A stretch of 64,000 nucleotides of DNA. It comes from an uncultured Planctomycetota bacterium (GTDB lineage Bacteria; Planctomycetota; PLA2; JAEUHO01). The notes beneath the pieces were generated by a model, which saw nothing but the letters and a program-made list of their open reading frames with translations, searched no databases and was not told the DNA's origin. Of the stretch, positions 1 to 64,000 are shown one piece after another. The first letter of the stretch is position 1. Every line of letters begins with the position of its first letter. Both the position numbers and the translations under genes were made by a program. The DNA lies in contig CAVVXN010000001.1 of NCBI GenBank assembly GCA_963752285.1, positions 448,001-512,000 of the forward strand, in the 5' to 3' direction.

Positions 1-1
1 G

Positions 2-1069
2 GCTGCGGGGGCCGAGGCGACCGAGCCCGCGTCGAAGATGGAGATCGCGCTCCAGGCGCTCGTGAACGAGGGCCCGGGTCTCGACTTTCGGCAGCGCTAC
101 GTGCGCCTCGCGCGCATCGTCGCCTCGACCCACGACTTCGAGCGCATGGCCGCCGCCCATGTGGGGGCGCGGTTCGCTGACCTCGACGAGGCCGCAAGGA
201 AGCGCCTGGAGGACCTGCTCTTCAAGCGCGTCGTCGCGGAGTACGCGCGGCACTTCGACAGCCAGAGCGCGCCGAAGCTCGCGCTCGGTCCCGCGAAGGA
301 AGAGGGGGAGGCCGCGCGGGTCGAGCTCCGGGAGGACGACCGCCCCGTCCTCTCGTTCCGCGTCACGGCCGGAGCGGACGGCGCCTGGCGGATCGACGAC
401 GTGCGGTGGGAGGGACAGGACCCCCTCGAGAAGGAGCGCCAGGAGAACGAGCGCGTGCTCGTGGCGGGCGGCGTGGCGGCGCTCGAGAAGCGGTGGACCG
501 CCGCGGTCCCGCTCCCCGGCGGCGGCGCGGACACCGCCGCCACCCCCAAGGCCGTCGTGCAGAAGCTCCAGGACGGCATCGTAGCGATCATGAAGGACGC
601 GAAGGGCCTCGGGTACGAGGGGCGGTACGGGCGCTTCGAGCCGCTCGTCCGTTCGACGCACGATCTCGACACGATCGCCGAGCTCGCGCTCGCTCGTCAC
701 TGGAACGAGCTCGACACCGACCAGAAGAAGCGCTTCACGGAGCGATTCGACCAGCTGGCGATCGCGCGGTACGCGGGCCGCTTCGACGGCTACTCGGGCG
801 AGCGCTTCGAGATCCTGGACGAGAAGGACGCGGGGCGCACCCACACGGTGCGGAGCGCGCTCTGGAAGTCCGACGGCCAGCGGGTCCTCTTCGACTGGGC
901 GCTGAGGAAGACCGGGGGGGCCTGGAGGATCCTGAACATCACGGTGGACGGGGTGAGCGACCTGGCCACGAAACAGGCGGAGTACGGCGCGATCCTGGAG
1001 GGCCAGGGGTTCGACGCCCTGATGGCGAAGATGGCCGAGCAGATCCGGCGGCAGGAGACAGGATCCTGA
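2..1069 (+). CDS. Tandem two-domain MlaC/Ttg2D (HpnM-like) lipid-binding protein; frame open to the window edge, so probably 5'-partial
   Basis: Two similar repeats (..RYVRLARIVASTHDFERMA.. and ..RYGRFEPLVRSTHDLDTIA..), ending in WRIDDV and WRILNITVDGVSDLA, typical of MlaC/HpnM; directly upstream of hpnN. Confidence 0.8.
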   Translation, partial: AAGAEATEPASKMEIALQALVNEGPGLDFRQRYVRLARIVASTHDFERMAAAHVGARFADLDEAARKRLEDLLFKRVVAEYARHFDSQSAPKLALGPAKEEGEAARVELREDDRPVLSFRVTAGADGAWRIDDVRWEGQDPLEKERQENERVLVAGGVAALEKRWTAAVPLPGGGADTAATPKAVVQKLQDGIVAIMKDAKGLGYEGRYGRFEPLVRSTHDLDTIAELALARHWNELDTDQKKRFTERFDQLAIARYAGRFDGYSGERFEILDEKDAGRTHTVRSALWKSDGQRVLFDWALRKTGGAWRILNITVDGVSDLATKQAEYGAILEGQGFDALMAKMAEQIRRQETGS

Positions 1070-3783
1070 CCCCCGATCCGGACGCCGGCGCGGGCCCGGG
1101 CGGCGGTCGCGCGCGCGGGGGGGGCGGCGCGCCTCGGGGCTTCGCCTCGCGGTGGGCGCGCGGCGCGGCGCGGCGTCGCGTCCCGGTCCTTTTCGCGACG
1201 CTGCTCCTCTTTGCCGCGGCCCTCCTGTTCGCGTGGAACCACCTCGGCATCGACACGAACCTCGACGAGATGCTCTCGGAGGACCTGCCCTTCCGGCGCG
1301 CGAACGCGCGCTTCGACGCGAAGTTCCCCCAGTCGGTGTCGAACCTCGTGATGGTCGTGGAGGCGGACACCCCCGAGGGCGCGCGGGACGCCGCGCACGA
1401 CCTCGCCGGCCGCCTCGAGGCCCGTCCCGACCTCTACGCGTACGTGCGCGTGCCCCGCGCGGAACCGTTCCTCGAGGCGCACGCGTTCTACTACCTCGAC
1501 CCGAAAGACCTCGACGACCTCGCCGACCGGCTGGTCCAGGTCCAGCCGTTCCTGGGCCGGCTCACGCGCGACCCGAGCCTCCGCGGTCTCTTCGAGATGC
1601 TCGCCCGTGCCCTCGAGGAGCGGGCGAAGGGCGGCGCGTTCGACGTGACGCCGCTCGTCCTGGAGGTGGACCGCGCGGTCTCGGCCGCGCGACAAGGCGC
1701 GCCGTACCGGACCTCCTGGCAGTCGCTCATGCGCGGCAAGCAGGAGCCGGAGAACGACCGACGGCAGTTCGTGCTGGCTCGGGCCGGGCTCGACTTCGAG
1801 AGCCTCTACCCGGCGCGGCGCGCCATCGCGACGGCCCGCGCGCTCTTCCGAGAGACCGCGCGGGAGCTGGTCGCGCGCTCCCACGGCCTCGCGGCGGCCC
1901 CGCGCCTCCGCGTCACGGGCGGTCTCGCGATGGAGCACGAGGAGCTCGAGACGGTCACGCGCGGCATCGAGTGGCTCGGTCTCGCGAGCTTCGTCCTCGT
2001 GGGCGTGATCCTCGGCGTCGGACTCCGCTCCGGCCGTCTCGTCCTCGCGTCTCTCGCGACCCTCGTGGTGGGGCTCGCGCTGACGGCGGCCTTCGCGGCC
2101 CTGACGGTGGGACACTTGAACCTGATCTCCGTCGCGTTCGGCGTGCTGTACATCGGGCTCGGCGTGGATTACGCGATCCACTTCTCGCTTGGCTACCGGG
2201 ACGCGCTGGCCGAGGGCCGGTCGAACCTCGACGCGATCACCGAGGCCGCGGCCGACGTGGGGAGGCCGCTCTTCCTCTGCGCCGCCACGACCGCGCTCGG
2301 GTTCTACGCGTTCGTGCCCACCGCGTACCGGGGCGTGTCGGAGCTCGGGTGGATCTCGGGCTCGAGCATGTTCATCGGCCTCGCGGTCACGCTGACCGTC
2401 CTGCCGGCGCTCCTCCACGCCCTGCCGCTCCCGCCCGGCCGCGCCCGATCGCGTCCGTCGGCGCCCGGCCGGATCGCGCGGCTCGCCGACGTCCCCGTGC
2501 GCCACCCGGTCGCCGTGGTCTCGGGAGCCCTCGTGCTGGGCGTCGTCGCCGCCGCGCTGCTCCCCTTCATCCGGTTCGACCTGAACCCGGTGGACCTCCG
2601 CGACCCCGACACGGAGTCGGTCTCGACCTTCCGCGACCTCCTCGCCACGAGCCCGACGCCACCGTGGAGCGTGACGGTGCTCGCCGACGACGCGGCCGCC
2701 GCCACGGAGCTGAAGCGACGCCTCTCGGCCCTTCCGACCACCGACCGGGTCGTCACGATCGACAGCTTCGTGCCCGACGCGGACGACCAGCAGCGGACCC
2801 GCGGCGTCCTCGAGGACCTTTCGCTCGCCATGGGGCCGGGCCTCCTCACGCTCGCGCCGAAGGCCGCGCCCTCGTTCGAGGCGCAGCGCGCGGCCGTCGC
2901 GGACGCGCGCCAGGAGGACGACCGCTGGCTCTCGACCGACGCGGGGAGGAACGACGCCGCCGCACGCGCGCTCGCGAGCGACCTCGCGGGGCTCGAGCGC
3001 GCGCTCGATCACCCCGGCGCGGCCGCCCTGCTCCAGCGGCTGGAGGCCTCGCTCCTCGACACGATGCCCGAGAACCTCGATCGGCTCGAGAAGGCGCTCG
3101 GGGCCCAGGCGTTCACGGCGGACGACCTCCCCGCGGCGCTCGTCGCGAGGTGGCGGTCGCCCGGCCCGGGCGCGCGATGGCGCGTGGAGGCGTTCCCCGC
3201 GCGCGACCTCGACGACATCGACGCCCTGCGGAGCTTCGTGCAAAGCGCGCAGTCGATCGCGCCCGAGGCCACCGGCGCGCCCGTGATGATCGTGGAGTCG
3301 GGCTACGCGATCGTGCGTGCGTTCTTCGAGGCGCTCGCCCTCTCGGCGGGAGCGTGCACGCTCGTGCTGCTCCTCCTGCTCCGGCGGCCCGGCGCGGTGC
3401 TGCTCGTCCTCTCGCCGCTCGTGTACGCCGCGCTCCTCACGGGCGGCGCGACGGTCCTGCTCGGTGTGCCGTTCAACTTCGCGAACGTCATCGCGCTGCC
3501 CCTCCTCTTCGGCATCGGCGTGGACGGCGGGATCCACGTCGTCCATCGCGCGCGTTCGGCGCCCCGAGGCGAGAACCCGATCCGGACGAGCACGGGGCGG
3601 GCCGTCGTGTTCTCGGCCCTGACGACGATCGGGTCGTTCGGGAACCTGGCGTTCTCGCAGCACCCCGGCACGGCGAGCATGGGGCTGCTCCTGACCGTGG
3701 GCGTCCTCGCCGTGCTCCTCGCCACGCTCGTCCTGCTCCCGGCGCTGCTCGCCCTCCGCGACCGGCGGGTGGGCCGCGCGTGA
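1066..3783 (+). CDS. hpnN: Hopanoid transporter HpnN (MMPL/RND family); start uncertain, probably CTG 1066 or ATC 1063
   Basis: Two TM bundles with GLGVDYAIH and GIGVDGGIH motifs, FNFANVIALPLLFG, SQHPGTASMG; lies in a hopanoid cluster. Confidence 0.9.
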   Translation: MTPDPDAGAGPGGGRARGGGGAPRGFASRWARGAARRRVPVLFATLLLFAAALLFAWNHLGIDTNLDEMLSEDLPFRRANARFDAKFPQSVSNLVMVVEADTPEGARDAAHDLAGRLEARPDLYAYVRVPRAEPFLEAHAFYYLDPKDLDDLADRLVQVQPFLGRLTRDPSLRGLFEMLARALEERAKGGAFDVTPLVLEVDRAVSAARQGAPYRTSWQSLMRGKQEPENDRRQFVLARAGLDFESLYPARRAIATARALFRETARELVARSHGLAAAPRLRVTGGLAMEHEELETVTRGIEWLGLASFVLVGVILGVGLRSGRLVLASLATLVVGLALTAAFAALTVGHLNLISVAFGVLYIGLGVDYAIHFSLGYRDALAEGRSNLDAITEAAADVGRPLFLCAATTALGFYAFVPTAYRGVSELGWISGSSMFIGLAVTLTVLPALLHALPLPPGRARSRPSAPGRIARLADVPVRHPVAVVSGALVLGVVAAALLPFIRFDLNPVDLRDPDTESVSTFRDLLATSPTPPWSVTVLADDAAAATELKRRLSALPTTDRVVTIDSFVPDADDQQRTRGVLEDLSLAMGPGLLTLAPKAAPSFEAQRAAVADARQEDDRWLSTDAGRNDAAARALASDLAGLERALDHPGAAALLQRLEASLLDTMPENLDRLEKALGAQAFTADDLPAALVARWRSPGPGARWRVEAFPARDLDDIDALRSFVQSAQSIAPEATGAPVMIVESGYAIVRAFFEALALSAGACTLVLLLLLRRPGAVLLVLSPLVYAALLTGGATVLLGVPFNFANVIALPLLFGIGVDGGIHVVHRARSAPRGENPIRTSTGRAVVFSALTTIGSFGNLAFSQHPGTASMGLLLTVGVLAVLLATLVLLPALLALRDRRVGRA

Positions 3784-4778
3784 CGCCACGCGCGGGTATG
3801 CTGGCGCCCCGCGCGCGTGGCCGCGCGGCGCGAGGGAGGAAGCGCTTGCGGACGGTGCGCGCGAGTCGCTGGGCGCCGTGGGCCCTCCTCCTCGCCGGGA
3901 GCCTCGGCGGGTGCGGGTCGCTCAACCAGAACGTGTTCGAGCTGAACCGCCACGTGGCCAACGCGGTGCGCCCTGTCGTGGGCCTGATCCTCCTCGTGCC
4001 CGAGCCGCTCCGCGACCGCGTACACGCGCTCCTCGAGAACCTCCACTACGGCGACGTGGTCGTGAACCAGCTGCTGCAGGGGAAGCCCGAGCTCGCGGGA
4101 CGGGACCTCGTGCGGTGGGTGGTCAACTCCACCCTGGGCCTCGCGGGCCTCTTCGACGTCGCGAAGGAGCTCGGGTACGAGGCCCACGACGAGGACTTCG
4201 GTCAGACGCTCGCGGTCTGGGGGTTCCCCGAGGGCGAGTACCTCGTGCTGCCGCTCGTGGGGCCGAGCACCTCGCGCGACGCCGCCGGCCTCCTGATCTC
4301 GTACTTCACGGACCCGTCTCGCTACGTCCCGAGCGGGCTCGCGGCGGAGACCCTGACGGTCGTCTCGTACGCGGACCAGGCCGTCGGCTCCCGGAAGGGC
4401 CAGGCGACGCTCGCGTCGGAGGCGATCGACGAATACGAGTTCGCGAAGGAGGCCTACCGCCAGCACCGCCGGTTCCTGATCTACGACGGCCGCCCGCCCC
4501 TCGCGGGCGGCTCCGACCTCGACGCGGCGCTCGACGCGCTCGAGAAGGAGACGGGGAAGGACACCGGGAAGGGCACGGGACGGGCCGGCGGGCCGGGCGC
4601 GGAGGCGAAGGAGGGCGCGCCGACGGTCGAGGGCCTTCCGGGACTCGAGGACCTCGGCGCCGGGGCTCCGGTGCGTTCCGTCGAGGACCTGCCGGGCCTC
4701 GACGACGTCGGGCCGGACGCGACGGAGTCGCCGCCCGCCGGCGCGGCGACGCTGCCGGGTCTCGAAGAGTCGAAGTGA
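3780..4778 (+). CDS. mlaA: MlaA/VacJ family lipoprotein with low-complexity C-terminal tail; start could be 3798 or 3855
   Basis: Lipobox-like LGGC, NSTLGLAGLFDVA, EDFGQTLAVWG, YLVLPLVGPSTSRDA. Confidence 0.88.
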   Translation: MTPRAGMLAPRARGRAARGRKRLRTVRASRWAPWALLLAGSLGGCGSLNQNVFELNRHVANAVRPVVGLILLVPEPLRDRVHALLENLHYGDVVVNQLLQGKPELAGRDLVRWVVNSTLGLAGLFDVAKELGYEAHDEDFGQTLAVWGFPEGEYLVLPLVGPSTSRDAAGLLISYFTDPSRYVPSGLAAETLTVVSYADQAVGSRKGQATLASEAIDEYEFAKEAYRQHRRFLIYDGRPPLAGGSDLDAALDALEKETGKDTGKGTGRAGGPGAEAKEGAPTVEGLPGLEDLGAGAPVRSVEDLPGLDDVGPDATESPPAGAATLPGLEESK

Positions 4779-4808
4779 CGACGGTCCCGGGGCTACGATC
4801 GGCCGCGC

Positions 4809-5849
4809 ATGCCGCGCCGGGCCTCGATCGTCGTCTCGCTCCTCGCCGCCGCCGCGGGCGTCGGCGTCCTCGTCCACCTCTTCGCGACGACCGACCTCGC
4901 GAGCCGGGTCGGCACCCTGCCTCCCGCGGTGCTCCTCGGCGTCCCCGCCTTCGCGATCGCCGCCGCGCTCGACACGGTTTCGTGGGTCTGGGCGTTCCCG
5001 CGCGAGGCGCGGGACGTGCGTCCCTCGTTCGCCGCGCTCTTCGTGATCCGCCTCGCGGGCGAGGCGATCAACAACGCGCTCGCCTCGGCGTACGTGGCGG
5101 GCGAGCCGGTGAAGGGGCTCCTCGCCTCGCGCCACGGGCCCCGTCCGGCGATCGGGCTCGCGTCGGCGCTCGTCGGCAAGACCACCACCGTGCTCGGCGA
5201 GGTGCTCTTCCTGCTCCTCGGCGTCGCCGTCGCGCGGGCGGTGCTGCCGCGTGACCACCCGATCGTGTCGCTCCTCCTGCCGATCGCGGGGGTGGGGCTC
5301 GGCGTCGTCCTCGTGGGCATCTTGTTCCAGACGAGACGGGTGTTCGGGCGCGGTACGCGACTGCTCCGGGCGCTTCGCCTCGGCCCGCGCCGTGTCTACG
5401 ACCGCGCGCTCCCCGCGGCCGACGCCATCGACGACGCCGTCCGCGGCTACTACCGGCATCAGCGCACGGACTTTCTCGTCTCCACCCTGTTCGGGTTCCT
5501 CGGTTGGGTCGCGGGCGCCTTCGAGGTCTGGCTGTTCCTCCGCCTCGCGACGCCGGCCGAGGACCCCCTCGCGCTCGCGGTCGTCGTGGAGGCGGCCGTC
5601 GCCGTCGTGAAGGGCCTCTCGTTCTTCGTGCCCGCCTCGGTCGGCGCGCAGGAGGGGGGGATCGCGTGGCTGTTCGGCGCGCTCGGCCTCGGCGTCGAGA
5701 CGGGCCTCCTCTACGCGCTGCTCCGTCGCGCACGCGAGGTCGTGTGGATCGGGATCGGGTTCGTGGCGCTCGGCGTGCTGGTGCGGCGGCCCGCGCGCGC
5801 GCCGGTCGGGGCCGAAGCGGGCCTCTCCGCGGAGGCCGGCCCGGGATAG
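4809..5849 (+). CDS. Lysylphosphatidylglycerol-synthase TM / flippase-like membrane protein (UPF0104/HpnL-like)
   Basis: Multi-TM; GEAINNALASAYVAGEPVK, FFVPASVGAQEGG, LLRRAREVVW. Confidence 0.8.
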   Translation: MPRRASIVVSLLAAAAGVGVLVHLFATTDLASRVGTLPPAVLLGVPAFAIAAALDTVSWVWAFPREARDVRPSFAALFVIRLAGEAINNALASAYVAGEPVKGLLASRHGPRPAIGLASALVGKTTTVLGEVLFLLLGVAVARAVLPRDHPIVSLLLPIAGVGLGVVLVGILFQTRRVFGRGTRLLRALRLGPRRVYDRALPAADAIDDAVRGYYRHQRTDFLVSTLFGFLGWVAGAFEVWLFLRLATPAEDPLALAVVVEAAVAVVKGLSFFVPASVGAQEGGIAWLFGALGLGVETGLLYALLRRAREVVWIGIGFVALGVLVRRPARAPVGAEAGLSAEAGPG

Positions 5850-5988
5850 GGCGCCACGGCCCCGGCGGCGGTCGTCCCGTCCCGCGCCGGCGCCTCCCGC
5901 CATTCGCGATTCGTTCGGGCGCACCGTGGTAGAACCCGGGCGCCGGGGGGGCAGTCGGGCCCGATCCCCGCATCCACGAGGTACGAGG

Positions 5989-6795
5989 GTGCGCCTCCCC
6001 CGCCTGGCCCTCCTCACGGGACTCCTCGCGGCCGGGACCGCGGCCCCCGTCGCGGGCGCGGCGAACGGCTGCTCCGGGGCGCGCACGAGCGAGCTCCCCC
6101 GGGACGAGAGCCGGATCGAGGTCGGCCGCCCCGAGCCTGCCCCCGCGGCCTCGGCGCCCGCTCGGCCGGCGGAACGTCCGACGACGTCCCCGACGACCCC
6201 GGCGGGCGGGGCGCCCGCTTCGGGCCCCGCGCGACCGGCGCTCCCGCCGCTCGCGGAGAGCGCGTTCACGCCGCTCGTCCTCGACGGGGCCCGCGGCGGA
6301 TCGCTCGCGTACGACCTCGAGGGCGGCGTCGAGGCGGTCGGGGCCATGCTCCTCGACTACGACCATGCGGACGGACAGCGCGCGTGGGCCGAGACGTACC
6401 GCACCGTGGGCCGCGACGGCGACCGAGAGCGCGCGGAGTGGAAGTTCCGCGGGAAACTCGGGGTCGCCCCCCGCGTCGTCCTCGATCTCGAGCGGGAGCG
6501 CGTCGAGGGAGACGCGATCCGCGTGCGCTTCCAGCTCTCGGAGACGGCGTTCGGGTTGAAGCGGTTCTTCGGAGACTGGCGCGTCGAGCCCGTCGCCGGC
6601 GTCCCGGACCGCGCCCACGTGACCGCGCGTGTCTTCATCGACTCGGGTCTCCCGTTCGTGAACGCCTCGCACGACGACGTGCGGGACGGGCTCCGCGAGG
6701 ACGCGCGCCTCATGCGGGCGTGGATGGACCGGCGGCTCGCGTCCGCGCGGTCCACGGGCGCCGAGGCCCCGGGTCGTCCTGGAGGTGGTCGATGA
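5989..6795 (+). CDS. Exported SRPBCC/START-like (cyclase/dehydrase fold) protein
   Basis: Signal-like N-terminus, Pro/Ala linker, then LLDYDH..W and LKRFFGDWRVEP pattern of SRPBCC domains; stop overlaps the ino1 start (ATGA). Confidence 0.55.
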   Translation: MRLPRLALLTGLLAAGTAAPVAGAANGCSGARTSELPRDESRIEVGRPEPAPAASAPARPAERPTTSPTTPAGGAPASGPARPALPPLAESAFTPLVLDGARGGSLAYDLEGGVEAVGAMLLDYDHADGQRAWAETYRTVGRDGDRERAEWKFRGKLGVAPRVVLDLERERVEGDAIRVRFQLSETAFGLKRFFGDWRVEPVAGVPDRAHVTARVFIDSGLPFVNASHDDVRDGLREDARLMRAWMDRRLASARSTGAEAPGRPGGGR

Positions 6796-8153
6796 ACGCC
6801 GTTCCGATCGATCCCTGTCGCGGCCGGCTGGGCGTCCTGCTCCCGGGCATGGGCGCGGTCGCCACGACCTTCATCGCGGGCGTCGAGCTCGCGAAGAAGG
6901 GGAAGGGCGACCTCTTCGGGTCCGTCACGCAGCACCAGCACATCCGGCTCGGCAAGCGCTACGAGGAGCGGCGTCCGCTGATTCGCGAGGTGGTCCCGCT
7001 CGAGAAGCCCGAGAACCTCGTCTTCGGCGGTTGGGATCTCTTCCCGGACGACGCGTGGCAGGCGCAGGAGAAGGCGGGCGTCCTCTCCGCCGCGACGCTC
7101 GCTCCCGTCGAGCAGGAGCTCCGCGGGATCCGACCGATGCCCGGCGCGTACGACCCGGCGTTCCTCAGGAACCTCGTCGGGACGCACGTGAAGAAGGGCG
7201 GCTCGAAGATGGACCTCGCGCGCCAGGTCATGGACGACGTCGAGCGGTTCCGCGAGGCGCACGACCTCGAGCGTCTCGTCATGGTGTGGTGCGGCTCGAC
7301 GGAATCGCACCTCGTACCCGGTCCGCACCACCAGACGATCGAGGCGTTGGAGGAGGCGTTCGAGCGTCACCCCGAGGTCGTCCCGCCGTCGATGATCTAC
7401 GCGTACGCGGCGCTCCGCCTCGGCGTTCCGTACGCGAACGGCGCCCCGAACCTCTCCGTGGACGTCCCCGCGATGGTCGCGCTCGCCGAGACGCGAGGTG
7501 TCCCCATCGCCGGCAAGGACTTCAAGACCGGGCAGACGCTCCTGAAGACGGTGATCGCGCCGGGGTTGAAGGCGCGCATGCTCGGCCTCCAGGGCTGGTA
7601 CTCGACCAACATCCTCGGGAACCGCGACGGCGAGGTGCTCGACGACCCCGGCTCCTTCAAGACGAAGGAGGAGAGCAAGCGCGCGGTCCTCGACTCCATC
7701 CTCGAGCCGGAGCTCCATCCCGCCCTCTACGGGAACGTGACGCACAAGATCCGCATCGACTACTACCCGCCGCGCGGGGACGCGAAGGAGGGCTGGGACA
7801 ACATCGACATCGTCGGCTGGCTGGGCATGCCGATGCAGATCAAGGTCAACTTCCTCTGCCGGGACTCGATCCTCGCCGCGCCCCTCGTCCTCGACCTGGC
7901 GCTCTTCCTCGACCTCGCGAAGCGGAGCGGGCTCGCCGGCATCCAGGAGTGGCTGTCCTTCTACTTCAAGGCCCCCCTCTGCCGTTCGGACCTACGTCCC
8001 GAGCACGGGCTCTTCGTGCAGGAGCTCAAGCTCATGAACACGCTCCGGATCCTCATCGGGGAGGAGGTGCTCGACCACGCCGGGCTCGACTACTACGATC
8101 CCGAGCGGGGCACGCCGGTCGTCGCGCCCCCGCCGCGACGCCCCGCGCCGTGA
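6792..8153 (+). CDS. ino1: myo-Inositol-1(3)-phosphate synthase
   Basis: GMGAVATT, FGGWD, GKDFKTGQT, STNILGNRDG, YYPPRGDAKEGWD, CRDSILAAP, SFYFKAP; GGAGG SD upstream. Confidence 0.95.
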   Translation: MNAVPIDPCRGRLGVLLPGMGAVATTFIAGVELAKKGKGDLFGSVTQHQHIRLGKRYEERRPLIREVVPLEKPENLVFGGWDLFPDDAWQAQEKAGVLSAATLAPVEQELRGIRPMPGAYDPAFLRNLVGTHVKKGGSKMDLARQVMDDVERFREAHDLERLVMVWCGSTESHLVPGPHHQTIEALEEAFERHPEVVPPSMIYAYAALRLGVPYANGAPNLSVDVPAMVALAETRGVPIAGKDFKTGQTLLKTVIAPGLKARMLGLQGWYSTNILGNRDGEVLDDPGSFKTKEESKRAVLDSILEPELHPALYGNVTHKIRIDYYPPRGDAKEGWDNIDIVGWLGMPMQIKVNFLCRDSILAAPLVLDLALFLDLAKRSGLAGIQEWLSFYFKAPLCRSDLRPEHGLFVQELKLMNTLRILIGEEVLDHAGLDYYDPERGTPVVAPPPRRPAP

Positions 8154-8180
8154 CCGCCGTCGCGGGACGGCCCGCCGCCC

Positions 8181-8205
8181 GGCGCGCGCGCGGGTCGCGC
8201 GCGCC
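8181..8205. promoter_or_regulatory. GC-rich hairpin in the ino1-HAD gap (possible mRNA stabiliser or attenuator)
   Basis: GGCGCGCGCG-cgggt-CGCGCGCGCC, 10-bp perfect stem, no U-tract. Confidence 0.3.
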
Positions 8206-8260
8206 AGAACTTGGATCCCCGTCACCCACCGGTTGAGATTCCGGTTTCCCTCGCCGAGAC

Positions 8261-8935
8261 GTGATGCTCCCCGACGCGATCCTCTTCGACTTCGGCGGCA
8301 CGCTGGATGCCGACGGCGTCCCGTGGAAGGACCGGTTCCGCGCGCTCTTCGAGGCCGAGGGCGCGACGCTCGGTCCCGAGGCGTTCGACCGCGCGTTCTA
8401 CGACGCGGACGACCCGATCGTGGACCGCGCGGACCCGGGGAGCACGTACGCCGCGACGGTCGAGGAGCTGTCCCGCGCCCTCGCGGCGGCCGTCGGCCGG
8501 CCCGATGCCGCGGCGCGCGTCGCCGCGCGCTTCCTCGGTGCGTCACGGGCGCGCATCGACGCGAACCTCGCCGTGCTTCGTCGCCTGGCGAGGCGCCACC
8601 GGATCGGGGTCGTCTCGAACTTCTACGGAAACCTCGACGCCGCGCTCCGCGAGACGGGGCTCGACGAGGTCGTCGAGGCCGCCGCCGACTCGGCCCGCGT
8701 GGGCGCGAAGAAGCCCGACGCCGCGATCTTCGCGTGGGCGCTCTCGCGACTGGGCGTCCCGCCCGGGCGGGCGGTGATGGTCGGCGACTCCGTCGGGCGC
8801 GACGTGGAGGGCGCCCGTCGTCTCGGCATGCCGTATCGGCTGCTGCTCCGCGCCGAGGCGACCGCGCCGCCGGCCGGCGTGGACCCCGCCTGGGTCATCC
8901 GCTCCCTCGGGGAGCTCGAGGAGGGTCTCTCGTGA
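8261..8935 (+). CDS. HAD-superfamily hydrolase (phosphatase-like)
   Basis: FDFGGTLD, VVSN, KKPD, VMVGDS..RDVEGA. Confidence 0.9.
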   Translation: MMLPDAILFDFGGTLDADGVPWKDRFRALFEAEGATLGPEAFDRAFYDADDPIVDRADPGSTYAATVEELSRALAAAVGRPDAAARVAARFLGASRARIDANLAVLRRLARRHRIGVVSNFYGNLDAALRETGLDEVVEAAADSARVGAKKPDAAIFAWALSRLGVPPGRAVMVGDSVGRDVEGARRLGMPYRLLLRAEATAPPAGVDPAWVIRSLGELEEGLS

Positions 8936-9666
8936 GCGACGCGGTGATCGAGTCCGGCGGCGTCATCGCGGCCGGAGAAGGAAGTCGTCTGCGCGAGCGG
9001 GGGAGCAAGGCGCTCGTCGAGGTGGGCGGGGAGGCGCTGCTCGGACACGCGATCCGCCGCCTCCTCTCGGCGGGCGTAAAGCGGGTGGTGGTCATCGTCC
9101 GCGAGGAGGACCGCGCGCTCGAGCCGTGGATCCGGAGTCGCTTCCCCGACGTGGACGTAGACGTCGTCGTGAAGACCACCGCCTCGTCGGCCGAGAGCCT
9201 CTGCGAGGTCGTGAATCGGCTCGACGTTCCGCGCGTCCTGGTCTCGACCGTGGACGCCGTGCTGCCCGACGACGCGTTCCTCGCGTTCGCGCGCGCGGCC
9301 GCCGCGCGCCCGCCCGACGCCCTGGGCCTCGGCGTCACGCCGTGGGTGGACGACGAGAAGCCCCTCTGGGCCGACTGGGACGACACGGGCCGCGTGACCG
9401 CGCTGGGCGGGCCCTCGGGCAGGGGCGCGACGGCCGGTCTCTACGTCGTCCCGCGCGACTTGCCCTCGCTGGTGGGGGAGGGCGCGGGGCGTCCCCTTCG
9501 GTCGCTGCTCGGGACCTGGGTCGGGCTCGGTCGGCCGACGTGGGCCGAGGTGCTCGAGAAGGTCGTGGACGTGGACCGTCCGATCGACGTGGCGGAGGCC
9601 GAGTCGCTCTGGCGCGACGGGGGGCCGGCCGGACGGGACGATCGCGACGCGGGAGCCTCCTCTTGA
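8932..9666 (+). CDS. Nucleotidyltransferase (NTP_transferase family; candidate inositol-phosphate cytidylyltransferase)
   Basis: GVIAAGEGSRL...KALVEVGG, DDEKPLW, VDVDRPIDV; GTGA overlap with the HAD gene. Confidence 0.85.
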   Translation: MSDAVIESGGVIAAGEGSRLRERGSKALVEVGGEALLGHAIRRLLSAGVKRVVVIVREEDRALEPWIRSRFPDVDVDVVVKTTASSAESLCEVVNRLDVPRVLVSTVDAVLPDDAFLAFARAAAARPPDALGLGVTPWVDDEKPLWADWDDTGRVTALGGPSGRGATAGLYVVPRDLPSLVGEGAGRPLRSLLGTWVGLGRPTWAEVLEKVVDVDRPIDVAEAESLWRDGGPAGRDDRDAGASS

Positions 9667-10535
9667 CCCCGCCCCGTCTCCTCGGCGTCTACCGCGAGGC
9701 CGCCCACTCTCCGGGCCGCGTGGGCGACGACGCCCGCGTCCTCGAGCGCGTGGCGGAGCGCCTTCGGAGCGCCGGGTGCGAGGTCGTGCTCGTGGGCCCC
9801 GACGCGCTCGCGGACGCCGTCTGTGGATCGGTCCCGGACCTGGTGTTCGCGATGTGCGAGCAGGCGTCGGCCCTCGAGGTCCTCGAGGGCCTCGCGCCGA
9901 AGGGCGTGCGCTTCGTGAACGAGGTGGGCGCGATCCGGAACACGTTCCGCGACCGCATGCTGCCCCGCCTCGCGGCGCTCGGCGACGCGTTCCCCCCGAG
10001 CCGGCTCGTCCCGACCGCCGGGTCCGACGATCCCGCGGCCGGCGCCGCCTACGACGGCCTCGGCCCGGTATGGGTGAAGCGCGGCGACTTCCACCAGACC
10101 CGCGCGGGCGACGTCACGTTCGCGGCCGACGGCGATCAGGTGGCCCACGCGCTCCTCGCGCTCGCGCGCCGCGACGTCGAGAACGCGGTCGTGCAGGTCC
10201 ACGTGCCGGGCGACCTCGTGAAGTTCTACGGCGTCGGGCTCGGAGCCGACGACTGGTTCTGCCACTTCCACCACGCGGGGCAGCGCCTCGCCGGCACGCC
10301 GTACGAGGGAGCGCGGCTGGCCGCGCTCGCCCGGCGCGCGGCCGGTCTGCTCGGCCTCGAGGTCTACGGCGGCGACGCCATCGTCCGGGCCGACGGCGGC
10401 CTCGTGGTCATCGACGTGAACACCTGGCCGTCGTTCGCGCTCGTGCGCGAGGAGGCGGCCGAACGGATCGCGGCGCACCTGCTCTCCCGGCTCCGGGAGC
10501 CGGCGGGTGCCGTCGCGCAAGAGGGAGACGCATGA
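9663..10535 (+). CDS. ATP-grasp fold enzyme with ITPK1-like motifs
   Basis: PVWVKRGDFH, VVQVHVPGDLVKFYGVG, YGGDAIV, VIDVNTWPSF; TTGA overlap with the upstream gene. Confidence 0.7.
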   Translation: MTPPRLLGVYREAAHSPGRVGDDARVLERVAERLRSAGCEVVLVGPDALADAVCGSVPDLVFAMCEQASALEVLEGLAPKGVRFVNEVGAIRNTFRDRMLPRLAALGDAFPPSRLVPTAGSDDPAAGAAYDGLGPVWVKRGDFHQTRAGDVTFAADGDQVAHALLALARRDVENAVVQVHVPGDLVKFYGVGLGADDWFCHFHHAGQRLAGTPYEGARLAALARRAAGLLGLEVYGGDAIVRADGGLVVIDVNTWPSFALVREEAAERIAAHLLSRLREPAGAVAQEGDA

Positions 10536-11860
10536 GCGCCTTCGAGGCCGGTCCGCGATCCCGGGCGATCTTCGAGCGCGACCAGCGCCACATGGCGCCG
10601 GGTCTGCAGTCGGTCGCGCTCTACGCGCCGATCGCGATGGACCACGGCCACGGCGCCGAGCTCTTCGACGCCGACGGCCGCCGGTACGTAGACTTCCTCG
10701 CCGGCGTCGCCGTCGCGAGCCTGGGCGCGGCTCACCCGCACTGGGTGAAGCGCATGCAGGAGCAGGCGTCCCGCGTCGTCCACGGCTCGTTCGCGACCGA
10801 GAACCGTGCGCGCTTCCTGGAGCTGCTCGCGTCCACGACCCCCGAGGGCCTGAAGCGCATCCAGCTCTACTCCGGTGGGGCCGAGGCCGTCGAGGCGTCG
10901 TTCCGCATGGCGAAGTCGGTCACGAAGGGCTACGAGGTCGTCGGCTTCTACGGCGGCTTCCACGGCAAGACGGGCGGCGTGCTCGGCCTCCTCGGCAGCG
11001 ACACGAAGAAGGCGCTCGGCCCGTACATGCCCGGCCAGCGCCTGGCGCCGTACGCGTACTGCTATCGGTGTCCTCTCTCGCTCACGCACCCGTCGTGCGG
11101 CATCGCGTGCGCGGAGCAGCTCCGGGACGTGATCCGGTACCAGACGGAGGGAAAGCTGTCGGCCGTGATCGTCGAGCCCGTGCAAGGCACGGCCGGCAAC
11201 GTCGTGCCGCCGAAGGGGTTCCTGTCGGCGATCGCCCAGATCGCGCGCGAGGCCGGTGCGCTTCTGATCGCCGACGAGATGATCACCGGGTTCGGCCGGA
11301 CGGGTCGGATGTGGGGCGTCGAGCACGAGGGTCTCGTCCCCGACGCGATGACGATCGGGAAGGGCATCGGCTCGGGCTTCCCCATGAGCGGTCTCGTGAC
11401 ACGCGAGGATCTCGCTTCCGCGCCGCCGTTCGGCCTGCCTTCGGGGTCGTCGTCCTCGTACGGGGGCAACCCGTTCGCCGCGACGGCGGGGCTCGCGACG
11501 CTGGAGGTCATCCTGGAGGAGGGCCTCGTCGAGCGGTCCCGGACACTCGGGGCGCGCATGCTCGAACGCCTGAAGGAGATGCAGGAGCGACACCCGTTCA
11601 TCGGAGACGTCCGCGGTCAGGGCCTCCTCATCGGGGTCGAGCTCGTTCGGGACCGGGCGACGAAGGAACCCCTCCCGAAGAGCGTCACGCTCGACCTCTT
11701 CCACCGCGCCCTGAGCCGCGGGCTCCTCTCGATGAGCTACGGCTCGTCCATCCGGATCAACCCGCCGCTCGTCCTGACCGACGACCAGGCGGACGAGGGC
11801 CTCCAGGTGCTCGACGAGGTCTTCGGCGAGGTGGCCCGCGAGGGCCGGTGGCGGGGGTGA
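10532..11860 (+). CDS. Class-III PLP-dependent aminotransferase
   Basis: SGGAEAVE, GFHGKT, VEPVQGTAG, LIADEMITGFGRTG, TIGKGIGSGFP, GDVRGQGL. Confidence 0.93.
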   Translation: MSAFEAGPRSRAIFERDQRHMAPGLQSVALYAPIAMDHGHGAELFDADGRRYVDFLAGVAVASLGAAHPHWVKRMQEQASRVVHGSFATENRARFLELLASTTPEGLKRIQLYSGGAEAVEASFRMAKSVTKGYEVVGFYGGFHGKTGGVLGLLGSDTKKALGPYMPGQRLAPYAYCYRCPLSLTHPSCGIACAEQLRDVIRYQTEGKLSAVIVEPVQGTAGNVVPPKGFLSAIAQIAREAGALLIADEMITGFGRTGRMWGVEHEGLVPDAMTIGKGIGSGFPMSGLVTREDLASAPPFGLPSGSSSSYGGNPFAATAGLATLEVILEEGLVERSRTLGARMLERLKEMQERHPFIGDVRGQGLLIGVELVRDRATKEPLPKSVTLDLFHRALSRGLLSMSYGSSIRINPPLVLTDDQADEGLQVLDEVFGEVAREGRWRG

Positions 11861-12864
11861 CGCGCCTTCGCGGGGCGATCGTCGGGCTCGGCGCGATCGC
11901 GCGCGGCGGTCACTGGCCGCGCTGGCGGGTGAACGACCGCGTCTTGATCGTGGGCGCGGTGGAGATCGCCGCGCCGGGCCCCTCGGACGAGGCCACGGGC
12001 CTGCGCGTCTGGCCGACCCTCGACGCGCTCCTGGCCGAGGAGCCGCTCGACTTCGTGGACGTCTGCACGCCGCCCGACCGCCACGCGGAGCTCGTCGAGG
12101 TCGCGCTCGGCCGCGGGCTCCACGTGCTCTGCGAGAAGCCGCTCGTGGTCCGCCGGGCCGACATGGACCGCGTGGCCCGCGCGGCGGACGCCGGCGACCG
12201 TGTCCTGTTCACCGTGCACAACTGGCTCCACGCCCCGATCGTCGAAGCGGTCTCCCGCTTCGTGCGCGCGGGACGCGTGGGCCGGGTCGTCGAGGCCACG
12301 TGGACCGTCGAGCGCACGGGCCCGTCCGCGACGGTGGAGAAGGAGGGCAACTGGCGCCTGGACCCCGCCGTGGCGGGCGGCGGCATCCTCGTGGACCACG
12401 GCTGGCACGCGCTCTACGTGCTCCTCGACTGGCTCGGCGTGCGGCCCGAGCGGGTGGCGGCGCGGCTCGAGCGGCGCCGCCACGTGGACCTCGCTGTCGA
12501 GGACACCGCGCACGTCGAGCTCGAGCTCCCCGGCGCGCGGTCCGTCCTCGACCTCACCTGGGCGGCCGACCGACGGCGGAACGAGGCGTCCGTCGTGGGG
12601 ACCGAGGGATCCATCCGACTCCTCGACGACCACCTCGTCCTGGATGGGCCGCGCGGCGAGACGTTGCGGTTCGACGCGCCCCTCTCGGGCGGCTCCACGC
12701 ATCCCGACTGGTTCGACGCGACGGCGGCGCGCTTCCTGGACGAGGTCGATGGGCGGTCGCCCCGCGGCGCGAACCTCGCCGTCGCCACGACGTGCTTTTG
12801 CGTTCTCGAGGCCGCGTGGCGCTCCGCCGCCGACGGCGGACGCCCGGCGCGGGTGGCCGACTGA
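11857..12864 (+). CDS. Gfo/Idh/MocA family NAD(P)-dependent oxidoreductase (inositol dehydrogenase-like)
   Basis: IVGLGAIA, VDVCTPP..H, HVLCEKPL, AGGGILVDHGWH, VEDTA. Confidence 0.92.
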   Translation: MTRLRGAIVGLGAIARGGHWPRWRVNDRVLIVGAVEIAAPGPSDEATGLRVWPTLDALLAEEPLDFVDVCTPPDRHAELVEVALGRGLHVLCEKPLVVRRADMDRVARAADAGDRVLFTVHNWLHAPIVEAVSRFVRAGRVGRVVEATWTVERTGPSATVEKEGNWRLDPAVAGGGILVDHGWHALYVLLDWLGVRPERVAARLERRRHVDLAVEDTAHVELELPGARSVLDLTWAADRRRNEASVVGTEGSIRLLDDHLVLDGPRGETLRFDAPLSGGSTHPDWFDATAARFLDEVDGRSPRGANLAVATTCFCVLEAAWRSAADGGRPARVAD

Positions 12865-12865
12865 G

Positions 12866-14131
12866 ATGCGTCTCGTCGTGGTCATCTCCGACGATGTCGA
12901 GCGCGAAGCCGCGCTCGCGAACGTCGGCGGGATCCCGCTTCTGAGGCGGACGGTGCTCTGCGCGCGCAAGCGCGGGTTCGACAACATCGAGGTCGTCGTG
13001 CGCGCGGACGTGGCCCGCGTGGCCCGCGCCCTCGACGGGACGGGCGCCCGCGTGGCGCCCGAGGCGACCGTCAAGGCGACGCCGACGCTGCTCCTCGCGC
13101 CGACGTTCCTGCCGGCCGACTCCTGGCTCGCCACGCACGCCGTCGTGACGGACGCGGCGACCGCGGTCCACGGCGACGGCCGGGTCGCCGTCACCCTCGA
13201 GGGAAGCGAGGCCGAGCGCCTCGCGCGCGGCGACCTGCGTCCCGCGGCCCTCGCGCGGCTCCTCCCGGATCCGCTCGCTGCGCCGCCTCCGGAGGGAGAC
13301 GACGCGTCGGACGCCGCGGGGCGCCGCGCGCTCGAGAGGAAGCTGCTCCAGTCGCTGGTGAAGCCGAGCGAGGGCTTCATGTCGCGCCACGTCGAGCGGC
13401 GGATCTCGCTCGCCGTCACGCGCCGCTTGATGAACGAGCGGATCACGCCGAACCAGATGACGTGGATCAGCACGGGCGTCGGGCTCCTCGGCGCCTGCTG
13501 CTTCCTGTTCTCCGGGCGCGGTTTCGCGATCGCGGGCGCGGTGCTCTTCCTCGTGCACTCGATCCTCGACGGGTGCGACGGCGAGCTCGCCCGTCTCCGT
13601 CACCAGGAGAGCCGCGCGGGCGGCCTCCTGGACTTCTGGTCCGACAACGTGGTGCACGTCGCCGTGTTCCTCGCGCTGGGCGCGGGTTGGTCGCGCGAGG
13701 CGGCCTCGTTCCTGCCGCTCGTGATCGCCGGCCTCGCGGTCTTCGGGACCGTCTTCGCCGCCGCCTGGGTCCACGCGACGACCCTCGTGTCGCGGGACCA
13801 AGGGCCTCCCGGCCCGCTCTACGTCTCGGTCGCGCCCAACGCCGCGGCGTCGCGGGCGGTGCGCCTCGCCGACGTCCTCTCGCGCCGCGACTTCATCTGG
13901 CTCGTGCTCCTCCTCGCGATCGTCGGATGGATCCGGGTCTTCCTCGTGCTCGCCGCCGTCGGCGCGCCGCTCTACGCCGCGCTCCTCGTGTGGATCCGGA
14001 TCCGGGAGGCGCGGCACGCCGCGGGCGGGGGGCCCCGGCACGAGGGCCCGCCGGCCGCCAACGACGCCGCCGACGTCGCCCCCGAGGACACGTTCGGGGG
14101 CCCGGGCCGGCCCGCCCCGCCGGTAGGATGA
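12866..14131 (+). CDS. CDP-alcohol phosphatidyltransferase (DIPPS-like) with a degenerate N-terminal nucleotidyltransferase-like domain
   Basis: Signature LDGCDGELAR...GGLLDFWSD; KPSEGFMSRHVERRIS...ITPNQMT; N-terminal VGGIPLLRRTV without the GxGxR loop. Confidence 0.88.
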   Translation: MRLVVVISDDVEREAALANVGGIPLLRRTVLCARKRGFDNIEVVVRADVARVARALDGTGARVAPEATVKATPTLLLAPTFLPADSWLATHAVVTDAATAVHGDGRVAVTLEGSEAERLARGDLRPAALARLLPDPLAAPPPEGDDASDAAGRRALERKLLQSLVKPSEGFMSRHVERRISLAVTRRLMNERITPNQMTWISTGVGLLGACCFLFSGRGFAIAGAVLFLVHSILDGCDGELARLRHQESRAGGLLDFWSDNVVHVAVFLALGAGWSREAASFLPLVIAGLAVFGTVFAAAWVHATTLVSRDQGPPGPLYVSVAPNAAASRAVRLADVLSRRDFIWLVLLLAIVGWIRVFLVLAAVGAPLYAALLVWIRIREARHAAGGGPRHEGPPAANDAADVAPEDTFGGPGRPAPPVG

Positions 14132-14198
14132 CCGGCCGCGCTCCCGGGACGAGCGCCCCGGCCGGGAGCCGGGAGGGGCGGGAGCGCGAGCGGAAGAG

Positions 14199-16217
14199 AT
14201 GCACTCGACGGCGTCGCCCGCACTCGAGGATCGGCACGCCGCTGTGGCGGCGGGCGGCCCCGTGCGCCTCGCCGACCGGGCCCGCGAGGCGCTCCTAAGG
14301 GCCCGGGCCCAGCTGCTCCGGGTCCAGGCGCTCGACGGGTCCTGGTGCGCCGAGCTCGAGGGCGACTCGATCCTCGTCTCCGAGTACGTGCTCACGCAGT
14401 GGTTCCTCGGCCGGCAGGGTTCGCCGCGGGTGCGAAAGGCCGCCGAGACGCTCCGTCGCAGGCAGCGTCCCGACGGCGCGTGGTCGCTCTTCCCGGGCGG
14501 ACCCGACGAGCTGAGCGCGTCGGTCAAGGCCTACTTCGTGCTGAAGCTCTCGGGCGACGCGCCCGACGCGCCGCACATGGAGCGCGCCCGGCGGTCGATC
14601 CTCGCGCTCGGCGGCCTCGAGGCGACGAACTCGTACACGAAGATCTACCTCGCGATCTTCGGACAGTACCCGTGGGAGGGATGCCCCGCGATCCCTCCGG
14701 AGCTCGTCCTCTTCCCGTCGTGGTTCCCGTTCAACCTCTACGAGATGTCGTCGTGGTCGCGTGCGATCGTCGTGCCGCTCTGCCTGATCTGGGCGAAGCG
14801 GCCTCACGTGACGGTGCCGGAGCGCGCCTCGATCGCCGAGCTTTGCGCCGCCGCGTCCCACGAGTCGGCAGGCGTCGTGCGCTTCGTGGGCCGCCACCCG
14901 GTCTGGACGCGGGTCTTCGGCGCGGCCGACCGCCTGCTGAAGTCGCTCGAGCGCCTCCGCCTCCGGCCCCTCCGCCGCCTCGCCATGCGACGAGCGGAGG
15001 CGTGGATCCGGGAGCGCCTCGCGGGCTGCGACGGGGTCGGCGCGATCTTCCCGCCGATCGTGAACACGATCGTCGGCTTCTCTGCGCTCGGGTACCCCGT
15101 CGACGAGCCCGTCGTCGCGAGCCAGATCGCGGAGCTCGAGCGCCTCGGGATCGAGGACGACGAGACGTTCCGCGTCCAGCCGTGCTTCTCGGCCCTGTGG
15201 GACACGGCCCAGGTGCTCAGCGCGCTCCTCGGCGCCGGTGTGGCGCCGGACGACCCCGCGGTCCTCGGGGGCGCGCGCTGGCTTCTCGCCCGCGAGGTGC
15301 GTCGCAAGGGCGACTGGGCCGTGAAGGTCCGGGGCGTGCCGGCCGGCGGCTGGTACTTCGAGTACCGGAACGAGTGGTATCCCGACTGCGACGACACGGC
15401 CGAGGTGCTCGGCGTGCTCGCGCGCGTGCGCTTCCCCGACCCCGACGAGGACGCGCGGCGCACGGCGGCGATCGAGCGCGGCCTCGCGTGGCTCCTCGGG
15501 ATGCAGAGCCCGACGGGCGGGTGGGCGGCGTTCGACCGCGCGGTGACGAAGCGCTTCCTCACCTACGTCCCGTTCGCCGACCACAACGCGATGCTCGACC
15601 CGCCGGTGGCGGACGTCACGGGACGCGCGCTCGCGGCCCTCGCCCACGCCGGCGTGCCCCAGGGGCACCGGGCCGTTCGCCGCGCGGTCCGGTTCCTCCG
15701 ACGCGAGGAGGAGGAGGACGGCACCTGGTTCGGCCGGTGGGGCGCGAACTACGTGTACGGGACCTGGCTCGCGCTGACCGGTCTCGTCCGCAGCGGCGAG
15801 GACCCGGACGCACCGTGGGTCCGCCGCTCGGCGGGCTGGCTCCAGGACCGCCAGAACCCGGACGGCGGCTGGGGCGAGAGCCTCCGGTCGTACGACGAGC
15901 CCGCCCTGAAGGGGCGTGGCGAGAGCACGGCGGCGCAGACCGCGTGGGCCCTCCTCGGGCTCCTCGCGCTCGGGCCCGCGGGGGACCCGGCCCGCGCGTC
16001 GGCCGAGCGGCGCGGCGTCGAGCGCCTCCTCGCGACGCAGCTACCCGACGGGTCCTGGTTCGACGAGTCCTTCACGGGCACCGGGTTCCCGCGCGTCTTC
16101 TACCTGCGGTACCACCTCTACGCGACGCTCTTCCCGGCGCTCGCGCTGGCCACCTGGCTCGACGTCGAGGGGGCGTCCCCCGCGGACCGCCCCGCGTCGA
16201 GCGGGAGAAACCGATGA
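14199..16217 (+). CDS. shc: Squalene-hopene cyclase
   Basis: YPDCDDTAE (DxDDTA), QW repeats (QRPDGAW, QSPTGGW, QNPDGGWGE, QLPDGSW), WFGRWGANYVYGT, TGTGFPRVFYLRYHLY. Confidence 0.97.
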   Translation: MHSTASPALEDRHAAVAAGGPVRLADRAREALLRARAQLLRVQALDGSWCAELEGDSILVSEYVLTQWFLGRQGSPRVRKAAETLRRRQRPDGAWSLFPGGPDELSASVKAYFVLKLSGDAPDAPHMERARRSILALGGLEATNSYTKIYLAIFGQYPWEGCPAIPPELVLFPSWFPFNLYEMSSWSRAIVVPLCLIWAKRPHVTVPERASIAELCAAASHESAGVVRFVGRHPVWTRVFGAADRLLKSLERLRLRPLRRLAMRRAEAWIRERLAGCDGVGAIFPPIVNTIVGFSALGYPVDEPVVASQIAELERLGIEDDETFRVQPCFSALWDTAQVLSALLGAGVAPDDPAVLGGARWLLAREVRRKGDWAVKVRGVPAGGWYFEYRNEWYPDCDDTAEVLGVLARVRFPDPDEDARRTAAIERGLAWLLGMQSPTGGWAAFDRAVTKRFLTYVPFADHNAMLDPPVADVTGRALAALAHAGVPQGHRAVRRAVRFLRREEEEDGTWFGRWGANYVYGTWLALTGLVRSGEDPDAPWVRRSAGWLQDRQNPDGGWGESLRSYDEPALKGRGESTAAQTAWALLGLLALGPAGDPARASAERRGVERLLATQLPDGSWFDESFTGTGFPRVFYLRYHLYATLFPALALATWLDVEGASPADRPASSGRNR

Positions 16218-17215
16218 GATTCCCCGTCCACATCACGGTAGACACGATCCGCCACCAGGTGAAGAACGCGCTCCAGGGGAACCGCCGGTACCCCTTCGTG
16301 CTGATGCTGGAGCCGCTCTACACGTGCAACCTCGCCTGCATCGGGTGCGCGGTCGAACGCCACACGGGCCGCCTCGAGGACCGGCTGACCGTGGAGGCGT
16401 GCCTCGCGGCCTCGGACGACTGCGGCGCGCCGATCGTGTCGATCTGCGGCGGCGAGCCGACGGTCTACCCCGAGCTGCCGGAGCTGGTGCAGGGCATCAT
16501 CGACCGCAAGCGGCACATCTACCTGTGCACGAACGCGCTCCTCCTCGACAAGCGCGTGTACGGGAAGATCCCTCCCCACCGGCGCCTCTCCATCAACATC
16601 CACCTCGACGGCATGCAGAAGACGCACGACTACGTCTGCGATCGCGAGGGGACGTTCGACAAGGCCATCGCGATGGTGAAGGAGGGCAAGCGCCTGGGCT
16701 ACCACGTCCTCACCAACACCACGATCTTCAAGGAGACCGACATGGACGAGATCGAGGAGCTGTGCCGGCTCCTCCGGGGTCTCGGCGTGGACGGCATGCT
16801 CATCTCGCCCGGCTACCAGTACGAGTCGCTGCCCGGCGACATCTTCCTCACGCGGAAGGACACCTCGGAGAAGTTCAAGCGGGTCCTCGCGCTCTCGAAG
16901 CACTTCCGCCTGCAGTCGTCGCCGATGTTCCTGGAGTTCGCGGCGGGCATGCGCGAGTATCCCTGCTCGCCGTGGAGCACGGTCACGAGGACGCCGCTCG
17001 GGTGGAAGGGTCCCTGCTACCTGATCGGAAAGGGCTGGTACCCGACGTGGGACGAGTTCTGGAACGGCGTGGACTGGGACTACTGGGAGTCGCGCCAGGA
17101 CCCCCTCTGCCAGAACTGCGCCATGCACTCGGGCTTCGAGGCTTCGGTCGTGCGCGAGCTCTCGAAGAGCCCGCGCGACATGGTCCGGATGGCCGCCTGG
17201 AACGTCCTCGGCTGA
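16214..17215 (+). CDS. hpnH: Adenosylhopane-forming radical SAM enzyme HpnH
   Basis: YPFVLMLEPLYTCNLACIGC, SICGGEP, GWKGPCYL, CQNCAMHSGFEAS; ATGA overlap with shc. Confidence 0.92.
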   Translation: MRFPVHITVDTIRHQVKNALQGNRRYPFVLMLEPLYTCNLACIGCAVERHTGRLEDRLTVEACLAASDDCGAPIVSICGGEPTVYPELPELVQGIIDRKRHIYLCTNALLLDKRVYGKIPPHRRLSINIHLDGMQKTHDYVCDREGTFDKAIAMVKEGKRLGYHVLTNTTIFKETDMDEIEELCRLLRGLGVDGMLISPGYQYESLPGDIFLTRKDTSEKFKRVLALSKHFRLQSSPMFLEFAAGMREYPCSPWSTVTRTPLGWKGPCYLIGKGWYPTWDEFWNGVDWDYWESRQDPLCQNCAMHSGFEASVVRELSKSPRDMVRMAAWNVLG

Positions 17216-17240
17216 GCCGTCCGACGCGCGGGGGGCGCCG

Positions 17241-18239
17241 ATGGACCTCGTGACGGGAGGCAGCGGCTTCGTCGGTGCGCACGTCGTCCGGTCGCTCCTC
17301 GCCCGCGGGCAGAGGGTCCGCTGCCTCGTCCGCGGCCCGCGCCCCTCGGGCCGCGGCTCTGCGAACCTCGACGGCCTCGACGTGGAGCGCGTCGAGGGGG
17401 ATCTGCTCGAGCCGGACTCGCTCGGGCCCGCGACGCGCGGCGTCGAGCGCGTGTTCCACGTGGCCGCCGACTACCGGCTCTTCGCGCGCGACCCGCGGCC
17501 GCTGTACCGCGCGAACGTGGACGGCACGCGCGCGCTCCTAGAGGCCGCGGCCCGCGAGGGCGTCCGTCGCTTCGTCCACACGTCGTCGGTCGGCGCGCTC
17601 GGCCTCACGTCCGACGGGACGCCGGCCGACGAGACGACCCCCGCGCGGCTCGCCGACATGATCGGCCACTACAAGCGCAGCAAGTTCCTCGCGGAGCGTG
17701 AGGCCGAGGCGGCGGCGGCGCGCGGGCTCCCGGTCGTGATCGTGAACCCCTCCACGCCGATCGGCGAGATGGACGCGCGGCCCACCCCCACGGGGCAGGT
17801 CGTCGTGGACTTCCTGAACCGCCGGATGCCTGCGTACGTGGACACGGGCCTGAACCTCGTGGACGTGCGGGACGTGGCCGAGGGGCACGTCCTCGCCGCG
17901 GAGCGCGGTCGTGTCGGCGAGCGCTACGTGCTCGGCGCCGAGAACCTGACCCTCCGGGCGATTCTCGAGACGCTCGCGCGGCTCACCGGGCTCCCCGCGC
18001 CGCGCGTACGCCTGCCGCGATGGATCCCCCTCCTCGTGGCCGGCGTCGAGACGGGCTTCGCGAAGTGCTTCGGGGGCACGCCGCGTGTCCCGTTGGAGGG
18101 TGTGCGGATGGCGCGGCACCGCATGTTCTTCGACCACGGGAAGGCCCGCCAAGAGCTCGGCTACGCGCCGGGCCCGGTCGAGGACGCGCTCGTCCGTGCG
18201 ATCGGGTGGTACCGGGCGAACGGGTACGTGCGGGCGTGA
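17241..18239 (+). CDS. hpnA: Hopanoid-associated NAD-dependent epimerase/dehydratase HpnA
   Basis: TGGSGFVG, FHVAADYRL, IGHYKRSK, VNPSTPIG..D..PTPTG, MPAYVDTGLN. Confidence 0.92.
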   Translation: MDLVTGGSGFVGAHVVRSLLARGQRVRCLVRGPRPSGRGSANLDGLDVERVEGDLLEPDSLGPATRGVERVFHVAADYRLFARDPRPLYRANVDGTRALLEAAAREGVRRFVHTSSVGALGLTSDGTPADETTPARLADMIGHYKRSKFLAEREAEAAAARGLPVVIVNPSTPIGEMDARPTPTGQVVVDFLNRRMPAYVDTGLNLVDVRDVAEGHVLAAERGRVGERYVLGAENLTLRAILETLARLTGLPAPRVRLPRWIPLLVAGVETGFAKCFGGTPRVPLEGVRMARHRMFFDHGKARQELGYAPGPVEDALVRAIGWYRANGYVRA

Positions 18240-18973
18240 CGGACCGGCCGCTGCTCGTGGTCGGCGCGCTCCGGGAGGAGGTCCGGTCGCTCCTTCGCCT
18301 CCTCGACGGCCCGCGCGCGCTCGGCCGCGGCCTCGTTGCGGGATCGCTCTCGGGCCGCGCCGTCGTCGTCGGCACGACCGGCGACGGGGCGCGCGCCGCG
18401 CGGCAGGGCCTCGAGGCGGCCCTCGACCGCGCGGGCCCGGTCCGCGCGCTCCTGGGCCTCGGATACGCCGGGGGACTCGACCCCGCGCTCCCCGCCGGCG
18501 CGATCGTGGTCGGCGCCCGGGTCCGGGTGGCCCGTTCCGACGGCGCCCCGACGCCCTTCGACGCGTCGTGGGCCCGCGCGACGGCCGACGCGCTCGGCGC
18601 CCGGATCGGCACGCTGGTCACGGCGCCGGGTCTCGTGGCGACGCCCGAGGCGAAGGCGTCGCTCCGCGCGGGCGGGCCGGGCGACGCGCTCGCGGTGGAC
18701 CTGGAGTCCGACGCGTGGGCCCGCGTCGCCGCGTCCTTCGGCGTCCCGGCCCTCGTCCTTCGCGCGGTCTTCGACGACGCGGCCTCCGCCGTCCCCCCCT
18801 GGGTCGTCGCCGCGACGGACGCGGAGGGACACGTCGGAGGCCTGCGCCTGGTGGGGGGGGTGATGCGTGGCCCGGCCCGGCTGGGCTCGCTCCTTCGGCT
18901 GGCCCGCGCGGCGCGGCGGCTCTCGGCGGGCCTCGCCCAGGCGGCGATGGCCGCGGCCGCCCTCGCGCCCTGA
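18236..18973 (+). CDS. hpnG: Nucleoside phosphorylase/nucleosidase, HpnG-like
   Basis: GYAGGLDPAL, AVDLES, LRAVFD; follows hpnH-hpnA. Confidence 0.7.
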   Translation: MTDRPLLVVGALREEVRSLLRLLDGPRALGRGLVAGSLSGRAVVVGTTGDGARAARQGLEAALDRAGPVRALLGLGYAGGLDPALPAGAIVVGARVRVARSDGAPTPFDASWARATADALGARIGTLVTAPGLVATPEAKASLRAGGPGDALAVDLESDAWARVAASFGVPALVLRAVFDDAASAVPPWVVAATDAEGHVGGLRLVGGVMRGPARLGSLLRLARAARRLSAGLAQAAMAAAALAP

Positions 18974-18977
18974 ACGC

Positions 18978-19904
18978 TCAGCCGGCGGAGCCGGGCGTGC
19001 GCGTGGCCTTGAGCGCGTCCATCACCGGTTCGCCCTGGTCGAGCGCGTCGTGCATGGCGCGGTGGATGCCCACGACCTCCGGGCGCGTGAGCTTCGAGCC
19101 GGCGCCGGACGCCTCGACGCGGTCGAGCGTGGCCCGCGCGAGCAGCACGGGCAGGGCGTTGAAGGCCACCAGGCCGCGATCCGTTCGGCTCGCGTCGAGC
19201 GCGCGCACGTACTCGTCGGCGAGGACGAGGTCGTCGCGCGCCAACGCGAACACCTCGGAGCGCGGCACGCTCGCGGGGACGTACCAGCGGCCCTCCCGGG
19301 CGTCGCCCGAGGCGTCCTTCAGGATGTTCACGAGCTGCAGGCCCTCGCCGAAAAAGCGCGCGCGCGTGCCGAGATAGGGAGAGATCCGCGCGACCTCGGC
19401 GCGTCCGAGCGCGTAGAGCTCGGTCAGCATCTCGCCGACGATGCCCGCCACGACGTGGCAGTAGTCGCGGAGCTCCTCGACCGACTGGAGGCGGAGGTCG
19501 CCGCTCTGGCCGGCGTACCGCGCCATCCCCTCCGCCGTCCTCAGCACGTGCGCGCGGATCACGCGCTGGGCCTCGGGCGCGAGGGACGAGAGCGTATCCA
19601 CGACCGCCGGCGTCTCGGCGAGGAGGTCCGTGTAGCCGTCGTGCCGCAGCGGGGGCGTGTCCCGCCAGGCCCGCGCGAGCTCGTGGATCCGCCCGTTGGC
19701 CGAGGGCGACAGCGAACCGGCGAAGTCGAGCAGGGCCGCGGTGCGTTCGTCGGGACTCCAGAGCGTGGCATCCTCGAACGTGTCCGCGATGCGGAACAGG
19801 AGGTACGCGACCGTGACCTCCGTGCGGGTGGGGGCGGGCAGCTCGGGGATCGCCAGCGCGAAGGTCCGGCTCGTCCTCAGCAGCAGCGACGCGAGATCGG
19901 CCAT
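18978..19904 (-). CDS. Squalene synthase, single-enzyme FDFT1-like type (squalene/phytoene synthase family)
   Basis: TSRTFALAI, AYLLFRIADTFED, YCHVVAGIVG, FGEGLQLVNILKD; convergent with the hpn operon. Confidence 0.88.
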   Translation of the reverse strand: MADLASLLLRTSRTFALAIPELPAPTRTEVTVAYLLFRIADTFEDATLWSPDERTAALLDFAGSLSPSANGRIHELARAWRDTPPLRHDGYTDLLAETPAVVDTLSSLAPEAQRVIRAHVLRTAEGMARYAGQSGDLRLQSVEELRDYCHVVAGIVGEMLTELYALGRAEVARISPYLGTRARFFGEGLQLVNILKDASGDAREGRWYVPASVPRSEVFALARDDLVLADEYVRALDASRTDRGLVAFNALPVLLARATLDRVEASGAGSKLTRPEVVGIHRAMHDALDQGEPVMDALKATRTPGSAG

Positions 19905-20106
19905 GCCCCGAAGCGCCGTCCCTTCCCGCCGGACGAGAGGGCGGCGCCCTCTCACCCGAACCTGCCCACGGGCGGCCGGCCTCCTCGCGTGCCGGGCCCG
20001 ACCCGCTCGGACCGGGGGCCTGATGCCCGATCCGAGCCCCTGCCGGGCGCCGAACATAGCAGAACCCCCGGGTCCGATCGCCTCCTCCGGCGGGCCTCCT
20101 CCCGGG

Positions 20107-20155
20107 CCGGGCCCCTCCGTCCCGGGCCCCGGCGTCCCGGGCCCCTACGTCCCGG
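20107..20155. repeat. Tandem repeat, 3 x 15 bp (CCGGGCCCCnnCGTC)
   Basis: Units at 20107, 20122 and 20137 plus a partial unit, in intergenic DNA. Confidence 0.8.
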
Positions 20156-20281
20156 TCGGGCAGCCCCGAGGCGCCGGGGCCGCGCCCCGCCCTCCGGGCG
20201 GCGGGGGACCGCGACGGCCGGCCGCGGACTCGGGGCGCCGGGCCCGGCCGAGGGCGTGCGGAGGCCCTCCCGCCCGCTCCC

Positions 20282-21364
20282 TCAGCGCACGCGTCGGCGG
20301 CGGTTCTTGAGGAAGTCCACGAGCACGAACCCCTCCAGCCGCGCGGACTCGGCGAACCAGGCCCGTCCGCGGCACGCTTCGGTGAACCGCTCGACGAAGC
20401 GACGGAGCTGCGGGTCCGCGGTCAGCATGAACGTCGTCACCTGGATGCCGCGGCGACGACAGCGCACCGCCTCCTCCAGCGTCTTGCCGACGATGCGCGG
20501 GTCGAGCCCGAACGGGTTCTTGTAGATCCCGTCCTCGTCGTGGATCGCCGAGGGCTTTCCGTCCGTCAGCATCACGATCTGCCGGTTCATGCCCTTCCTG
20601 CGGAGCAGCAGGTCCTGCGCGCGAACGAGCCCCGCGCGGGTGTTCGTGTGGAAGGGCCCGTTCGACACGTACGGGAGCCGTTCCAGCGGCACGACCTCGG
20701 CGTCGTCGCCGAAGAGGACGACGTCGATCGTGTCCTTCGGGAACCGCGTCGTGATCAGCTCGGCGAGTGCGAGGGCCACCCGCTTCGCCGGCGTGATCCG
20801 ATCCTCGCCGTACAGCGTCATGGAGTGGCTGACGTCGATCAGGAGCACGGTCGCGCAGGCGGTGTGGACCTCGCGCTCGCGGACCTCGAGGTCGTCCTCG
20901 CTGAGGTCCGCGTCGCCGCCCGTGCGCCGGACCCAGTTCCAGAGCGTGCGACCGGCGTCGATCCGGTCGATCCCGTCCCCGAACGCGAACGGCCTCGTCT
21001 CGTCGGTGGGGTCGCCCTTCCCGCCCGCGGCGGACAACCGGTGCTGCCCGGCCTCGCGGCGCGTGAGCCCCTGGAACACGTCCGCCAGCGCCTGGCGCCG
21101 GAGCGCCCGCTCGCCCCGGCGGGTGAGGCGGAGCGCGCCTTCCCGGTTCGCGGCGATCTCGCCGCGTCGCTCGAGCCAGCGCCGGAACGCGTCGATGCCG
21201 TACTCCTCGTGGAAGAGGCCGTACCGGTTCCCGATCTCCTCCAGGTGCTCGAGCGCGGCCTCGACGTCGCCGTCGAGGACGAGAAGGAGCTGACGGAAGA
21301 GCCGGAGCAGCGTCTGGAAGGTCGCTTCGGGCGTCTCGGCCGCGTGGGCGTACCGCCACCGCAC
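20282..21364 (-). CDS. VWA domain protein, partner of the adjacent AAA ATPase
   Basis: MIDAS LIDVSHSM, HTNT..GL, MLTDGKPS. Confidence 0.9.
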   Translation of the reverse strand: MRWRYAHAAETPEATFQTLLRLFRQLLLVLDGDVEAALEHLEEIGNRYGLFHEEYGIDAFRRWLERRGEIAANREGALRLTRRGERALRRQALADVFQGLTRREAGQHRLSAAGGKGDPTDETRPFAFGDGIDRIDAGRTLWNWVRRTGGDADLSEDDLEVREREVHTACATVLLIDVSHSMTLYGEDRITPAKRVALALAELITTRFPKDTIDVVLFGDDAEVVPLERLPYVSNGPFHTNTRAGLVRAQDLLLRRKGMNRQIVMLTDGKPSAIHDEDGIYKNPFGLDPRIVGKTLEEAVRCRRRGIQVTTFMLTADPQLRRFVERFTEACRGRAWFAESARLEGFVLVDFLKNRRRRVR

Positions 21365-21370
21365 GAGGCC

Positions 21371-22870
21371 TCACTCCTCGAAGCCGGCGAACATCCGCTG
21401 CAGCATGTCGCCGTAGGAGACCGCCCCGTCCAACCGGTCCTTCGCGAGGAGCGAGGCTTGGTGGAGGCCCTCCAGCACGAGCTCGGCGCCGGCCGCGACC
21501 TCCGTCTCGTCCTGGGTGAGGTGGCGGCGCACCAGGTCCGCGAGCGTCGGTACGGCGAGCAGCGCGCCCGCGTCCTCCCCCTCGTCCTCCAGCACGATCG
21601 ACCGCCCGCCCGCGAACCAGTCCACGATGGGCTTGTACGCGTCCTCCGGCTCGCGGTCCTTCGGGCGGCGCGCGGCGCCCTTCGTGTCGTACGGGGGCGG
21701 GAACCGGCGCGCGAACACGGCCGCGACGCCCTGTCCGAGGAGGCGCTGGGCCACGGACGCCGGTCCTTCGCGTTCGCCCTCGAACACGAGCTCGATCTTG
21801 CCGGTGACCGCGCTCTCGGCCGCGAAGAGGTCGCTCACACGGGCGGTGACCTCGTCCCGGCCGAGCCGGAGCGCTCGGCGCTCCGCGTTGCTCACCACGT
21901 TCTCGAGCAAGGCGACCGTGAGGCGGACGCTGACGCCCGACGTCTGGTCCACGAACTCGCTATGGCGCGCCTGGAAGGCCGTCTCCTCGATGGTCTCGCG
22001 CAGGAACTCGGGCACGTGCACGCGCACGCCCTCGCGCGCGGCGTACGCCTCCTGCTCGGTGATGCGCCGCGCGGTCTCCATCGAGGTCGGGTAGTGGGTC
22101 AGGATCTGGCTCGCGATGCGGTCGCGAAGCGGCGTGATGATCGCGCCGCGGTTCGTGTAGTCCTCGGGGTTCGCCGAGAACACGACGAGCACGTCGAGCG
22201 GAAGCCGCACGGGATGTCCGCGGAGCTGCACGTCGCGCTCCTCGAGCACGTTCAGCAGGCCCACCTGGATGCGCGGGGACAGGTCGGGGAGCTCGTTGAC
22301 GGCGAAGATCCCTCGGTTCGTGCGCGGGACCAGGCCGTAGAAGAGGGCGCCCTCGTCGTCGAGGGAGACGCGCTGCGACGCCGCCTTGATCGGGTCGATG
22401 TCGCCGAGCAGGTCGGCGATGGTGACGTCCGGGGTGGCGAGCTTCTCCCGGTAGCGGTCGGCGCGCTCGATCCACCGGATCGGCGCCGCGTCGCCCATCT
22501 CCCGCACGAGCCGCTTCCCGCGTCCGGAGACCGGGGCGTACGGATCGTCGTTCAGGTCGGTGCCCTCGAGCGCCGGCAACGCGTCGTCGAGCAGGCGGAC
22601 GAGCATGCGCAGGAGGCGGGTCTTCGCCTGCCCGCGGAGCCCGAGGAGGATGAAGTCGTGCCGGCTCAAGAGCGCGTTCTCGATCTGCGGGATGACGGTC
22701 TTCTCGTAGCCGAGGATCCCGGGCCAGCGCTCCGCCTCGCTCGAGCCGCTCCGGAGCGCCCGGACGAGGTTTTCGCGCACCTCGTCGCGGACGGAGCGGG
22801 ACCGCCATCCGGAGGCCTTGAGCTCGCCGAGCGTTCGGGGTCGGGGCGTGCTGGGACTCTCGTCGCGCAT
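21371..22870 (-). CDS. Magnesium-chelatase-like AAA+ ATPase (Rv0958-like)
   Basis: GLRGQAKT, EKLATPD, GDIDPIKA, NELPDL, SANPEDYTNRG..ITPLRDR. Confidence 0.9.
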   Translation of the reverse strand: MRDESPSTPRPRTLGELKASGWRSRSVRDEVRENLVRALRSGSSEAERWPGILGYEKTVIPQIENALLSRHDFILLGLRGQAKTRLLRMLVRLLDDALPALEGTDLNDDPYAPVSGRGKRLVREMGDAAPIRWIERADRYREKLATPDVTIADLLGDIDPIKAASQRVSLDDEGALFYGLVPRTNRGIFAVNELPDLSPRIQVGLLNVLEERDVQLRGHPVRLPLDVLVVFSANPEDYTNRGAIITPLRDRIASQILTHYPTSMETARRITEQEAYAAREGVRVHVPEFLRETIEETAFQARHSEFVDQTSGVSVRLTVALLENVVSNAERRALRLGRDEVTARVSDLFAAESAVTGKIELVFEGEREGPASVAQRLLGQGVAAVFARRFPPPYDTKGAARRPKDREPEDAYKPIVDWFAGGRSIVLEDEGEDAGALLAVPTLADLVRRHLTQDETEVAAGAELVLEGLHQASLLAKDRLDGAVSYGDMLQRMFAGFEE

Positions 22871-23016
22871 CCGGGGCGGATTCTAGGCATCGACGGGGGG
22901 GCCAGCGCCCCGAAGGTCCCCGTTCGACGACCGACGGCTCACGGGACGGGTACGATCCCTCGATTGACGTCCCGCGGCGAGGCACGTCTCGTCGCGAGGA
23001 GAGCCGGAGACCGCCC

Positions 23017-23460
23017 ATGCCGTACGACCCCGTGCTCGTGAAGCCGATGCGCGAGGAGCTGACCCGACTCGGTGTCGAGGAGCTGCTCACACCGGCCGAC
23101 GTGGACGCGTTCGTCGCTCGTCCCGGCACGAAGCTCCTCGTCGTGAACTCCGTGTGCGGCTGCGCGGCCGGCCAGGCCCGGCCCGGCGTGGCCCTCGCGC
23201 TCCAGCACGCCGCGCGTCCCGAGCACGTCGGAACGGTGTTCGCCGGCCAGGACGTCGAGGCGACGGCGCGCGCGCGGAGCTGCTTCCCCGACTTCCCGCC
23301 GAGCAGCCCTTCGATCGCGCTGATGCGCGACCAGGAGGTCGTCTTCTTCCTCCCGCGACACGCGATCGAGGGGGCGCCGGCGCAGCAGATCGCCTTCGAG
23401 CTCGTGACGGCGTTCGACGAGCACTGCGCGCCCGCGTCGCGCGGCGGCAGCGGGTCCTAA
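23017..23460 (+). CDS. BrxA/BrxB family bacilliredoxin
   Basis: PMREELT, VNSVCGCAAG, TVFAGQD, PPSSPSIAL. Confidence 0.9.
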   Translation: MPYDPVLVKPMREELTRLGVEELLTPADVDAFVARPGTKLLVVNSVCGCAAGQARPGVALALQHAARPEHVGTVFAGQDVEATARARSCFPDFPPSSPSIALMRDQEVVFFLPRHAIEGAPAQQIAFELVTAFDEHCAPASRGGSGS

Positions 23461-23485
23461 GCCCTCGCGCTCGTCCGCGCCCGCG

Positions 23486-23767
23486 ATGGGGACGTTCCAC
23501 GAGGGAAAGGGAGAGCTGCACGGGATCACCGTGCTCGTGCGCACGCCGGGTACGACCGCGTACCTGGGCCGCTGCGACACCGTGACCGAGGAGGGCGTGG
23601 TCCTGCTCGACGCGGACGTGTACGAGGGGCGCGCGGACGACCTGCCGCAGGACGCGTGGATCCGGAGAGCCGCGCGCGTCGGCGTCTGGAAGAAGTTCGA
23701 CGAGGTCTTCGTTCCCGCGGGCGAGGTCTCGTCGATCGAACGCCTCGCCGACCTCCGCATCGGGTGA
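23486..23767 (+). CDS. Small hypothetical protein
   Basis: Compact ORF with genome-like codon usage directly after brx. Confidence 0.7.
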   Translation: MGTFHEGKGELHGITVLVRTPGTTAYLGRCDTVTEEGVVLLDADVYEGRADDLPQDAWIRRAARVGVWKKFDEVFVPAGEVSSIERLADLRIG

Positions 23768-23815
23768 GGACCGCCCGCGAGGGCGAGGACCGCGGCGCCT
23801 CCGCCGGAGGGGGCG

Positions 23816-25741
23816 TCAGGGCGTTCCGGCGGCGAAGACCAGGCTCTCGGCGATCGAGTCCATCTCGGTGCCCAGGCGTGCGAGCGCCTCCGACGGGCCC
23901 ACGAACCGGACCACCGCGATGGCGTGCGCGGCCTCGCCCAGGTACAGGACGGCCTCCGACGGGTCGTCGGGCGCACCGCGCAGGCGGCCCGCCTCGTACT
24001 TGAAGCCGCGGTTCGCTCCGACGCGAATCGACACCCGCTTCGAGACGTCGAAGGAGGTGAACTGCGTCCCGAGGCCCGCCTCGATCAGGGGGAGCGCGTC
24101 GTCCAGCGGGAGCGGGGAGGCCTGGCGAACCACGACCCCGAGCACGCCGTCCTTCTCGAACTTCAGGGCCTCGCGGCTCGTCGCGGTCGTTTCCTGAGAG
24201 GTCCAACCCTCCGCGAGCGACACGCCGACGCCCTGGGACCGGTTCGCGAGGGACACCTGCGCCAGCGGGTCGGGCCGGTCGCTCGGGTCCCACCTGTCGC
24301 GGGGGTCCTTCTCGAAGCGGGTCTTCTCGAGCACGGACCACACCCGATCGAGCGTGGTCGCGTCGAGGCCGTCCACGAGGAACAGCGCGGCGCCGCGCGT
24401 CGCGAGGCGCCCCGCGCCGTACGCGCCCGTGTAGTCGGTCACGCGGTCGCCCGTGGTCGCTGCGCCGGCCGGCGTCGCGCGAAACGCGTCGCCGTCGCGC
24501 GCGCGGAGCGCGTCGAGGATCGCGTCCGAGGCCTCGCCCGCGTCCTCCACCGTGTCGAACGCGTACGTCTGGATCCACGCGAGGCGGCCGCCGTTCTCGA
24601 GGTACAGCGCGCGCCCCGCGTCCCATCCCTCTCCTGCCGCGAGGGCCCGGTCGCAGCAGTAGCGACCGCGCATGAGCAGGGGGAGGCTCAGGCGCCCGTG
24701 CGTGCCCCCGAGGAAGTAATCCAGGTACAGCGTGAGGTCGAGCTCGCCGTCGCTCGCCTCCTGGATCTTCTTCCATCCCTCGCCGGCGGCGGTAGCGAGA
24801 TCACCGCCCCACACGACCGTCTCGGGGTAGTCCTTGTTCTCGGTGCACCAGCGCTCGGGGTGGAGGTATTCCTCCTCGGAGACCGGCCCGTCGTCCCAGA
24901 GCTTCGCCATGCCGCCGGGGTAGTCGTCTCCGACCACCTGCGCGACGAGGCGCGGACCGACGTCGTAGTGCAGCATCGTCCCCACGATCATGTACGCGGG
25001 GACCTTCCTGAGGATCCGGAGCTGCTCCCGGGCCATCGCGGGGTCGGACTGCCGCTGCATGTAGGCGGCGGCGATGGCGGGATGGGTGTCCTGGTACATC
25101 ACGCGCGCGTGCTCGGCGCTGCCCTCGCCCAGACACTGCTCCGCGAAGAGGCGGTCGGGATCGTCCTTCCACCGCTCGGTGCGGGCATCGAGGTCAACGT
25201 ACTGGTCCTCGAGCGCGTGGATGAGCTCGTGGAGGATCACCGGGCGCTGGCCGTCACCCGTCATGCCCTCGACGATGTAGAGCGCCTTCTCCTTGGGGTT
25301 GTAGTAACCGGCGACCATCCCCTCGAGCATCTCGAGCTGCAGCGCGACGGGATCCTCGTCGGCGGCGAGGAGACCCATGCGCCTCAGGATCCTCGTGTCG
25401 CGCTGGAGGTCCTCGGGCGTCTCCTCCTCCTCCATCATCTGCTCGGCCTTCGCGCGGAACTGGGCGCGCGTGAGGAGGTCGGCCGGCACCGTCCGCTTCC
25501 ACGCGAGGCCACGGATCCGGGACGCCTCGTCGCGAAGCTCGTCCACCATCTTCTTGACCCCGGCGCGTTCGGCCTCGGACGGGCCCTCCGACCCGGCCGT
25601 CTCGGGCACGGGCGAAGTGGACGTCGCGCCCGCCGGCGGCGCCGACGGAGCGTCGGGCGGATCGTCGGCTCGGGCGCCGAGCGGAAGTCCCAGGAGGAGC
25701 GCGAGGGCGAGGAGGAGGGACAGCGTGCGGCGTCGGGGCAT
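23816..25741 (-). CDS. Exported HExxH putative zinc metallopeptidase with an extra C-terminal domain
   Basis: Signal peptide; GYYNP, ILHELIHALEDQ, GEGSA, PVSEEEYLHP. Confidence 0.75.
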   Translation of the reverse strand: MPRRRTLSLLLALALLLGLPLGARADDPPDAPSAPPAGATSTSPVPETAGSEGPSEAERAGVKKMVDELRDEASRIRGLAWKRTVPADLLTRAQFRAKAEQMMEEEETPEDLQRDTRILRRMGLLAADEDPVALQLEMLEGMVAGYYNPKEKALYIVEGMTGDGQRPVILHELIHALEDQYVDLDARTERWKDDPDRLFAEQCLGEGSAEHARVMYQDTHPAIAAAYMQRQSDPAMAREQLRILRKVPAYMIVGTMLHYDVGPRLVAQVVGDDYPGGMAKLWDDGPVSEEEYLHPERWCTENKDYPETVVWGGDLATAAGEGWKKIQEASDGELDLTLYLDYFLGGTHGRLSLPLLMRGRYCCDRALAAGEGWDAGRALYLENGGRLAWIQTYAFDTVEDAGEASDAILDALRARDGDAFRATPAGAATTGDRVTDYTGAYGAGRLATRGAALFLVDGLDATTLDRVWSVLEKTRFEKDPRDRWDPSDRPDPLAQVSLANRSQGVGVSLAEGWTSQETTATSREALKFEKDGVLGVVVRQASPLPLDDALPLIEAGLGTQFTSFDVSKRVSIRVGANRGFKYEAGRLRGAPDDPSEAVLYLGEAAHAIAVVRFVGPSEALARLGTEMDSIAESLVFAAGTP

Positions 25742-25966
25742 TTGCGTCTCCGATGTGGGCACGAGATGGGCCGATCGTACCCGCGCTGCATGCCTTGGCC
25801 AGGGTCCCATGGGGACGAAGTTGCGCGAATGTGTGCAGTTCCTCGGCACCAACCTGCCGAGTGCAAGTTCTGCCGCGCCATCCGTGCCGGCCGGCGACGA
25901 GGCCCGAGGTGCTGGCAAACTCACCCGTGCGACCCCCCCGGTGCGGGGCGCCGGGATGCCGCGACC

Positions 25967-26509
25967 TTGACCCTCACCACGCTCGACACGGTCGCGCTCG
26001 TCCTCGGCCTGGTGTTCGCGGTGCGCGGCGCGTTCAAGGGATTCGCGTGGCAGGCCGTGCGCCTGGTCGGTCTGGTCGCCGCGGCCTGGGCCGCCTTCGC
26101 GCTCCAGCCCCAGGTCGGCGGCTGGATCGCGACGCGCGTGTCTTTCGTCCCCGCGACCGTCGCACCCTGGGTGGCCTCGGTCCTGATCTTCGCGACGGTG
26201 TTTTTCGCCGCGACGCTCCTCGCGTGGACCGCGCGCGGCGCGCTCCGGGAGGTCCATCTGGGCGCCCCCGACCGCGTGCTCGGGTTCGCGTTCGGCGCCT
26301 TGACGGGGCTCGTCTGGCTGACCCTCGGGTTCTTCCTCTGGGGACACTTCTTCGCGAGCGACCAGACGATCGAGGACGCGCTTCGGGGATCGCGCTCGGG
26401 GCCGGCGATGTCCTGGCTCGTGAGCACGGTGGTGCCGCACCTGCCGCCCGAGGTCCGCGATCGATGGCACGCCGTGCTGGAGCAGCTCGACCGTCTGCCG
26501 AAACCGTGA
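25967..26509 (+). CDS. cvpA: CvpA (colicin V production) family membrane protein
   Basis: LD......FAVRGAFKGF, LGAPDRVLGFAFGALTG, about 4 TM segments. Confidence 0.8.
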   Translation: MTLTTLDTVALVLGLVFAVRGAFKGFAWQAVRLVGLVAAAWAAFALQPQVGGWIATRVSFVPATVAPWVASVLIFATVFFAATLLAWTARGALREVHLGAPDRVLGFAFGALTGLVWLTLGFFLWGHFFASDQTIEDALRGSRSGPAMSWLVSTVVPHLPPEVRDRWHAVLEQLDRLPKP

Positions 26510-26564
26510 CCTGGGACGGGCGTGGACCGCGCGTCGCCCGAACGGCGCGCGCCGCCCCCTCGTC

Positions 26565-27257
26565 CTACTCGTCCTCGACCACCTCGAAGCCGTCGGCCTC
26601 GAGGATCCGCCGGGGCGGCGCGTCGGGCTCGGGCTCCGGGCGCGGCGCGAGGTCGTCGGGCAGGGTCCACGCGCGCGGCGCCGCCCCCGCGACCTCCTTC
26701 GGGGCGGGCCGCGTCGCCGCCGGCGGGGGCGCGCGCCCCCGGTCGAGGTCGGTGACGTACTCCCAGCGCGACCACCCGGCGACCTCCGCGCGGCGCACGT
26801 CCGTCCTCTCCTTCGCGTCGTCGCCCGCCGGCTCGTCCTCTCGGGCGAGCAGGTCCACGAGGTCCGCGTCGTAGACCGTCTCGCCGTCCACGCGCAGCGC
26901 GGGCAGGACGCCTCGCGCGTCGAGCCCGGCGAGCCGCACGCGGTCGGCGGCGATCCGCCGTGCGGCCTCCTCCGCGGGGAGGAGCCGGTCGGCCGGGAGA
27001 CGCGTCCGGTCCCGCACGCTCCGTCCCGCGGTCCTCGACGCCGGCGCGAGGCGTTCGTTCCAGTAGAGCCGCAGCGCCTCTCCGTCGGCAGGGGCCCGCC
27101 CCGCCTGGGCGTCCACCCACGCGCGCGGCACCCTCATGCGCCCGTCGGCGGTCGTCCAGGGGATCCGGCGGGTCAGAGCGAGCCGCCGGAGCCGCCCGGG
27201 GCTCTCGAGGAGCAGGCGTCCCGCCCGCGGAAGGTCGTAGAGTTGGTCGGCGTCCAC
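26565..27257 (-). CDS. Protein with two MerR-like/HTH_17 (excisionase-type) DNA-binding repeats
   Basis: LYDLPRAGRLL..SPGRLRRLA..RRIP and LLPAEEAARRI..LDARGVLPALRVDG. Confidence 0.55.
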   Translation of the reverse strand: MDADQLYDLPRAGRLLLESPGRLRRLALTRRIPWTTADGRMRVPRAWVDAQAGRAPADGEALRLYWNERLAPASRTAGRSVRDRTRLPADRLLPAEEAARRIAADRVRLAGLDARGVLPALRVDGETVYDADLVDLLAREDEPAGDDAKERTDVRRAEVAGWSRWEYVTDLDRGRAPPPAATRPAPKEVAGAAPRAWTLPDDLAPRPEPEPDAPPRRILEADGFEVVEDE

Positions 27258-27331
27258 GAGGAGTCCGGTCCGAGGCCCACCCGGCCCCGGAGGAGAGTGT
27301 AAGGGCAGACCCCTCCGGGGCGGGAGCCGAC

Positions 27332-27931
27332 ATGTCGAGAAGGCATCTTCTGATCGTCGCGGCCGCCGTCGTCGCGGGCTGCAACACGACCCGCTCGAGC
27401 GCGTACCCGCCCGGCGGCGACGTCCTCCCGACCGTCTCCGGAGCCTCCGGCGCGACCTTCGCGGACGCCGCGTCCGCCCGGAACGCGTTCACGCGGTCGA
27501 ACGACACGATGACGGCCGCCCTCGAGGACTCGGCCTGGCTCCGTTTCGAGGGGGCCCCGGATACGGTGGCCGCGCGGCACCGCGCGTACTTCGATTACGG
27601 CTACACCACGTTTCGGGTGGACCTCTACAGCAAGACCTTCACCCAGCCGGTCAAGGAGACGTACGTGCTCGAGGACAGCGCGGGCGCCCGCTTTTCCGGC
27701 AGCCCGACCACGTGGACCGGGTCCGGTCGGCTCGAGGGGCAGCGGTACGTCTGCCACTTCGATCTCTCCTTCCCGCACGTACTGACCCGGGACGTGAAGT
27801 GGCTCAGGCTCACGCGTACCGCCGACGGCGGCACGCTCGAGTGGACGTTCGGGTCGCCGCCCGCGCCGGCGGCGACGGCCCCGCCGGTCGCCCCCGCCGG
27901 GCCGGTCGCCCCGGCGCCCGTCGCCCGGTGA
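27332..27931 (+). CDS. Hypothetical lipoprotein
   Basis: Signal ending in VVAGC lipobox; GGAG SD. Confidence 0.7.
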   Translation: MSRRHLLIVAAAVVAGCNTTRSSAYPPGGDVLPTVSGASGATFADAASARNAFTRSNDTMTAALEDSAWLRFEGAPDTVAARHRAYFDYGYTTFRVDLYSKTFTQPVKETYVLEDSAGARFSGSPTTWTGSGRLEGQRYVCHFDLSFPHVLTRDVKWLRLTRTADGGTLEWTFGSPPAPAATAPPVAPAGPVAPAPVAR

Positions 27932-27973
27932 GCGGCGCCCGGTGAACGGCGCCCGTCGTCCGCCGCGCGGGGC

Positions 27974-29197
27974 TCAGGCCTCCGCGCGGATCACGGTGCC
28001 GCGGGCCACGCGGTCGAGGATCTCCTCCAGCGGCCCGCCGTGGGGGACCGCGCGGATGCCGACCGCGCCGAGGAGGGTCACGGCGCGCGCAGGGAGGCTC
28101 GTCGCGACGAGCGCGCGCACGCCGACGAGCGCCGCCAGGAAGGCGGGAGCGTCGCCGACGCCGTCGTGCCGCCGGCGCGGGTCGAGCGGCAGCGGCCGCG
28201 CGCCCACGCAGCGGATCGTCTCCTCCGTGACGGCGTAGATGCGGAGCACGCTCGCGGCGTGGAGCGGCGTGTCCACCATCGTGCCGTCCGACGTGGCGAC
28301 CGCCACGAGGAGGGCGCGGCGCGGAGGCAGGATCGGCGGGGCCACCACACCCGTGGGGGCGTCGGGGACCTGGCGGAGCACGTCGAGCGCGTCGAGCACG
28401 TCGAGGTTCACGGGCTGCAGCCGCTCGGGACACATCCACTCGAGAGGGGAGGTCGCGGGGGCGTTTGCCGACGCCTCGTTCGCGACGCGCCGGACGAGCG
28501 CGCGGGCGCGCAGGAGCTCGTCGGCCGTCGGCCCGCTCGCGCGCGCGAGCGGCGCGGACCGCGAGGGCTGGTGCGGGCGCACGTCCACGCGGCGCGCGCC
28601 GGCCGCGAACGCGCGGCGCGCGATGGTCCCGATCTCGCGCGCGTTCACGGTCGGGATCAGCGTGATGCGCGCGGCGGCGGCGATGCCCACGCGCGCGGCG
28701 AGGCACAGCGCGCGCTCTCCCTCGTGGAGCATCAGGGCGGCCGCCTCGTCGCGGTCGATGTCGTCGCCGCGGAAGCGGGCGCCCGCCACCAGACGACGCG
28801 CGGTCGCGAAGGTCGCGGCGTCGCGCCGCACGACGAGGTAGCCCAGTCCGAACGCGAGGAACTCCTCCACGTACTCGGGGAGGAGCGGCCCGTCCACGAC
28901 GAGCCCCGTCACGACGTCGGGGTGGTGGTCCGCGAGGAGCGCGAGCGCGCGCAACACCGTCTCCGGGCTCGCGAGCGGGTCGCCCGGTCCCTCGATCTCG
29001 AGCGCGAGCGGGCCCTTCAGGACGCGGCGGGCGACGGCGACGTAGCGGAGGACGTCGGCGACGTCGGTCGCCGGCGCGGCGGGGTCGAACGGACGGTCTC
29101 GACGGAAGAGGCAGGGGTTCGGGGCGGCGGGGAGGACGAGGTGCCAGATGCCGAGCCGCGGCCCCGGATCGCGGAAGGGGGTGCCGTCCTGCTCGAT
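27974..29197 (-). CDS. Degenerate NifB-like protein (radical-SAM-like barrel without CxxxCxxC plus NifX-like domain); probable ATC start
   Basis: WHLVLPAAP, EGPGDPLA, GPLLPEYVEE, EAAALML, LIPTVN, PTADEL, VAVATSDG..V, GI....GPLEE, collinear with NifB. Confidence 0.7.
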   Translation of the reverse strand: MEQDGTPFRDPGPRLGIWHLVLPAAPNPCLFRRDRPFDPAAPATDVADVLRYVAVARRVLKGPLALEIEGPGDPLASPETVLRALALLADHHPDVVTGLVVDGPLLPEYVEEFLAFGLGYLVVRRDAATFATARRLVAGARFRGDDIDRDEAAALMLHEGERALCLAARVGIAAAARITLIPTVNAREIGTIARRAFAAGARRVDVRPHQPSRSAPLARASGPTADELLRARALVRRVANEASANAPATSPLEWMCPERLQPVNLDVLDALDVLRQVPDAPTGVVAPPILPPRRALLVAVATSDGTMVDTPLHAASVLRIYAVTEETIRCVGARPLPLDPRRRHDGVGDAPAFLAALVGVRALVATSLPARAVTLLGAVGIRAVPHGGPLEEILDRVARGTVIRAEA

Positions 29198-29314
29198 GGC
29201 CGTCTCCTGGGCGCTTGGGTGTACCGAAGGCCGCGGGGATCGGCAACCGGGCGGGGTGGGACGGGGATCGTGCGTGGGGTGGGCGGGGACGCGTCCCGCG
29301 AGTACAAGAGCGAC

Positions 29315-30127
29315 GTGGAAACGCCCGACCCCGCACCGACGCCGGCCCCCGGACACCCCGCTCCGCCTCCGGACCGCCGCCCGCGCTCGCGCCTCGCCGT
29401 GTGGGCGCTCGGGCTCTCCCTGGTCTTGATCGTGGCCACGATCCTCACCGGGTTCATGTGGGTGATGCTCGTCCCCGCCGTGCTCGTCTCGGGCTGGGCC
29501 ATCGCGACGATCCGGCCCGACGCGAAGCGAGGACAGGGCATGGCGATCGTTTCGCTGATCCTGTGCCTCCTCGCCGGCTCGTGCTCCTACTTCGGCGTGT
29601 CCACGCTCCACAACGTGCTCACGCACCTCGCGCGCGGCGTCCTGGGAGATCTCGAGCGCGAGCGGACCGAGGCTGCGCCTACGGAGGCGCCCGCGCCCGC
29701 CGGCGCCGACGAGGAGTCGAGCGACGCGAAGCCGACGCCCGTGGACCGCTGGTTCACGAAGGCGGCCGTGGAGAGCGGCGTCGCTGAGAACGTGCGAAAG
29801 CGCTACGCGGCGGTCCGGGAGAAGGTGGGGGCGTACGCCGGTGAGGTGTTGAAGGAGAGCCTCTGGCTCGGCGCCGGTCCGTACGTCGCGCCACCCACCG
29901 ACACCGAGGAGATCGGAGCGGGGATCGGCCCCAAGTGGGAGCTCGACTCGAGCCAGGTCACGTACTGGGTCCGCGTGCGGTGCGGCGACGAGGTGGTCCA
30001 CGTCGCGTTCCGGTTCGCCGAGGCGGACGAGGCCCTCTCCGGGTTCCAGCAGATCGCGTCCGGCGCGGGTCCTTCCTCGAAGCCCGCCCTGCTCCAGGAC
30101 GTGCGTTTCTTCCGCGCCGGGAAGTAG
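29315..30127 (+). CDS. DUF4190-like membrane protein with a periplasmic C-terminal domain
   Basis: Pro-rich N-terminus, SRLAVWALGLSL, AIATIR...RGQGMAIVSLIL. Confidence 0.65.
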   Translation: METPDPAPTPAPGHPAPPPDRRPRSRLAVWALGLSLVLIVATILTGFMWVMLVPAVLVSGWAIATIRPDAKRGQGMAIVSLILCLLAGSCSYFGVSTLHNVLTHLARGVLGDLERERTEAAPTEAPAPAGADEESSDAKPTPVDRWFTKAAVESGVAENVRKRYAAVREKVGAYAGEVLKESLWLGAGPYVAPPTDTEEIGAGIGPKWELDSSQVTYWVRVRCGDEVVHVAFRFAEADEALSGFQQIASGAGPSSKPALLQDVRFFRAGK

Positions 30128-30151
30128 GGGCGGGAGGGCCGCCGCCCGCGC

Positions 30152-30203
30152 GGGGCGCGCGGGGCGCGCGGGGCGCCCGGGGCGCCCGGGGCGCCGTCCG
30201 GGG
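30152..30203 (+). repeat. 9-bp-period GGGGCGC(G/C)C tandem repeat; six GGGG tracts with G-quadruplex potential
   Basis: GGGG at 30152, 30161, 30170, 30179, 30188 and 30200, in intergenic DNA. Confidence 0.75.
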
Positions 30204-30244
30204 CGGGCGCGCCGCGTACACTTGTCGCCCCTGGGAGCCCCCTC

Positions 30245-31969
30245 ATGACGCGACGCACGCCGCTTCTCGTCCTCCTCCTCCTCGTGGGGACGCCCCCCGT
30301 CTGGGCGCGGCTCGACGCGAAGGACTGGAAGGACGTGGAGGAGCGTGCGAACCACCTCTTCGGGTCGGCGGGCCACCGCGCGGAGAAGGCCGAGGTCCTC
30401 ACGAAGCTCCTCGAGGACGACGACCGGCGGTCGTGGAAGGTCCTCGCCGACGCGGTGGTGAAGGAGGCGGAGACCTGGGTCGTCTCGGAGCGGACGCGGC
30501 AGAAGCTCGAGAGCGACATCCAGGAGATCCAGTCGAAGACGATGGCCCAGCGCCATCCGGACGACCAGGCGCATCTGCTCTCCTGGCGGGCACAGCTCCA
30601 GGACCTCGACGTCCAGGTCCGCGACCAGCGCGGCGCCCTCGGCGACGTGACCGACGCCGTCGCGGAGGGTCCCGCCGCGCTCCGCCAGAACCTGCTCTCG
30701 CGCGCGAAGTCCAGCAAGGAGTGGGCGGTGCGCGCCGCCGCCGTGCGTGTCTCGGCGGCGCACCTCGACGAGAAGGAGTGCGCCGAGGTGTTCCTCCGCG
30801 GGATCGAGAAGGACCCGGACCCCCGCGTGCGCATGGCGGGCCTCGACGCGCTTCGCGTCCTCAGGGACCGGCTGGGCGGCGGCGAGACGATCCCGGCAGG
30901 CGACGGGACGCCGCCAGCCGGCGCCGGCGACCCGCCCGCAGGCGACGCCACGCCGCCGAAGCCGGCCGTCAAGGGCACGTCGCTCGACCAGGTGGAGGCC
31001 CTGATCCTCGGGCGGCTGGCCGATCCCGACTGGGGCGTCCAGCTCGTCGCGGTCCACGTCGTGACGGAGGCCAAGCTCACGCGCGCCGTGCCGCACCTGA
31101 TCAATGCGCTCTCGGTCGCGAACCCGCGGATGGCCGAGGCGATCGGCGACGCGCTCCGCACGCTCACCGGCCAGAACTTCGATCCCTTCGCGGACGTGTG
31201 GGCGCACTGGTGGGAGGAGCACAAGGGCGACTTCCAGTCCGCCGAGCACGTGAAGGGGGACCGGAGCCAGCGCGCGGCGTGGGACGCCCACTTCTACGGC
31301 CTCCCCGTCAAGTCCGATCGCGTCCTCTTCATCCTCGACACGTCCGACTCGATGAAACTCAAGACGACGAACGAGAACCCGGCCGCGAAGTGGAAGCAGC
31401 GCGGCCCGATCACCGGTGAGGGCGTCCCCCCGCCGCCGCCGCCGCCCGAGGAGATCCTGAGCGGCCCGAAGATCGAGGTGGCGAAGCACGAGATCAAGAA
31501 GGCCCTGAAGAAGCTGAAGAAGAACGCGAAGTTCGACATCATCGCCTTCAACAGCGCCGTCACGGCGTGGAAGGACCAGATGATGGACGCGTCGGACAAG
31601 AACGTCGCGGACGCCCTGACCTGGATGGACGAGATGAAGCCGGTCGGCAGCACGTACGTGGACGGCGCGCTCCGCCTGGGCTTCCGCATCGCGGGCCTCG
31701 GCGCGACGGACAAGGCGTACCCCGAGGTCAACGTGGACACGATCATCCTGCTCTCCGACGGAGCCCCCACCGAAGGCGACTCGGGGAAGGCGGACGGATC
31801 GGGCGTGGTCAAGAGCATGGACCCCGAGGTCGTTCTCCAGCACGTGCGCGAGTGGAACCAGTACAAGCGCGTCGTCATCAACTGCATCGGCGTGGACCCG
31901 GCGCCGGGCGTCACCGAGTTCCTCCAGAAGCTCGCGACGGAGAACGGCGGGATCTACATTGACCGATGA
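30245..31969 (+). CDS. Exported HEAT-repeat + VWA domain protein
   Basis: Signal peptide, HEAT-like repeats (WAVRAAA, DPRVRMA, DPDWGVQ), FYGLPV..DRVLFILDTSDSM, LLSDGAPT. Confidence 0.85.
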   Translation: MTRRTPLLVLLLLVGTPPVWARLDAKDWKDVEERANHLFGSAGHRAEKAEVLTKLLEDDDRRSWKVLADAVVKEAETWVVSERTRQKLESDIQEIQSKTMAQRHPDDQAHLLSWRAQLQDLDVQVRDQRGALGDVTDAVAEGPAALRQNLLSRAKSSKEWAVRAAAVRVSAAHLDEKECAEVFLRGIEKDPDPRVRMAGLDALRVLRDRLGGGETIPAGDGTPPAGAGDPPAGDATPPKPAVKGTSLDQVEALILGRLADPDWGVQLVAVHVVTEAKLTRAVPHLINALSVANPRMAEAIGDALRTLTGQNFDPFADVWAHWWEEHKGDFQSAEHVKGDRSQRAAWDAHFYGLPVKSDRVLFILDTSDSMKLKTTNENPAAKWKQRGPITGEGVPPPPPPPEEILSGPKIEVAKHEIKKALKKLKKNAKFDIIAFNSAVTAWKDQMMDASDKNVADALTWMDEMKPVGSTYVDGALRLGFRIAGLGATDKAYPEVNVDTIILLSDGAPTEGDSGKADGSGVVKSMDPEVVLQHVREWNQYKRVVINCIGVDPAPGVTEFLQKLATENGGIYIDR

Positions 31970-32723
31970 GCGTTCGACCGCGGACGGCGAGGCGGCCGAC
32001 GCGCAGGACGACGAGACGGGCGCACCGCCGTCCGCGCCATCCCGGGCGCCGCCGCGCGTCCCGGGGTCCTGGATCCGGGTCGCGCGCGTCGGGGGCGTCC
32101 CGCTCTTCGTCGATCCCCTGCTGCCGCTGCTCCTCGTGCTCCTCGCGTGGGTCGGCCTCCCCGGGCAGTCCCTGCTCCGCTCCCTCTTCGGGTTCGCGGT
32201 GCTCCTCGCCTTGGTCGCGGTCCACGAGGCCGCACACGCGGGGATGGCCCGGCGCCGCGGCCTTTGCGTCGGCGGCATCTACCTCCACCTCCTGCCCGCG
32301 GCCTACGTGGAGGCCGGCACCCCGAGCGACGAGTGGCGCGTCGCGCTGGCCGGCCCGGTCGTGAACCTCGTCCTCGGCGGGTTGCTGCTCGTGGCCCGCG
32401 CGGCGACCGGTCCGCTCCCGCGGACCGCCGTGGACTGGGCCGCGGACCCCCTCGCCCTGGCCGCGGGCGCGAGCCTCGCGATGGGGGTTCTGAACCTCGT
32501 GCCCGTGCTGCCCGCCGACGGGGGACGCGTGGTCCGCGCGCTCCTCGAGCAGCGGTACGGACGACGCGCCGGCCGCCGGGCCGTCGGCGTCCTCGGGATC
32601 CTGCTCGGCGGCGGCGGCGCCCTCGCCGCCTGGTTCGGGCTGGGGCGCCCGCTCGGCACCTGGGTCGCGGCGCTGGCGATCTACGCGGCCTGGGTCTCGG
32701 GGCGCGAGCTGGTCCGCTCCTGA
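31959..32723 (+). CDS. Site-2 protease, M50 family
   Basis: VHEAAH, ALAGPVVN, NLVPVLPADGG. Confidence 0.88.
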   Translation: MTDERSTADGEAADAQDDETGAPPSAPSRAPPRVPGSWIRVARVGGVPLFVDPLLPLLLVLLAWVGLPGQSLLRSLFGFAVLLALVAVHEAAHAGMARRRGLCVGGIYLHLLPAAYVEAGTPSDEWRVALAGPVVNLVLGGLLLVARAATGPLPRTAVDWAADPLALAAGASLAMGVLNLVPVLPADGGRVVRALLEQRYGRRAGRRAVGVLGILLGGGGALAAWFGLGRPLGTWVAALAIYAAWVSGRELVRS

Positions 32724-32754
32724 GCGGGGCGCGGGACGGGGCGGGACGGTTCGT

Positions 32755-34788
32755 TCAGCGGACCGCGACCACGGTCGCCGCCGCGCCGGTGTTCCCGTCG
32801 GCGTCTCGCGACTGAACGACGACGTCGTGCGGTCCCGCAGGCGGCAGATCGAGCTCGGCCTGGTACGTCTCGGTCGCCTCGTCGAGGAGGCCGTCCGTCG
32901 AGGCGAGCACCTGCCAGGGACCGCCGTCGATCGACACGCGGATCTCGGCCACCCGGCCGCCCTGCTGGTCCTCGACCTCGCCCTCCAGGAGGAGGTGACC
33001 CTTCGAGGGACGGGCACGGACCGTGACGCGCGGGGGCGTGTTGTCGATCCGGTGCGGGGTCGAGACGAGCGTCGTCTCACGCGCGGAGGACGGCGGGTTG
33101 TCGGGACGGTCCGACACCGTGAGGCGGACCACGTACATCCCGTCGGGGAGCCCCGACGTGTCCCACGCGTACGTCGGCTTGTCGAGCACCTCGTCCTTGA
33201 CGAGTCGCATCCAGTGGGGCGAGCCGACGCGGTTCGCCTCGAGCCGGACGAGCAGGCGGTCCTCGTCGGGGTCGTCCACCTTCCACGTGACCGTGCGGGC
33301 CGGCGTGGGGTCGGGAATCCCACTGTCGTTCGACTTCCCGGCGCGCTTCACCTCGAGCTCGTTGATCTTGGGCGCGCGGTTCGGCGACGCGACCACGACC
33401 CGCAGGCCGCGGAGCTCCGCGTCGCCTCCGTCCAGGGTCGCCCGAAGCTGGAGGAAGCGGCCCTCGAGGTCCGCGGCGCCGCTCGCGCCGTCGAAGCCCC
33501 GGATCGGCTTCCACGCGGACCACGCGTCACCCGGGTCGTCCGTCTCTCCCGCGCGGGCCTCGACCGACTTGATCCCCGATCCCACGACGCTCACCCGGCC
33601 CCAGTGCGCGACCGCGCCCGCGTCGAGGCGCTTCGTCGTGAACGTGCCCGAGGGCGCGCCGGCCTTGGCCCGGTGGAGGACGGCGGGGTTGCTGGTGACG
33701 ACCGCGAGGAACTTCGACTCCGCGCCGGAGAGGATCACGCTGACCTCCGCCTCGGGGAAGTCGGCGAGGATCGCCGGGGCGCGCCCGGTCGTCACGCGGA
33801 CGAGCCGGCCCTCGGGGTACGTGCCCACGACCGCGCCGTCGCCGTCGGCCGCCATCGAGAGCGCGGCCACCCGCTTCTCCTCCCACAGCGTCTCGACCGC
33901 GCCGCTCTTCTCGACGTGGAGCACCACGCCGCTCTGGAGCGACGGGCGCGGGGGCGCCTTCTTCTGCCCGTTCTGCGCGGGCGGAATGTTCATCATCTGG
34001 TTGAGGAGGTTCGAGAGCGTCTGCGGGTTCCCGCCGGCCTGGTCCTGGTTCGCCGCGATGAGGAGGCTCCCGTCCGGCTCCGTGACGAGCCCGACCACCT
34101 CCTGCGCATCGAGGTCGCGGACGACGCTCGACTCGTGACCCCGGACGGACAGGACGAGCCCCTTCGGCGAGGTGCCCACGAGGATCTCGTCGCCGCGCCG
34201 GGCGAGGCACCGCGCGTGGTCGTCGCCGACGTCGAGGATCTTCTCGACCGCGCCGAACGCGTCCACGTGCCACAGGGCGCCCGGCACCCCGCTCGCCGCC
34301 ACGAGTCCACCCCGCGCGTCGGGGAGCAGCGCCCACACGTACTCCGCGGGGATCGAGGCCAGGGGCTTCGCCGTGCCGCCCGCCTCCGCCGTGACCAGGC
34401 GCGCCCCCGGCGCGAGCGCGGCGGCGACCCTCCCTTCGGGGAGGGGGGCGAGCGCAGTCACCATGAGCGCGTCGCCGCCCGTCGCGACGCGTTCGACCTT
34501 GCCAGCCGCGTCCACGCGGAGGAGCTCGCCGCCGTTCCCGGTGCCGACCCAGGTGTCGTCGCCCACCTGGATCGCGGTCCAGGAGGTCGGCGTGTCCAGG
34601 TCCACGGCCTCGAATGCGGGCCCCGGCCGGAGCACGCCGTCGTCCGCGAGGGAGAGCGACGTCCACTCTCCGTCGGCGAACGTCTTCTGGCCCGAGACCT
34701 CCTCGACGTGCGGAGCCGCGGCGATCGCGGCGCGCCCGAGGAACGCCAGGGCCCCGAGGGCGAAGGCGCAGAGGATCCGACGACGCAT
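32755..34788 (-). CDS. Exported beta-propeller protein with C-terminal Ig/FN3-like domains
   Basis: Signal peptide, repeated propeller-like blades (WVGTGNGG, YVWAL, VGTSPKG, VGTYPEG), WDTSGLPDGMY, IDNTPP. Confidence 0.7.
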   Translation of the reverse strand: MRRRILCAFALGALAFLGRAAIAAAPHVEEVSGQKTFADGEWTSLSLADDGVLRPGPAFEAVDLDTPTSWTAIQVGDDTWVGTGNGGELLRVDAAGKVERVATGGDALMVTALAPLPEGRVAAALAPGARLVTAEAGGTAKPLASIPAEYVWALLPDARGGLVAASGVPGALWHVDAFGAVEKILDVGDDHARCLARRGDEILVGTSPKGLVLSVRGHESSVVRDLDAQEVVGLVTEPDGSLLIAANQDQAGGNPQTLSNLLNQMMNIPPAQNGQKKAPPRPSLQSGVVLHVEKSGAVETLWEEKRVAALSMAADGDGAVVGTYPEGRLVRVTTGRAPAILADFPEAEVSVILSGAESKFLAVVTSNPAVLHRAKAGAPSGTFTTKRLDAGAVAHWGRVSVVGSGIKSVEARAGETDDPGDAWSAWKPIRGFDGASGAADLEGRFLQLRATLDGGDAELRGLRVVVASPNRAPKINELEVKRAGKSNDSGIPDPTPARTVTWKVDDPDEDRLLVRLEANRVGSPHWMRLVKDEVLDKPTYAWDTSGLPDGMYVVRLTVSDRPDNPPSSARETTLVSTPHRIDNTPPRVTVRARPSKGHLLLEGEVEDQQGGRVAEIRVSIDGGPWQVLASTDGLLDEATETYQAELDLPPAGPHDVVVQSRDADGNTGAAATVVAVR

Positions 34789-34836
34789 GGGCTTTCCTCC
34801 CGGCATCTCCTGACGGCTCTGAGCCACGCGCGACCG

Positions 34837-36609
34837 TCAGCGTTCGACGTCGAAGACGACCGTGGCCTGGCCATCGACGATGTAGGGGACGTCCCGCCGC
34901 ACCTTCTCGGTGACGGGCTCGAGCTGGGCGCCCGTGCTGTCGTTCGAGCGCGCGAGGCGCGGCAGCGCGGAGAGCGGCACGTTCCGAACGAGGTGTCCGC
35001 CCATGTCGAGGTTCACGCGTCCGGTGGGCACGACGGCGATCAGCTCCGTGCTCTTGTAGAACGCCGCGTACAGCTTCGGGATGTCCTGGACGTCCACGGG
35101 GTTCGCGACCTCGGCGGGAACCATGTCGCCGCCCGTGACGAGGACGGGGAGGCCGCCGGCGGGCGCGTCGGTCGGGATTCGGAGCTTCACGCGCTCGTAG
35201 AAGATCCCGCCGTTCTCCCGGCGCCGGAGCCGTGCGAGCACCTCCACCTCGTCCCCGGGGTGCACCGATTCGCGCGAGGCGGACGCGGCCTCGATCGTGC
35301 ACCTCCGGTCCACGTTCTCGATCTCGACCGAGAGCTTCACCCACTCGAACTCGGCGCGCTCGGTCGGGTGGATCATGACCCGGTCTACGAGGCCCATGAG
35401 GATGCGGGAGAGCCCCGTGTCGAAGCCGGCGATGGTGTCCTCGTAGGACCACGGCTTCTCGACCCCGGCGAGCTTCACCTGGATCGTGTAGCGCTTGCTG
35501 TTGGCCCCGAGCGTGCCCTCCGACCTCGACATCATGTCGCGCAGGGCGATGAACATCATCCGTTGGAAGAAGCTGCGATTCGCGGTGATCTCGACGTGGA
35601 ACGACTCCTTCCGTCCCGTGACCGCGTTCGAGATGTCCACGTCGAACGGCACCATGGGCGCGGTCTTGCCGCGAACGCCGATGATGCCGGCGTCGCGGTC
35701 CTGGATCAGCGCGCCCACGTCGCGGATCGACGCGCCCAGCTTGAAGGAGATCTCCACGCTGGGGACCACCGTGTAGACGTACCCGACGCTCATCGGGAAG
35801 AGCGTCTCTCCCATCCCGATGAAGGGGTGGCCGAACGCGAGGATCTTGTCGCCCTCGATCCAGGTGCACGTGCCGACCGCCGCGACGTTCAGATCGCCGC
35901 GGATCAGGTCCACCACGAGCGCGGAGCCCGGGACGAGCGGCGCGTCCAGGTTCGCCCAGCCGCCGGGTGCGCCGGCGACGAGGCCCCCGCTGACCGTGTG
36001 GGGGTCGAAACCGTACGGCTCCATCGCCGCGGCGATCTCGGCGCGGCCCTTCGCCGTGAATCCGCCGATGGCCAGCGGCGTGGCGATGGGGACGAGCTCC
36101 TTCGCGTCGGCGCCGATCGGCACGGGCGGTCGCTGGCGCAGCGGGGTAGGGGGCTCCGCGCCCGAGGCGCGGCCCTCGAGGGGGCGGTCGGCCTCGGCCA
36201 GCATCGTCTCGATCGGGGTGATCCCCGCCAGCGGCTCCTTCGACCAGGCCCACGTGTAGGAGAGCGCCCCGACCACGCGCCCGTCGATGTACATCGGCGA
36301 TCCGGACATGCCCTGGGCGACGCCCAACCGGGCCAGGTCGTCGCCGAGGCACCGGACGAGGATCACGTCCTCCTTCGCGAGGTAGTGGTGGATGACGTCG
36401 ATCACCTCGACGGGGAAGCGCGTCGTCTTCGTCGCGGAGAGGACCGTGACCACCTCGCCCTTGAGGCCCGGCCGGATGTCCCGGAGCGGGAAGATCGAGT
36501 CGTGGCGGGACGGGGCGGCCTCCGGCGGGTCCTCGCCCGCGCCGGCCGGGCCGACGCCCGCGAGGACGAGGAGCGCAAGGACAGAGGCAGGCAGGCGGAA
36601 GGTCGGCAT
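34837..36609 (-). CDS. SpoIVB peptidase S55 domain protein
   Basis: DIRPGLKG, GVAQGMSGSPMYIDGRVVGALS, GTCTW..GDKILAFGHPF, SFKLG. Confidence 0.88.
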   Translation of the reverse strand: MPTFRLPASVLALLVLAGVGPAGAGEDPPEAAPSRHDSIFPLRDIRPGLKGEVVTVLSATKTTRFPVEVIDVIHHYLAKEDVILVRCLGDDLARLGVAQGMSGSPMYIDGRVVGALSYTWAWSKEPLAGITPIETMLAEADRPLEGRASGAEPPTPLRQRPPVPIGADAKELVPIATPLAIGGFTAKGRAEIAAAMEPYGFDPHTVSGGLVAGAPGGWANLDAPLVPGSALVVDLIRGDLNVAAVGTCTWIEGDKILAFGHPFIGMGETLFPMSVGYVYTVVPSVEISFKLGASIRDVGALIQDRDAGIIGVRGKTAPMVPFDVDISNAVTGRKESFHVEITANRSFFQRMMFIALRDMMSRSEGTLGANSKRYTIQVKLAGVEKPWSYEDTIAGFDTGLSRILMGLVDRVMIHPTERAEFEWVKLSVEIENVDRRCTIEAASASRESVHPGDEVEVLARLRRRENGGIFYERVKLRIPTDAPAGGLPVLVTGGDMVPAEVANPVDVQDIPKLYAAFYKSTELIAVVPTGRVNLDMGGHLVRNVPLSALPRLARSNDSTGAQLEPVTEKVRRDVPYIVDGQATVVFDVER

Positions 36610-36703
36610 GAGCCCATCCGGCAGGGAGGTGGCCGGATTCTAGCCCGGGGGTCCGCGAGGGCGACCCGGGCCGTGCCGGCGGAGACGCCCTGCCTTTCGA
36701 GCC

Positions 36704-37864
36704 TCAGTCGGCGGACGGAGCGTCCAGGTCCGCGACGAGACGGCGGAGCTTCGTGAGGACGGCGGCCGGTCCCTCGAGGACCACGGCGTGCCCCGCCTCG
36801 TCCGCCACCACGGCGGCCGCAACGCCGTCGCGCGTCCAGGCCTCGGGCGACGCCGCGATGACCCGAGCCACGACATTCTCCACGTCCCGGGCGAGGGCGT
36901 GCTCGAGTCGCACGACCTCGACCGCGGAGGGCGGCGCCTCTTCCTTCTTCGCGGGCGCCTCGGGCAGCGCCACGTCGAGGAGGCGGATCGCCGCCCCGAC
37001 AGCCTCGACGTCCGCGGGCGAACCGCGCGCGAGGATGCGGTTCCCGCGCGGGAGAGCGTGGACGTGGAGCCTCGGGCCGCCCTCGGCGTCGGTCGCCGGG
37101 ACGTTCGGCGCGGGGTCGTTCGCGTCGAGCTGGAGGCGGAGGAGCGGCGCCACCTCGGCGGCGTCGGCGTGCGAGAGGGGGAACACGCGTTGCACGGCCG
37201 CGCGCTTCGCGAGTCTCGTGTCGAACTCCCGGACCAGCCGCCAGACCTGGACGACCGTCGGGGCGAAGTCGGTCACGACGAGCGCGCCCGACTCGGGAAG
37301 CTCGGTGACGGACCCGATGTTCATCCCGGTGACGAGCTTCGAGACCGCCGTGCGGAGCTCCCGGAGCGACGAGGCGTGCTCCACCGGCAGGGTCGCGGTC
37401 ACGAAGACGCCGTCCTCGGAGGCGAGGTCGTCGGCGTTCTGCTCGGTGATGTCCACGCGGATCGGCCGCAGGTGGAGGATCGCGGCCGACTGCCGGACGT
37501 CCAGGACGATCCACGTGGGATCCTCGCGCGGCCCGACCTCGACGACCGCGAGCTCGTAGAACGTGAGCAGCGATCGCGCCCACGAGAAGAGGTGGTCGGG
37601 CGTCCCGCGGCAGAAGAGCGGGCCCGACATCTTCTTCCCCTGGATCTGCCGCGACTGCGGGTCCCACACGAGACGACGCGACGTGGCCTCCGCGACGACG
37701 CGCAGGAAGGCGCCCGTGTCCATGTCCTCGGTGGTCGAGATCTCGACCTGGGGCGCGGCGCCGGGCTCCCCCGCGGGCGCGGTCCTCGAAAGGGCGAGCA
37801 GCAGCGCGCTCGCCCCGAGGACCCCGAACAGGACTCCGACGCACGGCTTCGACCTCGGCTCCAT
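36704..37864 (-). CDS. Secretin N-terminal-domain-only protein (GspD-like N0-N3, no secretin barrel)
   Basis: Three KH-like repeats (ALVVTDFAPTV..LVREFD; PLSHADA..NRILARGS..IRLLD; RLEHALA..AVVLEG..VADLD), then a stop. Confidence 0.7.
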   Translation of the reverse strand: MEPRSKPCVGVLFGVLGASALLLALSRTAPAGEPGAAPQVEISTTEDMDTGAFLRVVAEATSRRLVWDPQSRQIQGKKMSGPLFCRGTPDHLFSWARSLLTFYELAVVEVGPREDPTWIVLDVRQSAAILHLRPIRVDITEQNADDLASEDGVFVTATLPVEHASSLRELRTAVSKLVTGMNIGSVTELPESGALVVTDFAPTVVQVWRLVREFDTRLAKRAAVQRVFPLSHADAAEVAPLLRLQLDANDPAPNVPATDAEGGPRLHVHALPRGNRILARGSPADVEAVGAAIRLLDVALPEAPAKKEEAPPSAVEVVRLEHALARDVENVVARVIAASPEAWTRDGVAAAVVADEAGHAVVLEGPAAVLTKLRRLVADLDAPSAD

Positions 37865-37955
37865 CGCCGTCTCCCTTTGGCCCCCCGCGTCGCCGCTCGG
37901 GCGCCCCCCCTTGGACGCCCGTCTCGCGCGCGGCTTCCCCGGCGCGCGGTCCGGG

Positions 37956-38816
37956 CTACGCAGATTGGAGCACGGCGCGGCCGTCGGCCCGAACGACGTC
38001 GAGACGCGACTCCGCGACGAGCCGACCGTCGAGGCGGGCCTGGACGCGCCAGCGGCCCGGGGTCCGCTCGAGGAGGGCTCGCGTCTCGTCCCGCACCGCG
38101 ACCCGGGCGGCGTCCTGGGCGAGGTCCCGGACGGGGGTCAGGCGCACGCTCCGGCTCCGCGCGGCGTGGGAGAAGACCACCAGGAGCGTCGGGCCCGGTC
38201 GCGGCGGGCGGCGCGCCCCGGCCGGCGCGGCGAGGAACACGTCCACCGACACCGGACCGCGCCCGGGCTCGAGTCGGGCGAGACCGTCGGCCGGGGCGCG
38301 TCCGGCGACGCGCACCTCGATCCGGCCCCGGACGCCGTCCAGCCAGGCGGCGAGGCGCCTCCGCCGCGCCCGGGCGCGAACGACGCCGACACCCAGTCCG
38401 AGGAGTCCGAGCAGCCCGCCCGCGAGGAGGACGCGCGCCAGGCCGCGCCCGCGGTCGAGGAGGGCGAGGTCCACGGCGTGGTCGGCGGTCGCGGCGCGCG
38501 CGGCGTCCCCGGGCGCGAGCCGGGCGGCGGCCTCGAGCTCCGAGAGGGCGCCCTCGACGTCACCGGCTGCGAGAAAGGCGCGTCCCGCGCGGTCCATCGC
38601 CTCGGCGGTGGGCTCGCGCTCGGCGGCCGCCCCGAGCCGCCGGGCGCGGACGAGGGAGGTCTCCTCGGGGCGGAGGCCGTCGCCGGACCGCGCGAGCGTC
38701 CAGCCGGCGGTCGTCTCCGCCCCGAGCAGGGTGGCCTCGACGTATCCCCCCCCGGCCACGCCGGCGAGCGCGAGGCCGAGGAGGAGGGGCTTCGTGCGAA
38801 GGGGAGATCGTCGCAC
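37956..38816 (-). CDS. Hypothetical membrane protein with a TPR-like helical segment
   Basis: N-terminal hydrophobic segment, GRAFLAAGDVEGALSELEAAARLAP, central TM. Confidence 0.55.
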   Translation of the reverse strand: MRRSPLRTKPLLLGLALAGVAGGGYVEATLLGAETTAGWTLARSGDGLRPEETSLVRARRLGAAAEREPTAEAMDRAGRAFLAAGDVEGALSELEAAARLAPGDAARAATADHAVDLALLDRGRGLARVLLAGGLLGLLGLGVGVVRARARRRRLAAWLDGVRGRIEVRVAGRAPADGLARLEPGRGPVSVDVFLAAPAGARRPPRPGPTLLVVFSHAARSRSVRLTPVRDLAQDAARVAVRDETRALLERTPGRWRVQARLDGRLVAESRLDVVRADGRAVLQSA

Positions 38817-38916
38817 CGTCGGGTCCTTCCCGCGCGTCGTGCGCGAACACGTCCTTCCGCGCGTCCCCCGCGGGCCGTCTTGGCCCGCGCGGGCGCGCGG
38901 CGGGGGGAGAGGAGGG

Positions 38917-39708
38917 TCAGCGCGACGCGGGCGCGGTGCCGAGCGCCTCGTCCAGCGCCTCGCGCGCGTCCGTCGGCGTGGTCAGGTCGAGGTCGGCGGC
39001 GCCCGCCCGGACGGGCAGGCGGGAGACCTCGTAGTACGAGAGCAGCTTGTTCTTCTCGCGCACCTCGGTGCGGACCCTGGCGAGGCGTTCCTGCGCGGCG
39101 GCGAAGCCACTCGACGAGACGCCCGTGTCGCCGACCGCCTCGCGCGTGTGCGCGGCGGCCGTGCGGGCGTCGAGCGACTCGATCTCGGCCGCGAGCACCT
39201 GGACCTCCTGGGCGAGGCGCGCCTGCTCGGTCCGCGCCTCCTCGATGGAGGCGAGCGTGGCCGCGTGCTCCTGCTTCAGGCGATCGAGGTCGGCGCGGCG
39301 CCGTTCGAGGAGCTCGGTCTCTGCCTTGAACGCCCACGCGCGACGGACGGCCTCCTGCTCCTCGGGCCGCGGCGCGGTCGAGGTCGGGACGACCTCGAGG
39401 TCGCGGCGGAGGGAGGTGAGCTCGGTCCGTTCGCGGCCCACGCGGCGCTCGAGGGTCTTCACCTCTCGCTCGGTCTGGGCGACGCTCTCGCCGAGGTTCT
39501 CGGCCGCGACCTCGCCCTTGATCACGCTCTCGGCGTACGAGTCCACGAGGGCGCGCGCCTCGGCGAGCTGCTGCTTCAAGGGCACGTTGGCGGTCAGGTG
39601 CTCGCGGATCTCGCGGCGGGCCTCGCCGATGGCGCCCTTCACGACGTCGACGCCGACGAAGGCCACGAGGGCCGCGCCCGCGACGACAAGGAGGAGGATC
39701 TTCTTCAT
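38917..39708 (-). CDS. N-terminally anchored coiled-coil protein (PspA/IM30-like)
   Basis: MKKILLL hydrophobic N-terminus, long heptad-rich region; AGGAG SD overlapping the kinase stop. Confidence 0.65.
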   Translation of the reverse strand: MKKILLLVVAGAALVAFVGVDVVKGAIGEARREIREHLTANVPLKQQLAEARALVDSYAESVIKGEVAAENLGESVAQTEREVKTLERRVGRERTELTSLRRDLEVVPTSTAPRPEEQEAVRRAWAFKAETELLERRRADLDRLKQEHAATLASIEEARTEQARLAQEVQVLAAEIESLDARTAAAHTREAVGDTGVSSSGFAAAQERLARVRTEVREKNKLLSYYEVSRLPVRAGAADLDLTTPTDAREALDEALGTAPASR

Positions 39709-39719
39709 CGGAACGACTC

Positions 39720-41615
39720 CTAGCGGGGGAGGAACGGGGGAGGGGAAGGGGGGAACCCGAACGCGCTGCGGGGGAGCTCCGGGCGGGCTTCCACCGGAAC
39801 CGGGTGGCGGGGCGCGCGCGTCAGGTGCCGCACGGTGTAGAGGCCCGAGAGGAACCAGGTCGAGAGGAGCACCACCACGAACACGACGAAGGCGATGCCG
39901 ACGCCGCGCCTCCGGCGACGGCGGTAGAACGTCGCGACGAGCACCGCCGTGGCGACCGCGAGGGCCACGAGGCTCAACCGAACGGCGTGCTGGCGTGCCG
40001 GCTCCATGCTCGCCCAGAACGTCCCCAGGTTCTCGGCGACGGGCTGGGGGCCGAGCATCAGGAAGCCCGCGTAGAGCGCCCACAGGAGCGACGCGAGGAG
40101 GAGGACGTGCAGCCAGAACGGCGCGGCGCGCCGCCCCGCCCGCGCCTCGACCCGCACGACCGGCGACGCGACGACGGGCCGGGGCCCCTCGAGCGCGCGG
40201 CGCCCCACCTGGAACGCGCGGCGGGCGCGGTCGGAGGTGAACACGACGAGGCCGTACACGCCGAGCGCCGTTCCGAACGGCGGGAGGAAGAGCAGGAGGA
40301 CGCTCGTCGTGATCTGCCCTTCGCGCGCGCCCTGTGACATGCGCGAGAGCCGGCCGCCCTGACGCAGTAGAAGGATGGCGGCGATGAGCGCGAGCACGCC
40401 CCCGACGCGCGGCCACATCGGGAAGACGCCCTCGAGCACGGAACGTCCGAGGACGCCCACGAACGCGAGGAGGAACAAGACGCCGAACACGCGGTCGAGC
40501 GCGGCGGTCAGGTCCACGTGGCGCAGGATCGAGCGGAGCGCGTCGAGGCTCTCCTCGCCGAGCACGACCGGTTCGGGGGGCGCCGATCGCGCGCGCGGCG
40601 GCGCGGACCGCGACGTGCGGCGGCGGGCCCACGCCTCGTCGATGGCGTCGCCGAACGACGACGCGGAGGCGAAGCGGCGCGCGCGCTCCGGCGCGAGCGC
40701 GCGGTTCACCACGGGATCGAGCACCTCGGGCACGTCGGGACGGACCCGGCTCGGCGGCTCGAAGCGCCCGAGCGGCAGCACGCCCGTGAGCATCTCGTAG
40801 AGCAGCACCCCGAGCGCGTACACGTCGGCGCGCCCGTCGAGGTCCCGTTCGCCGCGGCGCTGCTCGGGCGCCATGTACTCGTACGTGCCGAGGATCACGT
40901 CGGTCCTCGTGAGGAGCGTCGTGGCTTCGGGCCCGCCGTTCGTGGCGAGGCGCGACAGGCCGAAGTCCACCAGGTGGACGCGGCCGTCGTCGTCGAGGAG
41001 CACGTTCTCGGGCTTCAGGTCGCGGTGCACGACGCCTCGCGCGTGCGCGTAGGCGAGCGCGCGGGCGATCTCGCCGGCGATGCGCACGGCCTCGGCGGGC
41101 GGCAGCGGGCCCTGGTGGATGCGGCGGCGCAGGTTCTCGCCGCGCACGTACTCCATCGCGAACCAGAGCCGGCCGTCCTGCTCGCCACGGTCGAGCACCT
41201 CGACGACGTGCGGATGCGAGAGGCTCGCCAGGACGCGCGCCTCCCGGTGGAACCGACGGACGAACGCCGGGTCCGCGGCCAGCTCGCCCGAGAGGATCTT
41301 CACGGCCACCCGACGACGGCCCGGGGCGTCGGTCGCCTCGTACACGCGGCCCATTCCGCCCTCGCCGATCTTGCGGACGAGGCGCCACGGCCCGAGCGAC
41401 GTGCCCACGAGCGGATCGACCTCGGGGGCGCCCGCGCGGGGGTGCCCGTCGTGGACCGTCGCGCGGTGCACGGCGGAGAAGGCGGTCCCGCAGGCGGGAC
41501 ACGCGACGGCCGCGCCGTCCTCGGGGACGGGGACCGGCTCGCCGCACTCCGGACAGTGGGTGGTCCACGTGTCGATGGCGCCCCCCTTCGAGAATGCGAT
41601 GCCCGCCGGGTCCAT
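39720..41615 (-). CDS. Membrane Ser/Thr (Hanks) kinase with an N-terminal zinc ribbon; start ATG 41615 or ATC 41576
   Basis: CPEC..CPAC, IGEGGMG, VAVK, HRDLKPEN, DFG, YMAPEQ; several C-terminal TM helices. Confidence 0.92.
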   Translation of the reverse strand: MDPAGIAFSKGGAIDTWTTHCPECGEPVPVPEDGAAVACPACGTAFSAVHRATVHDGHPRAGAPEVDPLVGTSLGPWRLVRKIGEGGMGRVYEATDAPGRRRVAVKILSGELAADPAFVRRFHREARVLASLSHPHVVEVLDRGEQDGRLWFAMEYVRGENLRRRIHQGPLPPAEAVRIAGEIARALAYAHARGVVHRDLKPENVLLDDDGRVHLVDFGLSRLATNGGPEATTLLTRTDVILGTYEYMAPEQRRGERDLDGRADVYALGVLLYEMLTGVLPLGRFEPPSRVRPDVPEVLDPVVNRALAPERARRFASASSFGDAIDEAWARRRTSRSAPPRARSAPPEPVVLGEESLDALRSILRHVDLTAALDRVFGVLFLLAFVGVLGRSVLEGVFPMWPRVGGVLALIAAILLLRQGGRLSRMSQGAREGQITTSVLLLFLPPFGTALGVYGLVVFTSDRARRAFQVGRRALEGPRPVVASPVVRVEARAGRRAAPFWLHVLLLASLLWALYAGFLMLGPQPVAENLGTFWASMEPARQHAVRLSLVALAVATAVLVATFYRRRRRRGVGIAFVVFVVVLLSTWFLSGLYTVRHLTRAPRHPVPVEARPELPRSAFGFPPSPPPFLPR

Positions 41616-41626
41616 GTCGAGCACGG

Positions 41627-41642
41627 TTCAAGGCCCGTGCCG
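41627..41642 (-). promoter_or_regulatory. sigma54 (-24/-12) promoter candidate for the kinase operon
   Basis: Minus strand CGGCACGGGCCTTGAA (GGCAC-N5-TTGA; the -12 C is replaced by A); adjacent to a bEBP gene. Confidence 0.6.
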
Positions 41643-41740
41643 ATCGACGGGCGCCAGCCCGTGCCCGCCGAAACTCGTGGCGCAGGGAGAGGTTACGGCG
41701 AGTGGGCGCTCGGAGGCCCCGACCGGACCCGTCCCCGTCG

Positions 41741-41781
41741 TCGAACGAAACGTGTGGCCTCCGACTGGACGTTTCGTTCGA
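41741..41781. promoter_or_regulatory. 13-bp perfect inverted repeat; candidate upstream activator (enhancer) site
   Basis: TCGAACGAAACGT-N15-ACGTTTCGTTCGA, about 100-140 bp upstream of the -24 box, no U-tract. Confidence 0.6.
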
Positions 41782-41859
41782 TCGAGAGCCCCGGCCGACC
41801 CGCCTCGAATCGCGCGCGGCCGCCGCCCGCTACCCGCCGCCCGGGGCGCGCGCCCCGTC

Positions 41860-43731
<1,872 letters not shown>

Positions 43732-43847
43732 GCCGTGGAAGGTAACCTCCGGACGCCGACCTCGGCCCCGGGTCCGGGACCCGCGCCGCGGGCGGGGCGG
43801 ATCCGCTTGAGCCGGGCCCGTCCGCTGGTCGATGGGGGGGAGTCGTC

Positions 43848-44243
43848 ATGACCTCGTCAGGCCGCCGTCTCTCGCAGCGAAACCGCCTCGAGCGTCCCGT
43901 CGAGGCCACGCTCGGCCTTTGCACCGAGGGCCGCGTCTTCGGCTGGATCGTGGACGAGCAGGACGACGGCATCGGGATGGTCTTCGGCGGCGCGGACGTC
44001 TCCCGGATGGTCGCGCACCGCGACTGCTGCCTCCGGGCCGAGATCGACCTCTGGCTCGTGGACGACCCGACGCTCGACCCCACCCGGCCGATCCCGATGC
44101 GGCTCGCGCACGTGACGCCCTCGGACGACGAGAAGACCTGCCGGGCGGGTCTCGCATTCGACGTCGGCCGCATGCAGCCGCAGGACATCGTCCACCTGCT
44201 GGGCATCTGGCGCCGCCTCGTTCCGGCCACCGAGCGCGCCTGA
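43848..44243 (+). CDS. PilZ-like small protein (degenerate c-di-GMP motifs)
   Basis: RRLSQR, IVDEQDDGIG, RAGLAF. Confidence 0.5.
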   Translation: MTSSGRRLSQRNRLERPVEATLGLCTEGRVFGWIVDEQDDGIGMVFGGADVSRMVAHRDCCLRAEIDLWLVDDPTLDPTRPIPMRLAHVTPSDDEKTCRAGLAFDVGRMQPQDIVHLLGIWRRLVPATERA

Positions 44244-44271
44244 GTCCCGCGCGAAGCGGGCGGGCCTCCGG

Positions 44272-44631
44272 TTACGTCGGGACGGGCGTCCAGCCCTCCG
44301 ATACGAGGCGTCCGAGGACCTCCGGGTCCTCCCGGCGCGCGCCCGCGCGGAGCGCCCCTTTGTCGAATCCCCGCTGGTCCAGGCAGCGGCCCGCGCAGTA
44401 GATCCCTCCGCCCCGCTCCGCGATCCGGTCGAGGTGCTCCCACGGCGTCCCGGGCCCGGGCTCGCGGAGGGTCTCCGCCACGCCGCGCACGCCGAGGCGC
44501 ACGCCCTCCGAGTGGAGCCAGAGCGCGACCTCGTGTCCCGCGTCCGCGGCGCGCGCCGCCGCGTGGAGCGCCGACGCCGCGCGGTCCGGGTCGTCGGTCG
44601 AATGGGCGAGGACGTAGAGGAGCCGGCTCAC
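44272..44631 (-). CDS. DsrE/DsrF family protein
   Basis: HSTDDPDRA, LWLHSEGVRL, IYCAGRCL..RG. Confidence 0.8.
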   Translation of the reverse strand: MSRLLYVLAHSTDDPDRAASALHAAARAADAGHEVALWLHSEGVRLGVRGVAETLREPGPGTPWEHLDRIAERGGGIYCAGRCLDQRGFDKGALRAGARREDPEVLGRLVSEGWTPVPT

Positions 44632-44689
44632 GCGGGGCGGAGGATACCCGTCGGGCTGCCCGGCGGGAATCGGGGAAGCAGCCCCCATA

Positions 44690-44728
44690 CGAAGACGGCG
44701 ACCCGCCCCGTAGAGGAGCGGGTCGCCG
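44690..44728 (-). terminator. Intrinsic terminator candidate after the putative selenoprotein gene
   Basis: CGGCGACCCGC / GCGGGTCGCCG 11-bp stem (44696-44706 with 44718-44728), followed by TCTTCGTAT on the minus strand. Confidence 0.6.
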
Positions 44729-44779
44729 CAGGTATCGAGACTTCGAAGAGGAGCCCGGGTGCGTCCCGGGCGTCGCGGA

Positions 44780-45520
44780 TCAGGCGGCCTCGACCTCCAT
44801 CTGGAAGAGGTCCTTCTGCTCGCCTTCGGCCTTCTTCTGGCGCGCGTCGAGGTCTTCCTTCTCCTTGGCGATCTTCTTCGCCTCGGAGTCGTTCACCCCA
44901 CGCTGCTCCTTGTCCGAGAGGATCTGGCGCTCCTTCGCGATCTTGTCGAACTCGTTCAGCACCTTCCGCAGCGCGCCCACGTTGCGGTCGAGGTTGCCCT
45001 TGTACGACTTCTTCGCGCACTTCTGCATCGCCGACCAGATCTTCGATCCGCTGACCTTCTTGCCGTCGATGACCTCGACGACGTCGTAGTCCACGTCGAT
45101 GAAGACCATGCGCGGCGCGTCGTCACCGGTGTCGGCGAGGAGCTTGTCCTTCGCGGCCAGCTCGGGCGACACCTTGACGCAGCGGAAGAACTTCGAGCCG
45201 ATCCGGACCTTGTCCGGGTCCAGCGCGATCTTGTCGATCTTCGCCATCGCGTCCGCGTCGCCGTCCGCAACGACGTACACCCACATCGGGCGATCGAGCC
45301 GCTCCTTCGCCTCGGGACGGGCCGCGACGGGCGTCGCGGTCGAGTCGTCCGACGGCGTGACCTCGGCGTTGTTCGGTGCGATGTGCTGAGCGCTCTCCCA
45401 CTGGATCGTGAGGACGGCCATACTGGCCGCCGAACGACCTCAGCACCCTCCGATCGCGGTCTGCTGGACGCCCAGCAGCGCCACGGCGGACACCGCCGCC
45501 AGCATGAAGACCTTGCGCAT
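44780..45520 (-). CDS. Probable secreted selenoprotein (Cys26-Sec27) with a thioredoxin-like domain and C-terminal coiled coil; in-frame UGA at 45442-45440
   Basis: AGGAG SD + ATG 45520, signal peptide, GGC*GRSAASMAVLT continuing in frame into ORF 44780..45421; hairpin right after the UGA. Confidence 0.7.
45409..45442 (-). promoter_or_regulatory. Bacterial SECIS-like hairpin
   Basis: UGAGG-ucguuc-GGCGGCCA-gua-UGGCCGUC-CUCA; upper stem with a G in the apical loop, and UGAGG can pair with CCUCA. Confidence 0.6.
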
Positions 45521-45689
45521 CCGTCGCTCCTCTCTTCCTCGACGAAACCTGCCCGGGGGCGGACACCTGGACCGACCCGGGTCTTCCATGAGCATAGCCG
45601 ATCCGACCCCCGGATGCGAACCGGCGACACCGATCAAAACGACGTGCACGGCCGCCGTGTTTCACCCCAGGGCCCCGATCTCGTCGATT

Positions 45690-45970
45690 CTAGGGTCGAA
45701 AGACCCGGCTCGACGCCCCGCTCGGGGGTGGCGGGAAAGGGGACGGCCGGGCGGGCAGCGGGAGGGTGAGAGGGAGGAGGCAGGGACACCACGTCCTGCC
45801 GGCATCCGCCCGACCGTCCAAGGAGGTCGAGGGGACCGAGCCCGGGGCGCGGGGGGCGCGACAGGGAGGGAGGGGAGGGAGGGAGGAGAGACGCCGCGCC
45901 TCTCTCACCACGACACCCGGGACTCGGCTCCTCGGAAATCGAAAAGATCCCGCGGGCACGGGCCCGCTCG
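45690..45970 (-). ncRNA. Candidate sigma54-dependent sRNA or long leader with hairpin + CCUCC-rich modules
   Basis: No credible ORF; hairpins GAGAGGCG/CGTCTCTC and GGCAGGAC/GTCCCTGCC, each followed by CU-rich tracts; GGGTC/GACCC hairpin at 45693-45706. Confidence 0.35.
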
Positions 45971-45980
45971 GTGAGGACCT

Positions 45981-45997
45981 CGCACTCGGCGTGCCAA
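45981..45997 (-). promoter_or_regulatory. sigma54 (-24/-12) promoter candidate
   Basis: TTGGCACGCCGAGTGCG: GG-N10-GC with TGGCAC. Confidence 0.6.
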
Positions 45998-46241
45998 AGA
46001 ACGTGGACCGCGCGGGGCCCATTTTCCGGAGGGAGCCGCGGCGGGCGTCCGCGCGGTTCTCCGTCCCGACACGCCGATGTGGCCGGCCCCGCACGGTGTA
46101 CCGGGAAGGCGCGCTCCCGGAACACCTCGGCGCCGGGGGCGTCGACCCTCGAGGGCTGCGCCGTCGGATGCCGGCGGCCCGTGCCGGTCGCGCGTCGGAC
46201 GGCCGGCAATTCCCGCAGGTCGAGGGAGTAGGATCGGGGCG

Positions 46242-46463
46242 ATGACGTGAACGCCGCTCTCCGGGCGGAAGTTGTTCGCCCTCCTCCTCCTGACCGCCGT
46301 CGGCGCGGCCGTCTACGGCGTTCCCGGCGCGCTGGCGGGCTACGTGGCCGGGTCCCTCCTCGGCGCGTTCCTCCCGAGCCGCGAGGCCGGCGCTTGCGAC
46401 GTCGGCGCGCGTCCGGCGCCGCGAGCCCTCCTCGGGCCGCCCCCCCGTTCCGACGAGGGCTGA
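46242..46463 (+). CDS. Small two-TM membrane protein; possibly begins M-T-Sec (UGA at 46248), otherwise TTG start at 46272
   Basis: GC3-rich hydrophobic ORF; ATG ACG TGA in frame with AGGA upstream; C-terminal GACD. Confidence 0.45.
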
Positions 46464-46604
46464 GCGCTCCGCTCCGTTGGCTCGCCGGTCCGCGCGGGGG
46501 ACGGCGACCGGGCCGTTCGGCCCGATCGCCAACTCGTACAATCCGCTCGCTCCGCGCGGCGCCGTGCCCGGTCGCACGTTCGGCCGCACGCGGGGGGAGG
46601 CTCC

Positions 46605-48248
46605 ATGCGGGTTCGTCTCGCCCCGTTCGCCGCCGCCGTCCTCTCGCTCGGCCTCGCGATCGGCGCACGGGGGCCGCTCGCTCGGGGCGAGGGCGAGACG
46701 GGCGCGCGCGCCGGGTCGGACGCGGAGTCGGCCCGGATCCTCCACCTGCTCCGGCGCGCGACGTTCGGCCCCCGGACCGAGGACGTGGAGGAGGTGCGCC
46801 GCCTCGGCCGCGAGGCCTGGGTGGACCGTCAGCTCCGTCCGGAGGAGATCCCGGACCGTGAGGTGGACGAGCGCCTCGGGGGCTACGAGTCGCTCGGGCT
46901 CTCGACCTCCGAGTACCTCGCGCGGCTCGACGCCGGCCCCGCGCCGCCCCGCGTCCCCGGGCGGGGCGAGAACCCCGACGAGGTGGCGCGCCGCCGCGTG
47001 CGCGACGTGCAACGCCTGCGGAGCCTCGGCGCGAAAGAGGTGCCCGAGAGCGTCCTGCTCCGCGCCGTCTACTCGCGACGCCAGCTCCAGCAGGTGATGT
47101 GCGAGTTCTGGCGGAACCACTTCAACGTGGACGTCAACAAGGACGACGTGCGGTACTACGTCGCCGACTGGGAGCGCGAGGTGCTCCAGAAGCGGGTGTT
47201 CGGGAGCTTCGAGGACCTGCTGCTCGCGACGGCCAGGCACCCCGCGATGCTCTTCTACCTCGACAACCACGTCTCCCAGGCGCCGCGCGCCCGGGGCGAG
47301 AAGGTGCTCCAGGGACACGAGAAGCAGGACCGGACCGACGGCCTGAACGAGAACTACGCCCGGGAGCTGATGGAGCTCCACACCGTCGGCGTGGACAACG
47401 GCTACACCCAGGACGACGTGATCCAGCTCGCTCTCGTCCTGACGGGCTGGTCGATCGGGGGCCAGGGTGGAGACCGCGGCGCGTTCACGTTCCGCGCGGG
47501 CTACCACGCGGGGGGCCGGAAGCGCGTGATGGGGAAGACCGTCAAGGACGGCGGCGTCGAGGAGGGCGAGGAGGTCCTCCGCTACCTCGCCCACCATCCG
47601 AACACGCGGCGTTTCGTCTGCACGAAGCTCGTGCGCTACCTCGTCGCCGACGACCCGCCGCCCGCGATCGTCGACGCCGCGGTCGCGGCCTGGAAGAAGA
47701 CGAAGGGCGACCTCGGCGCCGTGGTGCGCGCGATCCTCCTCCATCCCGACTTCGACGCGCCCGGGAACGTCCTCGCGAAGGCCCGCACGCCGTTCGAGAT
47801 GGTGGCGGCGACGCTCCGCGCGACGCGCGCGGACGTGAAGGACCCCGGCGCCCTCCTGGCGCGCCTGGCGGACATGGACGAGCCGCTCTACCAGTGCCAG
47901 GACCCCACGGGCTACAGCGACCGCGCGGCGGACTGGACCGACGCCGGCGCCCTCGCCGTTCGCTGGACGTACGCGCGGGACCTCGTGGACGGGAGGATCC
48001 CCGGCGTCTCGATCGAGGACAGCCCGATCTTCGCCCTCGTCCGGGACGGGCCGCCCGCGTGGGAGGACGCGCTCGTCGGCGCCCTCTTCGCCGGCCAGAC
48101 GCCGTCGCTCGCGACGCTCGCGCCGATCCGGCGCCGGCTCGTCCGCCTGGAGCCGGGATGGCGGACGCTCGCGCCCGACGCGCGGGTCCAGGCGTTCCGA
48201 GACGTGGTGACGCTGATGCTCGGGTCGACCGACTTCCAGCGGCAGTGA
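46605..48248 (+). CDS. DUF1800 family protein
   Basis: HLLRRATFGP, FWRNHFNV, HPAMLFYLDN, NENYARELMELHTVG, YTQDDV. Confidence 0.92.
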   Translation: MRVRLAPFAAAVLSLGLAIGARGPLARGEGETGARAGSDAESARILHLLRRATFGPRTEDVEEVRRLGREAWVDRQLRPEEIPDREVDERLGGYESLGLSTSEYLARLDAGPAPPRVPGRGENPDEVARRRVRDVQRLRSLGAKEVPESVLLRAVYSRRQLQQVMCEFWRNHFNVDVNKDDVRYYVADWEREVLQKRVFGSFEDLLLATARHPAMLFYLDNHVSQAPRARGEKVLQGHEKQDRTDGLNENYARELMELHTVGVDNGYTQDDVIQLALVLTGWSIGGQGGDRGAFTFRAGYHAGGRKRVMGKTVKDGGVEEGEEVLRYLAHHPNTRRFVCTKLVRYLVADDPPPAIVDAAVAAWKKTKGDLGAVVRAILLHPDFDAPGNVLAKARTPFEMVAATLRATRADVKDPGALLARLADMDEPLYQCQDPTGYSDRAADWTDAGALAVRWTYARDLVDGRIPGVSIEDSPIFALVRDGPPAWEDALVGALFAGQTPSLATLAPIRRRLVRLEPGWRTLAPDARVQAFRDVVTLMLGSTDFQRQ

Positions 48249-48267
48249 GCAGACCCAAGGGAGCCCC

Positions 48268-49560
48268 ATGGCCATTTCTCGACGCGATCTCCTCCGGGCG
48301 GGCGCCCTCGGCGCGGCCGCCGCGGGCCTCGGCGGCCCCCTCGCACGACGCGTGATGGCTGCGCCGGATCCCGAGGTCTCCGCGCGGCGCGTTCTCGTGG
48401 CGGTGTTCCTCCGCGGCGGGCAGGACGGCCTGAACGTGCTCGTCCCGTACGCGGACCCCCGCTATCCGGAGCTCCGTCCCAACATCCACCTCCCGCCGCC
48501 CGGCGAGGACGGCGGGGTCCTCGACCTCGACGGCACGTTCGGGCTCCATCCCGCCTTGACGGGGCTGAAGCGGCTCTACGACGAGAAGCTCCTCGCGCCC
48601 ATCGTCTGCGTGGGCTCGCCCCATCCCACCCGTTCGCACTTCGACGCGCAGGACTTCATGGAGTACGGCGCGCCCGGCGACCGGCTGGTGAAGACGGGCT
48701 GGCTCAACCGCTATCTCGAGGCGACCGCGCCCGCGGCCGGCCCCGACGCGTCGCTCCGGGGCGTCGCGATGCAGCGCCGCCTGCCCCGGTCGCTCCGCGG
48801 AGCCTATCCGGCGCTCGCCGTGCCGGCGTCCCTCGGCCTCGGCTCGCGACGGCCGCGCGACGGCGACGGGGACGACGTCCTCGACCTCTTCGACCCGCTC
48901 TACGGTCAGCCCGACGCGGCGGCGATGGGCGGAACGCGTCCGGACGAGGACCGCCTGGAGGCCGCCGGCCGCACCACGATCGAGACCTTGAAGCGGCTCG
49001 AGGACGTCCTCGCGTCCACCGGCGGGCGGTCCGCCGCGAGGTGGCCGTCCGACGCGGGCCCGCTCGGAGAGCCGCTCCGCCGGACCGCCCGCCTGCTCCA
49101 GGCCGGGCAGGGCACCGAGGTCGTCGCCGTGGACTGGAACGGATGGGACCACCACATCGGCGAAGGCGGGCCCGGCGAGGAGGGGCAGCTCCCCCGGATG
49201 CTCGGGCAGCTCGACCGCGCGATCACCGCCTTCTTCGAGGAGCTCCGTCCGATGCGCGCCACGGTCACGATGCTCCTCATGACGGAGTTCGGACGCACGA
49301 ACGCCGAGAACGGGAACCGCGGCACGGACCACGGCCACGCCAGCCTGATGCTCGCCATCGGCGGGCGCGTGAAGGGCGGGAAGGTCCACGGCGAGTGGAC
49401 GACGCTCGCGCCGGGCAAGACCTACGAGAACCGCGATCTCGTGGTCACGACCGACTTCCGCACGGTGTTTTGCGAGACGCTGACCGACTTCCTGCGCCTG
49501 CCGGCCGACCGCGAGGTCTTCCCGGGGTTCACCGGCGCGCGGAAGCTCGGTCTGTTCTGA
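48268..49560 (+). CDS. DUF1501 family protein with Tat signal
   Basis: SRRDLL, VFLRGGQDGLN, FGLHP, RSHF, GWDHH, TEFGRT..NGNRGTDHG. Confidence 0.92.
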   Translation: MAISRRDLLRAGALGAAAAGLGGPLARRVMAAPDPEVSARRVLVAVFLRGGQDGLNVLVPYADPRYPELRPNIHLPPPGEDGGVLDLDGTFGLHPALTGLKRLYDEKLLAPIVCVGSPHPTRSHFDAQDFMEYGAPGDRLVKTGWLNRYLEATAPAAGPDASLRGVAMQRRLPRSLRGAYPALAVPASLGLGSRRPRDGDGDDVLDLFDPLYGQPDAAAMGGTRPDEDRLEAAGRTTIETLKRLEDVLASTGGRSAARWPSDAGPLGEPLRRTARLLQAGQGTEVVAVDWNGWDHHIGEGGPGEEGQLPRMLGQLDRAITAFFEELRPMRATVTMLLMTEFGRTNAENGNRGTDHGHASLMLAIGGRVKGGKVHGEWTTLAPGKTYENRDLVVTTDFRTVFCETLTDFLRLPADREVFPGFTGARKLGLF

Positions 49561-49614
49561 GCGGTGCGTCGCTCGACCGCCGGGGCGCGCGCGCCGCCGC
49601 GCCCGGCCCGGCGG

Positions 49615-52275
49615 TCAGTGCCGGGCGGCCCGCACGTGGACCTCCGCCTCCGTGATCCGCACGGGCGAAGCGTCGCCCGCCGGGCGCAGGCGGATCGCCC
49701 TCGGCGAGGTCGCCTGGAAGGAGAGCTCGACCCAGGAGGCCCAGGTCGCGCCCTTCTTCGCGCCGGGGGGCGCGCGCACGGGGCCGGCCCGGAGCTCGAG
49801 CCCGTGCACCTTCCGCCACGGCCCGCGGGGCGAGGATCGGGTCTCGACGACCCACGCCGAGGGCCACGAAGGCGGCTTCGACCCCGCGGCGTGGAGGACG
49901 ACGGCGACGACGTGGTGCTCCGTTCGCGGCCAGCCGAGGACGAGACCGTCGGCCGGGACGTCCACCGTGCCCCCCTCTCGCTTTCCGTCCACGGCGCCGC
50001 GCGCGTCGCTCCCCCCCTCGCCGAGCGTCGCCGTCCCGGGCCGCTCGGCGAGCGCGCGGCCGGCCGGCTCGTACGCGAGGTCCGCGCCCGCGAGCGGCGC
50101 CGCGGGACGCGACCCACCGAGCGAGACCTGCAGGCGTTCGAGGTCCCGGCCGTCCGCCTCGATCCGGATCCGGTGCCATCCCGCGGCGAGGGAGAGCAGC
50201 GCCTCCGGACCGGGCGCGGCGAGCGCCTCCGCGGCGTCGAGGACGGTCTCGCCGTCGACGAGGAGACGGACGGCCCCGCCCGACACGATTCCGATCCGCG
50301 CGAGCCCCGCCGGCGCGCGGAAGAGCCCGTCCAGGACGACGCGCGCCGGCGCCGGGACGCCGAGCGCCCCGAGGTCCGCGGCAAGCGTCCGTCCGCCCCC
50401 CGCCGCGAGGCTCCCGACGACGCCCTCGTGCTCTTTCTTCTCGGCGTCCGTCACGGTCGCGAGGAGGCCCTCGAGCAGCAGGCCCTCCTCGACCGTCGCG
50501 GCGGGGCGTGCGGACGTGGGCGGTTGGACCTCGACGACGAGCGGCGCCGACACCACCCCGCGGCCCTCCGCGCCCGTCCCCAGGACGAGCAGCGTGCTCC
50601 GCCCGAGCCCGAGCGCCGCGGTCGGCACCTCCACGCGCCAGCGCGGTCCCGAGACCGCGGCCGTGGCCACCACCTGGCTCCCGCGGCGGACCGAGAGCTC
50701 GCGCACCTCCCGCGCGGTCCCCGAGAGCACGAGGGGGCGCCCGATCTCGACCGGTCCCGAGGGCGCCTCCGCCTCGAGGCGCGACGCGCCGTTCTGGACG
50801 CCCACGAGCGCGCGCGCGTAGCTCCGCGTCGCGATCGGCCCCGACTCGACGGCCACGACCCGCACGTCGTGCGCCCCGTCGGCGCCGGTCGTCGTGTCCC
50901 ACGCGAGCGGTCCCGGCGGCTCGGCCGTCGCCACCCGCACGCCGTCCACCCAGAGCTCGAGCCGGGCGATGCGGGCGTGTTCGGGCGGCGTCGTCTCGGC
51001 GCGGACCTCGACGCGCCCCTGCACGGGCGCGTCGCCCCGGGGCTCGCCGATCCGCACCGCGGTCGGCCGCGCGAAGGGGCGGGCGAGCGGGTCTCCCAAC
51101 ACGAGGAGCTGGTAGGGGCCCCAGACGCCTTCGTAGAAGGCCTCCGCCAGCGAGCAGCCCCGCGCGTAGTGGAGGTGCATCCACGCGCACGGGAACTTGT
51201 TCGGGATCGCGTAGGGCTCCGCGACGGTCCCGCTGGTCCCGGCGGCGCCGTGTCGGACGAACTCCGTGCACTTCGTCTGGCTCGACGTCCCGAAGTGGGC
51301 GCCGAAGCTCGTCAGGTGCTCGGCGATCGCGCCCGGGAGGAGGTCGGGATCACCCTTCTGCCAGGTGAAGCCCGCGATGCCGGCCACGACGCCGATCGCA
51401 TCGGCCTTGCCCCGCGGCAGCACGCCGTCCTGGCCGTCCTCGCCCTTCTTCAGGATCTCCGCCCGGTGCCCCAGGCCGCGGAGCGCCTTCACGACCGCCT
51501 CGAAGAGCGGCATGCGGGTCGTCGCGCGGATGTCCGGGTTCTCGAGGAGGTACACCGTGCCGCGCGGGTTCGTGAAGTCGCTGGCCTTCGCGCGCTCGAG
51601 GCACGAGATCACCTCGTCCTCGGTGTTCCCGTGGTCGCCCGTCCAGCCGAGCATCACGGCGAGGCGGTACCGGTCGGGCGACGCGCGGTCCACGACGGGG
51701 TCGCCCGACGCGTCCCACGCGGAGGCGGCCGAGAATGCGCGCGAGGCCGGGACCTCGTCCCGGCCGTCCCGGCGGAAGTAGTGGTTCGCCTGGAGGTCCA
51801 GGTACGACCGCGGGTCGGACGCGAGCACGTACCGGTAGAGGAACGTGAGCCCCGTGAGCGACGCGTGCGGGGAGATCGGCGGCCCGAGCTTCAGGTCCTT
51901 CGCCTTCGCGTCGGCGTCGAAGTCCACTGCGTACGGGAAGCCCGTCGAGTACGCGACCACCTCGGTGTCGTCCTCGATCCCCTCGCTCGCGAGCCACTGT
52001 TCGAGGGGCGCGAGGATTTGCGCGCGGAAGCGCTCGACGTCCACGACCGGATCGGACGGCACGTCGTCCAGGTAGAGGACGTGCGTCGGCGGGATGTCGC
52101 GGAGCCGCACGTAGGCGCCGGCGACGCGGACCGACCCCGGGTCCCTCGCGTTCACCACGACCACGGTCGTCTCGGGGCCGCCTCCCGCCCGGGCACGCGA
52201 CGCGAGGGCCACGAGCGCGGCCGGGACGAACGCGAGGAGGAGCAGCCGCGCCCGCTTCGACGTCGCGCCGGTCAC
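49615..52275 (-). CDS. TIGR03790-family exported protein with C-terminal Ig-like/PA14-like domains
   Basis: GGGPETTVVVVNA, PGAIAEHLTSFG, GTVAEP, AEAFY, LVLGDPL..PF. Confidence 0.78.
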   Translation of the reverse strand: MTGATSKRARLLLLAFVPAALVALASRARAGGGPETTVVVVNARDPGSVRVAGAYVRLRDIPPTHVLYLDDVPSDPVVDVERFRAQILAPLEQWLASEGIEDDTEVVAYSTGFPYAVDFDADAKAKDLKLGPPISPHASLTGLTFLYRYVLASDPRSYLDLQANHYFRRDGRDEVPASRAFSAASAWDASGDPVVDRASPDRYRLAVMLGWTGDHGNTEDEVISCLERAKASDFTNPRGTVYLLENPDIRATTRMPLFEAVVKALRGLGHRAEILKKGEDGQDGVLPRGKADAIGVVAGIAGFTWQKGDPDLLPGAIAEHLTSFGAHFGTSSQTKCTEFVRHGAAGTSGTVAEPYAIPNKFPCAWMHLHYARGCSLAEAFYEGVWGPYQLLVLGDPLARPFARPTAVRIGEPRGDAPVQGRVEVRAETTPPEHARIARLELWVDGVRVATAEPPGPLAWDTTTGADGAHDVRVVAVESGPIATRSYARALVGVQNGASRLEAEAPSGPVEIGRPLVLSGTAREVRELSVRRGSQVVATAAVSGPRWRVEVPTAALGLGRSTLLVLGTGAEGRGVVSAPLVVEVQPPTSARPAATVEEGLLLEGLLATVTDAEKKEHEGVVGSLAAGGGRTLAADLGALGVPAPARVVLDGLFRAPAGLARIGIVSGGAVRLLVDGETVLDAAEALAAPGPEALLSLAAGWHRIRIEADGRDLERLQVSLGGSRPAAPLAGADLAYEPAGRALAERPGTATLGEGGSDARGAVDGKREGGTVDVPADGLVLGWPRTEHHVVAVVLHAAGSKPPSWPSAWVVETRSSPRGPWRKVHGLELRAGPVRAPPGAKKGATWASWVELSFQATSPRAIRLRPAGDASPVRITEAEVHVRAARH

Positions 52276-52289
52276 TGCGGCGCCGCCGA

Positions 52290-52904
52290 TCAGAACTTGA
52301 CCTGGGGCGCCTCGCGCTCCGCGGGGTCCTCGATCTCGAAGAACTCGCGCTTCTCGAACCCGAACATGCTCGCCACCATGTTCGACGGGAACATCTCGAC
52401 ACGCGTGTTGTAGTCACGCACGTTCGCGTTGTAGAAGCGCCGGGAGCGCTGGATCCGGTCCTCGGTGTTCGAGAGCTCCTGCTGGAGCTCGAGGAAGTTC
52501 GTGTTCGCCTTCAGGTTCGGATACGACTCGGCCAGGGCGAAGAGCTGCCGGAGCGCGCCCGAGAGCATGTTCTCGTCCTTCGCCTGCGCCTCGCGCGAAT
52601 CGTGCGGCGCCGCGGCCTGGTTGCGGGCCTGGATGACGCGTTCGAGCGTCTCCTTCTCGTGGCTCGCGTAGCCCTTGACGGTCTCCACCAGGTTCGGGAT
52701 GAGGTCGTGCCGGCGCTTCAGCTCGGTCTCGATGTCGGCCCACGACTCCTCGACGTGGTTCCTCCGCTGGACGAGGCCGTTGTAGATGCCCATGGCCCAC
52801 AGGATCAGCAGGACCACGATGACGATCGGGACGATGACGCCCCAGGGCGCCCCGCCGTCGGCGAGCATTCCCGGGTTCCACGCCGCCAGGATTCCTGCGC
52901 TCAT
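52290..52904 (-). CDS. lemA: LemA family protein
   Basis: YNGLV, LKRRHDLIPNLVETVKGYASHE, AESYPNLKAN, TEDRIQRSRRFYN. Confidence 0.95.
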   Translation of the reverse strand: MSAGILAAWNPGMLADGGAPWGVIVPIVIVVLLILWAMGIYNGLVQRRNHVEESWADIETELKRRHDLIPNLVETVKGYASHEKETLERVIQARNQAAAPHDSREAQAKDENMLSGALRQLFALAESYPNLKANTNFLELQQELSNTEDRIQRSRRFYNANVRDYNTRVEMFPSNMVASMFGFEKREFFEIEDPAEREAPQVKF

Positions 52905-53605
52905 GTCGCTCCTCCCTTCCGGTCACGGGTCTCCGCCCCGAGGTCCTGGAGAACGTACCGGGGAAGCCGGTCCAAGATACCGTCCACGAGGGCCACGGCC
53001 GCGGCGAAGTCGCCGACGTCGAACCGGCCGGACCGCCGCGCCAGGACCCAGGTGCCCGCCATCTCCACGGTGAACCGCGGCGACGCGAGCAGGTACTCGA
53101 TGGTCTTCTGGTGGAGCACGTCGAAGGCCCAGCGCCGGTCCGGCGACTTCACGTAGAACTCGCGACTGAACGCGGCGTGCTCGAAGTCGATGTCGTCCCA
53201 TCCGAGGAAGCCCGCCATCTTGTCGAGCAGGTTCTCCGGTCGGATGAGGAGGGGGGAGAGCGGCAGGCGGCTGTCCACGACGACGCTGGAGAACCGGTGG
53301 TGGTGCGTCTGGCGGTTGCCCTTCGAGTCGGTGCTGTAGGTCTGGTAGTGGTAGTCGAAGGCGCACACCGGCCGGCCGTCGTGCTCGCCCTGCATGACGT
53401 TGAACGCGTACCGGCGGTCCCCCTCCCGGAAGCACGAGAAGGGGGGGTAGCGCCCCTCGATCGCGGTCGTCTTGGCCGTGTCGAAGGACCAGCCGTTCGA
53501 CGAGGCCCAGCCCCCGAGCGTGGCCTTCCGCTTCTGGTCCGCCTTCCAGGACAGCCAGGCCACGAGCCCCGCGATCACGAGGGCGGCCACGAGGAGCACG
53601 GGCAT
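52901..53605 (-). CDS. Single-TM hypothetical protein (LemA-associated)
   Basis: N-terminal TM, FDYHYQT, DIDFE..AFSREFYV; ATGA overlap with lemA. Confidence 0.75.
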   Translation of the reverse strand: MPVLLVAALVIAGLVAWLSWKADQKRKATLGGWASSNGWSFDTAKTTAIEGRYPPFSCFREGDRRYAFNVMQGEHDGRPVCAFDYHYQTYSTDSKGNRQTHHHRFSSVVVDSRLPLSPLLIRPENLLDKMAGFLGWDDIDFEHAAFSREFYVKSPDRRWAFDVLHQKTIEYLLASPRFTVEMAGTWVLARRSGRFDVGDFAAAVALVDGILDRLPRYVLQDLGAETRDRKGGAT

Positions 53606-53756
53606 GAGCTCTGTCAAGTCGTCTCGCTCCGGGGCCGCCCAGGATAGTCGGAGCGGGCTCCTCGGGCGGCCCCCGAAGGGTCCCCCGATCCGGACGGTGG
53701 CCGTCGGCGGGCCCGGATGGTTCAATCCCGGGCCCGGAACCGGGACTGGAGGGTCC

Positions 53757-54194
53757 ATGCGTACGAAGCTCGTGCTCTCGATTTCGATCGTCTCCCTGGC
53801 GGGTCTCGTCGCCGCGTGCGGTGGCAAGGCGGGCGCCAGCGGGCTCGTCGGCACGTGGGTGATCGACAAGGCGCAGACGAAGCAGGAAGCCGCCAAGCAG
53901 GCGAAGCCCGACGAAGACCCGAAGGTCGCGGCAGGCATGATCGACGCCATGACCGTCGAGGCCACGTTCGAGGCCGGCGGCACGTGGAACGCGACCATGA
54001 CGATGCCCGCGCCCCTCGGCGCCTCGAAGGCGGACGGGACGTGGACGCTCGACGGCCAGAACCTCACCATGGCGCTGGTCCACAAGGACGGGAAGGACGC
54101 CCCCGACCCGACCCCCGACAAGGGGACGTTCGACGGAGACCGGATCCGGATGGACATGGGCGGTGGCACGATCATGGTGCTCCAGCGCAAGTGA
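53757..54194 (+). CDS. Lipocalin-like beta-barrel lipoprotein
   Basis: VAAC lipobox, LVGTW, GTWTLDG; GGAGG SD. Confidence 0.7.
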
Positions 54195-54595
54195 CCGGGT
54201 CCTCGCGTTTCGACGCGGTCGTCGTGGGCGCCTGCTGGGGCGCCCTCGGCGTCGTCCTGGGGGCGTTCGGCGCCCACGCTCTCCCGAAGGTCCGTCCATC
54301 CGGCGGCGCCGAGGCCACGGCGTGGTGGGAGACGGCCGCCCGCTACCACCTCCTGGGCGCCGTGGCGATGGTCGCCGCGGGGCTCCTCGAGCGGTGGACC
54401 GGGCGGCCGTCCCGCGCGGCGTGGGCGTTTCTCGCCGGCTCGGCCGTCTTCTCGGGCTCGCTCTACGCGATGGCGCTCGGGGCGGGCCGGGGGCTCGGGG
54501 CGGTGACCCCGCTCGGCGGGCTCGGCCTGGTCCTCGGCTGGGCGCTCCTCGCCTGGGAGGCGCGTCGTGGGCGCGGACCGGGACCCACGGCCTGA
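54191..54595 (+). CDS. DUF423 (YgdD/TMEM256) membrane protein
   Basis: [30 protein letters not shown]. Confidence 0.9.
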
Positions 54596-54615
54596 GGGCC
54601 GCGAGGAGAGGCGCG

Positions 54616-55044
54616 ATGGGCGACGAGGGTGATGAGAAGGTCGTGCGGAGCGAGGCCGAGTGGCGCTCGATCCTGACGCCCGAGCAGTACCACGTCACGC
54701 GCGAGGCGGGGACGGAACCCCCGTTCACGGGCGCGTACTGGAAGACGAAGGCGCCCGGCACGTACGAGTGCGCGTGCTGCGACGCGCCGCTGTTCCGGTC
54801 CGACGCGAAATTCGTCTCGTCGTGCGGCTGGCCCTCGTTCTTCGAGCCTCTCGAGGCCTTTCGACTGGCGGAACGGCGGGACACGTCGCACGGGATGGTG
54901 CGTGTAGAGGTCCGGTGCGGCCGCTGCGACGCGCACCTCGGGCACGTGTTCGAAGACGGACCGCCCCCGACCGGGCTTCGCTACTGCATCAACTCGGCCG
55001 CGCTCCGTCTCCGGCCCGACCCGGCGGACGGCGGGTCGGCCTGA
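54616..55044 (+). CDS. msrB: Peptide methionine (R)-sulfoxide reductase
   Basis: [32 protein letters not shown]. Confidence 0.96.
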
Positions 55045-55070
55045 GGGGACCCGCATCCACCGGAGGAACC

Positions 55071-55685
55071 ATGACCCGACTCGGACGCCCGACCCTTCTC
55101 GCCGCCTTCGTGCTCGCCGCGGCCTGCGGCGGCCCGGAGAAGAGCGGGCCGTCCACGCCGGGGGCCGTCGCGCCGCACCCCGAGCGGATCGAGGACCTCG
55201 CGAAGGAGGTCCAGTCCGTCCGGGCGGCCGGCGACGAGAAGAAGCTGCTCGCGCTCGTCGCCCCGATGATCCCGACGCATGCGGACCTGGTGGCCCTGGT
55301 GGACGCGAAGCGGCCCGGGGCCCACGCCTTCCTGGACGGGTGGCAGGTCGTCGACCTCCCGGCCGGCGATCCCCGCGTCGCCGCGCTCGCGGCGGCGATC
55401 TTCGGCCCGGGCGACCCCGGGCGGACCGAGACCCGAGCGCACGCCGCCACCACGAAGGAGATCCTGGCGTACGAGAAGGGCGGCACCGCCTACGCGGAGT
55501 TCCCGGGCGGAATGCGCCGCTTCGCCGCCATCCTCGCGGAGCCCGATCGCACGTGGTGGGTGGTGGAGCACGTGAAGCCGGGCGAGGACATGGGGATGAA
55601 GTTCAGCGCCTTCACCCGCACGGCCGACGGACGGTGGCTCTTCTTCCCGAAGCCGTGGCGATCGGTGCCGGGCAGCGGGGACTGA
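55071..55685 (+). CDS. Hypothetical lipoprotein
   Basis: LAAAC lipobox, GGAGG SD, EFPGG, FFPKPWR. Confidence 0.7.
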   Translation: MTRLGRPTLLAAFVLAAACGGPEKSGPSTPGAVAPHPERIEDLAKEVQSVRAAGDEKKLLALVAPMIPTHADLVALVDAKRPGAHAFLDGWQVVDLPAGDPRVAALAAAIFGPGDPGRTETRAHAATTKEILAYEKGGTAYAEFPGGMRRFAAILAEPDRTWWVVEHVKPGEDMGMKFSAFTRTADGRWLFFPKPWRSVPGSGD

Positions 55686-55742
55686 GCGGCGACGCGGCGG
55701 CCGAGCGGGGGGCGCGTCCGGAACGGGTCCGGACGACCGGAC

Positions 55743-56852
55743 TCACTTGGCGTCGGTCTTGGCCGCCTCGTAGCGGTCGAGGGCCTTCTGCAGGTCCTCC
55801 TTCATCGGGCTCTCGGCCTTCTCGACCGCCTTCTTCTCGAGCTCGATCGCCTGATCGACGTCGCCCTTCTCGAAGTGGACGCGTGCCACGGTGTCGAGGA
55901 TCTCGGGGCTCTCGCCCTTCGTGATCTCGTTCGCGCGGTCCGCGAGCTTCATGGCGAAGTCCAGGTCACGGCGCTTCACCTGCTCGTCGTCCACGACCGT
56001 CCACGCGATCGCGTTCAACGACCCGGCGTCGTCCCACGCGGCCTTGGACACCTCGTCGGCGTACTCGTAGGCCGCGTCCGTGTCTCCGTGCTGCAGGAGG
56101 ATCATCACCTTCTGGACCTTCAGGGGAACGAGGTCCGGCGCGATCGCGATCAGCTCGTCGTAGATCGAGGCCACCTGGCCCCAGTCGTCGTTCGAGGCCG
56201 CCTCCGCCATGCGCTCCTGGGCCGACTCCATCGCCTCCTGGAGCTTCTGCTGGGCCTCGAACTCCTTCTTGAACGCCTCGCGGTCCCATGTCCCCGCGAC
56301 CACGGAGGCGAGCGGCTCCTCGATCGCCATCGGGTGGCCGATCCACTCCACCTTCCCGTCCTTGCCGACCACGAAGGCCGTGGGGATGCCGTTCTGGCCC
56401 GCCGCCTCCATGTAGTCGCGCTGGGTCGAACGGTCGGGGTCGGTCGCCAGCGTGTAGCGGGTGCGGTCGTTCTCGAGCTGGCCGTCCGCGTCCTTCTTCC
56501 AGAGGAACGCGACCACCCAGGGGAGGCTCTCGTCCGAGACCCCGATCACGTGGACCGGCTGCCCGGCGTAGTGTTCCGCGACCTCGGAGAGGTGGGGCAT
56601 CCCTGCGCGGCACGGACCGCACCAGGTCGCCCAGAACTCGATCACGTACACCTGTCCCGGCTCGAAGGTGGTCACGGGCGTGAACTTGCCCCGCCGGTCC
56701 ATCTCGACGCCCTTGACCCAGTACTGGATGTCGAGCGCCGGCGCGGGGTCGCCGATGTCGAGCTTCGCCACGTCTTCGTCCGCCGACGCGGACACGGAGA
56801 ACGACCAGATCGAGCCGAGCACGAGCACGAACAGGGCGAGCGATCGCAGCAT
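55743..56852 (-). CDS. Exported TlpA-like thioredoxin with C-terminal TPR
   Basis: Signal peptide, EFWATWCGPC, GIPTAFVV, WIGHP, LNAIAW..ILDTVARVHF. Confidence 0.9.
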   Translation of the reverse strand: MLRSLALFVLVLGSIWSFSVSASADEDVAKLDIGDPAPALDIQYWVKGVEMDRRGKFTPVTTFEPGQVYVIEFWATWCGPCRAGMPHLSEVAEHYAGQPVHVIGVSDESLPWVVAFLWKKDADGQLENDRTRYTLATDPDRSTQRDYMEAAGQNGIPTAFVVGKDGKVEWIGHPMAIEEPLASVVAGTWDREAFKKEFEAQQKLQEAMESAQERMAEAASNDDWGQVASIYDELIAIAPDLVPLKVQKVMILLQHGDTDAAYEYADEVSKAAWDDAGSLNAIAWTVVDDEQVKRRDLDFAMKLADRANEITKGESPEILDTVARVHFEKGDVDQAIELEKKAVEKAESPMKEDLQKALDRYEAAKTDAK

Positions 56853-57151
56853 GAGACTCTCCTCTGCCTCCCTCGAGGCGGCCCGCGCTTCGGCGGGAAC
56901 GCGACATCGTACGCGTCGGGGAGCGGGGCCGCGCGCGCCGGGGGTCGGACCGTGGTGCGCCCGCACCATGTAGACCGAAACAGTCCACTTTCTGGCCGCC
57001 GCGGGCGCCCGCCGGCGACCCGGGCCTTGGTCCGCGCTCTCGGATCGCGTTCTTCGCCGCGCCCGCCGAGGCGTACCCTCGGTCCGTGCCGGACCCCGTC
57101 TCGGCGCGGACGCGCGGACCGGCCTTCACCGAAGAGCACCGGGAGACCGCG

Positions 57152-58435
57152 ATGGGAACCGCGAAGCTGATCTTGGACGGACAGGAACGCGAGTACCCGA
57201 CGATCGTCGGGTCGGAGGGCGAGAAGGCCGTGGACCTGCGCAACCTGCGCAGCGACACCGGTTACATCACGTACGACCCCGGGTACGGCAATACGGGGGC
57301 GTGCCAGAGCGGCGTGACGTTCATCGACGGTGAGAAGGGGATCCTGCGCTATCGCGGGTACCCCATCGAGGATCTCGCCGAGTCGGCCACGTTCCCCGAG
57401 GTCTGTCACCTCCTCGTCCACGGGCACCTGCCGAGCAAGGACGAGTGGAAGACGTTCCGGGACCAGCTGACGCACCACACGCTGCTCCACGAGGACATGA
57501 AGAAGTTCTTCGAGGGCTTCCCTCCGCACGCGCACCCGATGGCGATCCTCAGCTCGATGGTGACGTCCCTCTCGACGTTCTATCCCGAGAAGAGCGGCGA
57601 CGACGACGAGCTCAACATCGTCCGCCTGCTCGCGAAGCTGCCGACGATCGCGGCCTTCTCGTACAAGAAGTCGAAGGGCCAGCCCTTCGTCTACCCGCGG
57701 AACGCTCTCACCTACTGCGGGAACTTCCTGCACATGATGTTCTCGGTTCCGAGCGAGGACTACCACGTCCCGCCGGTCCTCGAGAACGCGCTGAACCTGC
57801 TCTTGATCCTCCACGCGGACCACGAGCAGAACTGCAGCACCTCGACCGTGCGCATGGTCGGGAGCAGCCAGGCGAACCTCTTCGCCTCGATCGCAGCCGG
57901 CATCTGCGCCCTCTGGGGCCCGCTCCACGGCGGCGCGAACCAGAAGGTGATCGAGATGCTCGAGACGATCCGCAAGGACGGCGGCGACCTCGACAAGTAC
58001 GTGAAGCTCGCGAAGGACAAGGACTCGAACTTCCGTCTGATGGGCTTCGGACACCGCGTCTACAAGAACTTCGACCCGCGGGCCAAGATCCTCAAGAAGT
58101 CCGCCGACCAGGTCCTCTCGCAGCTGGGCGTCAAGGACCCGTTGCTCGACATCGCGAAGAAGCTCGAGGACGTCGCGGTCAAGGATCCCTACTTCGTCGA
58201 GCGGAAGCTGTACCCGAACGTGGACTTCTACAGCGGCATCATCTACCGCGCGATGGGCATCCCCACCGAGATGTTCACGGTGATGTTCGCCCTCGGTCGC
58301 CTGCCCGGCTGGATCGCGCAGTGGAAGGAGATGCGCCACGATCCGCACGGCCGCATCAACCGGCCGCGCCAGATCTACACGGGCGAGACGAAGCGCTCGC
58401 TCTCGAGCAAGGAGCGCGTCGTCCAGCACGCGTAG
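57152..58435 (+). CDS. gltA: Citrate synthase
   Basis: LRYRGYPIE, HADHEQNCST, GPLHGGAN, LMGFGHRVYK, YPNVDFYSG. Confidence 0.98.
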   Translation: MGTAKLILDGQEREYPTIVGSEGEKAVDLRNLRSDTGYITYDPGYGNTGACQSGVTFIDGEKGILRYRGYPIEDLAESATFPEVCHLLVHGHLPSKDEWKTFRDQLTHHTLLHEDMKKFFEGFPPHAHPMAILSSMVTSLSTFYPEKSGDDDELNIVRLLAKLPTIAAFSYKKSKGQPFVYPRNALTYCGNFLHMMFSVPSEDYHVPPVLENALNLLLILHADHEQNCSTSTVRMVGSSQANLFASIAAGICALWGPLHGGANQKVIEMLETIRKDGGDLDKYVKLAKDKDSNFRLMGFGHRVYKNFDPRAKILKKSADQVLSQLGVKDPLLDIAKKLEDVAVKDPYFVERKLYPNVDFYSGIIYRAMGIPTEMFTVMFALGRLPGWIAQWKEMRHDPHGRINRPRQIYTGETKRSLSSKERVVQHA

Positions 58436-58465
58436 CACGTCGGGTCGAGCATCCGAACGAACGTC

Positions 58466-58508
58466 GCGCGCGGCGGGGGCGAGAGCCCCGGCCGCGCGCT
58501 TTCGTTCT
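58466..58508 (+). terminator. Intrinsic terminator after gltA
   Basis: GCGCGCGGC..GGGGC-GAGA-GCCCC..GCCGCGCGC followed by TTTCGTTCT. Confidence 0.7.
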
Positions 58509-58688
58509 CGGGACCACGAGGCTTCGCGTGCGAACCGTCGCTCCGTCGCGGGCGCTCGCATTCCGCGCCGCATCTGGCGCGAACGGCGCGATCATCGCGG
58601 AGTCGTCTCGACATCGCCCGACCGGCCGCCGCGGCGCAGAGCCCACCGCCTCGCCCGCGGCGGTGCGCCGGTCGTAGGGGAGCGCGTC

Positions 58689-61367
58689 ATGTCCCTCCAC
58701 TATCTCGACCGGTTCTTCGAGCCCCGCTCCATCGCCCTCTTCGGAGCGAGCGTCCGCCCAGACAGCGTCGGCGGTCGCGTCTTCGAGAACCTCGTCCAGG
58801 GCGGCTTCGAGGGCCCCATCTACCCGATCAACCCCCGCCGCAAGGAGATCCTCGGCCGCCAGGCCTACCCCACGATCGCGGACATCGGGAAGCCGGTGGA
58901 CCTCGCCGTGGTCGCGACGCCGGCGGAGACGGTGCCGGAGGTCGTCCACCAGGCGGGCGAGCACGGCGTGCGCGCGGTGATCGTCCTCTCGGCCGGCTTC
59001 GGGGAGGCCGACGGGCAGGGCGCCGCGCTCATGCGGCCGCTCCTCCAGGAGGTCCACCGCTACGGGATGCGCCTGGTGGGGCCGAACTGCCTCGGCATCA
59101 TCACGCCGCGCCTCGGCATCAACGCGACGTTCTCCAAGAACGCCGCGAAGCCGGGCTCGCTCGCGCTCGTGTCGCAGTCGGGCGCGCTCTTGACGGCGAT
59201 CCTCGACTGGGCGGCGGCGAACCAGGTCGGGTTCTCGACCCTCGTGTCCCTCGGCTCCATGGCCGACGTGGACTTCGGGCAGGTCCTCGACTACCTCGCG
59301 CTCGACCCGAACACCGAGAGCATCCTCCTCTACGTCGAGGGCATCCGGAACGCCCGCCGCTTCGTGAGCGGGCTGCGCGTCGCCGCGCGGTTCAAGCCGA
59401 CGGTGGTGGTGAAGGCCGGACGCCACGAGGCGGGCTCACGGGCGGCCATGTCGCACACCGGCTCGCTCGTCGGCGCCGACGACGTGTTCGAGTGCGCGCT
59501 GCGCCGCACCGGCGCGGTCCGCGCGATGACCATCGAGCAGCTCTTCGCGGCCGCGCAGTTCCTCTCGACCCACCACCGCGTGGCCGGCGACCGCCTGGCC
59601 GTCGTGACGAATGCGGGCGGTCCCGGCGTGCTGGCCGCGGACCGGGCGACGGACCTCGGCGTCGAGATCGCCGACCTCGCGCCCGACACGACGGCGCGCC
59701 TGAACGAGGCGCTCCCCGCGGCCTGGTCGCACGGGAACCCGGTGGACATCCTGGGCGACGCGACGAGCGAGCGGTACACGGCGGCGGTCGAGGCCTGCGT
59801 CGCGGACCCGGGCGTAGACGGCGTGCTCGTCATGCTGACGCCCCAGGCCATGACCGACCCCACCGCGATCGCGAACGGCGTGGCCGCGACGGCCCACGGG
59901 TCGAAGAAGCCGATCCTCACCTGCTGGATGGGCGAGCAGCAGGTCCGCGCGGGCCGCGAGGTACTGGCGGCGGAGCGCGTCCCGACCTTCCCGAGCCCGG
60001 AGACGGCCGTCGAGGCGTTCGGGTACCTGGCGAGCTACCGCAAGAACCAGCAGCTCCTCGTGCAGGTGCCCGGTCCGCTCTCCCGGGTCGCGGAACCCGA
60101 CGTGGAAGGCGCGCGGCTGATCGTCGAGGGCGCGCTCGGCGAGGGCCGCACCCTCCTGACCGGGGCCGAGTCGAAGGCCGTGCTCAGCGCCTTCGGTGTC
60201 CCCGTGATGCCCTCGATGGACGCCCGGACGGCCAACGAGGCGCTCGTCGGGGCCCGCACCCTCGGGTTCCCCGTGGCGATGAAGATCAACGCCCTGAACC
60301 TGACGCACAAGTCCGACCTCGGTGGCGTGCGCCTCGGCGTGAGCAGCGCGCACGAGGTCCGGTCCGTCTTCAACGACATGATGGCGAACGTCCAGGCCCT
60401 CGCGCCCGAGGCGAACCTGCTCGGCGTCACCGTCGAGAAGATGTACCGGCACGCGCACGGTCGCGAGCTGCTCGTGGGCCTCCTGCGCGACCCGGTGTTC
60501 GGCCCCGTCGTGACCTTCGGCGCGGGGGGCACCGCGGTCGAGGTGATGCGCGACCGCGCGGTGGCCCTCCCGCCGCTCAACGCCTTCCTCGCGCGCGAGA
60601 TGATCCAGCAGACGCGCGTCGCGAAGCTCCTCGGCGCGTTCCGGAACATGCCGCCGGTGAACCTCGACGCCGTGATCGACGTCCTCCTCCGCGTTTCCGC
60701 CCTCGCCTGCGAGCTGCCGCACGTGCAGGAGCTCGACATCAACCCCCTGACGGCCGACGCGGACGGCGCGGTCGCGCTCGACGCCCGGATCGGCGTCGCG
60801 CTCCCCGCGCCCGAGCTCGGGCGCTACGAGCACATGGCGATCCACCCCTATCCCGCGAACCTCGAGACCCGGGTCCAGCTCGCCGACGGCCAGGACATCC
60901 GGATCCGCCCGATCCGGCCCGAGGACGCCTCGCTCGAGCAGGAGTTCGTGCGCCGGCTCTCGCCCGAGTCGAAGTACTTCCGCTTCATGCGGAGCCTGAA
61001 CGAGCTGACGCCCGAGATGCTGGTCCGCTTCACGCAGATCGACTACGACCGCGAGATGGCCTTCCTGGCCACCCTCGGGACGGACGGCAACGAGAAGGAG
61101 ATCGCCGTCGGCCGGTACGTCACGAACCCGGACGCCAAGACCTGCGAGTTCGCGCTCGTGGTCGCGGACGAGTACCGTCGCCTGGGCATCGGGTCCCGGA
61201 TCATGATGGCGCTCATGGAGTCGGCGAAGGGCCGGGGCCTCCGCTCGATCGAGGGCGAGGTGCTCGCGAACAACGCCGCCATGCTCCACCTGATGACGCG
61301 CCTCGGCTTCGTGGTCCGCCCGAGCGCCGACGACCCGAGCGTGAAGCTCATCTCCAAGGAGCTCTGA
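58689..61367 (+). CDS. Acetate-CoA ligase-like / GNAT fusion (Pat/YfiQ-type protein lysine acetyltransferase)
   Basis: GPNCLG, SQSG, SHTGSL, NPVDILGDA, ATP-grasp ELDINPL, C-terminal GNAT (FTQIDYDREMA, GIGSR). Confidence 0.92.
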   Translation: MSLHYLDRFFEPRSIALFGASVRPDSVGGRVFENLVQGGFEGPIYPINPRRKEILGRQAYPTIADIGKPVDLAVVATPAETVPEVVHQAGEHGVRAVIVLSAGFGEADGQGAALMRPLLQEVHRYGMRLVGPNCLGIITPRLGINATFSKNAAKPGSLALVSQSGALLTAILDWAAANQVGFSTLVSLGSMADVDFGQVLDYLALDPNTESILLYVEGIRNARRFVSGLRVAARFKPTVVVKAGRHEAGSRAAMSHTGSLVGADDVFECALRRTGAVRAMTIEQLFAAAQFLSTHHRVAGDRLAVVTNAGGPGVLAADRATDLGVEIADLAPDTTARLNEALPAAWSHGNPVDILGDATSERYTAAVEACVADPGVDGVLVMLTPQAMTDPTAIANGVAATAHGSKKPILTCWMGEQQVRAGREVLAAERVPTFPSPETAVEAFGYLASYRKNQQLLVQVPGPLSRVAEPDVEGARLIVEGALGEGRTLLTGAESKAVLSAFGVPVMPSMDARTANEALVGARTLGFPVAMKINALNLTHKSDLGGVRLGVSSAHEVRSVFNDMMANVQALAPEANLLGVTVEKMYRHAHGRELLVGLLRDPVFGPVVTFGAGGTAVEVMRDRAVALPPLNAFLAREMIQQTRVAKLLGAFRNMPPVNLDAVIDVLLRVSALACELPHVQELDINPLTADADGAVALDARIGVALPAPELGRYEHMAIHPYPANLETRVQLADGQDIRIRPIRPEDASLEQEFVRRLSPESKYFRFMRSLNELTPEMLVRFTQIDYDREMAFLATLGTDGNEKEIAVGRYVTNPDAKTCEFALVVADEYRRLGIGSRIMMALMESAKGRGLRSIEGEVLANNAAMLHLMTRLGFVVRPSADDPSVKLISKEL

Positions 61368-61483
61368 CCGGCCCTCGGCCGCGGCCCGGGTCCCCCACCT
61401 CCCTCGGCGTCGCGCGACCGGCCCCGCCGGCCGAGAGCGGCGAACGGGCGCGCCCGGTACACTCTGGACGGGAGCCCCGGCGC

Positions 61484-62224
61484 GTGACCGATCCGACCGA
61501 CTTCGACGTGCGCGTGGCGTGGGGCGAGCGAGGCGTTCTGTCGCTCGCGCCGACCTGCGACGCCCTCGTGATCGTGGACGTCTTGAGCTTCTCGACGACC
61601 GTCTCGATCGTGGTCTCGGCGGGCGCGACGGCCGTGCCAACCCCGCTTCGCCACGCGGAGGCCGACGCGCTCGGACGCGCTCTTGGCGCCGAGGTCGCGG
61701 GGCCGCGGGGCACGCGCCGCTACTCGCTCTCGCCCGTCTCGGTCCGCGGGATCCCGCCGACGACCCGGCTCGTGCTTCCCTCGCCGAACGGTTCCACCCT
61801 GTCGGCGCTCGCGGCGGAGCGCATCGGGCCCGCGGGCGGCGTCCTCGCGGGCAGCCTTCGAAACCGACGCGCGGTGGCCCGCGCGGCCGCGGGGCGGGGT
61901 CCGCGGGTCGGGGTGATCGCCGCGGGGGAGCGCTGGCCCGAGGACGGCTCGCTCCGCCCGGCGCTCGAGGACCTGGTCGGCGCCGGCGCGATCGTGGACG
62001 CGCTGCCCGGCCGTCGCGCCCCCGAGGCCGAGGCGGCCGTCGCGGCGTTTCGCGCCCTCTCGACCGGCGCGGCCGACGAGCTGGAACGGCACCTCCGGGC
62101 GTGCGTCTCGGGCCAGGAACTCGTCGCCCGAGGCTACGCGTCGGACGTCACGGCGGGCGCCGAGCTCGACGCCGACCCCGCCGCCCCGATCCTCCGAGAC
62201 GGCGCGTTCGTCGCCGCGCGGTAG
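61484..62224 (+). CDS. 2-phosphosulfolactate phosphatase (ComB) family protein
   Basis: VIVDVLSFSTT, SLSP, PSPNGS, SLRN, AAGERW, RPALEDLVGAG. Confidence 0.85.
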   Translation: MTDPTDFDVRVAWGERGVLSLAPTCDALVIVDVLSFSTTVSIVVSAGATAVPTPLRHAEADALGRALGAEVAGPRGTRRYSLSPVSVRGIPPTTRLVLPSPNGSTLSALAAERIGPAGGVLAGSLRNRRAVARAAAGRGPRVGVIAAGERWPEDGSLRPALEDLVGAGAIVDALPGRRAPEAEAAVAAFRALSTGAADELERHLRACVSGQELVARGYASDVTAGAELDADPAAPILRDGAFVAAR

Positions 62225-62314
62225 CGATCCGAGACCCCTCCGAGCCGAAGGGGAGCGGCTCCGGGTCCGTCCGTGCGGGCGCGGGGGCCACGCGGAGCTA
62301 GCATCCCTTCCCGC

Positions 62315-63505
62315 GTGCGCTGGACCCTCCTCGCGCTCCTCGTCCTCCTCGTCGCGCCCGGCCGCGCGTCCGCGGAGGCCGCCACGCGCCCGGCGCTGCC
62401 GCTCCGCACGGAGGGCCGGTGGATCGTCGACGCGAAGGGCAGGCGGTTCAAGCTCGCCGGCGTCAACTGGTACGGCGCCGAGGAGAAGGACTACGTCGTC
62501 GGCGGACTCGATCGCGCTCCGCTCGAGCGGATCGCGGCGTCGATCCGGACCATGGGGTTCAACTCGGTCCGCATCCCCTGGTCGAACGAGATGGTCGAGA
62601 AGAACCCGCGCGTGGGCGACGCGCACGTCGCGGCGAATCCCCGGCTCGCGGGAAAGCACGCGCTCGAGATCCTGGACGCGGTCGTGGACGCGCTCGGGGC
62701 CGAGGGGCTCGTCGTGATCCTCGACAACCACACGAGCGACGCGGACTGGCCGCACGGAGAGCGCGACGGCAACGGGCTCTGGTGGAACGACCGCTACCCG
62801 GAGAAGAGCTGGATCGCCGACTGGCGCGCCCTCGCACGCCGGTACGCGGCGACCCCCGCCGTCGTCGGCGCCGACTTGCGAAACGAGCCGCGACCGTCGT
62901 TCCTCCGCGACGGCAAACGCCGCGTGCCGGTGTGGGGCGGGGACGACCCGGAGGTCGACTGGAGGTCGGCCGCCGAGCGGTGCGGCAACGCCGTGCTCGA
63001 GGAGAACGCGAGCCTGCTCGTCTTCGTCGAGGGCGTGAGCTTCGCGTCGGACCTGTCGGGCGCGTATGCGAGCCCGATCCGGTTCCAGGTCCCCGGCCGG
63101 CTCGTCTGGTCGGCCCACGACTACGCCTGGTTCCACGAGGGCCTCCGGTCGGCTGGGGACCTCCACGCCGATCTCGGACGGCGATGGGGCTTCCTCCTCA
63201 CGAGCGGCCGGACGTTCACCGCGCCCGTCTGGGTCGGGGAGTTCGGGACCGCCCACACCTCGCCGGACGACGTCTACGCGCCTACGGGTCCCGGGCTGTG
63301 GTATCACGCGTTCCGGGCCTATCTCTACGACGCCGACATCGACTGGTGCTACTGGGCGCTCAACGGGACGCAGTCCAGGGGCGCGACCCGCACGCCCGGC
63401 GCCGAGGAGACGTTCGGCGTCTTCGACCGGGAATGGAAACGGCCCGCGCTCCCGCGCCATCTCGACGCGCTGAGGACGCTCCAACCCGCAACGCAGGGGC
63501 CGTGA
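62315..63505 (+). CDS. Secreted glycoside hydrolase family 5
   Basis: GVNWYG, GFNSVRIP, ILDNH, DLRNEP, SAHDY, WVGEFG, WCYWALNG. Confidence 0.92.
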   Translation: MRWTLLALLVLLVAPGRASAEAATRPALPLRTEGRWIVDAKGRRFKLAGVNWYGAEEKDYVVGGLDRAPLERIAASIRTMGFNSVRIPWSNEMVEKNPRVGDAHVAANPRLAGKHALEILDAVVDALGAEGLVVILDNHTSDADWPHGERDGNGLWWNDRYPEKSWIADWRALARRYAATPAVVGADLRNEPRPSFLRDGKRRVPVWGGDDPEVDWRSAAERCGNAVLEENASLLVFVEGVSFASDLSGAYASPIRFQVPGRLVWSAHDYAWFHEGLRSAGDLHADLGRRWGFLLTSGRTFTAPVWVGEFGTAHTSPDDVYAPTGPGLWYHAFRAYLYDADIDWCYWALNGTQSRGATRTPGAEETFGVFDREWKRPALPRHLDALRTLQPATQGP

Positions 63506-63535
63506 AGCCATCTCCCCGCAACCGGACGGGAGGAG

Positions 63536-63702
63536 GTGTCGTCCGGTGGCGTGGCGCTCGGCCCCGACCTGCTGCTGGAGACGCCGCGGCTGTTCCTTCG
63601 CCTCGTGCAGGCGGAGGATGCGGACGCGTGGTGGCGGGCGCTCTGGAAGGACGCCGCGGCGACGCGGTTCCTCCCGCCGCGCGGCTTCGTCAGGGCCGGC
63701 GG
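63536..63702 (+). pseudogene. N-terminal remnant of a RimJ/RimL-type GNAT acetyltransferase
   Basis: GGAGG SD; LETPRLFLR...EDADA..TRFL, then similarity is lost where the frame runs into the malQ 3' end. Confidence 0.5.
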
Positions 63703-64000
63703 CTACCGTTCGGCGCGGAGGGACGCGGCCAGCGCGCGGAAGCGGGGGTCGGCGGCCAGCTCGTCGACGGTCGCCGGGAGGCGACGGCGCCAGCTCGGGT
63801 ACCTGGCCTCCGTCGTGCCGGGGAGGTTCACCTGCTCCGTCACCCCGAGGACGTCCTCCAGCTGAACCGTGACGACCATCGACGGACCGCGCGCGACGTA
63901 GCGGTGGACGGCCGCCGCGAGCTCGGTCGTCATCTCGGGCCACGCGGAGAGGTCCGCGCCGCGGCCCGCGGGCAGGAGGCCCGCGCGCTCGAGCGCGTGG
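63703..64000 (-). CDS. malQ: 4-alpha-glucanotransferase C-terminus (5'-partial)
   Basis: VQLEDVLG..EQVNLPGT...YPSWRRRL. Confidence 0.88.
   Translation of the reverse strand, partial: HALERAGLLPAGRGADLSAWPEMTTELAAAVHRYVARGPSMVVTVQLEDVLGVTEQVNLPGTTEARYPSWRRRLPATVDELAADPRFRALAASLRAER

Follow-up and report, generated by a model that had tools for sequence, protein, structure and literature searches.

Positions 4809–14131 of a 64,000-nt stretch of DNA (the window) from an uncultured Planctomycetota bacterium (GCA_963752285.1, contig CAVVXN010000001.1, 448,001–512,000, forward strand) are filled by nine plus-strand genes lying between hpnM-hpnN-mlaA and shc-hpnH-hpnA-hpnG. Eight of the nine, encoding an HpnL-like protein, Ino1, a HAD phosphatase, a nucleotidyltransferase, an ATP-grasp enzyme, an aminotransferase, a Gfo/Idh/MocA dehydrogenase, and a CDP-alcohol transferase, are a conserved cassette, and the same uncharacterised gene set recurs beside hopanoid genes in several bacterial phyla. 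Our preferred but tentative reading, held with less than even confidence, is that the block represents a widespread lipid-headgroup cassette, so far unnamed, that is linked in function to hopanoid loci and follows a Kennedy-type route to CDP-inosamine and then to a lipid hydroxyl, most likely that of C35 bacteriohopanepolyol. If true, the product is a phosphodiester-linked aminocyclitol hopanoid. We know of no phosphodiester-linked hopanoid, and a full-text literature search found none; nor did it find a characterised pathway with this combination of genes, in line with an earlier model annotation (the sequence-only reading) that knew of none.

The gene block and its hopanoid flanks

Because G+C in the window is 68–77%, genes were called by codon-position G+C. 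The sequence-only reading had placed nine co-oriented genes with these domains between hopanoid transport genes and shc-hpnH-hpnA-hpnG, and our gene calls and profile matches confirmed this arrangement (Table 1). All 16 genes from hpnM through hpnG share one orientation. The 4-nt stop/start overlaps that it had reported as numerous occur at five of the eight internal junctions (START-like/Ino1, HAD/nucleotidyltransferase, nucleotidyltransferase/ATP-grasp, ATP-grasp/aminotransferase, and aminotransferase/dehydrogenase); the remaining junctions are gaps of 1, 76, and 107 nt.

Upstream, hpnM is truncated at its 5′ end by the window edge; it matches TIGR03481 in two stretches and also PF05494 (MlaC). 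The start of hpnN is probably a CTG overlapping the hpnM stop: a CTGA junction at 1066–1069 joins the two genes, and no in-frame ATG, GTG, or TTG lies between 1000 and 1269. The mlaA-like gene, whose product is named HpnS in a preprint (10.1101/2025.07.29.667474), overlaps hpnN by 4 nt. Downstream, the locus ends at a squalene synthase-like gene convergent to the hpn genes. A profile search with HpnI, HpnJ, HpnK, HpnP, and HpnR models gave no match among the called genes of the window, which agrees with the absence of hpnI/J/K noted earlier.

Table 1. Genes of the block and its flanks, with window coordinates and principal matches
Feature	Coordinates	Strand	Evidence
hpnM, MlaC-like periplasmic lipid carrier	2..1069	+	TIGR03481 HpnM 243.3 bits (cut-off 160.1)
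hpnN, RND hopanoid transporter	1066..3783	+	TIGR03480 HpnN 921.5 bits (cut-off 751.85)
mlaA-like outer-membrane lipoprotein	3780..4778	+	PF04333 MlaA 174.4 bits (cut-off 25)
HpnL-like membrane protein, MprF-type flippase domain	4809..5849	+	LPG_synthase_TM PF03706 63.6 bits
SRPBCC/START-like protein, putative secreted or lipoprotein	5926..6795	+	weak Polyketide_cyc2
ino1, myo-inositol-1-phosphate synthase (long form)	6792..8153	+	PF07994 294.5 bits, PF01658 112.6 bits
HAD-IA phosphatase	8261..8935	+	PF00702 67.4 bits; in 40/41 full-flank loci
MobA/IspD-like nucleotidyltransferase	8932..9666	+	NTP_transf_3 PF12804 58.7 bits; 40/41 full-flank loci
ATP-grasp enzyme, unnamed family, presumed cyclitol kinase	9663..10535	+	predicted fold
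class-III (GabT/omega-type) aminotransferase	10532..11860	+	Aminotran_3 PF00202 315.6 bits
Gfo/Idh/MocA NAD(P) sugar or cyclitol dehydrogenase	11857..12864	+	PF22725 84 bits, PF01408 63.3 bits
DIPPS/AF2299-type CDP-alcohol phosphotransferase	12866..14131	+	CDP-OH_P_transf PF01066 44.6 bits
shc, squalene-hopene cyclase	14199..16217	+	TIGR01507 665.7 bits (cut-off 431.1)
hpnH, adenosylhopane synthase	16214..17215	+	TIGR03470 369.2 bits (cut-off 225.05)
hpnA	17241..18239	+	TIGR03466 474.6 bits (cut-off 367.65)
hpnG-like phosphorylase	18236..18973	+	TIGR03468 119.4 bits (under cut-off 187.1); PF01048
squalene synthase-like gene	18978..19904	-	PF00494 122.4 bits; TIGR01559 88.3 bits (under cut-off)

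Conservation of the cassette and linkage to hopanoid genes

We compared the block with 80 related loci, 41 of them with full 10-kb flanks. Within the full-flank set, the six core enzymes are all present in 31 loci and all eight genes in 24; gene by gene, the HAD and nucleotidyltransferase genes each occur in 40 loci, the aminotransferase and dehydrogenase genes in 38, the CDP-alcohol transferase gene in 35, and ino1 in 31. Of 29 other window proteins used as a control, 28 matched none of the 80 loci. The gene set is not a chance assembly, being collinear in other phyla. The ATP-grasp family spans 967 clusters at E ≤ 1e-10; in species-representative genomes it matches no fewer than 599 stretches (599 of the 600 matches listed encode an ATP-grasp relative), and its carriers among those matches are mostly soil and groundwater metagenome-assembled genomes (MAGs).

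The two genes at the 5′ end differ in this respect. The protein described earlier as flippase-like is an HpnL paralogue (TIGR03476, 121 bits, under the cut-off of 195.65) and a member of the cassette, with a homologue within 10 kb in 31 of the 41 loci. The START-like gene, which the sequence-only reading had counted in, is indeed present at the locus but was found by tblastn in none of the 80 related loci and thus lies outside the conserved cassette. Its product matches Polyketide_cyc2 under the gathering score (E 9.4e-4) and Polyketide_cyc clusters in the Atlas (0.92); the N terminus is signal-peptide-like, ending in Cys before a Pro/Ala-rich linker, so that by sequence the protein looks like a secreted lipid-binding lipoprotein.

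Synteny with shc in relatives had been set beforehand as a test of the earlier idea of a headgroup pathway tied to hopanoids. In at least four phyla, relatives show synteny of the cassette with shc and further hpn genes, and the test did not refute the idea. Gene order varies between Alphaproteobacteria, Acidobacteriota, Methylomirabilota, and the window, with the hopanoid linkage kept: locus L070 reads hpnC-hpnD-hpnE-shc-Ino1-HAD-NTP-ATPgrasp-AT-GFO (NTP, nucleotidyltransferase; AT, aminotransferase; GFO, dehydrogenase), L006 reads hpnM-hpnN-hpnM-x-shc-HpnL-like-HAD-...-Ino1, and in L049 the cassette adjoins SQS-hpnG-hpnA-hpnH-shc (SQS, squalene synthase). Across the full-flank loci, shc, hpnH, hpnA, hpnG, or SQS lies within 10 kb in 17 of 41; the count rises to 21 with hpnN, hpnM, and mlaA and to 32 when dxs and ispH are also included. 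In nine of the 41, the 10-kb flanks lack any hopanoid or isoprenoid gene, and such a neighbour occurs in none of the four Verrucomicrobiota loci.

Cassette enzymes and a candidate route

The biochemical logic of the sequence-only reading (Ino1, a nucleotidyltransferase, a DIPPS-like CDP-alcohol transferase, and a dehydrogenase/aminotransferase pair) held up. Its claim of an (amino)inositol headgroup on a lipid stands as to gene content and logic, from which we infer the nature of the product and of its acceptor and that inositol is aminated. In the proposed route, Ino1 would convert glucose-6-phosphate to inositol phosphate. Orthologues of ino1 (62–74% identity) occur in 27 of the 80 loci, and 17 others carry an Ino1 of a second, unrelated type; this points to inositol phosphate as a required input. 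The HAD phosphatase would then release myo-inositol, the dehydrogenase, which weakly matches IolG (TIGR04380, 42.9 bits) and scyllo-inositol dehydrogenase (5ya8), would act on one ring hydroxyl to give an inosose, and the aminotransferase (56–64% identity to cassette orthologues) would yield an inosamine. The last two enzymes are an optional, strictly covarying module: 38 of the 41 loci have both, three have neither, and none has one alone. Scyllo-inosamine in aminocyclitol antibiotic and rhizopine pathways is likewise made from myo-inositol by a Gfo/Idh/MocA-type dehydrogenase, a PLP aminotransferase, and then an inosamine kinase. However, those aminotransferases are of the DegT/StsC type, the kinases are not ATP-grasp enzymes, and the pathways end in soluble antibiotics or opines; that the inosose aminotransferases so far known are DegT type rather than class III counts against the proposed amination.

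The cyclitol would next be rephosphorylated by the ATP-grasp enzyme. This protein has no Pfam match, and its AlphaFold2 model (pLDDT 90.9) matches Ddl, ITPK1, RimK, and LysX in Foldseek (E about 1e-13). ITPK1 inositol-phosphate kinases (7tn5, 7tn7, 2odt) are among the top fold matches, but Ddl, RimK, and LysX score equally, and fold and profile searches do not separate kinase from ligase. Gene fusions also bear on this: the 12 longest proteins among the top 150 family representatives comprise 10 NTP_transf::ATP-grasp, one HAD::NTP::ATP-grasp, and one ATP-grasp::CDP-OH_P_transf fusion, suggesting a kinase that feeds the cytidylyltransferase. The three loci without aminotransferase and dehydrogenase still keep the ATP-grasp gene, which therefore does not depend on an amine. 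Judged from these patterns, a kinase coupled to the nucleotidyltransferase appears more likely than an amide ligase. The nucleotidyltransferase, presumed to be a CTP:cyclitol-phosphate cytidylyltransferase, would then form CDP-inosamine, or CDP-inositol in relatives lacking the amination pair.

Transfer of the phospho-cyclitol to a lipid hydroxyl would fall to the membrane transferase. Its catalytic motif, DGx2ARx8Gx3Dx3D, is intact and invariant, and its best profile matches are AF2299 (E 2.5e-18) and IPCT-DIPPS (E 5e-15), ahead of CDP-DAG-using PIP synthases (E 1.1e-8); NF041135 matches over the DIPPS half only, at 92.8 bits, far under the 580-bit cut-off. IPCT/DIPPS and AF2299 of Archaeoglobus fulgidus (4mnd, 4o6m) share the motif and the two-part architecture of a cytosolic nucleotidyltransferase-like domain and a six-helix CDP-alcohol transferase, and rank first among its matches in sequence and fold (Foldseek TM 0.69–0.74 to AF2299). 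In contrast to IPCT/DIPPS, the IPCT-like N-terminal domain is degenerate here (of 71 such ORFs, 70 lack the GxGxR loop), a separate gene encodes a nucleotidyltransferase, the hosts are mesophilic, and flippase-like and hopanoid genes are attached. The HpnL-like protein, through its MprF-type flippase domain, would carry the product to the outer leaflet, and HpnN, HpnM, and MlaA would take it, or a hopanoid partner, to the outer membrane. The acceptor would most likely be the terminal polyol of C35 bacteriohopanepolyol.

This route would resemble Kennedy-type synthesis in logic only: the headgroup is phosphorylated by a kinase, activated with CTP, and passed to a lipid alcohol. Kinase::nucleotidyltransferase fusions in the cassette family add to the likeness. 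Here the kinase would be an ATP-grasp enzyme rather than a choline/ethanolamine-kinase fold, and the cyclitol headgroup would be made in situ. The hpnI/hpnJ/hpnK/hpnL systems (BHT-glucosamine, cyclitol ether) likewise furnish a C35 hopanoid with an amino sugar or aminocyclitol as headgroup and include an HpnL-family membrane protein in the hpn locus. There, however, the headgroup is joined by a glycosidic or ether bond that is the work of a glycosyltransferase, a deacetylase, and a radical SAM enzyme, none of which is among the called genes of the window, and the cassette protein scores under the HpnL cut-off. One pattern tells against our route: with unmodified inositol phosphate as input, a phosphatase and kinase detour would be needless, yet the HAD and ATP-grasp genes persist without the amination pair.

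Alternative acceptors and products

The same headgroup chemistry could instead act on diacylglycerol or another glycerolipid, giving an aminated phosphatidylinositol-like lipid. The hopanoid-locus position would then reflect coregulation of envelope lipids and coexport through HpnN/HpnM/MlaA. We consider this somewhat unlikely, although glycerophospholipids are the classic cargo of MlaA and MlaC homologues and hopanoid and isoprenoid genes are missing from the neighbourhood of nine full-flank loci. The Bacteroides vulgatus-type "alternative" cluster, as outlined by Heaver et al. 2022 (PMC9246714), shares MIPS, an NTP transferase, a CDP-alcohol phosphatidyltransferase, HAD, and a lysyl-PG-synthase-like (LPG_synthase_TM) neighbour with the cassette; it is proposed there to make inositol lipids on DAG or ceramide via CDP-inositol, its function being unconfirmed, and is a partial precedent for our route as well. 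As described in that outline, with BVU proteins compared by description, ATP-grasp, aminotransferase, and Gfo/Idh/MocA genes are all missing from the cluster, unlike the cassette. Its hosts, Bacteroidetes, lack hopanoids, and the core chemistry can therefore do without them. Against a glycerolipid, the cassette is repeatedly embedded between shc and hpnN, in no fewer than four phyla and with differing gene orders, the soluble enzymes of L070 come straight after hpnCDE-shc, and plsC, cdsA, or similar glycerolipid genes were not seen among conserved neighbours.

An improbable alternative is a soluble compatible solute resembling di-myo-inositol phosphate (DIP), such as inosamine-phospho-inositol or a glycerophospho-cyclitol, which the transferase would form from a CDP-cyclitol and inositol phosphate, with HAD then stripping the terminal phosphate, as in IPCT/DIPPS. 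Ino1, from which DIP synthesis also starts, a cytidylyltransferase, a DIPPS-like enzyme, and a phosphatase make a full DIP gene set, homologues are annotated IPCT/DIPPS in some sources, and the closest solved relatives of the transferase, DIPPS and AF2299, take a soluble rather than a lipid acceptor (the AF2299 substrates being unassigned), which speaks against our lipid acceptor. Yet a solute would leave the linkage to hopanoid synthesis and transport genes, and the flippase-domain gene of 31 loci, unexplained. The low NF041135 score also argues against it, and DIP is a solute of hyperthermophiles, whereas the hosts, among the matches listed, come mostly from soil and groundwater.

More improbable still is a reversed polarity with an activated lipid: ATP-grasp would phosphorylate a lipid polyol (for example the C35-OH of bacteriohopanetetrol), the nucleotidyltransferase would form a CDP-lipid, the transferase would add inositol phosphate like PIP/AIP synthases, HAD would dephosphorylate, and the dehydrogenase and aminotransferase would aminate the ring. 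This scheme gives each gene one role without a detour and so explains why HAD and ATP-grasp persist without the amination pair. A phosphatase regularly accompanies CDP-alcohol transferases whose acceptors are phosphorylated, the PIP phosphatase BT_1525 being an example given in PMC9246714. The nucleotidyltransferase, moreover, weakly matches IspD-like proteins (PF01128, E 7.3e-7), whose substrates are polyol phosphates. But we know of no soluble MobA/IspD-type nucleotidyltransferase with a lipid substrate; CDP-DAG and CDP-archaeol are made by integral membrane enzymes from different families, and the transferase lies nearer DIPPS/AF2299 than the CDP-DAG-using enzymes.

A coincidental mosaic, in which the aminotransferase is HpnO (35-aminobacteriohopanetriol; a class-III family member according to the description in PMC12583986) serving the surrounding hopanoid locus while the other genes make ordinary phosphatidylinositol, is highly improbable: the gene is collinear between ATP-grasp and dehydrogenase also in loci without hopanoid neighbours, it covaries perfectly with the dehydrogenase, and HpnO, set apart here by description only, acts on a substrate that is already an aldehyde and so needs no dehydrogenase.

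Architecture of the hopanoid locus

Raw ORF lists for the window are full of shadow frames because its G+C content is 68–77%; genes were called by codon-position G+C and checked against Pfam and NCBIfam. Sixteen successive plus-strand genes occupy the interval between the window edge and 18973 (hpnM, hpnN, and mlaA; the nine cassette-region genes; and shc, hpnH, hpnA, and hpnG), and a convergent squalene synthase-like gene ends this hopanoid locus. The products of shc (665.7 bits), hpnH (369.2), hpnA (474.6), hpnN (921.5), and hpnM (243.3) each scored above the NCBIfam cut-off; that of hpnG scored 119.4 bits, under its cut-off of 187.1. The domains that the sequence-only reading had named for the nine genes were recovered as named, with the caveats that the START-like match is sub-threshold and the ATP-grasp protein has no Pfam match. 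That reading had also noted 4-nt stop/start overlaps and missing hpnI, hpnJ, and hpnK. Overlaps of 4 nt do occur at five of the eight internal junctions, the other three being one 1-nt gap and two larger gaps of 76 and 107 nt, and no called gene in the 64 kb matched an HpnI, J, K, P, or R model. Scanning 1–19500 gave no promoter-like site and a single terminator-like site, fewer than shuffled sequence gave; it lies inside the gene for the dehydrogenase. Neither result bears on operon structure. An Rfam scan of the same interval gave no match at E ≤ 0.1, so neither larger gap holds a known riboswitch.

The hpnN frame has no ATG, GTG, or TTG in 1000–1269, and its alignment with the HpnN model already starts at about nt 1147. 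A CTG at 1066, overlapping the hpnM stop as CTGA and preceded by a GGAGA motif, is likely to be its non-canonical start. HpnM, with its 5′ end truncated by the window edge, gives two separate matches to the MlaC/HpnM models and may be a tandem MlaC-like protein; in a related Methylomirabilales locus (L006), two separate hpnM genes flank hpnN. Elsewhere in the window, a gene encodes a radical SAM protein that resembles NifB and carries a Nitro_FeMo-Co domain at its C terminus, and no other nitrogenase genes were noticed in the region.

Recurrence of the cassette and its hopanoid neighbors

Of 8000 candidates scored, 1170 were relatives of the ATP-grasp protein at E ≤ 1e-3, none with more than a generic name. 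Its profile matched 1422, 967, and 506 clusters of a 50%-identity library at E ≤ 1e-3, 1e-10, and 1e-30, and at least 599 ATP-grasp stretches were confirmed in species-representative genomes. We searched the best 80 of these loci (L numbers), together with flanks of up to 10 kb, using the window proteins; 41 have complete flanks (full-flank loci).

Features of the window and related loci, and their recurrence within 10 kb of the ATP-grasp gene
Feature	Coordinates	Full-flank loci (of 41)
HpnM	2–1069 (+)	
hpnN start site	1063–1270 (+)	
Nine-gene cassette region	4809–14131 (+)	
START-like gene	5926–6795 (+)	
Four domain types shared with the B. vulgatus-type cluster	6792–14131 (+)	
HAD		40
Nucleotidyltransferase		40
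Aminotransferase + dehydrogenase		38 (neither in 3; never one alone)
CDP-alcohol transferase		35
HpnL-like gene		31
Ino1 (any type)		31
Six core enzymes together		31
Complete eight-gene set		24
NifB-like gene	27974–29356 (−)	
Citrate synthase gene	57086–58435	
Fused IPCT/DIPPS-like + HpnL-like genes	L006, 16733–19055	
Two conserved ORFs (305, 283 aa)	L049, 6161–7931	
"Mini" sets	L021, L029, L037, L044, L051, L063, L068, L071, ~500–3500 (−)	
Further "mini" sets	L039, L049, L072	

Throughout the related loci (best 80 of at least 599), the order HAD–nucleotidyltransferase–ATP-grasp–aminotransferase–dehydrogenase is collinear. The same cassette slot is filled by two unrelated Ino1 types, in 27 versus 17 of the 80 loci, a non-orthologous replacement from which we argue that the required input would be inositol phosphate itself. 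The START-like gene, which had been counted as a cassette member, was found in none of the 80 and was dropped, leaving a cassette of eight genes. Its call rests on a Pfam match (E 9.4e-4) and on Atlas (score 0.92); the protein has a signal-peptide-like N terminus ending in Cys, followed by a Pro/Ala-rich linker, and this START/SRPBCC-like protein may be a lipid carrier of the periplasm restricted to its lineage.

The hosts of the 80 loci, as labeled for the MAGs, are Methylomirabilota/Rokubacteria (28), Acidobacteriota (26), Alphaproteobacteria (14), and Verrucomicrobiota (4), with one locus each from Nitrospirae, Chloroflexota, Binatia, Thermodesulfobacteriota, Deltaproteobacteria, and Pseudomonadota and two unclassified. 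The ATP-grasp tree mostly tracks host phyla, with the window copy on a long, unplaced branch. The copy in L030, from a MAG labeled Limnocylindria (Chloroflexota), groups inside near-identical Methylomirabilota copies; either gene transfer or faulty binning could account for this.

The gene-neighborhood survey suggested with the sequence-only reading linked the cassette to shc/hpn genes across lineages despite differing gene arrangement. Near the cassette, shc, hpnH, hpnA, hpnG, or squalene synthase occurred in 17 of the 41 full-flank loci (21/80 overall). Adding hpnN, hpnM, and mlaA raised the count to 21 (29/80), and adding dxs and ispH as well, counted as frequent hpn-locus members, raised it to 32 (45/80); some of the tblastn labels behind these counts are weak (hpnH, 40–41%; hpnA, 38%) and may mark other family members. 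As a control, 28 of 29 other window proteins matched none of the 80 loci. The exception, citrate synthase, is encoded 43 kb from the cassette in the window and has homologues no more than 10 kb from it in seven Acidobacteriota loci (L010, L029, L044, L046, L051, L068, and L071). Named relatives of the window's citrate synthase, 73–81% identical to it, belong to MAGs of Acidobacteriota/Thermoanaerobaculia, Planctomycetota, and Eremiobacterota.

In the alphaproteobacterial locus L070, the order is hpnC-hpnD-hpnE-shc-Ino1-HAD-NTP-ATPgrasp-AT-GFO (NTP, nucleotidyltransferase; AT, aminotransferase; GFO, Gfo/Idh/MocA dehydrogenase), and related loci run on with transferase-HpnL-like-mlaA-hpnN-hpnM-hpnA. 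L006 reads hpnM-hpnN-hpnM-x-shc-HpnL-like-HAD-...-transferase-Ino1. In the acidobacterial locus L049, the cassette adjoins SQS-hpnG-hpnA-hpnH-shc (SQS, squalene synthase), with dxs and ispH close by. Between dxs and the HpnL-like gene of L049 lie two conserved ORFs with no Pfam or NCBIfam family match, common to ∼12–19 Acidobacteriota loci.

The ATP-grasp family and other cassette proteins

The fold of the window's ATP-grasp protein was evident from a model (pLDDT 90.9) and a fold search, and at least 500 PDB entries matched at E ≤ 1e-3, with Ddl, ITPK1, RimK, and LysX at the top. Fold-search scores were indistinguishable among D-Ala-D-Ala ligases, RimK, LysX, and ITPK1 inositol-phosphate kinases; with the family profile, ITPK1 matched at E 3.5e-3 over only ∼45 C-terminal residues, and RimK-type ligases matched slightly better (2.4e-4). 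K139, D251, and N253 are invariant and, in our own reading by analogy, would be the ATP-binding Lys (K139) and the Mg-binding D/E-x-N (D251/N253). The 12 longest among the top 150 family representatives (P0243, P0244, P0282, P0323, P0348, P0352, P0354, P0361, P0371, P0373, P0250, and P0266) are all fusions: 10 NTP_transf::ATP-grasp, 1 HAD::NTP::ATP-grasp (802 aa), and 1 ATP-grasp::CDP-alcohol transferase (700 aa). ATP-grasp is also kept in loci where the aminotransferase and dehydrogenase are missing. A kinase feeding the nucleotidyltransferase fits best. Because of this retention and these fusions, we rank amide ligation of the inosamine amine lower. The large unnamed family defined here (967 clusters at E ≤ 1e-10) is a predicted cyclitol kinase paired with a cytidylyltransferase.

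Acidobacteriota also carry a second, divergent HpnL-like–HAD–ATP-grasp–transferase set without aminotransferase and dehydrogenase, which we call the "mini" cassette. We considered and rejected an ancient second system, as 11 of its 13 ATP-grasp copies form one Acidobacteriota paralogue clade (SH-aLRT 100); a single clade of all 13 was itself rejected (p-AU 1.5e-48). The possibility that the "mini" transferase conceals an active cytidylyltransferase in its N-terminal domain was likewise discarded, the P-loop being absent from 70 of 71 ORFs.

Ino1 scored above the gathering scores of PF07994 (294.5 bits) and PF01658 (112.6 bits) and reached only 23 bits with the actinobacterial TIGR03450 model, so it belongs to a subfamily other than the actinobacterial one. 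The nucleotidyltransferase found no PDB match by phmmer at E ≤ 1e-3; BLASTP aligned only 39 of its residues with the IPCT half of the L006 fusion protein (E 0.011), so its relationship to IPCT is not close. The HpnL-like protein scored 121 bits with TIGR03476 (cut-off 195.65) and 63.6 bits with PF03706 LPG_synthase_TM (cut-off 33.4); cassette copies in L006 and L049 scored 116–166 bits.

A candidate headgroup pathway and its alternatives

The nearest described system is the B. vulgatus-type cluster (PMC9246714), which comprises MIPS, an NTP transferase, a CDP-alcohol transferase, and a HAD protein, with a lysyl-PG-synthase-like neighbor and a proposed role in making inositol lipids. All four domain types occur in the window cassette, the likeness being by domain type; however, that cluster is described there without the ATP-grasp protein, aminotransferase, dehydrogenase, and hopanoid context that the window cassette has. 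A recent preprint survey of shc neighbors (10.1101/2025.07.29.667474) names hpnL, hpnM, hpnS, and hpnT. Its available text holds no occurrence of "inositol," "CDP-alcohol," or "ATP-grasp," and its supplementary domain tables may include the cassette families among unnamed "Other" neighbors; nor does "inositol" occur in the available text of a second recent survey of genes around shc (PMC12583986). A full-text literature search, judged from its listings, gave nothing relevant, in line with the first impression that no such pathway had been characterized. The cassette would belong among CDP-alcohol headgroup pathways, with a real chance that it encodes a new lipid class. Because it is widespread (at least 599 species-level stretches in several phyla), repeatedly tied to hopanoid loci, and not found in the literature searched, it offers a specific candidate for a new headgroup pathway, and one that can be tested.

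Hopanoids, from which geohopane biomarkers derive, are major membrane lipids of bacteria. To our knowledge, the synthesis of their polar headgroups is understood only in part, and no function is assigned to HpnL, HpnM, or the MlaA-like "HpnS." We tentatively favor a Kennedy-type route, all of whose substrates we infer. Ino1 would make inositol phosphate, from which the HAD protein would remove the phosphate; the dehydrogenase and aminotransferase would then yield an inosamine, and the ATP-grasp protein would put a phosphate back on. The nucleotidyltransferase would activate the phosphorylated inosamine with CTP, the transferase would pass the activated headgroup to a lipid hydroxyl, and the HpnL-like protein would flip the finished lipid.

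Synteny points to a C35 hopanoid polyol as the most likely acceptor. The full composite is possible, if somewhat doubtful: bacteriohopanetetrol or another C35 polyol carrying a phosphodiester-linked inosamine at C-35, made in Kennedy-like fashion with the new ATP-grasp kinase family, flipped by an HpnL paralogue, exported by HpnN/HpnM/MlaA, and synthesized by many Acidobacteriota, Methylomirabilota/Rokubacteria, and Alphaproteobacteria from soil and groundwater. Its predicted product is C41H74NO11P ([M+H]+ calculated at ∼788.507). If so, HpnL-type proteins would gain a function, and a hopanoid bearing N and P would join the biomarker inventory. The same headgroup could instead be placed on a glycerolipid, a possibility that we take seriously while thinking it rather unlikely; 9 of the 41 full-flank loci, among them the two from Verrucomicrobiota, have no hopanoid or isoprenoid neighbor. 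With such an acceptor, the product would be a new aminocyclitol phospholipid of bacteria, and inositol lipids would be functionally tied to hopanoid transport.

The transferase (PF01066, 44.6 bits; cut-off 22) matched AF2299, an Archaeoglobus fulgidus CDP-alcohol transferase, at E 2.5e-18 and the di-myo-inositol phosphate (DIP) enzyme IPCT-DIPPS at 5e-15, both better than PIP synthases (1e-8). Its catalytic motif D-x2-D-G-x2-A-R-x8-G-x3-D-x3-D is complete and invariant in 26 sequences (D235, D238, G239, A242, R243, G252, D256, and D260). The model (pLDDT 82) superposes on AF2299 across both domains (TM 0.69–0.74) and gives TM 0.62–0.64 with 4mnd. The bifunctional IPCT/DIPPS model NF041135 gave 92.8 bits against a threshold of at least 580, over profile positions 215–415 only. 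We read the 150-residue N-terminal domain as a degenerate IPCT domain because its resemblance to nucleotidyltransferases is weak and the GxGxR loop is missing in 70 of 71 such ORFs; the active nucleotidyltransferase would be encoded separately. After its cassette, L006 carries a fused IPCT/DIPPS-like gene (NF041135, 218 bits; GxGxR loop intact) and another HpnL-like gene (166 bits), which look like a second, simpler inositol-phosphate transfer module.

A soluble product resembling DIP is improbable. Reversed polarity, with the lipid activated as a CDP-lipid, seems to us quite improbable. Least credible is a mosaic in which the aminotransferase is HpnO and the other genes make ordinary phosphatidylinositol: the aminotransferase (class III, GabT/omega group; PF00202, 315.6 bits) is always accompanied by the dehydrogenase, and this context speaks against HpnO. 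The dehydrogenase itself matches inositol and scyllo-inositol dehydrogenases weakly, amid many sugar dehydrogenases.

Follow-up and report, generated by a model that had tools for sequence, protein, structure and literature searches.

A Cys-less NifB-like protein conserved in a planctomycete family without nitrogenase genes

Few radical SAM enzymes are as oxygen-sensitive and as specialised as NifB, the radical SAM carbide synthase. Scaffolds of this kind can also serve other ends: the haem chaperone HemW, a radical-SAM relative turned non-radical helper, retains both a [4Fe-4S] cluster and SAM binding. The sequence motifs of NifB, including the ExRP plug loop and TxTxN, are listed in an excerpt of PMC8287671, and the identities of its K1 and K2 cluster ligands are given in an excerpt of PMC10114646. 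In the excerpted text of PMC13128457, H35 of NifX ligates NifB-co, which is held in a positively charged pocket, and NifY and NafX are named as PF02579 members that carry no such His; the cofactor His (NifX H35, HFG motif) is taken here to define cofactor carriers, not all of PF02579. Moreover, the part of PMC6345978 consulted describes non-covalent anion binders with the PF02579 fold, namely orange protein (ORP) and IssA: Orp8 binds S2MoS2CuS2MoS2 non-covalently, and IssA, a member of the same family, holds thioferrate via a cationic tail.

The DNA analysed here, referred to as the window, is a stretch of 64,000 nucleotides from an uncultured planctomycete. On its minus strand, positions 27974..29197 encode a 407-aa Cys-less NifB-like protein, read from an ATC codon at 29197 to a stop codon at 27974-27976. 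The first-pass annotation had placed this frame at the end of a long ORF, 27974..32278; the 407-aa frame stands, but the 1434-aa ORF, whose minus-strand coding signal ends near 29251 and which upstream of ~29251 runs antisense to plus-strand genes, is not a gene and is an artefact of the 75% GC. The frame is free of stops, and its GC3 of 0.93-0.96 is similar to that of the adjacent genes, in keeping with the intact frame and normal codon usage claimed at first pass. ATC is non-canonical as a start; an alternative GTG (29354..29356, minus strand) opens the 460-aa database call P0002, the 53 extra N-terminal residues of which are without conservation in the family alignment, and no in-frame ATG, GTG or TTG lies between 29356 and ~28957. 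Going by the sequence, translation would begin either at ATC 29197 or at GTG 29356. A Shine-Dalgarno-like AGGAG (29204..29208, minus strand) sits 6 nt 5' of ATC 29197, weak in this role and with no such motif in most orthologues. It is preceded by a conserved promoter-like element, TTGCCG-N17-TACAC(C) (29219..29246, minus strand; 21-49 nt 5' of codon 29197). The loose pattern TTGNNN-N16-18-TA[CG]AC, made for this analysis, was found in the 150 nt preceding the gene at 16 of 27 orthologous loci, against a background of 25 in 5094 windows of 180 nt, and only twice in the whole 64-kb window; a stricter scan of 27700-29600 with sigma-70 and terminator consensus gave 0 sites and did not call the element.

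NifB is the best match of the protein in both sequence and fold, by a wide margin. The NCBIfam nifB profile (TIGR01290) matches at 60.1 bits (E 1.6e-16) over profile positions 81-224 only, below its cut-off of 343.65 bits. When a profile of family members only was searched against the PDB, it returned NifB (6y1x, E 9.8e-24; 7bi7, 4e-21) and NifX (9ian, 6.7e-5) and nothing else; an alignment including two true NifB gave an inflated E (6e-51) and was left unused. The AF2 model (pLDDT 88.1) superposes in VIA on NifB 7jmb_A with Z 26.5 and an rmsd of 2.6 over 235 residues (model residues 13-266), the runner-up being a radical SAM enzyme other than NifB at Z 18.6. The top Foldseek matches are NifB as well (E 1.9e-15 to 2.1e-14; for 7jma, E 1.9e-15 with a TM of 0.90 normalised to the target and the predicted model as query), followed by the next radical SAM enzyme at 2.6e-8, and a search of the ESM Atlas brought up no clusters other than NifB-type ones and a Thermodesulfobacteriota 'NifB/NifX family' cluster, with no new hint of function. 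In the model, the fold is radical-SAM-like, with a predicted NifB-type (beta/alpha)6 partial barrel over residues ~14-245 (28463..29158, minus strand) to which NifB is nearest. The comparison with NifB and NifX by HMM and Foldseek that the first-pass annotation had proposed was thus positive on every side (nifB, E 1.6e-16; PF02579, E 1.7e-7; Foldseek, E 1.9e-15).

Across 32 canonical NifB, 77 columns are conserved at >=85%, and 21 of these are kept in the 47-member family. Relative to NifB, the family retains GPGD(P)LA, the IPxxN turn and the P-T-x-x-E stretch. GPGDPLA, the AGPG or 'GGE' motif (28970..28990, minus strand; residues 70-76), is the sole NifB signature motif to survive, and its G70, P71, G72 and D73, present in NifB too, are invariant in 47/47 family members. 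Other NifB-like motifs in the translation are HLVLPAAPNPCLF (residues 19-31), GPLLPEYVEE, EAA, LIPTVN (180-185) and PTADEL (223-228), with VAVATSDG (298-305) and LEEILDRVARG towards the C-terminus, so the motifs and the collinearity with NifB reported earlier are all found in the minus-strand translation of 27974..29197. The ligands have fared otherwise. The Cx3Cx2C columns, 100% Cys in the 32 NifB, are P28 (94%), R32 (98%) and a gap (98%) in the family (n=47), and a Pro/Arg-rich loop, HLVLPAAPNPCLFRRDRPFD (29084..29143, minus strand; residues 19-38), takes the place of the former [4Fe-4S] loop. The window protein reads PAAPNPCLFRRDR at this site, where its single Cys is not conserved; none of its four Cys (29, 165, 256, 330) is conserved in the family, and the Cys triad is absent from every aligned member. 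The ExRP plug loop that follows the former cluster loop is deleted (gaps in 98% of the family), and TxTxN reads V-x-R124-x-D126. At the K1 site the HPC region is missing or variable, 94% of members have G98 in the Cys column, and the strand-His column varies, with H in the window protein and T or R elsewhere. The K2 stretch Cx2CRxDAxG is replaced by a linker (28313..28462, minus strand; residues 246-295): its eight conserved NifB columns are all variable or gapped, and the linker has W254, R259 and LPPRR conserved within the family as well as a low-confidence model loop at 277-287.

Every Cys or His ligand column of NifB is therefore replaced or deleted in the 47-member family, and the losses noted at first pass, those of CxxxCxxC, the C-terminal CxxC and the NifX HFG, hold throughout it. 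Since all cluster ligands are gone, the protein is taken not to be a radical SAM enzyme, with neither reductive SAM cleavage nor NifB-co synthesis; judged from its residues, it cannot cleave SAM reductively, build NifB-co or hold NifB-co in the manner of NifX. It is highly unlikely to be a radical SAM enzyme after all, with an unconventional cluster ligated by residues other than Cys. A radical SAM [4Fe-4S] cluster held without Cys is not known; the three Cys are in no member, and the only Cys that comes close to invariance, at residue 360, belongs to the NifX-like domain and is replaced by Val in the window protein. The invariance of GPGD(P)LA, the motif for the SAM amino group, speaks for such an enzyme, as does a precomputed match to the radical SAM Pfam PF04055, of unstated strength, in 59 of 115 database homologues, but the window protein itself has no PF04055 match at E <= 1.

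The gene is present as a single copy without internal stop in 29/29 genomes (16 genera) of one Planctomycetota GTDB family, that is, the genome of the window and 28 others, all of them uncultured MAGs with a completeness of 55-96%. It was found in 0/11 genomes of the sister family, and among 401 genomes sampled across the phylum only this family gave strong matches; the 115 database homologues share 45-100% identity. The genome of the window (4.64 Mb, 89% complete) has no nif genes, with neither nifH nor PF00148 over cut-off, and PF00148 (nifD/K/E/N-type) and nifH over cut-off were each found in 0/29 family genomes. The absence of nif genes first noted for the window thus extends to its genome and to all 29 family genomes, and the orphan state applies to the whole clade. 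As the gene is kept in every sampled genome of a family without nitrogenase, it must have a job other than that of NifB.

The dN/dS in the four closest pairs is 0.053, 0.078, 0.107 and 0.165, and 48 alignment columns are invariant across 47 family sequences. Over all 378 pairs the median dN/dS is 0.51, and it reaches 0.85-0.92 between the window and L024 and L028-L030; these high values in distant pairs are attributed to synonymous saturation because GC3 is ~0.95, and the one compositionally different partner, L031, gives a dS of 2.3 and an omega of 0.25. It is also possible that constraint is relaxed on parts of the protein. The gene is functional and is maintained by purifying selection in a clade without nitrogenase genes. 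That it could instead be a decaying pseudogene, or the relic of a lost nif cluster, is hardly credible: all catalytic residues are lost, nif genes are absent and distant pairs reach a dN/dS of up to 0.9, as such a relic would have it, but the frame is intact in 29/29 genomes of 16 genera, the 48 invariant columns and the close-pair range of 0.05-0.17 speak of constraint, the AF2 model is confident, and the residues that replaced the ligands are themselves conserved. In close pairs, the dN/dS comparison among homologues put forward at first pass contradicts decay.

At the mouth of the barrel, where NifB has Cys, Thr and Asn, the replacement residues are near-invariant Arg and Asp. Column comparison and AF2 strands place family-specific charged residues at the strand ends of beta3-beta6 (28571..28900, minus strand), where D102, R124, D126, R177, N185 and D205 are near-invariant and NifB has N, T, N, N, N and N, respectively. 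The replacement residues P28, R32, G98, D102, P104, R124, D126, R177 and D205 are 81-98% conserved in the family, and the AF2 secondary structure puts them at strands E17-22, E64-68, E96-101, E120-124, E173-180 and E203-208 or immediately beyond them. In a tree built by a quick method from hand-picked rows (12/47 family members, 32 canonical NifB, 25 Cys-less and 5 partial-Cys sequences), the family members form a single clade (SH-aLRT 100) whose stem measures ~2 substitutions per site, compared with a median terminal branch of 0.7. A burst of change on this long stem branch may have rebuilt the former cluster/SAM cavity, setting Arg and Asp at the C-terminal strand ends (R32/R33/D34, D73, D102, R124/D126, R177, N185, D205) and adding Arg-rich loops to the NifX-like domain. 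From the alignment and the predicted model we infer a cluster-free ligand-binding or acid/base pocket at the barrel mouth. Such a pocket would take a small polar or anionic molecule; binding or acid-base functions would fall to the barrel, and the NifX-like domain would provide a second module, for electrostatic binding or docking. Alternatively, the Arg/Asp set could simply fill the emptied cavity by pairing in salt bridges.

Should the pocket be catalytic, the barrel would now be an Fe-S-free acid/base catalyst, such as a hydrolase, an isomerase or a transferase, with a phosphorylated or carboxylated metabolite as an example of its substrate; Asp102, Asp126 and Asp205 would then be catalytic or metal-binding, and Arg32, Arg124 and Arg177 would act as anion clamps. 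Active sites of (beta/alpha)-barrel enzymes lie at the C-terminal strand ends, and here a near-invariant charged residue occupies the C-terminal end of nearly each barrel strand; a long stem with tight conservation after it is what neofunctionalisation would leave, and the gene is in every sampled family genome. This reading is nevertheless rather unlikely, with no cluster-free barrel enzyme outranking radical SAM enzymes in Foldseek or VIA and a metabolic operon context absent at the locus.

The NifX-like domain (27998..28312, minus strand; residues 296-400) matches PF02579 at 31.9 bits against a gathering score of 26.3 (E 1.7e-7, residues 305-397). In VIA, residues ~270-407 of the model match NafY (Z 12.5), 2re2 (Z 12.5) and orange protein 2wfb (Z 11.6, rmsd 2.6 over 105 residues). 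The cofactor-binding His is missing: H35 of NifX (9ian_E) aligns to a variable column, with Pro in 47% of the family and P311 in the window protein. Residue 360, Val in the window protein, is Cys in 98% of the family and in 94% of the NifX-like domains of NifB. The domain has its own conserved motifs in the family, DPRRRxDGVG and LDRVARG. The first-pass annotation had proposed a SAM- or cluster-binding scaffold or sensor; because the NifX His that ligates NifB-co is lost too, covalent cluster binding looks unlikely. A protein that non-covalently carries or stores an inorganic anion, such as a thiometallate, a polysulfide or an Fe-S or Mo-S cluster, would hold its ligand electrostatically in this domain, as orange protein or IssA does, without Cys or His. 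The C-terminal domain does match orange protein 2wfb and NafY (Z 11.6 and 12.5), Orp8 and IssA are described as non-covalent binders in the excerpt of PMC6345978, and the NifX pocket as positively charged in that of PMC13128457; in addition, R334 is conserved from NifB, and PRRR, LPPRR and LDRVARG are added in the family. Set against these points are the lost cluster-ligating His of NifX, the want of metal-trafficking genes nearby and a pI that is not basic in most members (5.3-9.4 among 7 checked), and a carrier of this kind appears improbable.

In the window the gene has one divergent and one convergent neighbour, an arrangement that recurs across the loci. Its divergent neighbour is a DUF4190 membrane protein, with a HEAT/VWA protein and an M50 protease nearby, and the divergent order of M50, HEAT-VWA and membrane protein facing away from the NifB-like gene is found in most of 27 loci. 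Pfam and NCBIfam searches of the neighbours gave only DUF4190, HEAT/VWA, M50, S55, CvpA and a Hvo_1808-like surface protein, none of them tied to Fe-S, SAM or nif, and PADLOC on the gene and three neighbours returned 0 families. The kept divergent arrangement, together with a membrane protein found in 18/28 family genomes and 0/11 sister-family genomes (a single fast-evolving protein being the query), would suit a non-catalytic structural or regulatory partner of these adjacent envelope genes. Such a role is distinctly improbable. Synteny over ~20 kb is conserved throughout the family, and because the whole block is syntenic, adjacency is uninformative on partners, for or against; moreover, the neighbours turned up less widely than the NifB-like gene (18/28 vs 28/28 genomes, with single fast-evolving queries) and diverge much faster (27-41% vs 45-69% identity). 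With a promoter-like element of its own and no co-directional neighbour, the gene is most likely stand-alone, and its product would most likely be a stand-alone cytoplasmic housekeeping protein of the clade.

Taken together, the profile and fold matches, the lost ligands and the low close-pair dN/dS agree with the first-pass view of a NifB-derived, non-radical protein under selection. From sequence and model, it is probably a functional, clade-specific and Fe-S-free NifB descendant, decoupled from nif, with its cavity rebuilt as a predicted small-molecule pocket. It is more tentatively proposed that the NifB scaffold became an Fe-S-free enzyme or small-molecule receptor, with an Arg/Asp site in the old cluster/SAM cavity; if true, a metallo-radical fold would have re-evolved for cofactor-independent chemistry after the loss of nitrogen fixation. 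The NifB scaffold seems reusable, since all sampled genomes of a non-diazotrophic clade keep a descendant free of all three clusters, and identifying its ligand would assign a role to a gene that defines this lineage of uncultured planctomycetes, a single family. The first-pass annotation had considered the protein undescribed. No description of the planctomycete family, or of the Thermodesulfobacteriota Cys-less clade discussed below, was found in the literature searched, subscription-only papers being outside its scope, but databases already hold >100 members under wrong labels, including 'NifB', 'radical SAM protein', 'NifB/NifX family cluster-binding protein' and 'molybdenum-iron cluster-binding protein', and these labels may produce false nitrogen-fixation signals in planctomycete MAGs.

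Compared with known systems, the protein shares with NifB (6Y1X, 7BI7, 7JMA/7JMB) the domain order, in which a radical-SAM-type partial barrel is followed by a NifX-like domain, and differs from it in the loss of HPC, Cx3Cx2C, ExRP, TxTxN, Cx2CRxDAxG, the K1 His and Cys, and the NifX-domain His. With NifX, NafY, NifY, NafX, orange protein and IssA it shares the PF02579 'Di-Nase' fold, and its C-terminal domain superposes in the AF2 model on NafY, 2re2, MJ0327 and ORP at Z 11.6-12.5; unlike in these proteins, it is attached here to a dead NifB barrel and has its own invariant DPRRRxDGVG and LDRVARG, the hosts are without nitrogenase, and no ORP-type neighbours were seen. HemW is alike in that a radical SAM scaffold is put to non-radical use, but it is not derived from NifB. 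Another parallel is a second, larger Cys-less NifB clade in Thermodesulfobacteriota, encoded beside nifHDK and, in the two loci examined (L047, L050), right after nifH-nifI1-nifI2-nifD-nifK. It likewise has the NifB fold without Cx3Cx2C or Cx2CRxD, keeps GPGDPL and ends in PF02579, but it keeps the NifX HLGQA His motif, whereas the planctomycete family is without this His, and it retains 26/77 NifB columns as against 21/77. In the tree, which is unrooted and without outgroup and does not separate attachment of the family to canonical NifB from attachment to the Cys-less clade, the planctomycete family is not nested within the Thermodesulfobacteriota clade. These two natural 'dead NifB' series, one planctomycete and one nif-linked, could separate the folding and docking parts of NifB from its chemistry parts, and of the two, judging by its sequences, the planctomycete family is a separate, orphan and more stripped lineage.

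The protein encoded at 27974..29197 on the minus strand (407 aa) has the two-domain architecture of NifB, a radical-SAM-type barrel followed by a NifX-like domain, as the first-pass annotation had proposed from its motifs, and sequence profiles and structural comparison agree on this point. In Pfam, PF02579 (Nitro_FeMo-Co) is the only domain assigned, at residues 305-397 (E 1.7e-7) and with a score that passes the gathering cut-off, and the Radical_SAM domain gave no match at E <= 1, while the NCBIfam nifB model aligns with residues 65-208 at E 1.6e-16 and 60 bits, under its cut-off of 344. A profile of 47 members of the planctomycete family, from which true NifB had been left out, was searched against 177,635 PDB sequences and matched NifB and NifX only (6y1x, E 9.8e-24; 7bi7, 7jma and 7jmb, ~4e-21; the NifX entry 9ian, 6.7e-5). 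The AlphaFold2 model derived from the same alignment has a mean pLDDT of 88.1 and a pTM of 0.66, with low confidence at residues 1-13 and 277-287 only. When this predicted model was compared with known structures, the top four Foldseek hits were NifB entries, with rmsd 1.8-2.9 across 220-234 columns and E-values of 1.9e-15 to 2.1e-14; the radical SAM enzyme that came next was seven orders of magnitude weaker. Moreover, VIA-align places the model with NifB at Z 26.5 (rmsd 2.6 over 235 residues) and with PFL-AE at Z 18.6, and its C-terminal domain with NafY and 2re2 (Z 12.5 each), MJ0327 (Z 11.8) and the orange protein (Z 11.6).

With a GC content of 71-77%, the window has long open frames on every strand, and the 1434-aa frame 27974..32278 (-), mostly antisense to three plus-strand genes and an artefact typical of 75% GC DNA, was rejected as a giant gene. 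By third-position GC, minus-strand coding extends only from 27974 to ~29251, where GC3 is 0.93-0.96 as in neighbour genes, in keeping with the normal codon usage reported earlier; beyond this point the coding signal lies on the plus strand (29345-30127 and 30203-31969). All motifs named in the annotation are present in the translation of 27974..29197 at verified positions. Residues 14-80 are conserved with the family and must thus be translated, and there is no in-frame ATG, GTG or TTG between GTG 29356 and a GTG near 28957. The public call of this gene (P0002, 460 aa) starts at GTG 29356, which adds 53 non-conserved residues. In orthologues the start lies no more than a few codons from the equivalent of 29197. 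At that site the window has no canonical start codon but reads ATC, with AGGAG at -11..-7, and a similar AAGGAGG-N5-ATC arrangement is found in the orthologous locus L015; initiation at ATC may thus be non-canonical here.

Just upstream, at 29219-29246 (-), the window carries TTGNNN-N16-18-TA[CG]AC, a pattern that it contains only twice over its 64 kb. The same pattern occurs no more than 150 nt upstream of the gene in 16 of 27 orthologous loci, as against 25 of 5094 background windows (0.5%). Its conserved form among these loci (L008-L033) is TTGCnn-N17-(G)TACAC. The element, which a consensus promoter scan did not call, could serve as a promoter or else as an operator common to this gene and the divergent membrane-protein gene. 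If it is the promoter, transcripts would not include GTG 29356, and translation would start at ATC 29197.

An alignment of 32 canonical NifB, 25 members of another Cys-less clade and 47 family members provided 77 columns at least 85% conserved in NifB, of which the family retains 21, including GPGD..A (residues 70-76), P93, G103, P182, N185, G200, P223 and several NifX-domain positions. Ligand roles were taken from PMC10114646, the motif list from PMC8287671, and the cofactor role of NifX H35 from PMC13128457, H35 being placed against the family by profile alignment to 9ian. All ligand columns of NifB are lost. Where NifB has its three radical SAM Cys, the family has P28 (94%), R32 (98%) or a gap; the ExRP 'plug loop' has been deleted (98% gaps), G98 stands in for the K1 Cys in 94%, and TxTxN reads V-x-R124-x-D126; the HPC Cys and the strand His are variable. 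So are the Cx2CRxDAxG stretch and the NifX His (P311 in the window protein), which bears out the reported loss of the C-terminal CxxC and of this His. The absence of Cx3Cx2C is likewise upheld, there being no C...C..C in the 407-aa translation, and none of its four Cys (29, 165, 256 and 330) is conserved among relatives. Nearly every feature that defines NifB is missing from the window protein, and with all ligand columns lost it can hold neither a radical SAM cluster nor a K-cluster, and cannot ligate NifB-co as NifX does.

At residue 360 (28118-28120, -) the window's protein has Val. This column is Cys in 98% of the family, as in 94% of NifB NifX-like domains and 96% of the Desulfo-type Cys-less clade; no other Cys of the family is near-invariant, and the window's genome lacks this one.

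The residues that replace the Cys, Thr and Asn of NifB are 81-98% conserved within the family and map to the C-terminal ends of the predicted barrel strands or directly behind them. The old cluster loop after beta1 has R32, R33 and D34; D73 follows beta2 and D102 follows beta3, while R124 and D126 are at beta4, R177 and N185 at beta5, and D205 in beta6. (Beta/alpha) barrels have their binding sites at the C-terminal strand ends. Such a set of charged residues could alternatively belong to a new acid/base enzyme or to a salt-bridge-filled structural module. In the NifX-like domain, R334, conserved in NifB too, is kept, and the invariant motifs DPRRRxDGVG, LPPRR and LDRVARG have been added. Because of the charged residues at predicted strand ends, together with these Arg-rich motifs, the favoured reading is that the former cluster region may have become a cluster-free pocket accommodating a small molecule of polar or anionic character. 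By analogy, the protein might instead carry an anionic inorganic species without covalent attachment, since PMC6345978 reports non-covalent binding of such species by the orange protein and IssA, two proteins with the PF02579 fold.

A word-indexed protein search returned 120 proteins, 115 of them at E <= 1.6e-71 (45-100% identity, ~360-490 aa) and then five true NifB at E 5.8e-9 or weaker; where the source states an organism, the homologues are from Planctomycetota. An exhaustive representative search gave eight clusters at E <= 1e-30, all of this family, the remainder being at 1e-16 or weaker. Among the other genomes of the window's own GTDB family, the profile finds exactly one stop-free match in 27 of 28 (E 1e-156 or better), the 28th being truncated by a contig end (E 1e-49); counting the window's genome, 16 genera are represented, and completeness is as low as 55-57% in some of the MAGs. 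The sister family has no match in 11 genomes. In a phylum sample of 401 genomes, strong matches are confined to the own family, with 19 weak ones elsewhere (E 1e-7 to 1e-30), some of them true NifB. Nei-Gojobori dN/dS is 0.053, 0.078, 0.107 and 0.165 for the four closest pairs; over the full set of 378 pairs it has a median of 0.51 and peaks at 0.92, distant-pair values being considered unreliable because, with GC3 at ~0.95, the proportion of synonymous differences levels off at 0.3-0.5. Against L031 (59% GC), which alone differs in composition, dS is 2.3 and omega 0.25. A pseudogene was rejected on the stop-free single copies, the close-pair ratios and 48 invariant columns across 47 sequences, and the earlier view of an intact, non-decaying frame stands.

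The reported lack of nif genes also holds beyond the window. The window's genome (4.64 Mb, 5 contigs, 89% complete) contains no nifH over cut-off, no PF00148 protein and no second NifB-like gene above noise, and its single PF02579 domain is in this protein. Neither PF00148 over cut-off nor nifH (E <= 1e-20) was found in any of the 29 own-family genomes; MAG incompleteness limits each single genome, not the family-wide absence. Canonical NifB with all motifs is present in other Planctomycetota families (f40, f14 and f7). In L055, a locus from another planctomycete family (G171:C1:3270585-3274325), the NifB ORF has HPC, Cx3Cx2C and Cx2CRxD and adjoins a nitrogenase-type ORF, NifK/NifN-like by sequence look; diazotrophy genes thus exist in the phylum, though not in the own family.

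The gene stands between a divergent DUF4190-like membrane protein (~29393-30127, +), followed by a HEAT/VWA protein and an M50-type protease, and a convergent small unannotated protein ending at 27931 (+). Farther out are a 230-aa unknown protein, CvpA, a putative metallopeptidase/surface protein and an S55 peptidase. Gene order is retained in most of 27 orthologous loci, and since the whole ~20-kb block is syntenic, adjacency carries little functional weight. Single-protein queries with two neighbours matched 18 of 28 own-family and none of 11 sister-family genomes. PADLOC found nothing. The block 23816-36609, strongly syntenic across the family, is made up of envelope and protease genes and encodes an S55 (SpoIVB-like) peptidase, a 690-aa unknown protein, the M50 protease, the HEAT+VWA protein, the DUF4190 membrane protein, CvpA and a Hvo_1808-like putative metallopeptidase, for which no known system name emerged.

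Taken together, the protein is rated as a member of a NifB-derived, cluster-free, nif-independent and lineage-defining family. Its members are already public under misleading names, source labels including 'nitrogen fixation protein NifB', 'radical SAM protein', 'NifB/NifX family molybdenum-iron cluster-binding protein' and 'hypothetical protein', and no description of Cys-less NifB-like proteins was found in the literature searched, outside which most subscription journals lie. In a maximum-likelihood tree (74 rows, quick search, midpoint root) the family is monophyletic (SH-aLRT 100) on a stem of ~2 substitutions per site (1.57 + 0.42 across the root), and a long stem with a short crown fits a burst of change followed by constraint. 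It is nested neither in canonical NifB nor in the other Cys-less clade but joins between the two, so the tree does not decide its ancestor.

This second clade, recovered among distant matches, has proteins of ~380 aa in which the Cys loop has become an 'LPVAPxxxARxRF'-type stretch, and the ESM Atlas holds a 356-member cluster of this type, mostly Thermodesulfobacteriota. In the two loci examined, both from Desulfobacterota-type MAGs (L047 8698-9978, +; L050 8435-9625, +), the Cys-less paralogue directly follows nifH-nifI1-nifI2-nifD-nifK. Both paralogues have HLGQA and three consecutive Cys near the N-terminus, and downstream are a 100-aa ORF and GNAT and HEPN genes. The second clade as a whole keeps GPGDPL and the HLGQA of NifX, whereas in the planctomycete family the NifX His column is variable.

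Follow-up and report, generated by a model that had tools for sequence, protein, structure and literature searches.

The SECIS element of Escherichia coli fdhF is a hairpin that lies within the open reading frame, 3' of the UGA codon, and presents a G-U in its apical loop at a fixed distance from that codon. Among bacterial selenoproteins with a thioredoxin fold, some are exported, and the UxxC or CxxU motif that holds the selenocysteine (Sec) sits at the helix of the canonical active site. With regard to selenoproteins that carry a directly adjacent Cys-Sec pair (the "CU" motif), KCU-star and SaoC have this pair at or near the C-terminus, and in the other CU proteins it is found inside unrelated domains. 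Table 1 of PMC13188914 gives the CU motif for KCU-star/DUF466, SaoC (Cys-Cys-COOH), MbdU, SaoL, and HgcA, and places the Sec of thioredoxin-fold bacterial selenoproteins in UxxC/CxxU (or UGC) motifs. Finally, PMC2268967 describes how, in the C-terminal GCUG arm of animal thioredoxin reductase (TrxR1), a selenenylsulfide is reduced to a selenolthiol, which then reduces the substrates.

Here we describe a gene in a 64,000-nucleotide stretch of planctomycete DNA (the window) that has an in-frame TGA directly after a Cys codon. This TGA very probably does encode selenocysteine, within the gene for a single exported protein of 246 residues, a reading that draws on comparison of the sequence with its homologues. 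The gene is, very probably as well, one member of a large paralogous planctomycete family whose mature proteins have selenium at their tip.

Results

The gene occupies positions 44780..45520 of the window and, like all other features reported here, lies on the minus strand. It runs from an ATG at 45520-45518, which on direct reading of the sequence is preceded by a Shine-Dalgarno-like GGAG (45527..45530) 6 nt 5' of it, through the TGC codon of Cys26 (45443..45445), the partner of the selenocysteine, and the in-frame TGA (45440..45442), read as Sec27 on comparative data and the Sec machinery of the genome, to a terminal TGA stop at 44782-44780. Reading from the ATG, the frame gives MRKVFMLAAVSAVALLGVQQTAIGGC, then TGC and TGA, then GRSAAS-MAVLTIQW, and it continues into a 213-aa ORF at 44780-45421; ribosome binding site, start codon, and TGA in frame with this ORF were thus all found where the first-pass annotation had placed them, and translation with TGA as U reproduced the 246 residues it had given for the readthrough protein. 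The ORF list does split the gene in two, as had been noticed, with a 69-aa ORF that ends at Cys26 and a separate 213-aa ORF behind it, the ATG of which (45421-45419) overlaps the loop and 3' arm of the hairpin described below. Since TGA also serves as the terminal stop of the same gene, the genetic code is not reassigned.

Related genomes yielded full-length matches with one in-frame TGA, and among the 99 matches listed from 41 such genomes, 61 have an in-frame TGA (two of the 61 have two). By manual count, 62 matches start at or before query residue 22, and a single one of these (G034:C12) is without a TGA. In all 20 orthologues, which are 35-55% identical, the TGA is aligned directly beside a Cys, and the alignment of these orthologues (alignment A2), in which Sec is written as C, shows no variation in columns 26 and 27; in the real sequences, the order is Cys then Sec in 19 of the 20 and is swapped in L040. 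Full-length matches with one TGA were also found outside the order to which the window belongs, in 14 genomes from nine further taxonomic families of a 301-genome sample of the phylum. A search for related loci with eight closer rows of the alignment as queries returned eight loci from planctomycete metagenome-assembled genomes (MAGs), all of which were already covered.

The first-pass annotation had proposed codon 27 of the homologues as the place to look for conserved TGA or Cys; TGA or Cys is kept there, with Asp in one subgroup that retains the neighbouring Cys, and Trp, Arg, or Gly was not found among the homologues. Cys replaces Sec in the full-length proteins P0020, P0031, and P0058 (all C-C) and in P0069 (C-x-x-C), L082 is a Cys-only form, and P0041, P0076, and L044 are relatives without Sec that have a single Cys at the tip. 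The Cys forms are nested among the Sec forms in a tree of which only the topology was used, the motifs being read by eye because automatic labels took upstream stop codons as U. The Met that opens the 213-aa ORF (Met34) is not kept as a start, the codon being AAG in L029, TCG in L038 and L039, and CTG in many paralogues; as this start is not conserved and conservation continues across the TGA, the TGA must be read through.

The genome that holds the window encodes the components for such readthrough that the first-pass annotation had named, including a tRNA-Sec with anticodon TCA (70 bits against a cut-off of 47) and SelA, SelB, and SelD, with profile scores of 507, 317, and 356 bits, respectively, all above the curated cut-offs; the SelD gene has an in-frame TGA of its own. 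A selA match is absent from G005, a genome with the TGA form that is 92% complete and in 340 contigs. As SelA is common across the phylum (over the cut-off in 219 of the 301 sampled genomes), co-occurrence of SelA and the TGA form is a weak test.

The TGA is followed by a SECIS-like hairpin (45413..45431) with an 8-bp stem that includes one G-U pair, formed by GGCGGCCA (45431-45424) and UGGCCGUC (45420-45413) around the loop GUA (45423-45421), which begins 19 nt after the U of UGA; the hairpin encodes part of a conserved AASMAV peptide. It is contained in the minimum-energy fold of a 71-nt stretch (-37.7 kcal/mol, z -4.38, with 0 of 200 shuffles as good), and the 8-bp stem with a G-containing loop that had been pointed out behind the UGA is therefore present. 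By contrast, the pairing of UGAGG with CCUCA proposed along with it is possible on paper and unused in the minimum-energy fold, and manual reading found CCUCA at that place in 6 of the 20 orthologues, in three of which it is part of another hairpin.

Because minimum-free-energy z-scores discriminate poorly in sequence with 92% GC3 (the 54 nt after the TGA compared with dinucleotide shuffles gave only a weak signal, with a mean of -0.72 and 9 of 44 sites below -2), they were replaced by a pattern scan for an uninterrupted stem of 6 bp or more, a loop that starts 16-33 nt after the UGA, and a G in the first two loop bases. This pattern is present behind 41 of 44 family TGAs, as compared to 302 of the 1975 TGAs found elsewhere in these loci (15.3%). 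The SelD hairpin of the genome itself, with an 8-nt loop, falls outside the pattern and could not serve as an internal positive control. Stems of at least 7 bp were found at 26 of the 44 family sites and at 6.3% of the other TGAs. The family sites comprise 27 distinct stem sequences, and their stems are short (6-10 bp) and GC-rich, with mostly 3-nt loops (GUA, GUC, GGU) from 18-30 nt after the UGA. The combination of TGA and hairpin pattern thus recurs in dozens of related genes, which is beyond chance.

Pairing was also followed across the 20 orthologues. RNAalifold did not return the hairpin for these sequences and gave a different 4-bp helix instead; pairs were therefore counted on the named structure, as three sequences have a shifted hairpin and one is offset by a codon. 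In this codon-anchored alignment, 82.5% of cells pair, compared to 25-41% when the partner is slid, and four of the eight stem pairs vary on both sides, with a covariation score of 0.207 versus 0.068 in shuffles (0 of 500 reached 0.207). Codon usage bears a corresponding mark: over the 12 codons that follow the TGA, 19 of 46 Ser codons are AGT, the codon that supplies the G-U of the loop, as compared to 3 of 267 elsewhere in the same 20 genes, the GC3 of which is 0.92. No Rfam family matched between 44000 and 47000. Conservation across the family, covariation, and this synonymous-codon signature all bear out the SECIS-like character that the first reading had assigned to the hairpin. In all likelihood, judging from these sequence comparisons, UGA codon 27 is read as Sec by SelA, SelB, SelD, and tRNA-Sec under the direction of the hairpin 19 nt 3' of it.

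The predicted protein begins with a putative signal peptide (residues 1-25; 45446..45520), which on reading of the sequence consists of MRK, a hydrophobic core, and QQTAIGG; an N-terminus of this kind is found in 20 of 20 orthologues, and these residues are disordered in the AlphaFold2 model (pLDDT <50). Signal peptidase I likely cuts between AIG and GCU. The segment after the Sec (residues 28-50, GRSAASMAVLTIQW...; 45371..45439) comprises, in the model, a short helix (residues 31-37) followed by the strand that opens the thioredoxin fold, with mean pLDDT values of 91 for residues 31-40 and 83 for residues 41-50, and structural alignments to thioredoxins begin at model residues 33-41. In the 20-orthologue alignment, G28, S30, A32, and W41 are invariant, and a GRS.AS peptide between the TGA and Met34 is conserved. 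A low-complexity linker of variable length (residues 52-69; 45314..45367; pLDDT <50), gapped and variable in the same alignment, leads to the core of a thioredoxin-like domain (residues ~77-173; 45002..45292), delimited by the AlphaFold2 model and by structural matches. The C-terminus is a Lys/Glu-rich helical hairpin (helices 177-206 and 211-238; 44807..44992; pLDDT at least 86) in which an EFDKI..ER motif is conserved across the orthologues.

The model as a whole (pLDDT 81.9, pTM 0.75) shows the thioredoxin topology, with helices flanking a central sheet. In a comparison with representative structures, VIA-align superposed 99 residues on thioredoxin 4ruv_A at rmsd 2.4 (Z 11.8) and 106 residues on the C-terminal domain of DsbD, 1vrs_D, at rmsd 2.9 (Z 11.4), and it also gave many thioredoxins at Z 9-11 and 3ph9_B at Z 10.6; Foldseek against the PDB found no match at E <= 0.001, the best being DsbH 2ju5 (E 1.3e-3). 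The canonical active site is without a CxxC, residues 84-89 reading ADGDAD, and there is no Cys column at this place in the 20 orthologues; C114, in a strand, is the sole Cys of the core, and 5 of the 20 have Ala or Met in its place. As modelled, the domain behind the Cys-Sec motif is hence a thioredoxin fold without Cys at the canonical active-site position, and the thioredoxin-like domain lacking CxxC that had been suggested from the sequence was recovered by AlphaFold2 and VIA-align. A flavoprotein domain was not found in a Pfam-A scan of the protein.

Paralogues of the gene carry U-C, U-U, or U-x3-5-C at the tip in place of C-U. The family appears to be uncatalogued, as the first-pass annotation had supposed possible. 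The protein matched 0 Pfam-A families and 0 families of NCBIfam release 20 at E <= 1, and the Cys homologue P0020 matched 0 Pfam families at E <= 0.01. No row fits among the 119 selenoprotein families in the 2026 table of PMC13188914, where families with only a cd or PTHR identifier were compared by their table entry; the families of Haft and Tolstoy 2025 were compared only through their NCBIfam models. The searched parts of the literature, including those of PMC12013277, PMC13326102, and PMC4807772, contain no description of the family. Fourteen close database matches all cover at most 86% of the query, without the signal peptide and the tip, and those that bear a name are called "hypothetical protein". 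About 32 of the best 150 HMM matches begin exactly at the post-Sec Met (manual count).

Discussion

The explanation that best accounts for these observations as a whole, and to which we would give an even chance, is an exported 246-residue selenoprotein with a redox-active Cys-Sec arm. The signal peptide would carry the protein across the cytoplasmic membrane and would most likely be cleaved at a point one to three residues ahead of the Cys and Sec, such that the mature protein would begin G-C-U-G. The pair would then stand on a short arm, followed by the thioredoxin-fold domain without the usual CxxC and by the long helical hairpin, and the thioredoxin-like body and the helices may provide a scaffold or docking surface. 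The adjacent Cys and Sec are proposed to alternate between a selenenylsulfide ring and a selenolthiol, and the tip would give or take reducing equivalents with extracytoplasmic substrates, as the GCUG arm of TrxR does. This redox cycling, which is modelled on the TrxR arm by analogy, we put forward tentatively, with slightly less than even confidence. The interchange of CU, UC, UU, and CC across paralogues suggests that a dichalcogenide couple fits better than a single placed nucleophile; a two-chalcogen couple cannot, however, account for P0041, P0076, and L044, which have only a single Cys at the tip.

One alternative retains the selenoprotein and the export and has the tip bind a soft metal or metalloid such as Hg, Cu, As, or Cd rather than form a redox couple, which would make the protein an exported chaperone, scavenger, or sensor. 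The catalogued CU proteins are often named as handlers of metals or organometals (MerB-like SaoL, HgcA, SaoC, and MbdU; PMC13188914), interchangeable CU, UC, UU, and U-x3-5-C tips would suit a bidentate ligand, and the thioredoxin body has no CxxC. On the other hand, no metal-resistance or transport genes adjoin the selenoprotein gene within the window, where the neighbours are the DsrE-like gene described below, a sigma-54 activator, a kinase, and a DUF1800/DUF1501 pair; none of the models of those CU families in the scanned NCBIfam (NF033934, NF040734, NF045648, NF040728, and NF040863) was matched; and the 20 orthologues have no conserved His, Asp, or Met co-ligands near the tip. We thus regard a metal site as unlikely, if the strongest of the alternatives.

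A second alternative, which we consider improbable, is that the tip of a real selenoprotein carries sulfane sulfur or selenium as a persulfide or perselenide, in a chalcogen relay with the product of the downstream gene. This gene (44272..44688) encodes a DsrE/DsrF-like protein of 138 aa (PF02635, E 2.4e-6), and DsrE-family proteins are sulfur-relay carriers. A DsrE-like homologue follows immediately on the same strand at 8 of the 20 orthologous loci but is missing or was not found in the other 12, as counted by direct tblastn with the DsrE-like protein after ORF clustering, which was swamped by overlapping frames, had been dropped. Further points against a relay are that the DsrE-like protein has no signal peptide, and the two proteins would therefore be in different compartments, and that a perfect 10-bp inverted repeat, GGCGACCCGC ... 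GCGGGTCGCC (44697..44727), separates the two genes between the stop codon and the next gene. This repeat lacks a T-run and for that reason escaped the terminator scan; it may be a transcript end or a stabiliser. That the DsrE/DsrF-like gene is a functional neighbour is a possible but weak proposition.

It is equally improbable that the protein is a lipoprotein, with Cys26 as the lipid-modified first residue and Sec27 alone as a membrane-tethered selenol. Under the PROSITE-type rule, a signal peptide with a lipobox ends in [LVI][ASTVI][GAS]-C; the signal peptide here ends in a permissive version, IGG-C, such that A-I-G-G-C fits, and manual reading showed a small residue before the Cys in most C-U orthologues. 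However, L033 and L034 have Glu at -1 (G-E-C, which fails the lipobox) and L038 and L039 have Lys at -4, and a lipobox is impossible in the many U-C, U-U, and U-x-C paralogues, where Sec, not Cys, follows the A-x-A-G site; the polar QQT between the hydrophobic core and the Cys also appears more typical of signal peptidase I substrates. Finally, that there is no selenoprotein at all, and that the TGA reflects a nonsense mutation, an assembly error, or two genes (one for a 213-aa protein from Met34, preceded by a small leader ORF), is barely credible: gene callers and public databases hold the 213-aa form only and the roughly 32 HMM matches noted above begin at the post-Sec Met, but such a reading already conflicts with the comparative data, with TGA at the same codon in every orthologue and in the 61 matches listed across the 41 genomes, no conserved start at Met34, a conserved in-frame signal peptide and GRS.AS peptide before it, and a code that is not reassigned, TGA being the terminal stop of the gene.

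As the gene is mis-annotated wherever we looked at it, both exported planctomycete proteomes and selenoproteome counts are underestimated. The natural series of C-U, U-C, U-U, and C-C tips offers a chance to ask why selenium is used over sulfur, and the short hairpins with 3-nt loops and a forced AGT codon would represent a compact SECIS variant that could improve finders for GC-rich genomes. A wider proposal, which we find possible and still rather doubtful, is that Planctomycetes have an uncatalogued exported class whose catalytic centre is a two-chalcogen tip (Cys-Sec, Sec-Cys, Sec-Sec, or Sec-x3-5-Cys) that opens the mature protein instead of lying within the fold; this class would be an extracytoplasmic counterpart of the TrxR arm that includes true diselenides, with two to five paralogues per genome and fusions to HEAT-repeat and kinase/FGE-sulfatase proteins, and it would imply selenium-based redox chemistry or a chalcogen relay in the planctomycete periplasm.

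Compared to known systems, the hairpin resembles the fdhF SECIS of E. coli in its location directly 3' of the UGA within the ORF, in the G-U of its apical loop, and in its set distance, and differs in the short GC-rich stems and mostly 3-nt loops found here. With the catalogued CU selenoproteins, the protein shares an adjacent Cys-Sec pair as its selenium motif. Bacterial selenoproteins with a thioredoxin fold (thioredoxin, DsbA/DsbG-like, thiol:disulfide interchange, and UGC TlpA-like proteins) are similar in fold, in a SECIS within the coding sequence, and in having Cys homologues; by contrast, the canonical site here has neither Cys nor Sec, the Sec would lie at the mature tip some 50 residues before it, and the Pfam and NCBIfam models of those proteins gave no match at E <= 1. 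Selenium would in this family be borne by a terminal arm instead of the classical thioredoxin active site. The best structural neighbours of the model include the gamma domain of DsbD, DsbH, and AGR2/ERp19-type domains, some of them extracytoplasmic redox proteins by their entry titles, but identity to these domains is 10-17% with no profile match, the canonical CxxC is absent here, and they do not have the helical hairpin (residues 177-238) and disordered insert (residues 52-69) of this protein. With TrxR1 there is no sequence relationship; the arm here is N-terminal, in an exported bacterial thioredoxin-fold protein without a flavin domain, and the SECIS is part of the coding sequence directly behind the UGA. 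Despite these differences, the two share an identical G-C-U-G tetrapeptide with adjacent Cys and Sec on a flexible terminal stretch.

Reading frame, Sec machinery and conservation of the TGA

The gene at 44780-45520 (-) very probably encodes a translated, exported selenoprotein, and the comparative case for this reading, built on sequence conservation, is strong. In agreement with the first-pass annotation, GGAG at 45530-45527 (-) precedes an ATG at 45520 (-) that opens the frame MRKVFMLAAVSAVALLGVQQTAIGGC, followed by an in-frame TGA at 45442-45440 (-) and then by GRSAASMAVLTIQW..., which runs into a 213-aa ORF (44780-45421, -) given by the ORF finder; reading through the TGA gives a product of 246 residues. 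In the genome, an assembly of 4.64 Mb in 5 contigs that is 89% complete, the full set of Sec machinery is present: tRNA-Sec (70 bits, cut-off 47; ARAGORN: SeC, anticodon TCA), SelB (317 bits), SelA (507 bits) and SelD (356 bits). The genes selA and selD adjoin at G000:C1:734626-736999 (loci L017 and L018 of this genome), and the selD frame also contains a TGA, making SelD a selenoprotein too (GAGG-U-AAK).

Queried with the read-through protein, 37 of 41 related genomes gave a match. An in-frame TGA is present in 61 of the 99 matches listed (two TGAs in 2 of these), and only one of the 62 matches starting at or before query residue 22, on G034:C12, has none (hand count). The TGA aligns exactly in each of the 20 best-matching loci (35-55% identity), here called orthologues, giving Cys-Sec-Gly in 19/20 and Gly-Sec-Cys in L040; protein conservation extends across it, with G28, S30, A32 and W41 invariant. 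Other codons replace the Met that opens the 213-aa ORF in L029 (AAG), L038 and L039 (TCG) and many paralogues (CTG), so this start is not conserved and the downstream part is generally not translatable alone. Searched with a profile, 1.84 billion representative proteins yielded 498 relatives at E <= 0.001; among the best 150 of these, about 32 start exactly at the Met behind Sec (hand count) and are gene-caller truncations, while 8 span the N-terminus without a stop. Among these 8, the place of Cys-Sec is taken by Cys-Cys in P0020, P0031 and P0058, by CxxC in P0069 and by CGC in P0075; a lone Cys stands at the tip, i.e., the start of the predicted mature protein, in P0041 and the related P0076. 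Homologues with TGA or Cys at codon 27, the check named in the first-pass annotation, were thus recovered, with TGA in 20/20 orthologues and Cys-Cys forms besides. The family is present in 54 genomes of a 301-genome sample of the phylum, where full-length matches with one TGA occur in 14 genomes from 9 further taxonomic families. Of 29 genomes carrying TGA forms, 28 gave a selA match and G005, assembled in 340 contigs, did not; as a test of co-occurrence this is weak, since 219/301 genomes pass the selA cut-off. Named records with orthologues all belong to metagenome-assembled Planctomycetota/Planctomycetia genomes.

The hairpin behind the TGA

An 8-bp hairpin on the minus strand (GGCGGCCA, 45431-45424, paired with UGGCCGUC, 45420-45413) carries the loop GUA, starting 19 nt downstream of the TGA's U; the start codon of the 213-aa ORF lies inside this hairpin. 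The stem and its G-containing loop, already noticed in the first-pass annotation, belong to the region's minimum-energy fold (-37.7 kcal/mol, z -4.38, 0/200 shuffles as good); the extra pairing UGAGG:CCUCA proposed with them is not supported, being unused in that fold, with CCUCA in only 6/20 orthologues (by reading). With a scan pattern of a contiguous stem, a loop start 16-33 nt past the UGA and G in the first two loop bases, stems of at least 6 bp follow 41 of the 44 TGAs of the family versus 302 of 1975 (15.3%) other TGAs of the same loci, and stems of at least 7 bp at 26/44 versus 6.3%. The family hairpins comprise 27 distinct stem sequences, with loops GUA, GUC, GGUC, GGU and similar. 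Since subfamilies encode unlike peptides in the stem (AASMAV, ATVRVL, SASLAA, or stretches of Gly/Ala), what is conserved is the RNA structure itself, which is not a by-product of the peptide.

With the 20 orthologues in a codon-anchored alignment, pairing holds in 82.5% of cells, versus 25-41% with the partner slid by 1-3 columns, two-sided changes occur in 4 of the 8 pairs, and the covariation score is 0.207 versus 0.068 in shuffles (0/500 reach 0.207), all figures that are flattered by taking the tested structure from one of these related sequences. Codon use is a signal for the hairpin separate from the pairing data: AGT, the Ser codon that gives the loop its G-U, accounts for 19 of 46 Ser codons in the first 12 codons past the TGA (20 orthologues) and for 3 of 267 in the rest of the same genes (third positions of these genes: 92% G+C). 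Minimum-energy z-scores at the family TGAs are weak (mean -0.72; below -2 in only 9/44), RNAalifold on the 20 orthologues gave another small helix, not the hairpin, and the SelD hairpin of the same genome (7-bp stem, 8-nt loop, versus 3-nt loops in the window gene's family) falls outside the scan pattern.

Family, fold and gene neighbourhood

Tips of paralogues in the same and related genomes stand behind an A-x-A-G type signal-peptide end. Sec-Cys tips (...AEAG-U-C-(G/N)GRS.AS) include the window genome's second family member on contig 3 (G000:C3:484582-485259, L041), in which an 8-bp hairpin (loop GUC) comes after EAG-U-C-GGRSAAS. Sec-Sec tips, possibly diselenides, are found in L047 (G026:C7, YG-U-U-RGS) and L060 (G004:C51, G-U-U-GRS), with adjacent TGAs and a hairpin behind each; more distant taxonomic families have Sec-x3-5-Cys tips (e.g., AG-U-GGG-R-C-GAS). 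Genomes with matches have one to five of them, often in tandem. In a maximum-likelihood tree, used for its topology together with tip motifs read by eye (some automatic motif labels were in error), one well-supported clade (100/99) nested in Cys-Sec forms unites the Sec-Cys paralogues found in the window's taxonomic family, and Cys-only forms nest in three or more places among forms that bear Sec.

An AlphaFold2 model built with the 20-row orthologue alignment (pLDDT 81.9, pTM 0.75) has a disordered signal peptide (residues 1-25), a confident short helix followed by the fold's first strand (31-50), a disordered linker (52-69), a compact alpha/beta core (about 77-173) and a hairpin of two long helices (177-238). 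VIA-align places the model among thioredoxins (4ruv_A, Z 11.8, rmsd 2.4, 99 residues; DsbD C-terminal domain 1vrs_D, Z 11.4), with alignments that begin at residues 33-41, and Foldseek agrees weakly (best E 1.3e-3, DsbH). The suggestion of a thioredoxin-like domain without CxxC behind the Cys-Sec pair therefore holds: Cys is absent from the canonical active-site position (ADGDAD, residues 84-89) in 20/20 orthologues, and C114, the sole core Cys, is replaced in 5/20, leaving the tip pair as the only conserved redox-capable residues. HEAT-repeat proteins (P0140) can also carry the thioredoxin-like and helical module N-terminally, P0089, of 1598 aa, contains it together with kinase and FGE-sulfatase domains and glucodextranase-B-like repeats, and open frames of 750-1600 aa are found among family matches in the 41 related genomes.

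Directly downstream, past a perfect 10-bp inverted repeat (44727-44697), lies a DsrE/DsrF-like gene (44272-44688, -; PF02635, E 2.4e-6). Further downstream on the same strand are an FHA-GAF-sigma-54 activator with HTH_8 (41860-43731, -) and a Ser/Thr protein kinase (39720-41624, -); the FHA domain next to a kinase (39720-43731) suggests phospho-dependent control of a sigma-54 regulon. The approximately 1.08 kb upstream (45521-46604) contain no convincing ORF and no Rfam match, and terminator-like hairpins on the minus strand (45967-45949, 46021-46004) hint at the end of an unannotated minus-strand transcript. A DUF1800/DUF1501 gene pair, a pairing typical of planctomycetes, lies divergent to the selenoprotein gene (46605-49560, +).

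Export, function and relation to known selenoproteins

Across the family, the most consistent cut would be by signal peptidase I, one to three residues before selenium (predicted as AIG|GCU in the window gene and AEA|GUC in paralogues). We tentatively prefer a redox-active tip, in which a selenenylsulfide between the neighbouring Cys and Sec would form and be reduced to the selenolthiol, and the CxxC-less thioredoxin body and helical hairpin would provide a scaffold or a docking module. That C-U, U-C, U-U and C-C tips exchange freely fits such a two-chalcogen couple; the single-Cys relatives count against it. A soft-metal site at the tip is a less probable alternative, in line with several catalogued 'CU' selenoproteins named as metal handlers (Table 1, PMC13188914). 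It is improbable that the tip is a sulfur or selenium carrier tied to the DsrE-like gene, which follows in 8/20 orthologous loci but whose product has no signal peptide. We give the same low standing to a lipid-anchored lone selenol; the window gene fits a permissive lipobox, but this pattern does not match in several orthologues or in any Sec-first paralogue. A pseudogene or two-gene reading of the locus is contradicted by the conservation data and highly implausible.

The proposal of a possibly uncatalogued family is supported: the window protein has no Pfam or NCBIfam match at E <= 1, and no row fits in the whole of Table 1 of a 119-family prokaryotic selenoprotein inventory of May 2026 (PMC13188914), whose families carry Pfam, NCBIfam, cd or PTHR identifiers, the profile scan covering the Pfam and NCBIfam ones. 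Searches of full article texts gave no description of the family, and excerpts of PMC12013277, PMC13326102 and PMC4807772 contain none. The chemistry of the preferred redox-active tip would be that of thioredoxin reductase, whose G-C-U-G arm, according to excerpts of PMC2268967, has a selenenylsulfide reduced to the selenolthiol and is identical in tetrapeptide to the G-C-U-G of the window protein. We rate as known a bacterial selenoprotein of thioredoxin fold whose SECIS lies within the ORF, and as new the shift of selenium to a vicinal pair at the predicted mature N-terminus.
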